The position numbers were made by a program, and so were the translations under genes. From the NCBI GenBank assembly GCA_964605095.1, contig CAZSBS010000003.1, positions 1 to 43,112 on the forward strand: a stretch of 43,112 nucleotides of DNA, given 5' to 3'. How positions within the stretch are numbered: position 1 is the first letter of the stretch; each line of letters begins with the position of its first letter. This document shows, one piece after another, positions 1 through 43,112 of this stretch. This stretch comes from an uncultured Planctomycetaceae bacterium. Its GTDB lineage: Bacteria; Planctomycetota; Phycisphaerae; SM23-33. Below the pieces are notes generated by a model. That model was given only the letters and a program-made list of their open reading frames with translations. It searched no databases and was not told the DNA's origin.

Positions 1-71
1 GAGAATATCTCCAGGGCGCGGGACAGTTGCGTTGCGTCGCCGTGGGTGTCCGAGAGGATGCCGATTCTCAT
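1..71 (-). CDS. metallophosphoesterase (YfcE/MJ0936-like); only the N-terminal 23 codons are visible because the gene runs off the window
   Basis: The reverse strand from the ATG at 71..69 reads MRIGILSDTHGDATQLSRALEIF. ILSDTHG is the first metal-binding motif (D-x-H-G) of calcineurin-like phosphoesterases. The fragment is too short for more. Confidence 0.45.
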   Translation of the reverse strand, partial: MRIGILSDTHGDATQLSRALEIF

Positions 72-95
72 TTTGAGCTGCTCGCTTCGGGGGGC

Positions 96-848
96 TCACG
101 CCTTCCGGGCTTCGTCGTAGATTTCATCGGGCATGTCGAAGTTTGCGTAGACCTTCTGGACGTCGTCGTGATCCTCGAGGGCCTCCATGAGCTTGAGCAC
201 CTGTCGGGCATGGTCGCTCTCGACGCGAACAGTGTTATTGGGCACCATGGCGATCTCGGCCGAGACGGTCTGGATTTGCCTGGCCTCCAGTGCCTGCTTG
301 ACGGCTGAGTACGCGCTTGGATGGCAGGTGACCTCGATGATGTCGCGGTCGGCGACCACGTCGTCGGCGCCGGCCTCGATGGCGATATTCATGAGGGTCT
401 CCTCGTCGGCCTGGTCGGCGGCGATGACGAAGGTCCCCTTTTTCTCGAACATCCACGCGACACAGTTTGTGGAGCCGAGCTGTCCGCCGGCGCGTTCGAA
501 GAGCTTTCGCATTTCCGGCGCGGTGCGACTGCGATTGTCGGTAAGGCACTCGACGAGGAAGGCGACTCCGCCGGCGCCGTAGCCCTCGTAAGTCATTTCC
601 TCGTAGCTCTCGCCGGCCAGTTCGCCGGTGCCCTTCATGATCGCCTTCTTGATGGTGTCCTTGGGCATGTTGGCTGCCTTGGCATCGTCGATGGCGTATC
701 GCAGGGAGAGGTTTTCATCGGGGTTTCCGCCGCCGCACTTGGCGGCCACGATGATTCGCTTCGCCACCTTGCTCCAGTCCCGGCCGCGCTTGTTGTCGTT
801 AGCGGCCTTGGAGCGTCGGATGGTTGCCCAATGTGAATGTCCGGACAT
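96..848 (-). CDS. yebC: YebC/PmpR-family (TACO1-like) transcriptional/translational regulator
   Basis: 250-aa ORF. The N-terminus MSGHSHWATIRRSKAANDNKRG and the full-length pattern (TYEGYGAGGVAFLVECLTDNRSRT, DHDDVQKVYANF) are typical of the family. Confidence 0.93.
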   Translation of the reverse strand: MSGHSHWATIRRSKAANDNKRGRDWSKVAKRIIVAAKCGGGNPDENLSLRYAIDDAKAANMPKDTIKKAIMKGTGELAGESYEEMTYEGYGAGGVAFLVECLTDNRSRTAPEMRKLFERAGGQLGSTNCVAWMFEKKGTFVIAADQADEETLMNIAIEAGADDVVADRDIIEVTCHPSAYSAVKQALEARQIQTVSAEIAMVPNNTVRVESDHARQVLKLMEALEDHDDVQKVYANFDMPDEIYDEARKA

Positions 849-878
849 GGTCTCAATTCTCCGTCAGCGGTAAATCGC

Positions 879-3800
879 TCATTGGTCTAAGCCGGGGAAT
901 CGCCCCTCGCCAGGCGTTTCCTCGACCGCATCGTCCTCGTCGGGCATCGTCGAATCGCCCAGCGGCGAAACCTTCGGCTGGAGGCTCTTCCTGGCGGCAT
1001 CGATCTTCGCGGGCGTATTTTTCAGAAGCTCGCGGTCCTCGCGCATGGGGTTCTCGACCTTTCGCCCGAGTTCCAGTGCCCTGGCCCACAGTTCGATTGC
1101 CCTGTCGCGCCACCCGAGGCGCCAATAGGCGTCACCGGCGTGGTCGAAGATCACGCCGTGGCCGGCGTCGTCGGTGTTGCCTTGGGCGAGGAACCGCTGG
1201 AAGATTCGACCGGCCATTCTCAGCCGGCCCTGCTTGTAGAATACCCATGCGAGCGAGTCCGCGTAAGCGGTTTCCTGGGGCCTGACGGTCACGGCAAGGC
1301 GGAGCATTTTTTCGGCCTCGTCGAGCCGTTGGCCTCGCACGGCGAGTATGTATCCCATGTTGTTGTTGAGGCTGACAGCGGTTGGCTGGATCGCCAGTGC
1401 GGAAGCCATGGTCGTCATGGCCTCGTCGGACTTGCCCATCTCGCCGAGGATGGTGCTCTTGAGCGTCAGCAGATCGACGTCATTTGGATCGGCCTTGATC
1501 AGTTCATCTGAGAGCTTGAGGGCCTGGTCCAACTTCCCGGCCGCGAGCTTGATCTGCACGGACATGGTGGCCAGCCATTGCCACGGCGGGATTGACGCCT
1601 CGGCCATCTTGGCCGTCGGGACCGATACGGCGGGCGCGGACGCCGCCTTGGCGAAGAGCTTGTCCTTCTTCCACTGGCTCAGGAAGCGGTCGGCCTGGTC
1701 GAGCTGCTTGGCGTCGACCAGTTCGCCGATCATCAGCCTGCGCGGCTCGATGCTGTTTGGGAAGTCAGCAACCCACTTTTCGGTCAGCTTGCGGGCATCC
1801 TGTTTCCGCCCGGCCTCGTCCAGGGCAACCAGGTGAAGTTGGCGGCGGCCCCAGACGATCTTGTCGGCGCCCTGGGCCAGACTGTCGATTATCGCCAGGG
1901 CCTGGTCGTATCGGGCGCCGCTGACGTGGCCGGCGATTATGGATGCCACCGCCTCGGGAATACGCTTGCCCGCCTCGGCGTAGGCGGGGTCGGTGGTTGC
2001 CTTGGCCAACTGGAGGCCCGTGACGGCCTTGCGGAGGCCCGCCAGGTTGTCGGCGAAGGTCTGGTGCTCCTTGATGGACTGATCCAGCAGTTCGATGCTC
2101 TTGTCGTAGTCTTTGCGCCGCATTGCCGCCAGGCCCAGCACCAGGACGTCATCATTGAGCGGGTCGGTGGCGGAGTTCTTCCTGACCATCGCCATGGCCT
2201 CGTCATATTGCCCAGCCATGCCCAGCAGATCCAGGCGAACCAGCCGCAGGTGACGCAGGTAGCGATCGTCGGCGCTGGCCGCGATCATCGCATCCACGAT
2301 CCGCACGGCTTGGCTGTACTGCTTGTTGTCCTGCATGACTTGGAGCAACGTCTGGCGGTAGAGGGTCTGAAGGTTGTCATCCTGCGTCTGGGAGATCCAT
2401 TGCTCGGCGAGTTTGCGGGCCTGCTCGAACCGCCCGATTTTTCCGAGCATGTATATCTGGCGGGGCCGACCCCAGGAGTCTTCCTGCCTGTTCGGGGTGG
2501 CCAGGAACTTCTCGACGGTCGAAAGGGCCGCCGCCGGCTGGTTGGCGTCAATCAGGGCGTCGAAGCAGCGCTGCGCCAGGTCCAGGTCGCCCGGAGTCTC
2601 GTCCAGCAGCGTGCCGTATATGGCCGCGGCCTCGGCCGTCTTGCCGACAGCCGCCAGAAGGTCGGCAAGCGCCTTTCGGGCGGGGCGGTTGGTTGGTTGC
2701 GACTGGATGAGGCGGTTGAGTTTTTCGGCCGCGTCGTCGAAGTCCTTCTTGCTGACGATTCCCGGCACGGGCCCCAGCAGCGCGCGGACGGACAGGGCCA
2801 GGACGTCGGTGTCCTGCGGCGCGAGGCTGGAAAGCTGGTTCAGAAGGGTCATCGCCTCCTTGCGCCGCCCGGCGTGCAGTGCCAGTTCGGCCTGCATGAG
2901 GCGGGTCTGGAAGTTGTCCGGGTATCGCTGCTGAAGTTGTGCGAGCAGTTGCCCGGCTTCTTTGAAGAGGCGGTTGGCGACGTAGAGGTCGAAGAGCTTT
3001 CGTGCGGCGGGGTCGCTGTCGGGTTGCTCCCTCAGTGCATTGAGGAGTGTCTGGATCGCCTCTCGCTTCCGCCCGGTGGCGGCGTAGGCATCGGCCAGCA
3101 GCACCACCACGGTCAGGTCGTCCTTCTTGAGGCGGCAGGCCTCCTGGAGCGGCCCGATGGCGTCGGCTGCCTTACCGCGGCTCAGCGCGACCTTCCCGCG
3201 AAGGTAATAGGGCAGGTAGGTGTCCTTGGCGACGGTGCTCATGCGGTCCAGGAGCCTGTCGGCGAGGTCGTCGCGTTTCTGAGCGAGGTATGACTCCAGC
3301 AGGGCCTCGTATGCGGGGTAGAAGTCTGGCTGTTTCTCGGTCGCCCGCTGGTAGAGGTCGGCGGCCAGGAGGTTCTTGCCCTTGGCGGCGGCGAACCTGC
3401 CGGCCAGGTAGAGCAGGGCGAACTGGTTCTTCGAGTCGCTCTTGCGGGCCAGTTCAGCCAGGTTGCGTTCTACGCCTGGGGAGTCCGTCGCGGCGGCGAT
3501 GTCGGTCATGCTCTCGCCCATCGCCTCGACGCTGGCCGGGTCGCCCGCGAGGCTCTTATCCATCAGGGCCAGCAACTGCTCGTACTGGGCTCGCCGGGCG
3601 TAGTTGCTTCCCAGGATCCGCCAGAGGTCGGCGTTGTTGGGCTGGACCGTCGCCACCGACTGTAGGATGGTCATGGCCTCGTCGGTCCAACCGAGCTGCT
3701 GGGCCGTGCGGGCCAGTGAGATGGCGATGTCGGCGTCCTGCTTGTGGCGCTGGGCAACAGCCTGCCAGAACCGCACGGGCAACTTGCGGTCCTTGCTCTG

Positions 3801-4775
3801 GCGGCACAGCGAGCTGAGCATTTGCGGCAGGTTGCCCCGCTGGCTGGGCAGCTCGACCATGTCCAGCAGCATCGCCTCGACCTTGTCGTACTGCTTCTGG
3901 CCCAGCAGGGCGTCGGCGAGCAGGCTGGCTGTCCGCCCACTGGTGCGGTCGCGCCGGTAGGCACGTTCCAGAAGCGTTATCGCCTCGGGCGTCCGCCTCA
4001 GCAGAAGCAGCAGCGCGCCCTGGCGGCTCAGAAGGCGCTCGGGGCGCAGAACCCATTCCAGCAGGGTGGCGCGGTCGGCGTAGTCGCGCCCGTTCTGCTC
4101 GACCCACTTGGCGAACCTGGCGTAGCCTTCCATCGCGGCCGACCAGTAGGCCTCGCGGTCCAGCAGCAGCGACAGCGTGAGAAGTGCTTCGGCGGCGCGG
4201 GGGTTTTGGGATCCGGCCTGTGAGCAGAGCAGGGCGGTGCGAATGTGCTCGATGGCCTGGTCGTTCTGCTGCTGGGCGGCGGCGAGTTGGCCGAGCATGA
4301 GGTGCGATTCGAGGTCGTCGCCCGCGGCCTTGACAGCCGACTGAAGACTCGCCTCCGCCTTGCCGCGGTTTGGCAGGGACATGTACGCCTGCCCCAGCAG
4401 CCGGAGTATCCGGGCGTTGCCGGGCGCGAAGGACACAGCCCGTTCCAGCAGGGTGACGGCCTTGTCGAAGCTCCGCTGGGCGATGAGGGCCTCGGCCTGG
4501 GCGACCTCGTCGCGGACCCTCTCGGGCAGCGGCTGATCCTCGGGCTTGCCCTTGGGCGGCTCGATCTTGGGCGTAAGCTCGTCGAGGCCCAGCATGGCTC
4601 GGGCGGGGATCGGCCCGGGCGCCGGCTGGGTGATCCGCGGTGAGGAATCTCGATCCGCCTGCGCAGCAGCCGGGGCGGGCGCCAGTTCGGCCTGTTGGCT
4701 GCCGCAGCCAAGAGCCAGCATCATTGATGCCGCCAACGCAATGGCTGGCCTTGATCGCGTGATGTGGATAGCCAT
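879..4775 (-). CDS. giant TPR-repeat lipoprotein (~1298 aa)
   Basis: The track ORF runs to 5234. Its first 153 codons are R/G-rich and overlap hisG in another frame. The internal ATG at 4775..4773 lies 17 nt after the hisG stop. It gives MAIHITRSRPAIALAASMMLALGC, a signal peptide with lipobox L-A-L-G-C. The rest is continuous TPR-like helical repeats. Confidence 0.8.
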   Translation of the reverse strand: MAIHITRSRPAIALAASMMLALGCGSQQAELAPAPAAAQADRDSSPRITQPAPGPIPARAMLGLDELTPKIEPPKGKPEDQPLPERVRDEVAQAEALIAQRSFDKAVTLLERAVSFAPGNARILRLLGQAYMSLPNRGKAEASLQSAVKAAGDDLESHLMLGQLAAAQQQNDQAIEHIRTALLCSQAGSQNPRAAEALLTLSLLLDREAYWSAAMEGYARFAKWVEQNGRDYADRATLLEWVLRPERLLSRQGALLLLLRRTPEAITLLERAYRRDRTSGRTASLLADALLGQKQYDKVEAMLLDMVELPSQRGNLPQMLSSLCRQSKDRKLPVRFWQAVAQRHKQDADIAISLARTAQQLGWTDEAMTILQSVATVQPNNADLWRILGSNYARRAQYEQLLALMDKSLAGDPASVEAMGESMTDIAAATDSPGVERNLAELARKSDSKNQFALLYLAGRFAAAKGKNLLAADLYQRATEKQPDFYPAYEALLESYLAQKRDDLADRLLDRMSTVAKDTYLPYYLRGKVALSRGKAADAIGPLQEACRLKKDDLTVVVLLADAYAATGRKREAIQTLLNALREQPDSDPAARKLFDLYVANRLFKEAGQLLAQLQQRYPDNFQTRLMQAELALHAGRRKEAMTLLNQLSSLAPQDTDVLALSVRALLGPVPGIVSKKDFDDAAEKLNRLIQSQPTNRPARKALADLLAAVGKTAEAAAIYGTLLDETPGDLDLAQRCFDALIDANQPAAALSTVEKFLATPNRQEDSWGRPRQIYMLGKIGRFEQARKLAEQWISQTQDDNLQTLYRQTLLQVMQDNKQYSQAVRIVDAMIAASADDRYLRHLRLVRLDLLGMAGQYDEAMAMVRKNSATDPLNDDVLVLGLAAMRRKDYDKSIELLDQSIKEHQTFADNLAGLRKAVTGLQLAKATTDPAYAEAGKRIPEAVASIIAGHVSGARYDQALAIIDSLAQGADKIVWGRRQLHLVALDEAGRKQDARKLTEKWVADFPNSIEPRRLMIGELVDAKQLDQADRFLSQWKKDKLFAKAASAPAVSVPTAKMAEASIPPWQWLATMSVQIKLAAGKLDQALKLSDELIKADPNDVDLLTLKSTILGEMGKSDEAMTTMASALAIQPTAVSLNNNMGYILAVRGQRLDEAEKMLRLAVTVRPQETAYADSLAWVFYKQGRLRMAGRIFQRFLAQGNTDDAGHGVIFDHAGDAYWRLGWRDRAIELWARALELGRKVENPMREDRELLKNTPAKIDAARKSLQPKVSPLGDSTMPDEDDAVEETPGEGRFPGLDQ

Positions 4776-4792
4776 GGGAATCTTGCCGCCTG

Positions 4793-5674
4793 CTATGGGA
4801 TTACCTTGTTGAGTGGGTACGTGATTATCCCCGTGGCGCCGGCCCGTTTGAGCCGTGGCACCAACTCGCGTTCCACTTTCTCCTCGACCACGACCTCCAC
4901 CGCGACCCAGTCCGGATCGCGCAGGTCGGAGACGGTGGGCGACTTTTCGGCCGGGAGAATGGCTGTGATGGCCTCCAGCATGCTGCGCGGCACGTTCATC
5001 TTGAGCCCGACTTTCTCGCGGGCGTCGATGGCGCCCTTGAGCAGCAGGGCCATGTTCTCGATCTTCTGGCGCTTCCAGTCGATTGCCATAGCCTTGTGAT
5101 TGGCGATGAATCGCGTCGAGCTTGTCAGCAGCGTATCGACGATGCGGAGCTTGTTGGCTTTGAGGCTCGAGCCTGTCTCGGTCACGTCGACAATGGCGTC
5201 TATCAGGCGGGCCTTTACCTCCGTTGCGCCCCAACTGAACTCGACCTTCACCTTGACGCCCTTGCCCTGGAAGTACTTGCGGGTGGCGTTGACCAGCTCG
5301 GTGGCGACGATGCCGCCGTCGAGCTGCTCGGGCTTCGTGACGGGGCTTTCCTCCGGCACGGCCAGGACCCAGCGCACGGGGCGAAGGTTCTGTTTGGCGT
5401 AGACCAACTCGGCGACTTCGACGACGTCCGAGCCGTTCTCGCAGATCCAGTCGTAGCCGGTCAGGCCGGCGTCTATGACGCCGTCCTCGACGTAGCGGCT
5501 CATCTCCTGGGCGCGGAACATTATCACCGAGATCTGGTCGTCGTCGATGGTGGGAAAGTAGCTTCGCGAGGATATGTTTATGTTGTAGCCCGCTCGCTGG
5601 AAGAGGTCCAGCGTGCTGTCCTGAAGCGAGCCCTTGGGGATTCCGAGCACCAGTTTGTCTTGTGGTTTTTCCAT
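4793..5674 (-). CDS. hisG: ATP phosphoribosyltransferase, long form with C-terminal regulatory domain
   Basis: 293 aa. Motifs [46 protein letters not shown] and the C-terminal ACT-like tail are typical of long-form HisG. Confidence 0.93.
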
Positions 5675-5804
5675 GTTTGTTTTGTTGAAAACTGCCGAAA
5701 AATTGTCAAAAAAAGGCCAAACCCCGTAAAAACTCTATAAAAAGGGGTCTTTCAATTCCCTGGCGCCCGTTGTGGTCCGCAGTTCGCGGTCGAGGTGCCG
5801 GGTG

Positions 5805-6716
5805 TCACTTCTTCCTGGTGCCGCGGGCGGCCCTGGCGGCTTTTCCGCCGGCCTTTGCCTTTGCCGGGGCCGGGGCGCCGCCAGCGGGCTTGCCGGTGCT
5901 CTTGGCCGATGTCCTTACAGTGGCACGCTTGCGCGCCTTGCGTGCCGGTGTCTGGGCCGGGTTCGAGGCGGTCTGCTTGCCGGCCTTGGCAGGCGGGGCC
6001 TTGGCGGCGGCTTGTTTGGCGGCCAGTTCAGCCTTGGCTTTGGCCTCCTCGGCGGCTTCGGCTTTGGCGACCTGGGCTTCCACCTTGGCGGTGTCGCTCT
6101 TTCGTTTCTTGGCCAGCATCTTGGCGTTCTTGGCGACATAGTCGCGGAAAAACTCGTGGGTGCTCCATGCCTGCTTCTGGAGGATTATGCGTTCCAGGAA
6201 GGCCTGGACATCCTCGACGCTGCTGCCCGGCTCGATGTGGCCGTCGGCCTCGAGGCAGTCGACGAGTCCCTGGTCGACCGGTACGGCGTGTCCGCCGAAG
6301 ACCTGCAACATCATCACCCCGGCGGCATATGGGCTCAGGCCAAGCTCGCCGAGGTGGCGTCGCGCGTCACGTTTGGACATTTTCTCGACGTAATCCAGCA
6401 CGAGGCTGTTGCGGCGGTTGAAGATCGCGTTGAGGGCCGTGGTGATTTCCTCGGCCTTTCGGCGGGCGTCGGGGAAGTCGCGTCCGAGAGTGTCGACCAC
6501 ATCCTTGACCGGCGCGACGCGGAGTTCGTTGAAGTCCACGAACTCGTTTTTCAAGGTCTCCATGGCCTTGGCGGACTGTATGGGCGCGTCGGCTTCCAGG
6601 ACGGCGTCGATTATCGCGCGGATAGGATCGGCATTCGCCGGCGGGATGGCGGCGGACTTGCCGACGCCGGAAAGGAACTTCTTGATATTCTTCTGGTGCT
6701 TGGTTGCGTTCTTCAT
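5805..6716 (-). CDS. HhH-GPD (endonuclease III-like) fold protein with a Lys/Ala-rich histone-H1-like C-terminal tail
   Basis: 303 aa. The N-terminal ~200 aa follow the EndoIII layout, with the helix-hairpin-helix at LGELGLSPYAAGVMMLQVFGGHAVPVDQG. The last ~100 aa are AKKRKSDTAKVEAQVAKAEAAEEAKAKAELAAKQAAAKAPPAKAGK...KAKAGGKAARAARGTRKK. The start overlaps the rbfA stop (ATGA at 6713-6716). Confidence 0.7.
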   Translation of the reverse strand: MKNATKHQKNIKKFLSGVGKSAAIPPANADPIRAIIDAVLEADAPIQSAKAMETLKNEFVDFNELRVAPVKDVVDTLGRDFPDARRKAEEITTALNAIFNRRNSLVLDYVEKMSKRDARRHLGELGLSPYAAGVMMLQVFGGHAVPVDQGLVDCLEADGHIEPGSSVEDVQAFLERIILQKQAWSTHEFFRDYVAKNAKMLAKKRKSDTAKVEAQVAKAEAAEEAKAKAELAAKQAAAKAPPAKAGKQTASNPAQTPARKARKRATVRTSAKSTGKPAGGAPAPAKAKAGGKAARAARGTRKK

Positions 6717-7186
6717 GACCGCTGGTCCTGGTTGGTACTGCCGGTCGGGGGCGTTTGTTCGCTCTGCTCGGCCGGGGTTTGGCCCTCGTCCTGCCCGGCC
6801 TCGCTGGCGGCCTGAAGGCGGGCCTCGTCTTTTTGCTGAATCTCGTCGGCCACTCGTTGAATGATATCCAACGTATCGAGGGTCTTCTTGAACTCGGTGT
6901 CCATCAGGAAGCTCAGCACCGGTGTTGCGCGAAGCGACATCTGTCGTGCCATCAGTTCCTGGATGTGCCCTGAGGCGTGTCGCAGGGCCTGGAGAGTGCG
7001 GTTTTGCCGGCCTTCGGTGCCCATGACCGAGATGTATACCTTGGCGGTCAGAAGGCCCTCGGCGACTTCCACTCGCGTCACCGAGGTTAGCGCGCGGTCG
7101 ATCCGCGGGTCGGAAAGCTTCGTCAGAAGCAGTTCCCCCATTATCTGGCGCATGAGAGCGGCAATTCGTTGTGTTCTACGATTCAT
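6713..7186 (-). CDS. rbfA: ribosome-binding factor A
   Basis: 157 aa. RIAALMRQIMGELLLTKLSDPRI...VTRVEVAEGLLTAKVYISV is the RbfA KH-like core. The gene sits in the canonical position after infB. Confidence 0.9.
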   Translation of the reverse strand: MNRRTQRIAALMRQIMGELLLTKLSDPRIDRALTSVTRVEVAEGLLTAKVYISVMGTEGRQNRTLQALRHASGHIQELMARQMSLRATPVLSFLMDTEFKKTLDTLDIIQRVADEIQQKDEARLQAASEAGQDEGQTPAEQSEQTPPTGSTNQDQRS

Positions 7187-7187
7187 C

Positions 7188-7475
7188 TCAAAACCACTCG
7201 ACCTCGCTGGCAGCCAGGATCATGTCCCTATTGCCCGCCGCGGCGTTGACGATCTGCTGCAGCGCCCCGGCCAGGTAAGCCTGGTCGCCGCCCACGGCGG
7301 CAACCGCCAGAACGGCCCGCTGGCGGCTGTCCAGCGCACCGACCTCGGCGATTGACACGTTGAACCGCGCGGCTACGCGATCCTTGAAGCTCTTGACCAG
7401 TCTTCTCTTGTCTTTAAGGCTCGCCGCCTGGAGGATGTGAAACTCCAGATGCAGCAGGCCCAGGCTCGTTTTCAT
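7188..7475 (-). CDS. DUF503 (YlxP-like) protein
   Basis: 95 aa. LLHLEFHILQAASLKDKRRLVKSFKDRVAARFNVSIAEVG matches the DUF503 pattern. Its position between infB and rbfA is conserved in many bacteria. Confidence 0.85.
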   Translation of the reverse strand: MKTSLGLLHLEFHILQAASLKDKRRLVKSFKDRVAARFNVSIAEVGALDSRQRAVLAVAAVGGDQAYLAGALQQIVNAAAGNRDMILAASEVEWF

Positions 7476-7479
7476 TGTC

Positions 7480-7532
7480 CAGATTTCAGATTTCAGATTT
7501 CAGATTTCAGATTTCAGATTCCAGATTGCAGA
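7480..7532. repeat. tandem heptamer (CAGATTT) x ~7.5
   Basis: Five perfect copies at 7480-7514 are followed by CAGATTC, CAGATTG and CAGA. The array lies in the 135-nt infB-DUF503 spacer. Confidence 0.95.
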
Positions 7533-7550
7533 CGCCCAGCCATGTTATGT

Positions 7551-7589
7551 CCGCGCCTGAAGTCCGCGCCTGAAGTCCGCGCCTGAAGC
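7551..7589. repeat. tandem 13-mer (CCGCGCCTGAAGT) x 3
   Basis: Copies lie at 7551-7563, 7564-7576 and 7577-7589 (last base C). They are followed by the related words CTGTAGCCTGAAAC. Confidence 0.95.
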
Positions 7590-7610
7590 CTGTAGCCTGA
7601 AACTCTTCTC

Positions 7611-10349
7611 TTACAGGCTCCTCGCCACTTCGACCGTCTTGTAGAACTCCAGCGTGTCACCTTCCTTGATGTCGTCGAATCCGGCGATTTTCAGGCCGCA
7701 TTCCATGCCGGACCGCACCTCGCGAACGTCATCCTTAAACCGCTTGAGGCTTTCCAGCGTCCGCTCGTCCATGACGACAATGTTGTTGCGGATTACGCGG
7801 AGGTGGGCGTTGCGGTTGACCACGCCGTCGAGCACGTGGCAGCCGGCGATACTGCCGACCCTCGACACCTTGAACACCTGCCGGATCTCGGCCCGGCCGA
7901 TGGTTTCCTCGCGAATCTCCGGGGTCAGGCCCTCTTCCAGGGCCTTGTGGATGTCGTCGATTATGTTGTAGATCACGCGGTAGACGCGGATGTCGACGCC
8001 CTTTTCCTCAGCCATCTGGCGTGCGGAGGAGTCGGGCACGACGTTGAAGCCGATTATCAGCGCTCCCGATGCCTCGGCCAGCGTGACGTCGCCGATGGTG
8101 ATCCCGCCGACGCCGGCATGGAGGATGTTCACCTTGGCCTCGGCGGTGCTGAGCTTCTCCAGCGAACCCGTCAGGGCCTCGATCGAGCCCTGAACGTCGG
8201 CCTTGATTATCAGAGGCACCTCGCTGGTCTGGCCCTGTGCGATCTTGCTCAGCAGGCTCTCGAGCGTGGCCTTGGGCCCGCTGGCAAGTTGGCGGGTCCG
8301 CATGCGCTGGCGGCGGTCATCGGCGGCCGTGCGGGCCTGGTCGAGGTCCGCGACGACATAGAACTTGTCGCCCGCCTCGGCCACGCCGTCCATGCCGGCT
8401 ATTTCCACTGGCGTGCTTGGCCCGGCCGAGGTGATCTCCTTGCCCTTGTCGTCGATCAGTTGGCGGACGCGCCCGTGGCTTCGGCCTGCCAGGACAATGT
8501 CGCCGACCTTGAGCGTGCCGTTTCGGACAAGCAGCCTGGCCAGGGGTCCGCGGGCGGGGTCGATCTCGGACTCGATTACGAACCCGCTGGCGGGGGCGCC
8601 GATCTCGGCCTTGAGCTCGAGCAGTTCCGCCTCGAGGCTCAGCACCTCGACCAGTTCGTCGATGCCCTTGCCCGTCGTAGCGGAGGTCTGGATGACTTCC
8701 ACGTTGCCGCCCCATTGCCGCGGATTCAGGCCGTGCTCGGCAATCTGGGCCATAGCCCGCTGGATGTTGGCGTTGGGCAGGTCCACCTTGTTGAGGGCCA
8801 CCACTATGGTCACCTTGGCGGCCTTGGCGTGGTTGATCGCCTCAATCGTCTGGGGCATCACGCCGTCGTCGGAGGCCACCACCAGCACTACCACGTCTGT
8901 CATGTTGGCCCCGCGAGCCCGCATGGCGGTGAAGGCCTCGTGGCCCGGGGTGTCCAGGAAGACCACGTGCTTGTCGCCCACGTCGTATCGGTAGCTGCCG
9001 ATGTGCTGGGTTATGCCGCCCGCCTCGCCGCCGGCGACGGCGGTGTGGCGGATGCGGTCCAGCAGCGATGTCTTGCCGTGGTCGACGTGCCCGAGGAACG
9101 TCACCACCGGCGCCCGACTGACCATCTCGCCGGCGGGGCGGGCCTCGATCTGATCGGCCACTTCCATCTCGGCCGTACGCTCGCGATGGATGTCTAGCTC
9201 GATGTCAAAATCGGCGACGGCCATCTCGGCCATCTCGATGCTTATGTTCTGGTTGGCGGTCACCATCGTGCCCGTTTCCATGAGCTTGCGGATGATTTCC
9301 GTGGCCTTCAGGCCGGTGGCGGCGGAGAGGCTCTTGACGGAGATCGGCTCGTCGATCTCCACTTTGCCCACCTTTACAGTCGGCCGGACCAGCCCTCCGC
9401 CTTTTCTGGCGACGGACGCGCGGTGCCTTCTCAGGCCTCCGCCGGCGGCGGCGGCGAGGCGGGCGGATCGCTCCTGGAGGTCGCGCTCTCGCCATTCTTG
9501 CCCCCCGTCGGTTGCGCCACCTTCGGCGCTGCGGCCCGTGCCGGCTCGGCGACGGGGGCTGCGACGCTTGCCCTTTTTCTTATCGTCGTCGGTGTCCTTG
9601 CCCTTGCCCTTGGTGGTCGTGGGGCCGCGCCCCGCCGTCGTTGGCGTCGGCTCGTCGGGAACTCCGGGCCTGACGATACGCGGTCCGACGCGCGTCGGAG
9701 TCGGCTGGCGGCGGCGGGGGGGTTCCATGTGCTCGGGGGCCTCGACGCGGACGATCCGCGGACCCCGCAGCTTGGCCGGGCGGGGGACCAACTGCGGCCC
9801 GGCCGGCATTATGCCGGGCTTGGCCGGCTCCGGCGGCTGGTCCTGGGCCGCCTCGGGCGGGGCCTGTTCGGTTGCTTCGGCCTGCTCGGCTGCGACCTGG
9901 GCAGGCTGGGCGGTCTCGGCCTCGGTCTCGGTCTCGGCCTCGACCTCAGTTGGGGCCGGAGGCTCGGCGATCTGCGATTCGACCAGCTCGGCCACGGCTG
10001 TGGCGGCGACGGCGGGCTCGGCCTCGACGGCCTGTGGCTCGGCGGCCGGCGATTCCGCAGGCTCAACTTCGGCCTCGGTGGGGGGGGACTCCGCGGTTTC
10101 GGCATGTTCGCCGTGGCGGCGGCTCTTGCGGGCCTCGGCACGCGCTTCTTCGAGGTCCACGTGTTCGGCAGTCTCAACCGCTGTCTGCGTCACATCGGGG
10201 CTGAACCACTCGCGCAGCGTCGCCTCCAGACCGGCAGACAGCGTCGCCATGTGGTTCTTGACGTCCAACCCCTCGGCGCGACACTTCTCGAGCATCGTCT
10301 TGCTCTTTACGCCGAGTTCTCTTGCAAGTTCAAAAATCCGTGTTGCCAA
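7611..10349 (-). CDS. infB: translation initiation factor IF-2
   Basis: A GTPase core ([27 protein letters not shown]) follows an acidic/Pro-rich N-terminal region. The track starts at 10379. However, GGGAGG-5 nt-TTG at 10349..10347 gives [14 protein letters not shown], the usual IF-2 N-terminus, so the TTG start is preferred. Confidence 0.93.
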
Positions 10350-10451
10350 GAAAGCCTCCCGGCAATGTAAAATCAGCAACTACAACCAGTCACAATCCCC
10401 GACCGAAACGATCGGCCGGGCTGTTCGCCCAAAATGGCGATCACGGCCGGC

Positions 10452-11870
<1,419 letters not shown>

Positions 11871-11920
11871 ATCGGTTCCAGGTTGTCTGGGGGCCCGGCG
11901 AATGAGCCCGCAACACAGGC

Positions 11921-11950
11921 AACAAAAAAAGTGGGTCGCCTCGCCCACTT
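11921..11950 (-). terminator. intrinsic terminator-like hairpin plus U-tract, about 50 nt upstream of the nusA ATG
   Basis: The minus strand reads AAGTGGGCGAGGCGACCCAC-TTTTTTTGTT. The stem is GTGGG/CCCAC (AGTGGG/CCCACT) and it is followed by T7. Confidence 0.6.
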
Positions 11951-12381
11951 CCAAGCCTCAGCCTCGTTGCGTTGCGGGTCCAGCACCATCCGGGCCCGTA
12001 ATAGTATGCAGGTTCCTACGGAGCCCGGCGCGTTTTGCACACACCGAACGAAACGTGCCCCCGCCGGAGCCTTCCATGGAAGACTACCAACGCGGGCAGC
12101 GCCGAGGTGGCCTTATGCCTTGCCACCGGCTTGGATCCTGGTCAGGCACAACATTGTTCTACAAACTCCTGGCCTGATGGTTCTCGTCGCCATCACTATC
12201 CGCACGCACACGCCATTCCGGCGGCATCGGTCGCCGGTAAGGCGCGGCCTAAACGTAACTCTTTGCCAGTACTCACCATGCGTTTCGTGTATACACACTC
12301 CCCGTCCGCGCCCGGTCCAGCCTTGAAAGGCCCATGGCCCCGAGGGCGGCGAGGCGACTGCATCAATCGCTGACTACGCAG
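11924..12381 (-). ncRNA. candidate ~450-460-nt non-coding transcript or long structured nusA leader (family not recognised)
   Basis: The unit is bounded by a near-consensus sigma70-type promoter (12389-12416) and the terminator at 11921-11950. Only short Cys/Arg/Pro-rich ORFs lie inside. I could not find RNase P, tmRNA or SRP signature motifs. Confidence 0.35.
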
Positions 12382-12388
12382 ATTACAA

Positions 12389-12416
12389 ATTATAGAAACT
12401 GCCCAAGGCCCGTCAA
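12389..12416 (-). promoter_or_regulatory. sigma70-type promoter: TTGACG - 16 nt - TATAAT
   Basis: The minus strand reads TTGACG (12416..12411), then GGCCTTGGGCAGTTTC, then TATAAT (12394..12389). Confidence 0.55.
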
Positions 12417-12519
12417 CAAAAATCCCCGCACATGTCCCACATTGGGACCAACCTGAGTTTCCGGCACAAGCGGATGTCTGATTTGACTCCGATGGCGTTT
12501 TGCCGAATCGCGAGTCTTT

Positions 12520-12602
12520 ATTGCGGATTGCGGATTGTCCCGGCGCGCCGGGACGGATTTCCATCTCCCAAGCCTTGGCCGGGGCAATCCGCAATCCGCA
12601 AT
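12520..12602. repeat. perfect 18-bp inverted repeat built from the heptamer ATTGCGG, enclosing a perfect 18-nt GC palindrome
   Basis: ATTGCGGATTGCGGATTG at 12520-12537 is the exact reverse complement of CAATCCGCAATCCGCAAT at 12585-12602. The spacer starts with the palindrome GTCCCGGCGCGCCGGGAC (12537-12554). Confidence 0.95.
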
Positions 12603-12849
12603 GAATTCCAGGCAGTCAAACAATGGTATAACCTTAAAATAAATATACTTACATGAATGTTGGTCATCGGATTCTCGGGTAGCCGGCCTGTTCGCTTCAG
12701 CGAGCGGGGACGGCAGGAGAGGGCATGCGACTTCTCTCTTTCCCAAACTCGCCCCGGTGCAAGACGGTACGTATATTGTCCTTGGAGGAATCGTCGTGCA
12801 GCGCGGCTTAAGACGCGGCTTAACATGAATCTGCGATTCATCCTAAAAC

Positions 12850-14043
12850 ATGAAAAGACAATGCCCTAAGCCTCTGTCCCTACTACCTTCCTTACGGAAC
12901 ACCCTCTTCGTGCGCCGCTTGGGCCTGCTGGCCGGGGCGCTGGCTCTTTTCGCCCTGGGTTGGGCATTGCCCGCGCGGGCCGGGCCAAGTTCCTCTCGCG
13001 ATTATCAGGGCGAGGCCAAGGGCATCGCCGCAAAGCAGCTCGAGCAGTTCGGCAAGGGCTACTCGGCCCGCTACGACAATAACCGGCACATCCTGTACGT
13101 CAGCGCGCTGGACGAGGCCCATCTCAAAGAGACCATCGGGCTCCTGGCCGCCTTCACGGAGGCCTACCGGCGCACGCTGGCCAGCGACCGCGGCGAGGGC
13201 AACATCACTGTCGTGCTGCCGACCGCCGAGGACTACAAGAAGCTTGAACTTCCATTCCCGGATTGCGTGGGCTTTTACAGCTACGCCGGCCGGCGGCTGG
13301 TGGCTATCGACCGCGGGCGGACGCTGATCCACGAGTTCACCCACGCACTGCACCACGCGGACATGACCGCCTCCCGCCAGAGCCACCCGATCTGGATCGC
13401 CGAGGGCCTGGCCACGCTCTTCGAGGCGAGCACGATTACCCCGTCGGGCCTGGTGCCAAAACTCGACATGCGCCTGGCCACCCTCCAGAAAGCCATCCGT
13501 GAGAAAAAAACCTTCCCCCTGAAGGACCTGCTCTCGATGGGCCGCAAGCCGTTCATGCAGGATGCGGCCGTGGCGTACGCCCAGGCCCGCTACCTTATGT
13601 ACTACCTCTACGAGCGAGGCCGGCTCGACGACTTCTACAGCCGCTACAAGAACACCTTCACCCACGACCCGCAGGGCATCGCGGCCTTCGAGGCGGCCGC
13701 GGGCAACAAGCTGTTCATCATCGACCGTGATTGGCAGAAGTGGGTTTTGGACAAGGCCCTGCCGTCATCCGAGCGCCGCTGCCGCCAGGGCCGGCTCGGC
13801 CTGGAGCTTCAGCGCGTGGCCCAGGGCGCCAAGATCGTCGGCTTGCAGGACGCCTCCGCCGCCAAGACGGCCGGGCGGCTGAAGGTCGGCGACATCATCG
13901 AGCAATTCAACGGCCAGGCCATCCGGAACGAAGCCGAACTCGCCGCCGCCATCCGCTCCGCCGGCGCCATGCAGACCGTCAAGGTCCAACTCCTCCGCAA
14001 CAGCCGGCGAATGACAGTCCTGCAGCCGCTGGGCGGAGCGTAG
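12850..14043 (+). CDS. secreted DUF1570-like zinc metallopeptidase (HExxH) with C-terminal PDZ domain
   Basis: 397 aa. The signal peptide is LGLLAGALALFALGWALPARA and the zinc motif is LIHEFTHALHH. The C-terminus (GLELQRVAQGAKIVGLQDASAAKTAGRLKVGDIIEQFNGQAI) is PDZ-like. Confidence 0.8.
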   Translation: MKRQCPKPLSLLPSLRNTLFVRRLGLLAGALALFALGWALPARAGPSSSRDYQGEAKGIAAKQLEQFGKGYSARYDNNRHILYVSALDEAHLKETIGLLAAFTEAYRRTLASDRGEGNITVVLPTAEDYKKLELPFPDCVGFYSYAGRRLVAIDRGRTLIHEFTHALHHADMTASRQSHPIWIAEGLATLFEASTITPSGLVPKLDMRLATLQKAIREKKTFPLKDLLSMGRKPFMQDAAVAYAQARYLMYYLYERGRLDDFYSRYKNTFTHDPQGIAAFEAAAGNKLFIIDRDWQKWVLDKALPSSERRCRQGRLGLELQRVAQGAKIVGLQDASAAKTAGRLKVGDIIEQFNGQAIRNEAELAAAIRSAGAMQTVKVQLLRNSRRMTVLQPLGGA

Positions 14044-14048
14044 TGCCG

Positions 14049-14144
14049 AAATGATGAATGCCACGAATGATAAATGCCAAGTGGAGATCCCAGGCTTGCC
14101 GCTTAGCGCCTGAAGGCTCTTGGCATTCCTGGCATTCATCATTT
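14049..14144. repeat. long imperfect inverted repeat between convergent genes; possible bidirectional terminator
   Basis: The outer arms are perfect 15-mers: AAATGATGAATGCCA at 14049-14063 and TGGCATTCATCATTT at 14130-14144. The inner arms are AATGCCAAG (14073-14081) and CTTGGCATT (14119-14127). The arms are built from AATG/CATT words spaced 7-9 nt apart. The loop contains GCGCCTGAAG (14106-14115). Confidence 0.85.
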
Positions 14145-14181
14145 GGGCATTGAACATTGCGGCCAGGCTCGGCCGCCACCG

Positions 14182-15603
14182 TTACTTCATCGCGCCGGTC
14201 AGAATGCCCACGGCGTATTGCAGGACGAACAGGGCAGCGAAGACGTAGACTATGGCCGGGCACTGGCGGGCCTTGCCGGAGATCAGCTTGGCGAATGCGT
14301 AGCTGATGAAGCCGATGGCGATGCCCGTGGCGATCGAGAACGTAAAGGCCATCCCGGTCATGGCCAGGAAGGCCGGCAATGATTCGGTGATGTCGTCCCA
14401 CTCGATTTCCCGCATGGCACGCATCATCATAGCCCCGACGATTATCAGGGCAGGGGCGATCATCGGATAGCGAAGGATGGGGTCGCCCCACGACGTCGTG
14501 CCGACCGTAACTCCGCCGCCGATCATCCGCACCAGCGGCTGAAAGAAAAGCGCCGCCAGCATGCACAGCCCGGCGACGATTGCGGCAAGCCCCGTCCGCG
14601 CCCCGGCCGCCACACCGGTGATGGACTCGATGTAGCTGGTGACCGTGCTCGTGCCCAGGCACCCGCCGGCGATTGTGCCCAATGCGTCGGCCGTAAGGGC
14701 TCGCTCAGCCGACGGGAGCTTGCCGTCCTTGGTCATCAGGTTTGCCCTGCTGCCCACGGCCACCAACGTGCCGACGGTGTCGAACATATCCATGAACAGC
14801 AGTATGAACCCCAGCGTCAGCACCTCGGCGACGTGCGGGCCGGCAAGCTTGCCCGGCAGCGATCTGAAGCCGTCGATGAATCCCGTGGCCGTGACCTCCA
14901 GGCCGCCAGGCATGCCGACCAGCCCGTGATACGTGACAGCCTCGACGCCCCATATCCGCCCGACGGCCCACGTTGCGGCCGTGGCGGCGAGTATGCCCAA
15001 CAGGATCGCCCCGCGAACGTGCAGCGCCATCAGCACCAGAATGATGGCAAGCCCAAGCAGCGTGAGGGCGGCCACGTAGTTTCCGTGCAGGTCCGCCAGG
15101 GCCACGAATGTTGCGGGATTGGGCTTGATCAGGTTTCCCCACTCGAAGCCGATCAGGGCGATGAACAGCCCGATGCCCGCCGCGATGCCGCTCTTGAGGG
15201 CGTCGGGTATCGCGTTGAGCAGCATGGACCGCACGCCGAACCTCGCCAGCAGCACGAAGACCGCCCCAACCACCACCGTAAGGGCCATCGCCTCCTGCCA
15301 GGAGAGCTTGAAGGCCCCGGCGGCCGCGCCCACGCCGCAGAGCGTGAAGACGAAGAAGAAGTTCTCCCCCATTCCCGGCGCCAGTGCTATGGGATAGTTT
15401 GCCAGCAGCCCCATCAGCACGCACGCGATGGCGGAAGCAATGCACGTTGCCATGAACACGCCGTCGGCGTCCATGCCCGTCTTGCTCAGCACTGCCGGCT
15501 GAACGAAGAGGATATAGCTCATGGCCATGAAGGTGGTAAGCCCGCCGACAACCTCCCGGCCCACCGTGCTGCCCCGCTGCCGTATCTGGAAGCTAAACGC
15601 CAT
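14182..15603 (-). CDS. NCS2-family purine permease (AzgA/PbuG-type adenine/guanine/hypoxanthine transporter)
   Basis: 473 aa and polytopic. The N-terminus FQIRQRGSTVGREVVGGLTTFMAMSYILFVQPAVLS and the later TSYIESITGVAAGARTG are characteristic of the family. Confidence 0.88.
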   Translation of the reverse strand: MAFSFQIRQRGSTVGREVVGGLTTFMAMSYILFVQPAVLSKTGMDADGVFMATCIASAIACVLMGLLANYPIALAPGMGENFFFVFTLCGVGAAAGAFKLSWQEAMALTVVVGAVFVLLARFGVRSMLLNAIPDALKSGIAAGIGLFIALIGFEWGNLIKPNPATFVALADLHGNYVAALTLLGLAIILVLMALHVRGAILLGILAATAATWAVGRIWGVEAVTYHGLVGMPGGLEVTATGFIDGFRSLPGKLAGPHVAEVLTLGFILLFMDMFDTVGTLVAVGSRANLMTKDGKLPSAERALTADALGTIAGGCLGTSTVTSYIESITGVAAGARTGLAAIVAGLCMLAALFFQPLVRMIGGGVTVGTTSWGDPILRYPMIAPALIIVGAMMMRAMREIEWDDITESLPAFLAMTGMAFTFSIATGIAIGFISYAFAKLISGKARQCPAIVYVFAALFVLQYAVGILTGAMK

Positions 15604-15645
15604 GGTCAGGCTCCTTCCTTGATCTGACGGACACGATCAGCCGCG

Positions 15646-15675
15646 ATTGTTCACCGAAACGTGCGGTCTTGTCAA
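15646..15675 (-). promoter_or_regulatory. putative promoter of the purine permease: TTGACA - 18 nt - AACAAT
   Basis: On the minus strand TTGACA lies at 15675..15670 and AACAAT at 15651..15646. A strong RBS, AAGGAAGGAG, sits 7 nt before the ATG at 15603. Confidence 0.4.
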
Positions 15676-15680
15676 CAGTC

Positions 15681-15712
15681 TGGCGCAGGGCCTTTGGCGC
15701 AGGGCCTTTGGC
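15681..15712. repeat. tandem 14-mer (TGGCGCAGGGCCTT) x 2.3 abutting the -35 box
   Basis: Copies lie at 15681-15694 and 15695-15708, with a partial copy at 15709-15712. The array begins 5-6 nt upstream of the putative -35. Confidence 0.9.
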
Positions 15713-15731
15713 TCGGCGCGGGCTTCGTCAA

Positions 15732-17342
15732 TCACTTTCCGTTTCCGTTGGCGATGAGGGAGCGGATGAGCTCGTCGGTGTTGATGGCGCACATGGTGGT
15801 GTATCGGTCCGTAAGCGCGAACGGCATGTAGAGTGTATCGCCGTGGATCATGGCGCCGCAGGTGTAGACGACGTTGGGCACGTAGCCATACTGCTCGGAC
15901 GGCCCCGCACTCACCAGGGGCTTGCTCAGCCGGCCTCGGACCTTCAGCGGGTTGTCGAGGTCCAGCAGCATCGCGCCGATTGAGTACTTCCGCATCGGCC
16001 CGACTCCGTGTATCAGCAGCAGCCAGCCCTCGGGTGTTTCTATCGGCGATCCGCAGTTGCCCATTTGCAGCAGGTTCCACGGCGCGTACGGCCCTGCCAG
16101 CGGCGTGGCGGTCTCCCAGAAATGCACCATGTCCGAGTACATGATGTACAGGTTCATGCCGTCTATCCGGGAGCACATGGCGTAGTGCCCGTTGATCCTC
16201 CGCGGAAACAGGGCCATGCCCTTGTCCAACGCGGCGGCGCCGTTGATCGAGTGGACCTCGATCTGCTTGTAGTCCTTGGTGCGGATGAGCATCGGCAGGA
16301 TCCGCGTGCCGTCGTAAGCGGTATAGGTGCCGAAGTATTCGACGGAACCGTCGTTCTCGACGAATCGAACCATGCGGAGGTCCTCGACGCCGTGCGCCTC
16401 TTCCTGCGTGGCCGGATAGAGCACCAGTTGGGTAATGTCGGCCTTGGGCGGCAGGCTGACGTGGTAGTTCGACCGCGCCAGCCAGATCATGGTCTCGATA
16501 GCCTGGCTGGAGCCCCTGGCCGAGGGATCGTTCTTGCGGAACTCGGCCACGGCGTGGTTGAGTTCCGTGATCGTGAAGGAGTCCTTGAGCATTGACAGCA
16601 CTTTCTCGACGACCCGCATGCCGCGGAGGCCCATTTCCCGTAGTCTGCGGAGGATAAGGTGCTTGAGGAATTGCTGATCGGGCGAGACTTGCGCCCGCGC
16701 CAGGGTGGTCGGCGGCGGGTCCAGCGTCACTTCCCCGCTGGTGCCGATTACGCCTGTGCGGAACACAATGGACGAGATATGCCCCTCGCCGGTGGCCCGC
16801 AGGCTCATTAGGAACCGCACCGCGCCATCCGGCACGTTGGCCTGGTCGGGGTGCGGCACTATCGAGGGGTTGAACAGCGCCACTCCCTCGATCGCGTACT
16901 CCATCGTCAGGTACGCACCTGCCAGTTTCCGGCGCCGGGGCGACCAGTCCGCCTGCCACCCGATCAACGCCTGGGCCTGGCGGTAATGGGCCTCGAAAGC
17001 CGACGGCAGGTCCATGTGGCGCTGGCCGTACGCGGCGAGGATCTCTTCGAGGCAGCCCGCCACGCGGTCATCAGGCAGTTGGCCGATCCGCTCGAACAGC
17101 GAGGCCAGCCTGGTCCCCAAGGGGATCATCGGCAGTTGCACAAGGTGTGTCTCGTCGCCGTAGAGGCTGACCGGCAGTCGCCTCACGGCCGGGCCGGGGC
17201 CGTCCTCGCCGCCCGCACAGGCATGCCCGGTCGCTATGGCCGGGCCTTGGGATGCGTCTTGAGAGCGATCAGTCTTGGTCATTATGCGAAGGTCGCTTTC
17301 TCTGTTCTGAAAAGACGGTAGTAGGTGGACGGGGCGCAGCAT
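15732..17342 (-). CDS. GH130-family (DUF377/PH1107-related) glycosidase/phosphorylase-like protein with a ~230-aa N-terminal extension
   Basis: The C-terminal half (FPRRINGHYAMCSRIDGMNLYIMYSD, GNCGSPIETPEGWLLLIHGVG, YSIGAMLLDLDNPLKV, VVYTCGAMIHGDTLYMPFALTD) matches the five-bladed GH130 pattern. The start is uncertain: ATG at 17342, or MTKT about 20 codons downstream. Confidence 0.75.
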   Translation of the reverse strand: MLRPVHLLPSFQNRESDLRIMTKTDRSQDASQGPAIATGHACAGGEDGPGPAVRRLPVSLYGDETHLVQLPMIPLGTRLASLFERIGQLPDDRVAGCLEEILAAYGQRHMDLPSAFEAHYRQAQALIGWQADWSPRRRKLAGAYLTMEYAIEGVALFNPSIVPHPDQANVPDGAVRFLMSLRATGEGHISSIVFRTGVIGTSGEVTLDPPPTTLARAQVSPDQQFLKHLILRRLREMGLRGMRVVEKVLSMLKDSFTITELNHAVAEFRKNDPSARGSSQAIETMIWLARSNYHVSLPPKADITQLVLYPATQEEAHGVEDLRMVRFVENDGSVEYFGTYTAYDGTRILPMLIRTKDYKQIEVHSINGAAALDKGMALFPRRINGHYAMCSRIDGMNLYIMYSDMVHFWETATPLAGPYAPWNLLQMGNCGSPIETPEGWLLLIHGVGPMRKYSIGAMLLDLDNPLKVRGRLSKPLVSAGPSEQYGYVPNVVYTCGAMIHGDTLYMPFALTDRYTTMCAINTDELIRSLIANGNGK

Positions 17343-17351
17343 GGCGACAGC

Positions 17352-17373
17352 CCTCGTCCTCGTCCTCGTCCTC
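17352..17373. repeat. tandem hexamer (CCTCGT) x 3.7
   Basis: CCTCGTCCTCGTCCTCGTCCTC lies in the 61-nt spacer between the GT4 and GH130-like genes. On the mRNA strand this is (GAGGAC)n immediately upstream of the ATG at 17342. Confidence 0.9.
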
Positions 17374-17403
17374 TGCTTTTTCCTTCATCGGGTGAGCCGA
17401 AGG

Positions 17404-19704
17404 CTAATGTTCGACTGTTGTCAGCAGCGGCGCTTCGGCGGCGTCGTCAATGGCCAAGGCCTGTTCGAGCTTCATCGCGGTCATGAGCGATATGAGCCAT
17501 GAAAGCGTGGACTCGGCGCCCTGGTTGAGGTTGGGGCCGTCGGCGTGCAATCCGTCGCGGCAGCCGCCGGTCTGGTAGTCATAGATCATCGAGCGGGTCT
17601 CGTTGCTGCCCATGAACCAGTCCAGGAACCGCCTGGCGCAGCGAGCCCAGTTGCGGTCCTTAGTGGCCCGGTAGGCGTCGGCGCAGGCCTCGATGGTGGA
17701 CATCGCCTCGACGGGCTGCTGGTCGAACTTGGCCCGAGCGCCGCTTCGGCTCAGCCAGCCGCGGTTGCCGATCAGGCTGATCGACCCTTCGGCGGATGTC
17801 TGAAGCCGTACCAGCCAAGCCAGGCTCTCAAGGCCCTGATCGAGCATTCGCCGGTTCGACATCGACTGGCCGCAAAGGATCATCGCGTTTGGCAGCTTGG
17901 CGTTGTCATACGTCACGGTATCCTCGCACCATGGCCAGTCGGCTTTGGCACGCTCGGCAAAAAGGTGGTGGAGCCGCCCGCCGAGCACCCCCCGGACGCG
18001 CCGCACGTTGGTGTCGCCGGGAAACCGCTCCAGATAAGCATGCAGGCCAACCAGCGCGAACGCCCATGCCCGCGGCGACGAGAAGCCCTCCAGCGTTTCC
18101 AGGCTCGAACTCAGCAGCCGCGTCGCGAAAGACATTGTCGCCTCGTTGGGCGCCATCGACGTTGCCAGGCCTATGGCCCATATGGTCCGGCCATGGACGT
18201 CCTCGCTGCCGGAATCCTCCTGCCACTTGCGGTCATAGCTCATGAAGTTGCGGAACCGCCTGGTCTGTGGATTGAACGCGTGATACAGGAACGAAAGGTA
18301 CGTGTCCACCAGTGGCAGGACCTTGTCGTCGCGGCGAAGGTCGTAGCACATCAGGGCCGCGACAAGGGCCCGGGCATTGTCGTCGGCGCAGTAGCCGTGA
18401 TGGCGATCCGGCACGGCGTAGTTGGCGTGCTGGAAAACGCCCGTGTCGTCCGTAAGCCGTCGCAGGTGGGCGAAGTTCAGTTCCGGCAGGGCCTTGACGA
18501 TCAGCTCCGGGCGAAACGCCCGCTGAGGCCTCGGCCTGATCTGACGGTCGGCCACCATCTCCCTCGCCATCGCCAGATAGCTCTTGGCGACCTCTTTCCA
18601 AATCATGGACCGCCCGTGGTCGTAAGCCAGCTTGCGCATGGCCGTGCGCTCCGAGGGGTTCTCGATGAGCCTCAATATGGCCTTGGCCATCGCCTCGGGG
18701 TCCCTGAAGGGCACCAGCACGCCGCGTCCGTCGGCCAGGATCTCCTGGGCATGCCAGTACGGCGTCGAGACCACCACCTTGCCCGCGCCAACGGCGTACG
18801 CCAGCGTGCCGGACGTGATCTGGTCGATGTTGTGATACGGCGTGACGTATATGTCCGCCGCCCCGATGTAGCCGCACAACTCCTCGATACTGACGTACCG
18901 ATTGCAGAAGACCACATGCTCGCCCAGGTCCAGTTCTTCGACCAGCCTCTTGAGCGAGTCGCGGTACGCATCGCCCTCGTGCCGAAGAAGGTGGGGATGA
19001 GTGGCCCCGAGAATCACGTACGTCGTCTCGGGGTGAGCCTCGATTATCCGCGGCAGAGAGCGGAGAACCACCTCGACACCCTTGCCCGGCGAGAGCAGGC
19101 CGAACGTAAGCAGCACCAGCCGATCGCTCAGGCCGTAACGGTCCTTGTACTGGGCCGAGTCGGCAAAAGGCACGTCCGGGATGCCGTGCGGAATGCAGAC
19201 TATCTTCTCCGCCGGAACCTGGTAGACTCCGGTGAGAATCTCATTGGCCCTGGCGCTCATGACGACCAGCCGGTCGCTTGCCCGAGCCAGTTCCCGCATG
19301 ACGGCCCTCTGGCCGACAGACGGCTCGCGGGGCACCGTGTGAAGAGTCGTCGCCACCGGCATCCGCAGCCGGCTTAACAGGTCCAGCAGGTAGTTGCCGT
19401 CCTGCCCCCCGTATATGCCGAACTCGTGCTGAATGACCGTCAGGTCGATCTGGTTTACGTTGAGCATCTCCGCCGCGTTGCGATACTCCTCCTGCTGGTG
19501 GTCCGGAATCTGAAACCGCACCTCCTGAGAATACTCGTAGCCCTCCGGCACGTCGTCCATGGCGACGGCAAAGACCTGGCGGTCGCCCAACTCGGCTGCA
19601 AGCGCGTCGCGAAGGTCCTTGGCAAACGTCGCAATGCCGCACCGCCGAGGCACATAGCTGCTGACCAGCGCGGCCGTCTGAATCTGGCCCGGTTGTCCCT
19701 TCAT
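17404..19704 (-). CDS. GT4 (group 1) glycosyltransferase fused to a ~380-aa C-terminal all-helical (six-hairpin glycosidase-like) domain
   Basis: 766 aa. The N-terminal half (ALVSSYVPRRCGIATFAKDL, LLSPGKGVE, VTPYHNIDQITSGTLAYAVGAGKVVVSTPYWHAQE) is a typical GT4. The fold assignment for the C-terminal half (HGYCADDNARALVAALM, WAFALVGLHAY) is tentative. Confidence 0.8.
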   Translation of the reverse strand: MKGQPGQIQTAALVSSYVPRRCGIATFAKDLRDALAAELGDRQVFAVAMDDVPEGYEYSQEVRFQIPDHQQEEYRNAAEMLNVNQIDLTVIQHEFGIYGGQDGNYLLDLLSRLRMPVATTLHTVPREPSVGQRAVMRELARASDRLVVMSARANEILTGVYQVPAEKIVCIPHGIPDVPFADSAQYKDRYGLSDRLVLLTFGLLSPGKGVEVVLRSLPRIIEAHPETTYVILGATHPHLLRHEGDAYRDSLKRLVEELDLGEHVVFCNRYVSIEELCGYIGAADIYVTPYHNIDQITSGTLAYAVGAGKVVVSTPYWHAQEILADGRGVLVPFRDPEAMAKAILRLIENPSERTAMRKLAYDHGRSMIWKEVAKSYLAMAREMVADRQIRPRPQRAFRPELIVKALPELNFAHLRRLTDDTGVFQHANYAVPDRHHGYCADDNARALVAALMCYDLRRDDKVLPLVDTYLSFLYHAFNPQTRRFRNFMSYDRKWQEDSGSEDVHGRTIWAIGLATSMAPNEATMSFATRLLSSSLETLEGFSSPRAWAFALVGLHAYLERFPGDTNVRRVRGVLGGRLHHLFAERAKADWPWCEDTVTYDNAKLPNAMILCGQSMSNRRMLDQGLESLAWLVRLQTSAEGSISLIGNRGWLSRSGARAKFDQQPVEAMSTIEACADAYRATKDRNWARCARRFLDWFMGSNETRSMIYDYQTGGCRDGLHADGPNLNQGAESTLSWLISLMTAMKLEQALAIDDAAEAPLLTTVEH

Positions 19705-20307
19705 TCATTATCCCTGCCGGGCCGGCACGAGGTCGCAACCAGCCAATTAAACAGCAAATAAGCTCTCGCTCATTGTACTTGGGTAAGCAAAAAACTTGCG
19801 AGCAGCGGTCCCCCGGACGGGCAGACCGGAGGGATTGTATCACAACGCGCGGCACATTGCGAGGCGATACCCGGACACTCACCGGCCAATGAAGGCTCCA
19901 GGCCAGGAAAGATAACAACGTGACGCGGGGACTCAAGGATTCACGAATCCACGAAGAAGGGCTCGGGCCACCACCGAAGAAATGGCGCGGATGTGCTTCT
20001 GCCCTTTACACCGGGCGCCAAGTAACCAAACAACCGCTGCCCGACGGCCGCGAAAAACGTTGTGCCCGTGGCCGTGACCGCCGCGGAGTTCGTGGATCGC
20101 CTTCGCACCTGGGCGTCGGGGCGCTGCCTGTGCGGCTTCCAACCGAGGGTTTATCACCGGGGTGGCCAAGGCCCGGCGGTTCGTGGGCGGAAGGTTCCTC
20201 GGGCGTCGGCGAATTGACGAGGCGGCAGCCACCGTGTCCACCGCTCGCTCCAGCCAGGGCTTTCGTATGCTGCGGTGCTCAAGTGCTCAAAGCCCGATGC
20301 ATTGAAG

Positions 20308-21480
20308 CTACTTGACCGTAAACGTCGCCGTCGCGGGCTTGGTGATGAACGGCCCTGCGTCGCATTCGACCGTGGCAGTGAACGTTCCGCTCAGACCGTC
20401 GAGGGGCTGCCAGTTGGCGGACCAATTGCCGTTGCCCCAGTCCCAGCTCATTCCCATTTTGTAGACAGGCCTGTGCTGCGCGTCGCTGATGATAAGGGTT
20501 CTTTGGTAGTTCGCCCCGCTGTGGTCGCCGGGAAGCCAAATATCCGCAGGCATGCCGATCTCGTTGTGCTCGGAATAGTGAAACTCCGCCGTCCTCTCGC
20601 GAACTCGCGCCGTCAGCTTCCCCAGCAGGGGAGAGCTGAACGGCAGGCGGAAGACCTTGTCGGCCGAGATATCGAAATCCGCCCCTCCGGCGCCCGAGAC
20701 CATCTTGTAGCGGGGGACGTTGGGGTCCGCCGAGGAATACTCCGTGTATTTCGTGATGGTATATCGGCCGGGCGGGATCGGCACGGGGTCCATGCCGCCG
20801 GATAGGTCGAAGCTGGCGCCCTGGCCCTCCAGATGCGCCGACCATGCGGGGCGGCTGATCCTCACGCAGCAGGACGGGCCCCTGTAGGGCTTGGCCGAGA
20901 CCGTCTTGCCATCGGGAGAGACGCTCACGACATACAGCTTGCCGTCGACCGCCACGGGCAGGCCGTAAGAGCTGGAAGCCTGCATGCCGTTATCGAGGTA
21001 CACGACCACCCGGTCGTGTCCGATGTCCGAGGCATTGGATGCGGCGTCGCCCAGCCGCAGGTTGTTGTTCTCGTCGCGAATCCGGACTCTCCTCAGCTTC
21101 TTGCCGAACTGGCAGGCGCCCTCGGCAGTCACGCCCATGATGAAGCTCAGAGCGGGCGTCTGCCCCTCCCAATAGCTCGCCACAATATATCCCGGCACGT
21201 TGCCGTCCCCGGCGCCAACGTTCACCGACCTGGCCTCGAAGGTTGTCTGCATCAGCATGGGCAGGACGGAAGTGTCCACCGCCGGCTGTGCGGCGCCCCG
21301 GCTCTTGCTGGGGCCGTAAATGAACTCCTTGATTTGGTCGGGACTCACCCGGAAGTGAGGGGAATAGAACACCCGGCTGCGAGGGACGCAGACGGCGTGA
21401 TGAAAGTCGCCCTTGCCGGTCAGGTCGACTCGCAGCACGTCGAAATTCGACGATGACGGGGCCAGCGAGTCCAGCGCCAT
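20308..21480 (-). CDS. beta-rich hypothetical protein; either a separate gene or the frame-shifted C-terminal part of the giant upstream gene
   Basis: 390-aa ORF with protein-like composition and no signal peptide (MALDSLAPSSSNFDVLRVDLTGKGDFHH). It ends in TFTATVECDAGPF, which resembles the ALVVTVCEGGKP end of the upstream gene. It overlaps the formal upstream ORF by 491 nt in another frame. Confidence 0.6.
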   Translation of the reverse strand: MALDSLAPSSSNFDVLRVDLTGKGDFHHAVCVPRSRVFYSPHFRVSPDQIKEFIYGPSKSRGAAQPAVDTSVLPMLMQTTFEARSVNVGAGDGNVPGYIVASYWEGQTPALSFIMGVTAEGACQFGKKLRRVRIRDENNNLRLGDAASNASDIGHDRVVVYLDNGMQASSSYGLPVAVDGKLYVVSVSPDGKTVSAKPYRGPSCCVRISRPAWSAHLEGQGASFDLSGGMDPVPIPPGRYTITKYTEYSSADPNVPRYKMVSGAGGADFDISADKVFRLPFSSPLLGKLTARVRERTAEFHYSEHNEIGMPADIWLPGDHSGANYQRTLIISDAQHRPVYKMGMSWDWGNGNWSANWQPLDGLSGTFTATVECDAGPFITKPATATFTVK

Positions 21481-21481
21481 G

Positions 21482-24400
21482 TTTATTTGGCTTGCCGCCT
21501 TCGCACACGGTGACCACCAGCGCGCCGGGGTTGACGGTTCCGCAACCGGGCGCGGCCTTGGCGAAATACCTACTGCCCTTCAGGACGCAGGTATTCTCGG
21601 ACCCGAGGTTCGGCCTATCGACGTATCGGAGTTCGCCAGGCGGCGTAGCCGTCAGTTGGCCCGTAACGTGCTGTTGAAGGTCCTCCTCTTCTGTTCCCGA
21701 GTACCATACGTTGACGGCTTTTATCAAACCGTACTTGTCGTACGTGACGTACCGCCTGAACGGCCAGAGCTTCGTCGCGGTCGTGTCGGGCTTCGGCATG
21801 GTCCGTCCGACATCCGCCAGTATCTTCGGCATGGCGGCGCTTCGGATCACGCAGCGGCCGCAGGCCAGCACGTAACCCCACTTGGTGTTGAACGCTATGG
21901 ACGCCGCCCTGTCGAACAGGGCGGTTATGCCCGCCGAAGACTCCCATGCACCGCCGTCTTCACGAGTGAACTTGACCCGGTCGCCTTCATAGCTTCCATA
22001 GTTGGCCCCGGCCGAGGCCAGAACCACCGCCCCGAGCCCGTCGTTGGTCACGGACAGGTAGTGTGGAATTTCCTCGTATCGGTATTCCGCCACCGCCTGG
22101 CCCGCCGACCACGCGTGTCCGTCCCACGCATACCGCTCCAGCCGGGCGAAGGCCTTCATCGCCCGACCCTGGATGGCCGTGTTCAGCTTGCACCAGTTTG
22201 TGGGCGCTTCGGGGAGGTTCACCGTGACGTAGGCCTCCAGCCCGCCGGAGGCCGTCGGCAGGATCCTCGCGATCCGCCCGAACGGCAGCTTCGGACTGTT
22301 GTCGGCGGCGACCGGGTCCCATTTGTACCCGTCGCTGCTCGACAGCAACTCCAGCCGGCCAGGGTCGCCAGGGACGTAGTTCGCCCAGAGCCCTTTGCCG
22401 TCCGGGTGGAAGTGCATCTCTACGCGTCCGGCCGCGCCGTCGCGAATGGTCATCGCACAGATGAACCGCCCGTTGGGCAACTGCACGAGGTCGTAATCCT
22501 CGCATGACTTGTCGCGGACCAGGGACGGGGCGCTCCAGTGGACGAAGTCGCGCGACCAGCACGCATAGACCAGGCAGCGGTGCTGTGCGTCGCGGTTGGA
22601 GCAGAAGGTGAGCAGGAACCGGCCCGTCTCGTCCCGCAGAAGGCGCGGCTCGTCCTCGCACCACGCGCTGGAGACCGGCAGGGGCAGCCTGGCGGGCGTG
22701 CTGAAGGCCTTGCCGTCCGTGCTGACCGACGACCACAGGTCGCCAGCCTCCGACCAGACCAGGCGGATGGCCTGGCCGTCGAGCTGGATCGTGGGGCCTC
22801 TGTCCTGCTTGGTCGGGAAGGGGCAGGGGACCTCACCGTCCCGGCCAAGCAAGCCTGCGACTACCGATGAGTTGGAGCCGGCGTCTTTCCACGGCAGCCG
22901 CCCCATCAAGCGGGTCGTCTTGCCAGGCTGGACGGCCAACCTGGTGGTCCACTGGCCAAGCGGGCTGTGTTCGCTTGCGCCTTGCAGCGTGACCGTATGC
23001 TCCCCGGCCGAGAGCGGGCCGACAAGGCCCGGGCCGAACCGCCCGAGCGCCCCATCCACCGTCACGCGGAAGCATTCCGCATCCTGGCATTGCACATACA
23101 GGGAACCAGGCTGGGTTACCTTCTCCAGGACGGCCTCAACGATCACTCCGCCAAGGCTGACGCCGACAGACTCCGGCTGGGCCGGGATGACGGCCAGATC
23201 GGCTTCCAGCATGCCAGTGTGCGGCGCGGGATCGAAGAGCAGCCCGTCCTGGCAGGCCTTGTCCAAGGCCAGCGACTTGGAATCGATTTCCTTCCTGCCC
23301 CCAAACGTATGAAGCGTAATCTTCATGACCCCGTCATTGCCCTGCGAGATCGACTTGAATCGCAGAGACTTGAACACGTATCCCGATTCGGCCAGGAGTT
23401 TCATCGACTCGTTATACCTGCTGGGACAGTAAACCGCCTGCTTGTCCCTGCTCCTGGTGAGATACCCGTACATCTGAATGGGCTGCGACAGCCGAGACTC
23501 GTCTTGCGTTCTGCCCGGGCCAAAGTGCAGACTCGTTCTTTTCATACTCTCAAAGTTGCTATTGAAGAGCGTGCTGTCAGGCATGAGCTGGCCCGTCATC
23601 GCGTAGTCGCGGACGAGGCTGAGAATCTCGATGTTGTTTTCGTTCGGCCCGGCGTTGTCCATCAGCGGGGCGCTCATTGTTATGGCCCGGCGGTATTGGC
23701 CCGTGCCGGCAAGGATGCCGAGCATCTTTTTGTGCGCCCACTCGGCCCCTGTCATTGGCTTTGTGACGTTGTTGCATCCGCATGCCACGTCGGCACTGGC
23801 GAACCGCTTGGCGAACGTTGTGTAGAGCGCCAGGAGCTGCTCCGGCGAGGCTCCGCCTGCCTCAAACGTATTGGCGTATTCAGCCAGGGCGTCGCCCATC
23901 CGCGGGTGCAGGCAGCTTAGATACACGAACCGCTCCAGCTCGCGGCGGGCGTGGTCGTAGCGGTTCATGAAGTAATACATCTTGCCGACCCAGTACACCG
24001 CCTCCACGTAGTTCTTGTCCTCACGCGAGGCGTCGCGGAACTTCACCCAGCCTTCGGCGTACCGGCCCTGGTCATAGAGGTGCATGCCTTCGTAGAGGGC
24101 CCGCACGGCTGGGATGCTTCGCGTCCACATGGGCAGCGTCTTCAGAATCTCCCCGGCCGACTTCTTGGTGAACCACGCCATCGCGTCGGCGGAGAGTTGC
24201 TTCTGGAGGTCGATCGCCTGGCCGGTCGTGCCGGTGACGGTCTTTCGGAAGACTTCATTGCGCGAGCGGACCTCGACGATCTGGGCCGTGATCTCAAGCT
24301 GGTCATCCTTCACGCTGCATACGCCGGTGACGAGATACTCGATGCCTAGCTGCGAGCGGACGGAGCCCATGACCTTTTCGTTGCCCGTAGCGAACTCGGG

Positions 24401-24778
24401 CGCCCACTTCATCTGCTGGGCGATAAGCTGCATGCGGTCGCGGGCGATGACGGACAGCGAGCGGTCCTGGACCAGGTCGGTGGCCATCTGGTCGGACATG
24501 AACTTCTCCAGCCAGACCCAGTCATCCTGGCCGGTCTTCAACTGGAAGTTGAACACGGCCAGGTTCGTCGCGGCCGCGGCCTGGCTGGCGGCGGGCAGGA
24601 GAATGGCAAGGAAGGCCAGGGCCATTGGGATGATCACCCTCACCCGGCCCTGACGGGCCGACCTCTCCCTCAAGGGAGAGGGGATCACCCTCACCCGGCC
24701 CTGACGGGCCGACCTCTCCCTCAAGGGAGAGGGGTTCATGCGGACGCAAGTAAGCAGTTGGCGGCTTTGCGTTTTCAT
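21482..24778 (-). CDS. giant secreted protein: CsgG/LpoB-like module, TPR repeats and a large beta-rich region with Asp-box-like motifs; its 3' end is disrupted
   Basis: The credible coding frame runs from the ATG at 24778 (GGAG 7 nt upstream; an alternative ATG is at 24625) to the PNK codons ending at 21482. The formal ORF continues to 20990 as Arg/Gly/Pro-rich junk. Recognisable motifs are NLAVFNFQLKTG...VIARDRMQLIAQQ (CsgG-like), YDQGRYAEGWVKFRDA (TPR), and SVSTDGKAFS, SSSDGYKWD and REDGGAWES (Asp-box-like). Confidence 0.65.
24632..24733. repeat. 51-nt palindrome-containing element in two perfect tandem copies (REP-like)
   Basis: GATCACCCTCACCCGGCCCTGACGGGCCGACCTCTCCCTCAAGGGAGAGGG occurs at 24632-24682 and again at 24683-24733. 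Each copy holds two hairpins: CGGCCC-TGAC-GGGCCG and CCTCTCCCT-CA-AGGGAGAGG. Confidence 0.97.
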
Positions 24779-24790
24779 CGGCAATCTCCG

Positions 24791-25756
24791 TTACTGAGGC
24801 TGACCGCTGGTGCTCGCCGCGGGCTGGGTGGCGGCCGGCTGAGTCTTGGGCATCAGGTCCGCGGGGGTGAGGCGTTCGACGGTGGAGTTCTTTTCCTTCT
24901 CGCGGGCGTCGGCGAGCAGTTTCTTGGCAAACTCGGCGTGAATCGAGTTGGGCTCGCGTTTGAGGAAGTCCGCCAGGTCGATGGCGGCGTGTTCCGGTTC
25001 GTTAAGCCGGCTGTAGCACAGGCCGGACCAAAAGAGCGTTTCGGAGAAGTCGGGGTTCAGGTCGAGCGTCCGCATGAACCCCATGATGGCGGCGTTGAGA
25101 TTGCCGCTGTAGTAGCTGCTCAGCGCCTGGCCGAAATGCAGGCTGGCGATGGGCATCTTGTCGATCTTCGCCGGGTCGATCGCCGGCAGCGGCATCGACA
25201 TCTGCTTTGCCAGGTTGCGCGACAGTTGCAGGGCGTCCTCGACGAGATACTCCGGCCTGGTCGCGAGCTGGGCCGCGCCGGCGACCCGCTCGGTGGCGAT
25301 ATCCATCGCCTTGGCTGTCACGGTGAGCTTGCCCTGGACGAGGTACAGGCTGCCGGTGACCACGGTGTCGGCGTGGAACAGCTTGCCCGCGGCGACGGCG
25401 TACTTCTCGCCGGTCAGCCCGCGGAGCGAGCGTGCCTGCTCGGCCGTGAGGGCGTCAAGCCGCTGGCGCTCGACGACGCGGATGCCGTCCTGCTGGGCCA
25501 GCATGACGGCGATGAGGTCGCCAATCCCGGCCCCGGCGGGGTCGTACTGGTCCTGGCCCGTCGCGTTATCGAAGGCCACGGCGAAGATGACTTTCTGTAC
25601 GCTCTTAGCGGGCCGGGTGGTGGGCGACGGCTTGGCGGCCGCGGCCGACTTGGATGAAGGTGCGGGTGTGGGTGCAGCCCCCGATTGCCCCACGGCCCAG
25701 ACCGCGAGGACGAAGGCCGCCGATGCAAGCAGAGCGATGATTACCGACGTCTTCAT
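24791..25756 (-). CDS. secreted CsgG/LpoB-like module fused to TPR repeats (321 aa)
   Basis: The ATG at 25756 (AAGGA 7 nt upstream) gives the signal peptide MKTSVIIALLASAAFVLAVWA. The module reads VIFAVAFDNATGQDQ...IGDLIAVMLAQQDGIRVVERQRLDALTAEQ...AAGKLFHADTVVTGS. The C-terminal part is TPR-like (LNAAIMGFMRTLDLNPDFSETLFWSGLCY). The track start at 25840 (GTG) reads through a heptamer repeat. Confidence 0.78.
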   Translation of the reverse strand: MKTSVIIALLASAAFVLAVWAVGQSGAAPTPAPSSKSAAAAKPSPTTRPAKSVQKVIFAVAFDNATGQDQYDPAGAGIGDLIAVMLAQQDGIRVVERQRLDALTAEQARSLRGLTGEKYAVAAGKLFHADTVVTGSLYLVQGKLTVTAKAMDIATERVAGAAQLATRPEYLVEDALQLSRNLAKQMSMPLPAIDPAKIDKMPIASLHFGQALSSYYSGNLNAAIMGFMRTLDLNPDFSETLFWSGLCYSRLNEPEHAAIDLADFLKREPNSIHAEFAKKLLADAREKEKNSTVERLTPADLMPKTQPAATQPAASTSGQPQ

Positions 25757-25774
25757 GATGATGTCCTTTATGGT

Positions 25775-25806
25775 GGTAGCCGGTAGCCAGTAGCCGGTAG
25801 CCGGTA
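25775..25806. repeat. tandem heptamer (GGTAGCC) x ~4.6
   Basis: GGTAGCC GGTAGCC AGTAGCC GGTAGCC GGTA lies in the 90-nt spacer. It is followed by CTGTAGTCTGAAGCCTGTA (25809-25827). Confidence 0.93.
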
Positions 25807-25846
25807 TTCTGTAGTCTGAAGCCTGTACCCAATCCTGCACAATTCG

Positions 25847-26953
25847 TCACTTGTTTACTGGCTGTGAAGCCGCAGCCGGGGCCTTGTCCGCGGGCGTTTT
25901 CTGCTCGGCTAGTTTTCGGCAGACCTCGAGGCCCAGTCGTCGCCCGGCCAGTTGGAGGGCTGTTTTGCCGGCGGTGTTCTCGGCAAGGTCAACCGCCCGT
26001 GTGGTGTGCCTGTCGGCCAGGACTATGGCGCCGGTCTTTCGGCTGATGACGTTGATTTCCGCGCGGGCCGTGCAGGTTACCAGGTCGCCCGTGCGGATGG
26101 CGAACTCGCTGAACGCCTCGCCGACTATGACGTAGTCGGCATCGGCCAGCGCCACCGGCCAGGGCCTTTTGTCGCTTTTGCCCTTCATCATGTCCCTGGC
26201 CCAGTCGGCCAGGTCGTTTAGTCCGGAGTCGACGACGTTGAACTTGCACTTAATGAGCGTGCGTTTGATCTCGGTTTCAACGGCGGGGTCCACCACGGCC
26301 CGTGGCACGGCGCGCTCGATATGGTGCTCCGGCACGATCACCGCAACGGTCGGCCTGGGCGTCTTGCCCAGGGCCTTGAGGATAGGCGCGATCTGGTCGG
26401 CAAGCTCGATGCCCTTGGGCAGCAGGCCGGCGGCGTGCTTGTCTATCAGGCCCGCCACATCCTCGGACAACAGCGTCAGCGTGTCAGAAAGCGGCTTGCT
26501 CAGTTCGACCGTGCGGATGGTGCCCTTGACCAGCCCGGTCTCCACGCCGACGACCTTGGTGACGATCATGAGCTTCTTGTCCATCACGAACGCCTTGCCC
26601 ATGACCATTAGTTTGGCGCCAAGCAGTTTGCCCACCTTGGCGGCCTGGCCCTGGTCGACCAGCCCCACAAGTTTGAGCTTCTGCTCCTGGAGTATCTTGC
26701 TTATGCCGGAGCGTTCGACGAGTTGGAAGGAGTCCTCCACGCTCAGCCTGGCCGTCAGGACGTCGGCCATCTGCGTGCCCATGTCAGTGTTGCCGGGCGC
26801 GGATGCCTCGTAATCCAGCACAGCCACCGTAACGCCCTGAACGGGCTGGGTGGCGGGGTCAGGGCCGCCGGATGCCTCGGCCGCCCGGGCAGGCAGGCAC
26901 GTGCCGGCTGCCAGGATTGCGGCGATGAAAGTCATAATGGTTTTCATGTTCAT
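25847..26953 (-). CDS. secreted two-domain protein with an N-terminal CsgG/LpoB-like module (368 aa)
   Basis: The signal peptide is MNMKTIMTFIAAILAAGTCLPARA. The module reads VTVAVLDYEASAPGNTDMGTQMADVLTARLSVEDSFQLVERSGISKILQEQKLKLVGLVDQGQAAKVGKLLGAKLMVMGK. A second alpha/beta half starts at TVAVIVPEHHIER. A GAAGGAG RBS is present. Confidence 0.78.
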   Translation of the reverse strand: MNMKTIMTFIAAILAAGTCLPARAAEASGGPDPATQPVQGVTVAVLDYEASAPGNTDMGTQMADVLTARLSVEDSFQLVERSGISKILQEQKLKLVGLVDQGQAAKVGKLLGAKLMVMGKAFVMDKKLMIVTKVVGVETGLVKGTIRTVELSKPLSDTLTLLSEDVAGLIDKHAAGLLPKGIELADQIAPILKALGKTPRPTVAVIVPEHHIERAVPRAVVDPAVETEIKRTLIKCKFNVVDSGLNDLADWARDMMKGKSDKRPWPVALADADYVIVGEAFSEFAIRTGDLVTCTARAEINVISRKTGAIVLADRHTTRAVDLAENTAGKTALQLAGRRLGLEVCRKLAEQKTPADKAPAAASQPVNK

Positions 26954-26954
26954 G

Positions 26955-28004
26955 TTATCTGTGCTCCTTCGGTCGTGGGAACCGTTTGAGGATCCACATC
27001 ATTATCTCGCTGAGCATACATCGCCCGACGGGGTCGGTGTAGCAGTCTGTCAACTGCGGCATTGTCACGGCCAGGACGACGCCCTTGTCGAGCGGTCGCG
27101 CCACGGCCAGGGTATATCGGGCGGCGGGGCATCCCCCCGTGGCCTCGCCACGTGTTTCGAACCAGACAAGCACCTCGGCGTTAGGGTCCGCCGCAAGGGC
27201 GCAGGCTAACGTCGGCCTGGCAAAGTCCGACTCCCTGACCGTCGAGGCAAGCCCTTCCGCTAGGCGGACCTCGGCGGCCCTCGGCGCGGGCAGTTCGGTT
27301 CGCCTCACGCCCAGCGTCTCCCACCCGGCGGGGGGGTTTAGGACGACAAGCGCCATGCCCTGGCGAACCCGGCCCGCCATTGCCGCGCAGGCGGCGGCGA
27401 GCATATTCGCGTCGTCGAACCCGGCCATGATCACGATCCCGCCGCGAAAGAAGTCGTTCTCCAGTTGCGGCCTGAGGTCCGTGAACGCCACTTCCTGCGC
27501 TTTCATCGCGGCCTGCACAAGGCCGTGGGGGTCCATAAGGCCCAGCCCGCGATTAGCCAGGGTTGCCCGGACATCTCGAAGCATCATGGCGGGCAAAATG
27601 TCAACTCGACGCGAAGCCTCCCGGCCCGCACTGAGGACCGACAACGCCGCCTCGGTGCGCACCAGCACGTCAGGCAGCGTAACGCTCGCCTGACCGCGCC
27701 CCAAGGCATCCAGCCGGGCCAAGCCTCGTCCGAGGACCACCTTGCCGCATCGCAGTTCCCACGCCGCCTCGCCGCCGGGCGCGGCCGATATTGCCGCCAG
27801 CAGTTGGCTGCCTCCCAGGCACGCCTTGGCCGGCTGGGGCTCCGCCTGTGCGGCGACCAGGTCCACCGGGACTATCGAGACTATCTCCGCCCGTGCCGGC
27901 CGGCTGACGGGCCTCGATTGCCCACCCGCAATCGGGCAAATAAGACAAATCCCGCCCACCATCCTCATCGCCGCCATCACGTTCCACTTTCTACCCCCGA
28001 ACAT
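26955..28004 (-). CDS. secreted hypothetical protein (349 aa)
   Basis: An AAGGAG RBS lies 8 nt before the ATG at 28004. The N-terminal hydrophobic segment is MAAMRMVGGICLICPIAGG. The composition is protein-like and the stop lies 1 nt before the next start. I recognise no family. Confidence 0.65.
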   Translation of the reverse strand: MFGGRKWNVMAAMRMVGGICLICPIAGGQSRPVSRPARAEIVSIVPVDLVAAQAEPQPAKACLGGSQLLAAISAAPGGEAAWELRCGKVVLGRGLARLDALGRGQASVTLPDVLVRTEAALSVLSAGREASRRVDILPAMMLRDVRATLANRGLGLMDPHGLVQAAMKAQEVAFTDLRPQLENDFFRGGIVIMAGFDDANMLAAACAAMAGRVRQGMALVVLNPPAGWETLGVRRTELPAPRAAEVRLAEGLASTVRESDFARPTLACALAADPNAEVLVWFETRGEATGGCPAARYTLAVARPLDKGVVLAVTMPQLTDCYTDPVGRCMLSEIMMWILKRFPRPKEHR

Positions 28005-28048
28005 TGCATTAGCTCCTTTTCCAACCCGCCGGCACGTGGCTTCATGGA

Positions 28049-28966
28049 TCAGCTCACGCCCGCGTTTAGAGGAAGGGCCTGGATGATTACCCGCAGGTCC
28101 TTGCCGGCGACCCTGAGCCAGCCGATCTCCTCGGCGCCGTTGCCCACCCGCACTTTCCCGCTGATGCCAACCGAATTCTCGCCGCCATGGCCGACGGTCA
28201 GGGCAACGTTGGTGTGGCTACCGGACGAGTCCACCTCCATGTTCAGCGGCATGCCCCAAAGCCTGCCGACATCCGCCAGGGACAGCCTGCCTATCGCCTG
28301 CCGGGGCAGCAGAAGGTTGCTCCTTTCCACCACCTTGCCGTCGGCGGAAACGAGGATAAGCCGAACCACGATCGGCCGGTCCGCCTCGGTCGGCTTGGGG
28401 CCGTTGACATATCCGAACTCGCCGCTTTGGCCGCTCAGGAGGATCCACGGGCGGGAGGCCTCAGCCCCGTCGGCAACCTCAGCCCAGATGTTTCGCAGGC
28501 GCTGCATCTCGGCGGGCTGCAATTGGCTTGCGGGGATCGGATCGGTCCCATTGACACCGGCTAACATCTGCCGGCGCAGGAGCACGTTGGTCTGGTGGAC
28601 ATCCACCGCCAGGAAAATGGACGCCGCCACGACCGCCGCGCCAGCCAGCCGCCAGAATGCCCTTCTCCCGAGCGGCAACACCAATCGCCGCCGGATCGCG
28701 GGGCTGGCGGCGTCAGCATGTTCCCCGCCGGTTCGGGACCCGGCAAGGGCTGTCGGCAGGTTGATTGGCAGCGACCGGTCGTCCACGGGGTACCCGTAGG
28801 CTGCCCTGGCCAACTCCCGCGTCTGGATCATCTCGCCCAGCAGGCCGCGAAGATGCTCATCCCGGGCGATCCGCTTGAGCAGGGCCACTCGTTCCGCGTC
28901 GTCGCACCGGCCGCACAAGAGAGCGTGAATCGAGCGTTCCGTATCGAGTTGTTCCTGTTCAGTCAT
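28049..28966 (-). CDS. zinc-binding (ZAS-type) anti-sigma factor, single-pass membrane protein
   Basis: H-x3-C-x2-C is present as HALLCGRC at residues 14-21. The TM helix is FWRLAGAAVVAASIFLAV. A ~170-aa extracytoplasmic domain follows. The start overlaps the sigma factor stop (ATGA). Confidence 0.8.
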   Translation of the reverse strand: MTEQEQLDTERSIHALLCGRCDDAERVALLKRIARDEHLRGLLGEMIQTRELARAAYGYPVDDRSLPINLPTALAGSRTGGEHADAASPAIRRRLVLPLGRRAFWRLAGAAVVAASIFLAVDVHQTNVLLRRQMLAGVNGTDPIPASQLQPAEMQRLRNIWAEVADGAEASRPWILLSGQSGEFGYVNGPKPTEADRPIVVRLILVSADGKVVERSNLLLPRQAIGRLSLADVGRLWGMPLNMEVDSSGSHTNVALTVGHGGENSVGISGKVRVGNGAEEIGWLRVAGKDLRVIIQALPLNAGVS

Positions 28967-29550
28967 GATATGCCTTCCGGAAAGTCCCGCTGCATGATGG
29001 TCCGCAGTTGCTTGCGGGCCTCATGCACGCGTGAGCCGACGGTGCCAACCGGCACCTTCAAGACCCCGGCCGCCTCTTCGTAGGTGTACCCGTCCACCAC
29101 TGTCGCCACGAAGGCCGACCGCAGCGCTACCGGCAACTCTTCTATGGCCTGCCGCAGGTGTTGCATCGGCTCGTCCATGTCGTGCCGCCTCCCTGTCGAA
29201 TTGCCGTCCACCAGCATCAGGGCCCATTCGTCAATAGCCTGCGACGGCCCCGATAACCGCTTCCGCCGCCAGTCGGTAACACAATTGACAAGAATCCGAT
29301 GCAGCCACGTTGTCGGCAGCGACCGGCCGTTAAAGGCGCCCCAACTGCCCAGCGCCTTTAGAAATGCCTGCTGGGTCAGGTCCGACGCGTCGTCGTGGCT
29401 TCCCGTCATCCTCAATGCTGTCCGAAACAGCCTGGGATACCACGCGCTGATCTGTTCATCTGTCGGCCTTGTCACTGCCGCGTCGGCTCCCAGTCTTTTA
29501 CATGATCCCCGAATCGCCGTCCCACACCCGCTACATATGAGACGGTCCAA
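28963..29550 (-). CDS. ECF-type RNA polymerase sigma factor
   Basis: Region 2 reads YPRLFRTALRMTGSHDDASDLTQQAFLKAL...WLHRILVNCVTDWRRKR. Region 4 reads LPVALRSAFVATVVDGYTYEEAAGVLKVPVGTVGSRVHEARKQL. The start is uncertain: TTG at 29550 in the track, or an alternative GTG at 29475. Confidence 0.88.
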   Translation of the reverse strand: MDRLICSGCGTAIRGSCKRLGADAAVTRPTDEQISAWYPRLFRTALRMTGSHDDASDLTQQAFLKALGSWGAFNGRSLPTTWLHRILVNCVTDWRRKRLSGPSQAIDEWALMLVDGNSTGRRHDMDEPMQHLRQAIEELPVALRSAFVATVVDGYTYEEAAGVLKVPVGTVGSRVHEARKQLRTIMQRDFPEGIS

Positions 29551-29580
29551 GGTACTTATAATTCGGTCAGGGGGCCATTT

Positions 29581-29609
29581 TATTTATCGTCCCCCTGGGG
29601 GCCTGCGAA
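29581..29609 (-). promoter_or_regulatory. possible promoter of the ECF operon: TTCGCA - 17 nt - TAAATA
   Basis: On the minus strand TTCGCA lies at 29609..29604 and TAAATA at 29586..29581. The spacer forms the hairpin CAGGGGG...CCCCCTG. Confidence 0.3.
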
Positions 29610-29868
29610 TTCTGGCCGCTGACTGCCGGAGCGACTATGACTACAGCCCCTATCTCATAAGCTCAATCGAGGTCAGAGTGGCAACTCGCCACTTCCACTA
29701 GACGATCTATCAGACCCTTTCAAGGAGCGCCCCTAATTGTCGCTTGACAACGGTGGCTGGTTCGGGACCGGGGGAAGGCCACGAGGAGATGCGAACCGAT
29801 CGCCATTCTGCGGTGATTCTGCCGCAGATTAGTGTTCGGAATCTCGGGCATTTATGTCGGCCCACCCC

Positions 29869-29899
29869 AAAACCCCTGTTTTACATTTTAAGGGGTTTT
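29869..29899. terminator. A-tract/stem/T-tract hairpin downstream of tRNA-Val; weak, possibly bidirectional terminator
   Basis: AAAACCCCT (29869-29877), a 13-nt loop, then AGGGGTTTT (29891-29899). It starts 10 nt after the tRNA 3' end on the minus strand. Confidence 0.35.
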
Positions 29900-29909
29900 G
29901 TGATGTTGA

Positions 29910-29983
29910 TGGGCGTTGCTGGGCTCGAACCAGCGACCTCCTCCTTGTAAGGGAGGCGCTCTAGCCAACTGAGCTAAACGCCC
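29910..29983 (-). tRNA. tRNA-Val, anticodon TAC
   Basis: The reverse complement is GGGCGTT-TA-GCTC-AGTTGGCTA-GAGC-G-CCTCC-CTTACAA-GGAGG-AGGTC-GCTGG-TTCGAGC-CCAGC-AACGCCC-A. This folds as a perfect cloverleaf of 74 nt. CCA is not encoded. Confidence 0.93.
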
Positions 29984-29994
29984 GCGAACGGGGC

Positions 29995-30023
29995 AGTATA
30001 ACGGCAATGTCCCGGACCTGCAA
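29995..30023 (-). promoter_or_regulatory. putative tRNA-Val promoter: TTGCAG - 17 nt - TATACT
   Basis: On the minus strand TTGCAG lies at 30023..30018 and TATACT at 30000..29995. The -10 box ends 11 nt before the mature 5' end. Confidence 0.5.
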
Positions 30024-30159
30024 GATTGCCGCCGTTTTGTTTTTCCCGGCTACCCCCTCGGCTTCGCTCGGGGTAAACCGGCTACCTACCAAATCCATTC
30101 CATGCGTTTTCTCCACACATTTTCCCCACATTTTCCCCAGACATTCCCCCCGGATTTCC

Positions 30160-30188
30160 TTGACACCCAGGATAGAGCCGCCTACACT
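30160..30188 (+). promoter_or_regulatory. putative nrdR promoter: TTGACA - 17 nt - TACACT
   Basis: TTGACA lies at 30160-30165 and TACACT at 30183-30188, 50 nt upstream of the ATG. It is preceded by direct repeats ACATTTTCCCC x2 (30118-30150). Confidence 0.55.
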
Positions 30189-30238
30189 ACAGGTTGTGCC
30201 ATACATAGAAGCGGCTCCCTCTATAGGGGTGCATTGCG

Positions 30239-30748
30239 ATGCAGTGTCCCTTCTGCGGACAGGATAAGGACCGGGTAATCGACTCGCGCAGCAGCGACGG
30301 AGGGCGGGTGGTCCGCCGCCGCCGCCAGTGCGAAGCGTGCAGCCGGCGTTTTACCACGTACGAGCGTGTCGAGGAGACAGTGCGCCTGACGGTTCTCAAG
30401 AAGGACGGCTCGCGTCAGCCATACGACCGCCAGAAGGTGATCCAGGGCTTGGGGCAAGCCTGCTACAAACGCCCGGTCACGGATGCGCAGATTCGCGGGA
30501 TCGTGGAGGCGACGGAAGAGGACATTTTCCGCCAGTTCGAGAAGGATGTTCCGTCGGACTTCATCGGCGACACGGTTGGCCGGCACTTAGAGAGCATTGA
30601 CAAAATTGCTTACATTCGATTCGCCAGCGTATACCGCCAGTTCGCGGATGTCGGCGAATTGATCGAAGAAGCCAAGGGCGTCAAGGAGATGCCCGCGTGC
30701 GGCCCGGAACAGAAGGACCTGTTCGAGGACAACGAGAAGCCTGGATAG
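30239..30748 (+). CDS. nrdR: transcriptional repressor NrdR (zinc ribbon plus ATP-cone)
   Basis: MQCPFCGQDKDRVIDSRSSDGGRVVRRRRQCEACSRRFTTYERVEE is the invariant NrdR zinc-ribbon N-terminus. The ATP-cone follows (LTVLKKDGSRQPYDRQKV). Confidence 0.95.
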   Translation: MQCPFCGQDKDRVIDSRSSDGGRVVRRRRQCEACSRRFTTYERVEETVRLTVLKKDGSRQPYDRQKVIQGLGQACYKRPVTDAQIRGIVEATEEDIFRQFEKDVPSDFIGDTVGRHLESIDKIAYIRFASVYRQFADVGELIEEAKGVKEMPACGPEQKDLFEDNEKPG

Positions 30749-30752
30749 CGAG

Positions 30753-30816
30753 CCGGAACAAGTGAGCATTTTCCGGTGTCAAAATTCGAAATCGAAAGCA
30801 CGAAATTCGAATTTTG
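30753..30816. repeat. hairpin plus an A/T-rich palindromic, CGAAA-word repeat between nrdR and the next gene
   Basis: The hairpin is CCGGAA-12 nt-TTCCGG (30753-30776). Next, CAAAATTCGAA (30780-30790) is the inverted repeat of TTCGAATTTTG (30806-30816). CGAAA/CGAAT words recur about every 7 nt. Confidence 0.8.
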
Positions 30817-30849
30817 ATTGCCCAGGCTACAGGACAAGGAAGGTGCTGC

Positions 30850-31401
30850 GTGGACGGATCAAGGAAGATCCGAGTCATTAAGGGCGACTCGACGGAGGAG
30901 CCCTTCGATGCCCGCAAGCTGGCCGCGTCCATGTTCCGCGCGATGGAGGGCAGGCGGGGGCGCCTGTACGACGCGGTTCAACTTTCAATCGCCATCGGCA
31001 TTTACCTCAAGCGAAGCTCCTTGCTGACCGTTACCTCCGATGCCCTGAGCGAGTTTGCGGTCAAGGTGCTCCGGCGATGCCGGCTGAGCGAGGCCGCCTC
31101 AGCCATGGAAGACTTCCGCCAGCGGCGCCGTATCCGCCGCACGCGGCTTGCCGTGCGGCACGAGGGCGGCAAGGTGACCATGTGGGACAAGGGTTGGCTC
31201 AGTTCGTGGGCCCAGAGCAGTTGGCTGCTGTCCAGGACCACGAGCCGCATCCTGGCTGGGCAGGTCGAGCGGGAGTTGCTGGACAGCGAGGCCATTGTCG
31301 TTTCCCGGCTGGAGGTTCTGGACATGCTCAACCGCCGCGTGGCAGAATACGGCCTGGCCGACGCCGTGCCGGTGCGTCAGCCGGCAACCACCGCGAGGTA
31401 A
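30850..31401 (+). CDS. stand-alone protein made of two ATP-cone-like domains
   Basis: The preferred start is GTG at 30850, with AAGGAAGG 6 nt upstream; the track ATG is at 30814. The first cone reads IRVIKGDSTEEPFDARKLAASMFRAM...VTSDALSEFAVKVL. The second, more divergent, reads LAVRHEGGKVTMWDKGWLSS...VSRLEVLDMLNRRVAEYG. Confidence 0.65.
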   Translation: MDGSRKIRVIKGDSTEEPFDARKLAASMFRAMEGRRGRLYDAVQLSIAIGIYLKRSSLLTVTSDALSEFAVKVLRRCRLSEAASAMEDFRQRRRIRRTRLAVRHEGGKVTMWDKGWLSSWAQSSWLLSRTTSRILAGQVERELLDSEAIVVSRLEVLDMLNRRVAEYGLADAVPVRQPATTAR

Positions 31402-31408
31402 TGAGCTG

Positions 31409-34168
31409 ATGACTGAACGTGAATCACATACGACGGCCAGGGCGGGATCGCCCGATACGGGCAAAGCCGAGTCGCTTCTGGACCGCGCCCCCGGCGGGGC
31501 CGGAAGGAATATCCTGCTTGCCGTGGCGCTGGCGACTGTCGTCCTGGCCGTAATGATGGTCTGGTCCGTGCCGCGCCCCACGGGAGACCTCTATGTCGGC
31601 CTGGCGGCGGGGCGAGACATCATGGCCGGCAAGATGGGGCAGGTCGATGACTGGTCCTTCATGACCGAAGGCAGGGTCTGGATCAACCAGAACTGGGGCA
31701 CGAACCTGCTGTACTGGATTTCCAATGAGCTCGGCGGCGAGGCGGGGCTTCTGGTCCTCAAGGTCCTGATCATAATGACGGGGACGCTTTTCCTGATCCT
31801 GGCCTGCCGGCGGCGCGACGCGGACTGGCCCGTGGCGCTGCTAGTCTCGGCCGGGGTTATCGCGGCCGGGAGAAGCTTCATCGACCTTCGTCCAAACCTG
31901 ACCACGCTGATGTTCGTGCCGGTCATGCTCCACCTGCTCTACCGCACCACGGAAAAGCCGGGGCGGATCTGGCTGACGATGCTGGTCTTCGGCGTGATAT
32001 GGGCGAACCTGCACGGCGGGTTCACGCTGGGCCTGCTGGCGATGTTCTTCTGGGCGACGTGCGTGGTGATCCTGCCGATGCTCGGGCGGGAGAGGCTGGC
32101 GGCGTGGGTGCCGGGCGTTGCCATCGCGGCCTCGGTCGCCGCGAGCTTGTGGTACATTGTCGACGCAAACTCCGGTGCCGCGGTCACGCGGTCGGTCGTC
32201 GGCCCGACGCGCTCCCTCATCGTCATGGTCTTGCGAAACCTGCTTGCACCCGAGGTCATCTGGTCCGGCGTGGGCTTCGCCTCGACGCTGGCAATCTGGT
32301 ACGGCATCCGCCGGAGCGTCAGTAGAGGCGGCCAAGCCGGCCCAGGCGGCGGGGGCGAGCCGGTCGCGGATCGCATCAAGGAGCACCTTCGGGCGAAGTG
32401 GCCTTACCTGGCGGCGGCGTTTGGGGCGGTGGTGCTGGCGGGCGTTGTTACTCCGTTCGGCATACACAACGCATTCCGCGACTTCAGCAAGCTGAGCATG
32501 CCCTTCTGGGAGATGTGGAACCTGACGCATCCGCTCGTGGTGACGTTTGGCGCGGACAGCGACGTCTGGCGTAGCGTGATCGAGTGGAACAGCATTTTCA
32601 CAGCCTCGCCCAGCACGTTCGGCACGTCGTGGGAGTTTTTCGGCATCGTGGGTCTTTTCTGCACGCTGGCGCCACTGGGCGTGGCGATCAAGATCAGCCA
32701 GCGCAAACTGCTGGACGTCGAGGACTATGTCCTGCTGGCTGTGATCGTTGGCCTGTGCGTGGCCATAGTCGCCCAGGCTGCGCCCGTTCACAGTGAGTTC
32801 GGCAAGATGATCGACAAGGCTGAATTCGAGCACAGCGTCTCAGCCGACGCGCTGCACAGCGTCCAACTCCAATACTACGGCTGGCTTACGGTGATGATCG
32901 TCTACCCGCTGATAGGGCTGTTTACGGTTGGCGTTTCAATTGCGGTGATATCGGCCTGGATGGTCCGGCGGGAGATGGCGCCGTGGAGCGCCGAGCGGAT
33001 CGGCATCGTGGTCTTCGACGTCTGCATGGCGGCGGGGGGAATCAAGATGGCCTTCGGCGCCCGGAGGTTCATGCCGCTGGCGCTGATGCTGCTGGCGCCG
33101 CTGCTGGCGCGCCGCATGCAGTGGCTGGTCGGCTGGGTGGGCGACATTGTGACTGGCCGGGAGGATCCCGGCCGCGAAGAGGCCGGTCGGGGGGCCGCCG
33201 CCGCGAAGCCGCAGTTCACCCCGGCCCAGGGGCTAACTTGGCACCTGCCGACCATCTTCATCGGCCTGGCTGTCATGGTCGTCATCGGCATCCAGGCCGT
33301 GGCGAACTACAAACGCTACCGCACCGACAGCCCGCTTGTGCAATACCGAAGTGTGCTGAAGAACATGATCGTCTACCAGATGTTCTGTCCGCACGCCAAG
33401 GACTTCATCGTGGCCAACGACCTGTCCGGCAGGTGCTTCAACGAATGGAGGTGGGAGGGCTACCTGCGCTGGTACTGCCCGAAGCTCAAGATGCTCATCG
33501 GCGGGCGGGCCCAGCAGGCCTACGCGATCGAAACCTATAAGTTCCAGCGGAACCTGCTCGGAGGCCTGGTGCCGCTGAGCAAGCTTCAGGATATGGGCGT
33601 CCGGTGGGTGATCGTCCCGATGAACGGCACGTACGACTCGTTCATTCGCAGGGCCGTGTCTGACCCGGGCGCGGTGTGGGTGCCGATCTTCTACGACGGC
33701 GAGAACGTAATCCTCGCCAACTCCCGCCTGCCGGAGTGCCGGGAAGTCATCCGCCGGTGCCTCGCCTCGACACTGGCGTACCCCAACAAGGCCTACGCGC
33801 ACCTCAGCAGGGGCATGTGCCTGAACTCCGCGGTGATAAACCTTCCCATCCAGGCCTTGGCGGACATCAAGAAGGCCCAGCAGCTCGAGCCGATATCCAT
33901 GTCCTACGTCATGCTGAGCGAACTGTACAGTCGCGTGCCCCTCGAAAAGGGCGAGATCAACTATCTCGAAGGCGAGAACCGTCGCCTGGAGAAAATGGAC
34001 TACCATTGCCTTAACGGCTTCGAGATACTCCGCAGCCGCTACTACGCGCTGAGCCTGCTTGCCCGGTACTACAGGCAGACCGAGCAGCAAACCGAGCTAG
34101 CCCGCGTCGCCGCCGAGACGGCGGAGTTGAATGACCTGATGGGCCGCATCCTCGACGAGTGGGACTGA
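31409..34168 (+). CDS. large polytopic membrane protein, GT-C/PMT-like (tentative), with a C-terminal TPR-like soluble domain
   Basis: The ATG at 31409 lies 8 nt after the previous stop. The upstream part of the track ORF overlaps the ATP-cone gene. About 15 hydrophobic helices are visible. The first loop reads DLYVGLAAGRDIMAGKMGQVDDWSFMTEGRVWINQNWG. The C-terminal ~250 aa are helical-repeat-like. Confidence 0.7.
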   Translation: MTERESHTTARAGSPDTGKAESLLDRAPGGAGRNILLAVALATVVLAVMMVWSVPRPTGDLYVGLAAGRDIMAGKMGQVDDWSFMTEGRVWINQNWGTNLLYWISNELGGEAGLLVLKVLIIMTGTLFLILACRRRDADWPVALLVSAGVIAAGRSFIDLRPNLTTLMFVPVMLHLLYRTTEKPGRIWLTMLVFGVIWANLHGGFTLGLLAMFFWATCVVILPMLGRERLAAWVPGVAIAASVAASLWYIVDANSGAAVTRSVVGPTRSLIVMVLRNLLAPEVIWSGVGFASTLAIWYGIRRSVSRGGQAGPGGGGEPVADRIKEHLRAKWPYLAAAFGAVVLAGVVTPFGIHNAFRDFSKLSMPFWEMWNLTHPLVVTFGADSDVWRSVIEWNSIFTASPSTFGTSWEFFGIVGLFCTLAPLGVAIKISQRKLLDVEDYVLLAVIVGLCVAIVAQAAPVHSEFGKMIDKAEFEHSVSADALHSVQLQYYGWLTVMIVYPLIGLFTVGVSIAVISAWMVRREMAPWSAERIGIVVFDVCMAAGGIKMAFGARRFMPLALMLLAPLLARRMQWLVGWVGDIVTGREDPGREEAGRGAAAAKPQFTPAQGLTWHLPTIFIGLAVMVVIGIQAVANYKRYRTDSPLVQYRSVLKNMIVYQMFCPHAKDFIVANDLSGRCFNEWRWEGYLRWYCPKLKMLIGGRAQQAYAIETYKFQRNLLGGLVPLSKLQDMGVRWVIVPMNGTYDSFIRRAVSDPGAVWVPIFYDGENVILANSRLPECREVIRRCLASTLAYPNKAYAHLSRGMCLNSAVINLPIQALADIKKAQQLEPISMSYVMLSELYSRVPLEKGEINYLEGENRRLEKMDYHCLNGFEILRSRYYALSLLARYYRQTEQQTELARVAAETAELNDLMGRILDEWD

Positions 34169-34360
34169 CGCGGCGTCAGTTGGTCGGGTACAGGCGGCCG
34201 GGTACCGGCCGAGGAAATGGACAACTCCCCGCTTTTCGGCTGGTGCCAATGCGGGGGCGACAAAAATTATGGGCACACCATGCATAAATATAACACCAGT
34301 AGTTGCATGATGTTGGGTAACAAAGTGGGCCGCAATATTCAGTCGGCGAGTGGATTTTTC

Positions 34361-34390
34361 TTGAATAAAATACTATCATGTGATAGTATT
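34361..34390 (+). promoter_or_regulatory. near-consensus promoter (TTGAAT - 17 nt - TAGTAT) with an embedded perfect palindromic operator
   Basis: TTGAAT lies at 34361-34366 and TAGTAT at 34384-34389. The palindrome is AATACTATCA-TG-TGATAGTATT at 34369-34390. An AGGAG RBS sits at 34399-34403. Confidence 0.6.
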
Positions 34391-34412
34391 ATGCCGATTA
34401 GGAGTTAGGCTG

Positions 34413-34784
34413 ATGGCCACTAGGGACGAGGTCCTCAGCTTTCTAAGCCTGTTCAAGGGCTGCGTCATCCTTGACCGGTATATGGTCAAGAACAAAGAAA
34501 AGAACCGCCAGGGACTGATCAACCTTGGTATCACGCCTGACCAACGCCGCGAGACTTTGCTGGGGCTTACGCCTGAGGATTATCACGCCGGCCCCAAGCC
34601 CGACGACACCGATTACACCAAGGAGGTGTGGGAGTTCGGCCGCGACGTTGGGGGCGTGGAGGTGTACATCAAACTGCGGGTTGTTAAGGACCCTCGGAAA
34701 AAGGGTGTATATCACGCTACGGTCTGGTCTTTTCACCCGGCCGAGCACCCGATGAAATACCCGTTACGGGGAGCCGACCAATGA
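34413..34784 (+). CDS. MqsR-like type II toxin (123 aa)
   Basis: The ATG at 34413 lies 9 nt after AGGAG. The layout LINLGITPDQRRETLLGLTPEDYHAGPKPDDTDYTKEVWEFGRDVGGVEVYIKLRV parallels the MqsR core (LG-L...DFYKSMT...VWQDVY...YLKITV). The gene precedes its antitoxin and overlaps it by ATGA, as in mqsRA. Confidence 0.65.
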   Translation: MATRDEVLSFLSLFKGCVILDRYMVKNKEKNRQGLINLGITPDQRRETLLGLTPEDYHAGPKPDDTDYTKEVWEFGRDVGGVEVYIKLRVVKDPRKKGVYHATVWSFHPAEHPMKYPLRGADQ

Positions 34785-35815
34785 AACGAGAAGCGTTTTG
34801 CCCAAATTGCGAGGATTACCGCGCTACGAAGGTAGTGGAGCGGACTGAGCGGTACAAGGTCCGGGGGCTGGACATCGAAGTGCCGGTTCGATCCGAGGCA
34901 TGCGCCGAGTGCGGCGGGCAGCTTGGGTCCGATGAGCAGGACAAGCAGGTGCTCAATGCGGCTTACGCCAAGTATCGTAGCCAGGTGGACCTGCTGGGGC
35001 CGGAGCAGATCAAGGATATCCGCAAGCGCTACAGGCTCAGCCAGAAGTCCTTCGCGGCCCTGCTGGGTATGAGCGAGGCGACGATCAACCGATACGAGCA
35101 GGGAGGGCTTCAGGACCCGGCCCACGACACTGCTATCCGGGCGTGCGAAAATCCCGAGGTCGCTCGCGAGCTGCTTGAGCGCCGCGGGCATATGTTGTCG
35201 GACTGGCAGCGCAAGCGGATGGAGGAGGCCCTGAGCGGCCAACCGGAGCCGTGTGGAACCTGGGTGGACTTGCCCGGCAGGGCCAGTTGGATTCAGGCTG
35301 GCGACGAAGTGTCCGACCGAACCGGGTATCGCCGATTCGAGTGTGATCGCTATGTGGCGGTCGTCCTTTGGTTCTGCAAGAAGCTCGGTATGGTCTGGAA
35401 GACACCGATAAACAAGTTCATGTTCTATGCCGACTTCCTGTCCTTCAAGACCGCGACCGTCTCTCTGACGGGCACAGCCTATCGGAAAGCGCCTCACGGA
35501 CCAGTTCCGGCCGATTATGGGATGCTCCTCGGCTGGATGGAGGGGGAGGGCTTGCTGGAGTGCCGGGAGGTATCATTCCCGAACGGGAATACGGGTTTCC
35601 GTTACAGCGCGGGGCCAAACGCCCCTTCGGAGGGCTTCAGATTCACTGAGCATGAGTTGCGGGTCCTGGAAAAGGTCGCCGCTGAGCTTGGACGCCTCGG
35701 GGCTAAGCAAGTCTCGGATCGCTCGCACAAAGAACCAGCATGGCGTGACACGGCCGATGGGCAGTTAATCTCTTACGAGCACGCACGAACCTTGTCGATC
35801 TCCTTGTCGGAGTGA
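34781..35815 (+). CDS. three-domain antitoxin: MqsA-type zinc ribbon, XRE HTH and Panacea (DUF4065) domain
   Basis: The zinc ribbon is CPNC...CAEC. The HTH reads IKDIRKRYRLSQKSFAALLGMSEATINRYEQG. The C-terminal ~190 aa (INKFMFYADFLSFKTATVSLTGTAYRKAPHGPVPADY) match the DUF4065/SocA-like signature. Confidence 0.78.
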   Translation: MKREAFCPNCEDYRATKVVERTERYKVRGLDIEVPVRSEACAECGGQLGSDEQDKQVLNAAYAKYRSQVDLLGPEQIKDIRKRYRLSQKSFAALLGMSEATINRYEQGGLQDPAHDTAIRACENPEVARELLERRGHMLSDWQRKRMEEALSGQPEPCGTWVDLPGRASWIQAGDEVSDRTGYRRFECDRYVAVVLWFCKKLGMVWKTPINKFMFYADFLSFKTATVSLTGTAYRKAPHGPVPADYGMLLGWMEGEGLLECREVSFPNGNTGFRYSAGPNAPSEGFRFTEHELRVLEKVAAELGRLGAKQVSDRSHKEPAWRDTADGQLISYEHARTLSISLSE

Positions 35816-35823
35816 GCCCAGAA

Positions 35824-35847
35824 GGGGGCGGAAGTGGCACCGCCCCC
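35824..35847. terminator. GC-rich stem-loop between convergent genes
   Basis: GGGGGCGG-AAGTGGCA-CCGCCCCC gives an 8-bp perfect stem. The flanking T-tracts are poor. Confidence 0.45.
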
Positions 35848-35929
35848 AATTGCATACGCCACGAATATCGTCCGGCACGTGGCTTTGGCGGCTCGTGTGC
35901 GAATGCCGTCAGCACCCGCTCACTGGGCG

Positions 35930-36253
35930 TCAGTCGCAATGGAACACCTCTTCCATTCCGGCCCACCACTCGCCGGGCGCGCGGGTTTCCAGCGGTTCCT
36001 GGCACGGTTTGCAGACGGCCCACCATTTCCGCGTGGTCTCGTCGTCGGCCATCTTGGCCATGTCCGCGTCGAAGTCGTCGCCCACGTACTCGAAGTAGCT
36101 GAAGAGATACCCGTCCTTGTGATAGATCGAGTAGTTGCGGATGTTGCACTCGGCGATCTTCTTCAGCACATCCGGCCAGACGGCCGCGTGAAGCGTCTTG
36201 TACTGCTCGAACTTTTCCGGGCGGACCTTCAGGACCATTCCGTATCGTTTCAT
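35930..36253 (-). CDS. rhaM: L-rhamnose mutarotase
   Basis: The ATG at 36253 (GGAGG 6 nt upstream) gives MKRYGMVLKVRPEKFEQYKTLHAAVWPDVLKKIAECNIRNYSIY...WWAGMEEVFH, the RhaM/YiiL signature. Confidence 0.9.
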   Translation of the reverse strand: MKRYGMVLKVRPEKFEQYKTLHAAVWPDVLKKIAECNIRNYSIYHKDGYLFSYFEYVGDDFDADMAKMADDETTRKWWAVCKPCQEPLETRAPGEWWAGMEEVFHCD

Positions 36254-36276
36254 GGTTGGCCTCCAGGGGGCGGGTT

Positions 36277-37473
36277 TCACCACTGTGCGGGCAGGTAGTT
36301 ATCGACGTCCTTTGCGGTGATGATATGCTTTGGCAGGTAGTAAACAGGCTTGAGGTCGGTCTTGCCGTTGAACCAGTCAGCCGCGAGCTTCATCGGCAGC
36401 GCGCCGTCGGCCTCGGGGCTCTGGTAGGTAATGGCGTTGAGCGACCCGGCCTTGATGAAGTCCATGCCCACCTTGGAGTTGCCCGCCGCGACGCGGACGA
36501 TTGTCTCCCGCCCGGCATTCTTGCACGCCTCGTTAATGCCGATCTGGGCGCCCGAGTCATCAGCGCTGACGATGCCCTTTAGCTCCGGGCCGTACTTGGT
36601 GATCCAGCCGGAGACGACTTGGGCGGTTTTCTCGGCCTCGAGCATGGTCGTCTGCATGTCCAGGCACTTCATCCTGGGTGCGATCTTTTTGAGTTCCGAG
36701 ACCACCGCGAACGTCCGCGAGAAAAACGGCGATCCGCCGGGCATGTGTCGGACGATGCAGTAGCCTCCCTCGTGGTTCATCTTGTCGGCGAACTGCCGGG
36801 CCAGCATGCGGAACTGGCCCCAGTCGTCCGGGCCAGTCCACGTGAGCACGTACGGCATGCCCTTGTCCACCGGGATAAGGTTGCTGGCGATTACGGGGAT
36901 GCCCGCCTGGTTGAGCTTTCGCAGCATGGGCACCACGGCCGTGGCGTCGACGGGAAAGATTATCACCAGGTCCGGGCGCTCGTTGATGACCTGGTCGACC
37001 TGCTGCGACTGGATGTTGACGTCCGCGTTGCCGGCCGTAAGGGTCTTCAAGCGTATGCCGTAAGCGTTGGCGACCTTCTCCATGCCTCGCGTGTAGGCCG
37101 TGGTGTACGGGTGGTCCATGTGTCGCAGGCACATGACATACTTGCCCTTGGCCCCGTCGGCGGGGCTGCTGGGCAGGTTGACCTTCGTGCAGTTCCAGCC
37201 GGCGTACTCCATGTCGTACCAGCGCAGGGGATCCTCCTCGGGCAGCTTGGACGGATCGGCCGGGCGGGGCGGCGCCTTCAGCGGCGAGGGGTCTATGATA
37301 ATCAACGGCTGGTTGTCCGCGGACTTCAGGCCCGATACATCCACCGCCAGCGACTCGGCAAGCGACGCCGCCCTGTCGGTGGAACCGCGGGCGTCATTCT
37401 TCTGATCCTGACACCCGCAAGCCGCCGCCACCGCCAATGCCAACCCCATCGCAGTCATCAAACGAAGTGTCAT
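36277..37473 (-). CDS. sugar ABC transporter substrate-binding lipoprotein (RbsB/RhaS-like)
   Basis: The ATG at 37473 overlaps the permease stop (ATGA). The signal peptide and lipobox are MTLRLMTAMGLALAVAAAC. The periplasmic-binding fold is visible (LVIIFPVDATAVVPMLRKLNQAGIPVIASN). The upstream 182 codons in the track are an R-rich overlap. Confidence 0.88.
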   Translation of the reverse strand: MTLRLMTAMGLALAVAAACGCQDQKNDARGSTDRAASLAESLAVDVSGLKSADNQPLIIIDPSPLKAPPRPADPSKLPEEDPLRWYDMEYAGWNCTKVNLPSSPADGAKGKYVMCLRHMDHPYTTAYTRGMEKVANAYGIRLKTLTAGNADVNIQSQQVDQVINERPDLVIIFPVDATAVVPMLRKLNQAGIPVIASNLIPVDKGMPYVLTWTGPDDWGQFRMLARQFADKMNHEGGYCIVRHMPGGSPFFSRTFAVVSELKKIAPRMKCLDMQTTMLEAEKTAQVVSGWITKYGPELKGIVSADDSGAQIGINEACKNAGRETIVRVAAGNSKVGMDFIKAGSLNAITYQSPEADGALPMKLAADWFNGKTDLKPVYYLPKHIITAKDVDNYLPAQW

Positions 37474-38549
37474 GAGGAAGCTCCTCTTGCCTTGAGTTCC
37501 GCCAGCAGATCCTTTCGCTGGCCCTTGGTTCTCTGGCGCAGCCGCAGCCAAAACGCATCGTACAGGATTACCAGCGCCAGGACCAGCCCGCTGGCCATCA
37601 GTTTGATCTCGTGCCCGGCCCCGAGGCAACTCAGGCCGTTGATGAGGGCCGTCAGCGCCACCAGCGCCACGGCCGAGCCGATGACTGTGCCCTTGCCGCC
37701 TTCCATGCTCGTGCCGCCGATTATGACGGCGGCGACGATGGCCATGAGGGAGTTCTCGCCGAGCTTGAGGCTTCCGGCGGCTTCGCTCATGGCGACCAGT
37801 GAGCCGCCCAGTGCGGACAGTCCGGCCGAGATTACGAACGCTCCGACGACGTAGGCGTCGACGCGCATTCCGGAATACCACGCGGTCTGGGGGTTGCCTC
37901 CCATCAGGTAGAAGCCGCGTCCGACGGGCGTGCGGCGCAGCACCAGACCCGCCCCGGCCAGCATGGTTAGTGGGATGAGGTTCCGTGGCGTCAGCCAGAG
38001 CGTCATCCAGGCCGACCATGGCATCGCGCCGCCTGGTGCGCCGTGGGCGTCGCCGAGAAGCGGGCGTTGGAGCCAGTCCGACAGGCCGAACGACTCGGCG
38101 GGGATGGTTCCGCCCTTGCAGTAGATGGCCATAGCATTGTAGACGATTATCATTGCCCCGAGCGTGACGATGAACGAGTTGATCTTCGCCTTTGCCACGA
38201 GCAGGCCGTTGAGCATTCCCAGCACCACGCCGGAAGCCGCCGCGACCGCCAGCGCCCCGGCCCAGCCGAGCTGCGGGGCAAGGCCCATCACGAGCATTCC
38301 GCCCAACGTCATGGCCGAGCCGACCGACAGGTCGAGTTGTCCGGCCAGCAGAACGATGGTGAATCCGATGGCGGCGGGCAGATTCGTTCCGGCGCCCTTG
38401 AGTATGTCGGCGAAGTTTCGCGGCGTCAGGAAGTTAGGCGCGACGGCGCCCATGACGGCGAAGATGGCTGCGCACAGCAGCCAGACGCGCCAGCGATAGA
38501 CCGTCGCCGCGGCCCCGCCTGCCGCCGAGATGCCGCCGGCGTCACGCAT
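37470..38549 (-). CDS. sugar ABC transporter permease (RbsC-like)
   Basis: 359 aa and polytopic. AGQLDLSVGSAMTLGGMLV and GGTSMEGGKGTVIGS are typical motifs. Confidence 0.88.
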   Translation of the reverse strand: MRDAGGISAAGGAAATVYRWRVWLLCAAIFAVMGAVAPNFLTPRNFADILKGAGTNLPAAIGFTIVLLAGQLDLSVGSAMTLGGMLVMGLAPQLGWAGALAVAAASGVVLGMLNGLLVAKAKINSFIVTLGAMIIVYNAMAIYCKGGTIPAESFGLSDWLQRPLLGDAHGAPGGAMPWSAWMTLWLTPRNLIPLTMLAGAGLVLRRTPVGRGFYLMGGNPQTAWYSGMRVDAYVVGAFVISAGLSALGGSLVAMSEAAGSLKLGENSLMAIVAAVIIGGTSMEGGKGTVIGSAVALVALTALINGLSCLGAGHEIKLMASGLVLALVILYDAFWLRLRQRTKGQRKDLLAELKARGASS

Positions 38550-39570
38550 CGTCGCTGCCCGCCTTTCTCCGCGAGAAGGAGTTTATCCCGACGACCATGA
38601 TGAAGACCGCGCCCTGGACGATGTTCTGCTGGAACTGGCCGATCGTGACCTCGCCGATCCGCACCAGCGACATCACGTTGTTCATCAGCGCGATCGCCAT
38701 CACGCCGCCCATCACGCCGGCGATGTTGCCGCGTCCCCCCGCCAGCGTCATCCCGCCAAGCACCACCGCGGTGATGGTCTTGAAGTCGTACCCGTCGCCG
38801 ATGTACACGGCTCCGACTTTGTTGAAGCTCGTCAGCAGTATTCCCGCTAGGCCGCTGGTCAGGGACGATATCACGAAAGCCCAGGCCACGACGCGCTTTA
38901 CCCGAACGCCGCTGAGCCTGGCAACTTCATAGTTCGAGCCGGTCAGCTTCAGGGCTGCGCCGTATCCGCTGTGCCGCATGACGGCGTGGCCGGCGACGGC
39001 GGCGATAGCGAGGATCACCGCCGGCAGCGGCACAACGCCGAAAACCGCGTGGTGATAAAGGTCCAGAAACGCTCGCCCGGCGGCGGTGGCCTCGTCGGGG
39101 TATATTTGCCGGCCCGCATACGCCCAGCGGATTACGCCCGACAGGACGCTCATCATGGCGAGAGTCCAGATGATCGGGTTTAGGCGCAGGTAACCGACGA
39201 CCAAGCCGTTGATGATTCCGATGACCAACCCGGCCGCAAGGCCCGCGGCAAGGCTCGCGGCGATGCCGTACGGCAACGCCCAGACCGCGACCGTGCCCGA
39301 CAGCGCCATGATGCCCGGTATCGACAAGTCCACGTAGTGCCGGCTGTAGGTTATGAACGCCACGCCCACCGAGACGATGCCCATCAGAGTAACGGCGCGG
39401 AGGGCGTTGAGGAGGTTCTCGGCCGCGAGGAACTCGCGGGAAATCCCGCAGCCGATGGCGAACAAAGCGGCGACGAGTATGTAGACGCCCAGCACGTTGA
39501 GCGTTTCGACGAGCCGGCTTGACGCCAGTTCCCGGCCATCACCGCGGACGATTTGTGCAGGCTCGGTCAT
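38542..39570 (-). CDS. sugar ABC transporter permease (RbsC-like)
   Basis: The ATG at 39570 overlaps the ATPase stop (ATGA). The protein starts MTEPAQIVRG and contains SRHYVDLSIPGIMALSG and GGMTLAGGRGNIAGV. The long upstream part of the track ORF is an out-of-frame shadow of the ATPase gene. Confidence 0.88.
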   Translation of the reverse strand: MTEPAQIVRGDGRELASSRLVETLNVLGVYILVAALFAIGCGISREFLAAENLLNALRAVTLMGIVSVGVAFITYSRHYVDLSIPGIMALSGTVAVWALPYGIAASLAAGLAAGLVIGIINGLVVGYLRLNPIIWTLAMMSVLSGVIRWAYAGRQIYPDEATAAGRAFLDLYHHAVFGVVPLPAVILAIAAVAGHAVMRHSGYGAALKLTGSNYEVARLSGVRVKRVVAWAFVISSLTSGLAGILLTSFNKVGAVYIGDGYDFKTITAVVLGGMTLAGGRGNIAGVMGGVMAIALMNNVMSLVRIGEVTIGQFQQNIVQGAVFIMVVGINSFSRRKAGSDDA

Positions 39571-41087
39571 GCGGGCGCGAGCCTCCCTTCGCCGTTGGCG
39601 GCAAGCAGCACGGATGTCTCGCCGGCCTGGCCGCGGGGGATCTGGCCGATGAGGCGCCCGCCTCGCATTATGAGTATGCGGTCGCTGAGGCCAACCAGTT
39701 CCGGCAGGTCGCTGGAGATGAGGATCACGCACGTGCCCGCGTCGGCCAGTTCGGCGATTGCGCGGTGGATCGTCACCTTGGCGCCGACATCCACGCCGCG
39801 AGTCGGCTCGTCGAGGATCAGCACCTTCGGCGAGGCCGAGAGCCATTTGCCAAGCAGCACCTTCTGCTGGTTGCCGCCCGACAAGGCCGACGCCATCCGC
39901 CTGGGCTGCGGCGGGTTGATGTCCAGCGAGCGGATCAGCCCGGCCATGGTCGCCTCGCCTCGCCGCTGGCTGAAAAGCCCGAAGCGACACAGGCGGGGGA
40001 TGATGGCCGAGAGCATGTTCTCGCCCATGGTCATCCGCAGCGCCAGGCCCTGGGCCTTGCGGTCCTCGGTGAGGTATGCCAGGCCGGCGGCGATGGCGTC
40101 GCGGTAGTTTCGCGGGCGGATGGGCTGGCCGTCGAGCTCGATCTGCCCGGCGTCCAGCGGGTCGATGCCGCACAGCGACCGCGCCAACTCGCTGCGCCCG
40201 GCCCCGCTTAGCCCGCCCAGGCCAACGATCTCGCCGGAAGCGGCGCTGAAGCTCACGTCGTGGAAGAAGCCCCATCGGCTCAGCCCGCGAACCGCCAGGC
40301 GTACGGCGCCGGGGCGGGCGCGGCGCTGGGTGTAGAGCGTCGCGACGTTTCGCCCGACCATCATCTCCACCAGACTGGCGCTGGTGACGGAGGCGATATC
40401 CTCGGTGGCGACCTTTCGCCCGTCGCGCAGGACGGTAACGCGGTCGGCGATCTGGAGGACCTCCGGCAGGTGGTGGGAGATGTAGACGACGGCCAGGCCC
40501 TGCCCGCGGAGCCGGCGGATGATCTCGAAGAGCCGGGCGACTTCCTCGCGCCCGAGGGAGCTGGTGGGCTCGTCCATGACCAGGATGCACGGGTTGTTCG
40601 CCAGCGCCTTGGCGATCTCGACGAGCTGTGCCTCGTGCAGGCTGATTTCCTCGACGGCTGTGACGGGGTCGAGGTCCAGGCCGACGCGGGCCAGGTGTTG
40701 GCGGCACTCGGCGAGCATCCGCCGGCGGTCCAGCAGCAGTCCCTTGCGCGGCAGCCTGCCCGCAAGGACGTTCTCGGCGATGCTCACCGGCCCAGCCAGG
40801 CTCAACTCCTGGTGGATCATCTGGATGCCGGCTGCCTTGGCGGCGGCGGGGGAGTGCAGCAGGACCGGCCTGTTGTTAAGGGACACCTGCCCGGTGTAGT
40901 CGTTGAAAGCTCCGGCGAGGATCTTCATCAGCGTGCTCTTGCCGGCCCCGTTCTCGCCGATCAGCGCGTGGACCTCGCCCGCGCGGACGGCGAAGTCCAC
41001 GCCGTCAACCGCCAGCGTGCCCGGAAAGCGTTTCGACACGCCCTTCATCCGCAAAGCTATGCCGATGTCGTCGCCGATGTCTGCCAT
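39567..41087 (-). CDS. sugar ABC transporter ATP-binding protein (two fused ABC domains, RbsA-like)
   Basis: 506 aa. Walker A is GENGAGKST. Signatures are LSLHEAQLVEIAKAL and LSGGNQQKVLLGKWL. Walker B motifs are ILVMDEPT and VLILDEPT. Confidence 0.93.
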   Translation of the reverse strand: MADIGDDIGIALRMKGVSKRFPGTLAVDGVDFAVRAGEVHALIGENGAGKSTLMKILAGAFNDYTGQVSLNNRPVLLHSPAAAKAAGIQMIHQELSLAGPVSIAENVLAGRLPRKGLLLDRRRMLAECRQHLARVGLDLDPVTAVEEISLHEAQLVEIAKALANNPCILVMDEPTSSLGREEVARLFEIIRRLRGQGLAVVYISHHLPEVLQIADRVTVLRDGRKVATEDIASVTSASLVEMMVGRNVATLYTQRRARPGAVRLAVRGLSRWGFFHDVSFSAASGEIVGLGGLSGAGRSELARSLCGIDPLDAGQIELDGQPIRPRNYRDAIAAGLAYLTEDRKAQGLALRMTMGENMLSAIIPRLCRFGLFSQRRGEATMAGLIRSLDINPPQPRRMASALSGGNQQKVLLGKWLSASPKVLILDEPTRGVDVGAKVTIHRAIAELADAGTCVILISSDLPELVGLSDRILIMRGGRLIGQIPRGQAGETSVLLAANGEGRLAPA

Positions 41088-41170
41088 TGGTGCTTTCGCC
41101 CGGCCGGCGGGGCGAGAAATGCCAAGCCCGGCCCGGCCTGCGAACGATCATAGACGACCTGCCAAGGCGG

Positions 41171-41193
41171 TAAAAGCGCAAAGGCGGGCGCTG
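41171..41193 (-). terminator. weak terminator-like hairpin after the 41196..42128 gene
   Basis: The minus strand reads CAGCGC-CCGCCTTT-GCGCT followed by TTTTA. The stem is short (5-6 bp). Confidence 0.3.
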
Positions 41194-41195
41194 CG

Positions 41196-42128
41196 CTATG
41201 CGTCACCTGATGGACCTCGGGCCACGCTGGCCTCGGCGAAGCGGCGGACGAGTGCGGCGTTTTCGGCGGGCTGGTCGCTGTAGCGGTCGTACATGCCGAC
41301 TATCACCGCGTCGGTAGGTTTGATCGACGCGAAAGCCTGTGCGAAGGCAGACTCGACGGCTTGCGGCCTGTCCGACAATCGCCCGGCCGCGAGGATCTTG
41401 AACGCCAGGCAAGGCTTCGGCGTCCGGCGGATGGCGCGGTACATCCGCGGCGGGTCGTCGGTAAGGTACACCTCGCCGACCGGCAGAGGCACGTGGCCGA
41501 GCAGCTTTTGCAGTTGTTCGGCGGAGCGATGGCGCTCGTAGACGCACGTCATGTAGAAGTCCACGTCCCAGCCGGCGGACTCGACGGCGTCGAGAACGTC
41601 GGGCATGTGCGTGGACACGCCGACCTGTAGGCCGGCGTCGCGGACCTTCTTGAGGTACTCCCGCACCTCGTCGAGCTTGCCGGCCTTGAAGAGTTGGTCG
41701 GTCGTCTCGCCGTGGTGGGCTATGGCGATGCAGCCTCCCTCGGCCAGTGTGGCGACGGAGTTGGTGGCCGCGTCGTCCAGCGCGATCAGGTGCATGGCCC
41801 CGCCCTCGTCGAGGAATCGGCGGTAGACCGTGAGGTTGCCGCACACGGCCTGCCAGCAGTTGATCCCCACGGCCTGGCAGTGCCGCAGCGTGCGGAGAAC
41901 CTGCTGTGGCGTGAAGTACGCCCGCATCTCGGCGTTGAGGAAAGCCGACAGATGCGACCCGGCGTTGAACGTGTTGGCCCCGCAGATGAGCCGGCTGATC
42001 GAATGCGGGCCGAGCCTGACGTGCGGAAGGTCCGCGTCGCTCATGGTGGCAGGGGCGCCGCGGGCGTCGGCTGCGTTGGCGGGGTCGGTGGTCATTTGCG
42101 CTCTCCTTTGCCGGCTCCAGCTTGCCAT
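41196..42128 (-). CDS. hypothetical protein, possibly TIM-barrel-like
   Basis: 310-aa ORF with protein-like composition. The N-terminal LGPHSISRLICGANTF resembles the first strand of aldo/keto-reductase-type barrels, but the rest is not recognisably AKR. The start is uncertain (alternative Met at MTTD or MSDAD). Confidence 0.55.
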   Translation of the reverse strand: MASWSRQRRAQMTTDPANAADARGAPATMSDADLPHVRLGPHSISRLICGANTFNAGSHLSAFLNAEMRAYFTPQQVLRTLRHCQAVGINCWQAVCGNLTVYRRFLDEGGAMHLIALDDAATNSVATLAEGGCIAIAHHGETTDQLFKAGKLDEVREYLKKVRDAGLQVGVSTHMPDVLDAVESAGWDVDFYMTCVYERHRSAEQLQKLLGHVPLPVGEVYLTDDPPRMYRAIRRTPKPCLAFKILAAGRLSDRPQAVESAFAQAFASIKPTDAVIVGMYDRYSDQPAENAALVRRFAEASVARGPSGDA

Positions 42129-42326
42129 ATCGGCGGCCCCCGCGTCAAGGCCGGGGGCTAATCTGCAATGCCGGTTTGCCAGGCGGCGTTTTCTGGAAGA
42201 CGGCCCGGCCCGGCGTGCGTTATACAGTCAGGCGGCCTTGCTATCATTAACGATTCGATGCGAGCCGACGGGCGCGCCGACGTGACGGCGCGTGCCATGG
42301 CTAGTCAAACGAGAAGGAGCGAATCC

Positions 42327-43040
42327 ATGCGTGTACTTGCGATTGGTCTTCTGGCGGTGGCGGTGGTGGGGGTGTTGTCTTACGTGACGATGGCCCAACC
42401 TGGAGGCGGTCGGCCCGGCCCCGGCGCGAGGCGTGAGCCGGCCAAGTTCACGAGCGCCGTAATGCCGAAGGATGACGCGGAGAAGAATATCCTCGATGTC
42501 CTGGAGGAGATGAACAAGAACGAGCGGCGCGGCATGATGAACGTGCCGATGGAGGATGGGCGCATCCTGCGGCTGCTGGCCGAGTCCACGTGCGCCAAGC
42601 AGGTGGTCGAGATCGGCACGTCCAACGGCTTCTCGGGCATCTGGTGGTGCATGGCGCTTCGCAAGACCGGCGGCAAGCTGACGACCTTCGAGATCGACGC
42701 CACCCGCGCGGGCCTTGCTCGCAAGAACTTCAAGCGGGCGGGCGTGGATGAACTGGTCACGCTCGTCGAGGGCGACGCGCACGTCGAGGCCCCCAAGCTC
42801 AAGGACAAGAACGTCGCGATCGACATCCTCTTCCTCGACGCCGACAAGCAAGGCTACGTCGACTACCTGGAAAAACTGCTGCCGCTGGTTCGCCCTGGCG
42901 GGCTGATCGTCGCCCACAACATGACGCCAGGCATGGCCGATCCGCGGTACGTCAAGGCCATAACGACAAACCCGGACCTTGAGACGCTCTTCATCAACAT
43001 GCAGGCCTCCGGCATCGGCATAACGATGAAGAAGCGATAG
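42327..43040 (+). CDS. class I SAM-dependent O-methyltransferase (family 3, caffeoyl-CoA OMT-like) with an N-terminal hydrophobic anchor
   Basis: The ATG at 42327 lies 7 nt after AAGGAG. The anchor is MRVLAIGLLAVAVVGVLSYV. The SAM fold is visible (VVEIGTSNGFSGIW, FLDADKQGYVDYLEKLLPLVRPGGLIVAHN). The upstream 53 codons in the track have no support. Confidence 0.85.
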   Translation: MRVLAIGLLAVAVVGVLSYVTMAQPGGGRPGPGARREPAKFTSAVMPKDDAEKNILDVLEEMNKNERRGMMNVPMEDGRILRLLAESTCAKQVVEIGTSNGFSGIWWCMALRKTGGKLTTFEIDATRAGLARKNFKRAGVDELVTLVEGDAHVEAPKLKDKNVAIDILFLDADKQGYVDYLEKLLPLVRPGGLIVAHNMTPGMADPRYVKAITTNPDLETLFINMQASGIGITMKKR

Positions 43041-43112
43041 GGCACTCAGGGACCTGCCTGCCGGCAGGGGCTGCTATCTCTGGACTTCGGGCAAGGGCGA
43101 AGAATGACCGCA

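Follow-up and report, generated by a model that had tools for sequence, protein, structure and literature searches.

An ECF sigma factor heads a conserved, uncharacterised planctomycete operon of exported LpoB/TolB-N/CsgG-N-fold proteins

An ECF sigma factor gene lies at the head of a run of genes for exported proteins in a 43,112-nucleotide stretch of DNA from an uncultured Planctomycetaceae bacterium (contig CAZSBS010000003.1; hereafter the window), raising the question of what such an operon builds or senses at the cell envelope. The original prediction, made from the sequence alone, described seven genes and recognised no known pathway in the ensemble, and literature searches likewise found no characterised system. 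The cluster is genuine, with synteny across Planctomycetota, and represents a conserved yet uncharacterised planctomycete operon in which the sigma factor heads exported proteins of LpoB/TolB-N/CsgG-N fold (Table 1). The minus strand carries all of the ORFs, and every product of the exported set carries an N-terminal signal or anchor sequence. Spacing had been given as an ATGA overlap and gaps of 1–90 nt. This holds from sigma through g5: the overlap joins the sigma and anti-sigma ORFs (28966/28963), g3 follows anti-sigma after 44 nt, g4 lies 1 nt beyond g3, and g5 begins 90 nt after g4 if the start of the 321-aa ORF is taken at 25756. It does not hold for g5 and the giant gene, which are ~165 nt apart. 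The RNA of this last spacer is predicted to fold at -89.8 kcal/mol (z = -4.7), and the window has no further copy of its 51-nt hairpin unit.

The gene count is six (sigma, anti-sigma, g3, g4, g5 and giant) rather than seven, because what had been taken for a seventh gene is the 3' part of the sixth, set out of frame. A one-nucleotide frameshift at ~21481 splits a single gene into the ~1100-aa and 390-aa ORFs, the latter being its C-terminal third, with GC3 placing the switch of coding frame at ~21480–21520. There is no stop at the frameshift site itself; the giant frame runs on to a first stop at 20990, resulting in a 490-nt overlap with the 390-aa ORF. The repaired translation, in which ...VVTVCEGGKPNK is joined to MALDSLAP..., aligned gap-free with 33 full-length homologues, and ~40 homologues of 1340–1460 aa covered 98–100% of the repaired 1438-aa giant colinearly. 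The 390-aa ORF matched residues 1075–1252 of the single 1294-aa giant of another locus (L008, E 9e-16) and ends in the family's conserved ...GTFTATVECDAGPFITKPATATFTVK, the C-terminus being conserved among homologues. Read-through would need a +1 shift, because the gene has one extra nucleotide relative to its in-frame homologues. An independent assembly (L001), 99.97% identical and free of indels, has the same frameshift sequence. In this genome, which has a single long giant, the frameshift leaves an N-terminal product resembling the short form, followed by an out-of-frame tail.

Table 1. Features of the operon and the basis of their assignment, in the direction of transcription.
Feature	Position	Strand	Basis
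ECF-type promoter-like motif GAATT-N15-CGTCT, directly upstream of sigma gene	29540..29564	-	motif search
ECF (group 4) sigma factor, 170 aa	28963..29475	-	Pfam, TIGR02937; mechanical ORF reaches TTG 29550
Putative single-pass anti-sigma factor, 305 aa	28049..28966	-	ATGA overlap with sigma; next gene in relatives
g3, exported, 349 aa, small unnamed family	26955..28004	-	family search, structure model
g4, exported, 368 aa, two tandem LpoB/TolB-N/CsgG-N-like alpha/beta domains	25847..26953	-	Pfam, AlphaFold, Foldseek
g5, 321 aa: signal/anchor, Pro/Ala-rich linker, one module, TPR repeats	24791..25756	-	Pfam, hhalign
Two tandem 51-nt REP-like hairpin units, g5-giant spacer	24632..24738	-	TRF, 2.1 copies, 98% match
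Giant gene, 5' part, 1048 codons; ORF continues out of frame to 20990	21481..24625	-	GC3, hhalign
Frameshift site ...AAT AAA C ATG...	21478..21487	-	colinear alignment with homologues
Giant gene, 3' part (390-aa ORF), beta-rich C-terminal region	20308..21480	-	homologue alignment

Gene order in relatives, a check proposed with the original prediction, was conserved. Sigma, anti-sigma, g3, g4, g5 (or a g4::g5 fusion) and the giant(s) follow one another in ~20 close loci. An ECF sigma gene lies ≤3.5 kb upstream of g4 on the same strand in 38/58 g4 loci from Planctomycetota, Verrucomicrobiota and Acidobacteriota, and g3 was found adjacent to g4 by HMM search in 24/58. The conserved core is sigma, anti-sigma, g3 and g4; the variable add-on consists of g5 and of giants, whose ORFs come in a short and a long form and number from none to at least four at a given locus. 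One locus (L010) has lost g5 and the giants, with g3 and g4 still adjoining sigma and anti-sigma, while verrucomicrobial and acidobacterial loci carry two to five tandem g4-like genes. The giant is absent from the closest relative and frameshifted here. Such variation in copy number and form is in keeping with the reading preferred below; on the other hand, the function of the giant is dispensable in this lineage, which counts against that reading.

The assignment of the first gene as an ECF sigma factor was borne out by Pfam Sigma70_r2 (8e-15), Sigma70_r4_2 (6e-14) and TIGR02937 (75 bits, cut-off 42.9), with none of the specific NCBIfam equivalogs at or above its own cut-off. The start codon is probably GTG 29475; orthologues are 165–187 aa long, and the alternative TTG 29550 falls within the promoter-like motif. 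This motif occurs once in the window. Among 19 loci of close relatives, eight have it 584–630 nt upstream from the sigma stop codon and a ninth has it at -758. In all, 321 kb yielded 20 matches, of which 10 fall in these nine loci, two overlapping copies being present in one locus. Its positional conservation near sigma suggests autoregulation. The motif is missing or too diverged in about half of the close loci, which again counts against the preferred reading.

In relatives the next gene after sigma is always the candidate anti-sigma factor, and it is this gene context that points to such a role for the membrane protein. Its N-terminal domain is helical and is followed by a TM helix and by ~175 aa that make up a beta-rich periplasmic domain; the protein has no match in Pfam, NCBIfam or PDB. 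The HALLCGRC stretch (residues 14–21) and single hydrophobic helix (~104–123) originally noted are both present, but HxxxCxxC is not conserved: Cys21 is restricted to the window protein and its closest relative, and roughly half of the orthologues have Cys18. Since 0/13 orthologues matched zf-HC2 or any other anti-sigma Pfam profile, the ZAS label has no support.

The three paralogous N-terminal modules proposed for g4, g5 and the giant were recovered by hhalign at 88–99% probability (g4N/g5N 99.2%, E 1.6e-19; g5N/giantN 95.2%, E 2.5e-8; g4N/giantN 88%, E 3e-6). Module plus TPR of g5 and the giant aligned at 98.7% (E 2e-16), and weak TPR matches in both agree with the predicted fusion of TPRs to two module copies. 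The CsgG/LpoB/FlgO/TolB-N fold assignment was upheld by Pfam scores above cut-off, a confident model and Foldseek. Against Pfam CsgG, g4 scored 44.6 bits and g5 29.1 bits (both above cut-off); further matches were LpoB for g4 (23.3 bits) and TPR_9 (4e-5) and FlgO (0.012) for g5. The g4 AlphaFold model (pLDDT 85.5) has fold domains at residues 41–177 and 202–350. The operon thus encodes four fold copies, not three, because the C-terminal half of g4 carries a second one. At least 254 g4 homologues were found. Many relatives fuse g4 and g5 into single ORFs of ~620–640 aa, which argues for physical association of the two proteins.

Foldseek neighbours of g4 comprised the CsgG pre-pore, an LPHT ring chain, LpoB, the TolB N-domain, FlgT, PelC, GNA1162 and LptE. 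The 352-residue LPHT ring chain (8z5n_0) aligned over 305 columns and the TolB N-domain over ~150 (rmsd 4.3 Å), with FlgT (3w1e) a separate, shorter match of 176 columns. Taken with the Pfam CsgG scores and the NCBI name "CsgG/HfaB family protein" on g4 homologues, the top rank of CsgG among these neighbours could indicate a secretion channel of CsgG/HfaB type serving some unknown fibre or adhesin. However, TMt to CsgG was only 0.3–0.4, against ~0.6 for LpoB, and g4 matches the CsgG profile at positions 33–97 of 210 alone. Its model is compact without long membrane hairpins, and a lipobox cysteine occurs in just 12/66 family members, the AGTC of the window protein being non-canonical. The proteins lack the membrane hairpins of CsgG, judging by the model, and have no conserved lipobox. 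As originally noted, neither CsgA/B/E/F nor HfaA/D is present in the operon, nor were they found in ten flanking ORFs. We consider such a channel highly improbable. Of the "surface assembly, secretion or sensing machine" first proposed, the implied CsgG-type channel falls away and the remainder stays conjectural, as it was put.

Beyond its signal peptide and module, the 5' part of the giant encodes TPRs, a helical region, a PEGA/Ig-like beta region and a BNR-like propeller, after which the giant ends in a variable C-terminal region. The beta-rich region with Asp-box-like motifs seen at the outset corresponds to this beta-propeller with degenerate Asp-boxes. The repaired giant has two conserved SxDGxx[F/W] motifs, at residues 635 and 763. 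BNR and TPR matches of the window's own proteins fall below Pfam cut-offs, a further point against the preferred reading. Among giant homologues, TPR families match up to 10/33, FlgO (29 bits, P0178) and BNR_2 (32.4 bits, P0177) exceed their cut-offs, and distal domains include BNR_2 and CBM9 above cut-off as well as ankyrin swaps.

In the giant, a TolB-N-like domain with TPRs (weak YbgF/CpoB match, TIGR02795 E 0.0024, far under cut-off) and a beta-propeller echoes TolB plus CpoB. The proteins might then be functional analogues of LpoB, CpoB and TolB, induced under envelope stress to act in the periplasm as adaptors, either reaching peptidoglycan synthases or tethering the outer membrane. The structural likeness of g4 to LpoB and the TolB N-domain is in keeping with this, as are the JGI names "TolB-like protein" and "TolA-binding protein" on homologues. 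Nevertheless, TIGR02722 (LpoB) is also far under cut-off, the propeller is BNR-like where that of TolB is of PD40 type, and the window has no tol, pal or PBP genes. Dispensable and polymorphic giants would also be unexpected in core envelope machinery, and we regard this role as improbable.

The family of g3 numbers 109 representative clusters among 1.84 billion proteins and has no Pfam or PDB sequence match. An N-terminal Ig-like beta-sandwich precedes a C-terminal alpha/beta region that has conserved Cys residues; the model (pLDDT 58) is confident for residues 40–137 alone, with Ig-like Foldseek matches. Retention of g3 and g4 beside sigma and anti-sigma in L010, and across phyla, would suit trans-envelope sensing, in which g3, g4, g5 and the giants are the input of sigma and not its output. 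Giants would bind extracytoplasmic glycan through their propeller/CBM-type heads, with module-plus-TPR relay to g4, g3 and the anti-sigma periplasmic domain, much as in FecA-FecR-FecI or RseB-RseA. Module-plus-TPR arrangements are also met in the periplasmic portions of cyclases, kinases and regulators bound to the membrane (COG5616), and giant residues 97–295 (module plus TPR) weakly match TIGR04510 (E 0.0066), the NCBIfam "putative peptide modification system cyclase". Multi-copy, polymorphic giants that swap distal domains also resemble ligand-specific receptors. On the other hand, the anti-sigma periplasmic domain showed no homology to any partner or known sensor domain, the locus encodes neither an outer-membrane transducer nor a protease, and the tandem g4-like genes of Verrucomicrobiota and Acidobacteriota better fit a structural hetero-oligomer than a co-sensor. 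Sensing is in our view unlikely. Sequence does not tell a scaffold role from a sensor role, a point that also weighs against the preferred reading.

The function we infer, with a probability of roughly 45%, is that of an autoregulated ECF operon, in a Phycisphaerae-type planctomycete, whose products form a scaffold in the periplasm bearing variable giants that bind glycan, rather than a CsgG-type secretion pore. Module-bearing proteins would dock on one another via modules and TPRs, forming an outer-membrane-proximal hetero-oligomeric scaffold in the periplasm, as FlgO/P/T and PelC do with this fold. Ring or scaffold precedents among the Foldseek targets are the CsgG nonamer, PelC dodecamer and LPHT ring. 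The giant propeller and carbohydrate-binding-type distal domains would be the variable end that binds a ligand, probably glycan or cell wall, and an envelope signal would free the sigma factor, raising expression of the whole set.

Four groups of described systems come nearest to this operon, each with differences. With the curli channel CsgG and the holdfast anchor lipoprotein HfaB (PF03783), g4 and g5 share the N-terminal alpha/beta core, above gathering score and with CsgG as nearest structure. The operon proteins nonetheless match about one third of the profile, have neither TM hairpins nor a conserved lipidation site and are encoded without CsgE/F/A/B or HfaA/D; g4 has two fold copies, and TPRs come in addition in g5 and the giant. 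LpoB (the PBP1B activator) and TolB-N have the same small fold, LpoB giving the best TM-scores (~0.6), and the giant repeats the TolB-N-like domain, propeller and TPR logic of TolB with CpoB/YbgF. In contrast to these, the operon proteins score far under equivalog cut-offs, are not conserved lipoproteins, have a BNR-like and not a PD40 propeller, and sit under an ECF sigma factor outside any tol-pal/PBP context. The same fold builds periplasmic rings under the outer membrane, from several different proteins or from many copies of one, in the Vibrio flagellar H-ring (FlgO/FlgP/FlgT) and in Pel export (PelC dodecamer), and Pfam FlgO matches occur in g5 and one giant homologue. Here, however, no flagellar or pel genes lie nearby, the module is joined directly to TPRs, domains of glycan-binding type lie distally in the giant, and an ECF sigma factor is in control. 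Compared with FecI-FecR-FecA and sigmaE-RseA-RseB, the candidate anti-sigma factor fits none of the known anti-sigma families and has no conserved HxxxCxxC, and the partners are LpoB-like-fold proteins instead of TonB-dependent transducers or RseB. The operon resembles both systems in the translational coupling of an ECF sigma factor to a single-pass membrane protein, the promoter-like motif near sigma and the co-conserved exported proteins downstream.

ORF calling placed every ORF of the operon on the minus strand. The genes for the sigma factor and anti-sigma candidate precede those for three exported proteins (g3, g4 and g5) and a sixth gene, here called the giant. Spacers of 44, 1 and 90 nt agreed with the original prediction, whose tight packing (gaps of 1-90 nt) fails between g5 and the giant gene, where the spacer is about 165 nt. 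This spacer carries 2.1 copies of a 51-nt hairpin unit that is absent elsewhere in the window. Each unit contains two GC-rich hairpins, CCTCTCCC-TTGA-GGGAGAGG and GGCCC-GTCA-GGGCC, and RNA folding of the spacer gave a very stable structure (-89.8 kcal/mol, z = -4.7). The mechanical giant ORF opens with a 'SPLRERSARQGRVRVI' repeat, which is spurious, since it consists of translated 51-nt units. The spacer RNA could serve transcript attenuation or stabilisation ahead of the giant gene. Terminator and sigma-70 scans gave no signal above background, and a minus-strand terminator was not found inside the operon. The 90-nt spacer between g4 and g5 holds a short tandem repeat at 25775-25831 (7-nt unit GGTAGCC x4.6, alternatively scored as a 21-nt unit), which is the source of the 'TGYWLPAT' text in a longer, GTG-started g5 ORF.

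Features of the ECF operon in the window
Feature	Coordinates	Strand	Remarks
Promoter-like motif GAATT-N15-CGTCT	29564..29540	minus	sole copy in window
ECF sigma factor	mechanical ORF 29550..28963; likely start GTG 29475	minus	170 aa
Anti-sigma candidate	28966..28049	minus	305 aa; ATGA overlap with sigma gene
g3	28004..26955	minus	349 aa
g4	26953..25847	minus	368 aa
g5	25756..24791	minus	321 aa
Two tandem 51-nt REP-like units	24632-24738	minus	g5-giant spacer
Giant, long ORF	24784..20990	minus	real start most likely Met at 24625
"390-aa" ORF	21480..20308	minus	3' part of giant

The operon had been described as seven genes, but the giant and the downstream "390-aa" ORF are one gene. By third-position GC, the coding frame changes from that of the giant to that of the 390-aa ORF at about 21480-21520. 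The first stop in the giant's frame lies at 20990, so that 490 nt belong to both ORFs, a stretch that reads as Arg-rich junk in the giant's frame. In the Phycisphaerae MAG locus L008, residues 1075-1252 of a single 1294-aa giant match the 390-aa sequence (E 9e-16). About 40 single proteins of 1340-1460 aa cover 98-100% of the conceptually repaired 1438-aa query, and the junction at which ...VVTVCEGGKPNK meets MALDSLAP... aligns without gaps to 33 of these long homologues. The C-terminus, ...GTFTATVECDAGPFITKPATATFTVK, is the conserved end of the family, and the 390-aa piece lacks a separate signal peptide. Given these colinear single-protein homologues, the lesion is one extra nucleotide at AAT AAA C ATG (about 21481). 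The frameshift sequence is identical in L001, an independent assembly from another sample (99.97% identity over 21 kb, no indels), making a one-off assembly error unlikely. What remains is an N-terminal piece of 1048 residues with a 164-residue out-of-frame tail, similar to the "short" giants that occur naturally and finish after the propeller. The idea that a third-frame TAA (CCAAATAAACATG) marks a stop lost between two genes was rejected because that frame has more stops and an Arg-rich translation, and because the homologues are one continuous protein. Programmed +1 frameshifting is unlikely, as a recognisable slippery or stop-codon-stimulated site was not found. The annotation should accordingly be corrected: the giant gene carries a frameshift here, and the '390-aa protein' is no independent family. 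Two related loci (L018 and L050) also have a giant split into two ORFs, at other positions.

The assignment of the first gene to the ECF sigma factors was borne out by matches to Sigma70_r2 (8e-15) and Sigma70_r4_2 (6e-14), no sigma domains other than sigma-2 and sigma-4 being present, as in ECF (group 4) sigma-70 factors of about 170-200 aa. TIGR02937, the model of the ECF superfamily, was the only one passed (75.1 bits, cut-off 42.9); all NCBIfam equivalog models stayed far below their cut-offs, the best being SigM (92 vs 190 bits). Nothing resembling the canonical ECF promoter GGAAC-N16-CGT is conserved upstream of the sigma gene. Among 19 loci from close relatives, eight have the motif GAATT-N15-CGTCT at a distance of 584-630 nt upstream from the sigma stop, and a ninth has it at -758. 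These nine loci account for ten of the 20 matches in 321 kb, the tenth arising from two overlapping motif copies in the related locus L012. In an unbiased dyad count the top dyads reflected coding conservation (the WYP codons of sigma region 2) and were discarded as promoter candidates; the GAATT...CGTC dyad is a real non-coding signal. Judged from sequence, the motif would be consistent with an autoregulated ECF promoter, and, given its position, the true sigma start lies downstream of the TTG. L012 holds a second copy of the motif (12014-12047) directly downstream of its last giant gene, a hint that another sigma-dependent unit may lie past the end of the contig.

In related loci the gene after sigma always encodes the 305-aa protein, in which a helical N-terminal region is followed by one TM helix and a beta-rich periplasmic domain at residues 125-305. 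This protein had been taken for a ZAS anti-sigma factor from the motif HALLCGRC, which is real (residues 14-21) but not conserved: Cys21 occurs in the window and in the closest relative, L010, only, and about half of 21 orthologues have Cys18. The ZAS zinc motif usually has a fourth ligand upstream; with HALLCGRC starting at residue 14 there is no space for one. The zf-HC2 profile (PF13490) was unmatched, neither it nor any other anti-sigma Pfam family was found at E<=1 in any of 13 orthologues, and a PDB sequence search returned six chance-level matches to unrelated proteins (E >= 0.11). With the motif not conserved and these searches without a match, "ZAS" is unsupported and "anti-sigma" is a contextual reading; from gene context, we infer that the protein is an anti-sigma factor. 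Its periplasmic domain showed no homology to g3, g4, g5, the giant, Pfam or PDB. An alternative, possible but doubtful, is that the operon encodes a trans-envelope sensor feeding the anti-sigma factor.

The shared module of g4, g5 and the giant had been assigned a CsgG/LpoB-like fold, and Pfam CsgG, hhalign, the g4 model and Foldseek all agree. Pfam CsgG (PF03783, cut-off 20.8) scored 44.6 bits for g4 and 29.1 bits for g5; the g4 match covers positions 33-97 of 210 only. No CsgG profile match was obtained for the window's giant, whose module is tied in by hhalign and by an above-cut-off FlgO match in the shorter homologue P0178, which lies outside the set of 33. The modules are indeed paralogous by profile-profile comparison, with hhalign probabilities of 99.2% (g4N/g5N), 95.2% (g5N/giantN) and 88% (g4N/giantN), and 98.7% for g5 against the giant when module plus TPR are compared. 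The g4 model (pLDDT 85.5, pTM 0.78) consists of two tandem copies of a beta-alpha-beta-alpha-beta3-alpha domain. Foldseek matched it to the CsgG pre-pore, LpoB, the TolB N-domain, FlgT, PelC, GNA1162, LptE and a Vibrio LPHT ring chain (305 aligned columns).

The predicted fusion to TPR repeats was seen as weak profile matches in g5 (TPR_9, 4e-5) and the giant (TPR_19, 0.017), all below gathering scores. Homologues match too: TPR_11 (best E 1.6e-6) and TPR_19 (best E 6.2e-6) were each found in 10 of 33 giant homologues, other TPR families in fewer, and TPR_11 in P0178 exceeds its cut-off (27.7 vs 26.8 bits). The propeller region of the giant gave weak sialidase matches in the PDB. Against a BNR_2 (PF13088) cut-off of 31.4 bits, the window's giant scored 11.8 and its homologue P0177 32.4. 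Of the proposed Asp-box-like motifs, two conserved SxDGxx[F/W] sequences were found, one residue shorter than the canonical SxDxGxTW. The family of g3 is small (109 representative clusters in a full HMMER search), without a Pfam match even when longer members are included and with an empty PDB profile search; its AlphaFold model is poor (pLDDT 58), so that only the Ig-like N-domain is interpretable.

Homologues of g4 number at least 254 in metagenomes, those named being all Planctomycetota MAGs. A scan of 185,579 species genomes yielded 162 related loci, spanning Phycisphaerae, Pirellulales, Thermoguttaceae, Verrucomicrobiota, Acidobacteriota and Omnitrophota. Gene order proved syntenic in about 20 close loci: sigma, anti-sigma, g3, g4, g5 or a g4::g5 fusion, and one or more giants. 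A same-strand ECF sigma gene lies no more than 3.5 kb upstream of g4 in 38 of the 58 loci whose flanks are long enough. The cassette also occurs in a cultured organism with a complete genome (CP087563.1, locus L055). In Verrucomicrobiota and Acidobacteriota, loci hold two to five tandem g4-like genes, and g4::g5 fusions of 620-640 aa are common. Giants occur in short and long forms, with one to at least four ORFs per locus. In L009 (GCA_964564285.1, 6084-19119), g5 is followed by three complete tandem giants (1460, 1343 and 1347 aa) and the beginning of a fourth that runs off the contig; in several other loci a short giant precedes one or more long ones. Both g5 and the giant are wholly absent from L010, whose g4 is 89% identical: its positions 8141-8866 (725 nt) replace 19939-25875 of the window (5.9 kb). 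The L010 g4 has 403 aa and a different C-terminal end, and the flanking GT4 and GH130 genes are common to both. This loss and copy-number variation among loci defines sigma, anti-sigma, g3 and g4 as the core; g5 and the giants form an add-on that evolves fast and can be dispensed with, and that is lost or broken in this lineage.

Other features of the window were also recorded. On the minus strand, after a 600-nt gap downstream of the operon, 15732-19704 encodes a 766-aa GT4 glycosyltransferase that carries a long extension at its C-terminus, and then a GH130 (mannoside phosphorylase-like) protein; this pair is kept in the close L010 and not in more distant loci, and is thus probably outside the system. 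Divergent from the operon, on the plus strand (30239-34168), are NrdR, a second, ATP-cone-only protein (195 aa) and a 957-aa multi-pass membrane protein without Pfam match, a trio that is operon-linked in L001 and a further related locus, L002, and present in L010. A 344-aa protein (34781-35815, plus strand) combines MqsA-antitoxin/HTH and SocA-Panacea domains, marking it as a toxin-antitoxin-type element; a small ORF upstream of it is called in L001. Two tandem repeats, perfect or nearly so, lie side by side in an intergenic-looking stretch at 7480-7588: CAGATTT x7.6 and GTCCGCGCCTGAA x3.1.

Our preferred reading, to which we tentatively give a probability of roughly 0.45, is an autoregulated ECF operon that builds a periplasmic scaffold with variable glycan-binding giants. 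The operon would be under the control of its own ECF sigma factor, and the exported products would be joined through LpoB/TolB-N-like modules and TPRs into a scaffold bearing the giants. The descriptive parts are much firmer than this mechanism. The distal regions of the giants vary, from a long C-terminal region in the window to CBM9 (P0183) and ankyrin repeats (P0200, P0207). A further reading, an unlikely one in our estimate, is a planctomycetotal trans-envelope system, hitherto undescribed, for sensing and handling glycans. The polymorphic giants might then share a constant TolB-N-like-plus-TPR foot and differ in an exchangeable head, such as a BNR propeller, CBM9 or another distal domain, and would plug into a g4/g5/g3 periplasmic base that would gate a new family of anti-sigma factor. 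Were this true, ligand specificity would be altered by gain, loss, duplication and truncation of giants, as here.

The planctomycetotal envelope is unusual and poorly understood, and for most of the many planctomycete ECF sigma factors we know of no signal or regulon. This operon offers a concrete, widely conserved link between an ECF sigma factor and a defined exported set on the LpoB/TolB-N/FlgT fold. It opens envelope organisation or polysaccharide sensing to testing in a Phycisphaerae lineage not yet cultured. The operon is shared by many relatives and has not been studied, yet its parts are recognisable, and its most striking component is defective in this genome. Overall, the original observation was confirmed in part and its interpretation partly supported.

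PADLOC returned no match to a defence system. As had been proposed, no described pathway was matched: literature linking ECF sigma factors, CsgG-like proteins and Planctomycetes was not found, and contexts with CsgG, LpoB or TolB go unmentioned in the main text of the ECF reclassification paper. CsgG and HfaB have two transmembrane beta-hairpins per subunit, whereas the g4 model shows compact alpha/beta domains with no extended hairpins, and the hairpin-bearing part of the CsgG profile is unmatched by g4. Both are outer-membrane lipoproteins; in the operon families the lipobox cysteine is not conserved, a relaxed lipobox being found in 12 of 66 g4-family members, 8 of 33 giants and 1 of 13 g5 proteins. 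The window's g4 has a non-canonical AGTC and then an A-R-A signal-peptidase-I-like site. Curli (CsgA/B/E/F) and holdfast (HfaA/D) partners were, as predicted, missing from the operon proteins and ten flanking ORFs, and from the called genes of related loci. With long hairpins, a conserved lipobox and these partners all absent, a CsgG-type pore is highly improbable despite the shared fold, and proteins annotated as 'CsgG family' in these phyla should not be taken for curli-like channels. The fold of the TolB N-domain (2ivz, 1c5k) is matched by g4 at an rmsd of 4.3 A. TolB, however, has a PD40 propeller in a tol-pal operon; the giant's putative propeller is BNR-like and tol-pal genes are absent from the window. 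The LpoB structures 4q6l and 4q6z match the g4 fold (TMt about 0.6), while the Pfam LpoB score (PF13036) is marginal (23.3 bits vs cut-off 22.3) and that of the LpoB equivalog TIGR02722 is 20.5 bits vs 110.6. For a role in coordinating wall and outer membrane in the manner of Lpo/Cpo/TolB, we see little likelihood. g4 has the same fold as LpoB and is not an LpoB orthologue. The system is an uncharacterised variant in which an ECF sigma factor accompanies co-conserved envelope genes, with putative scaffold proteins of the LpoB/TolB-N fold.
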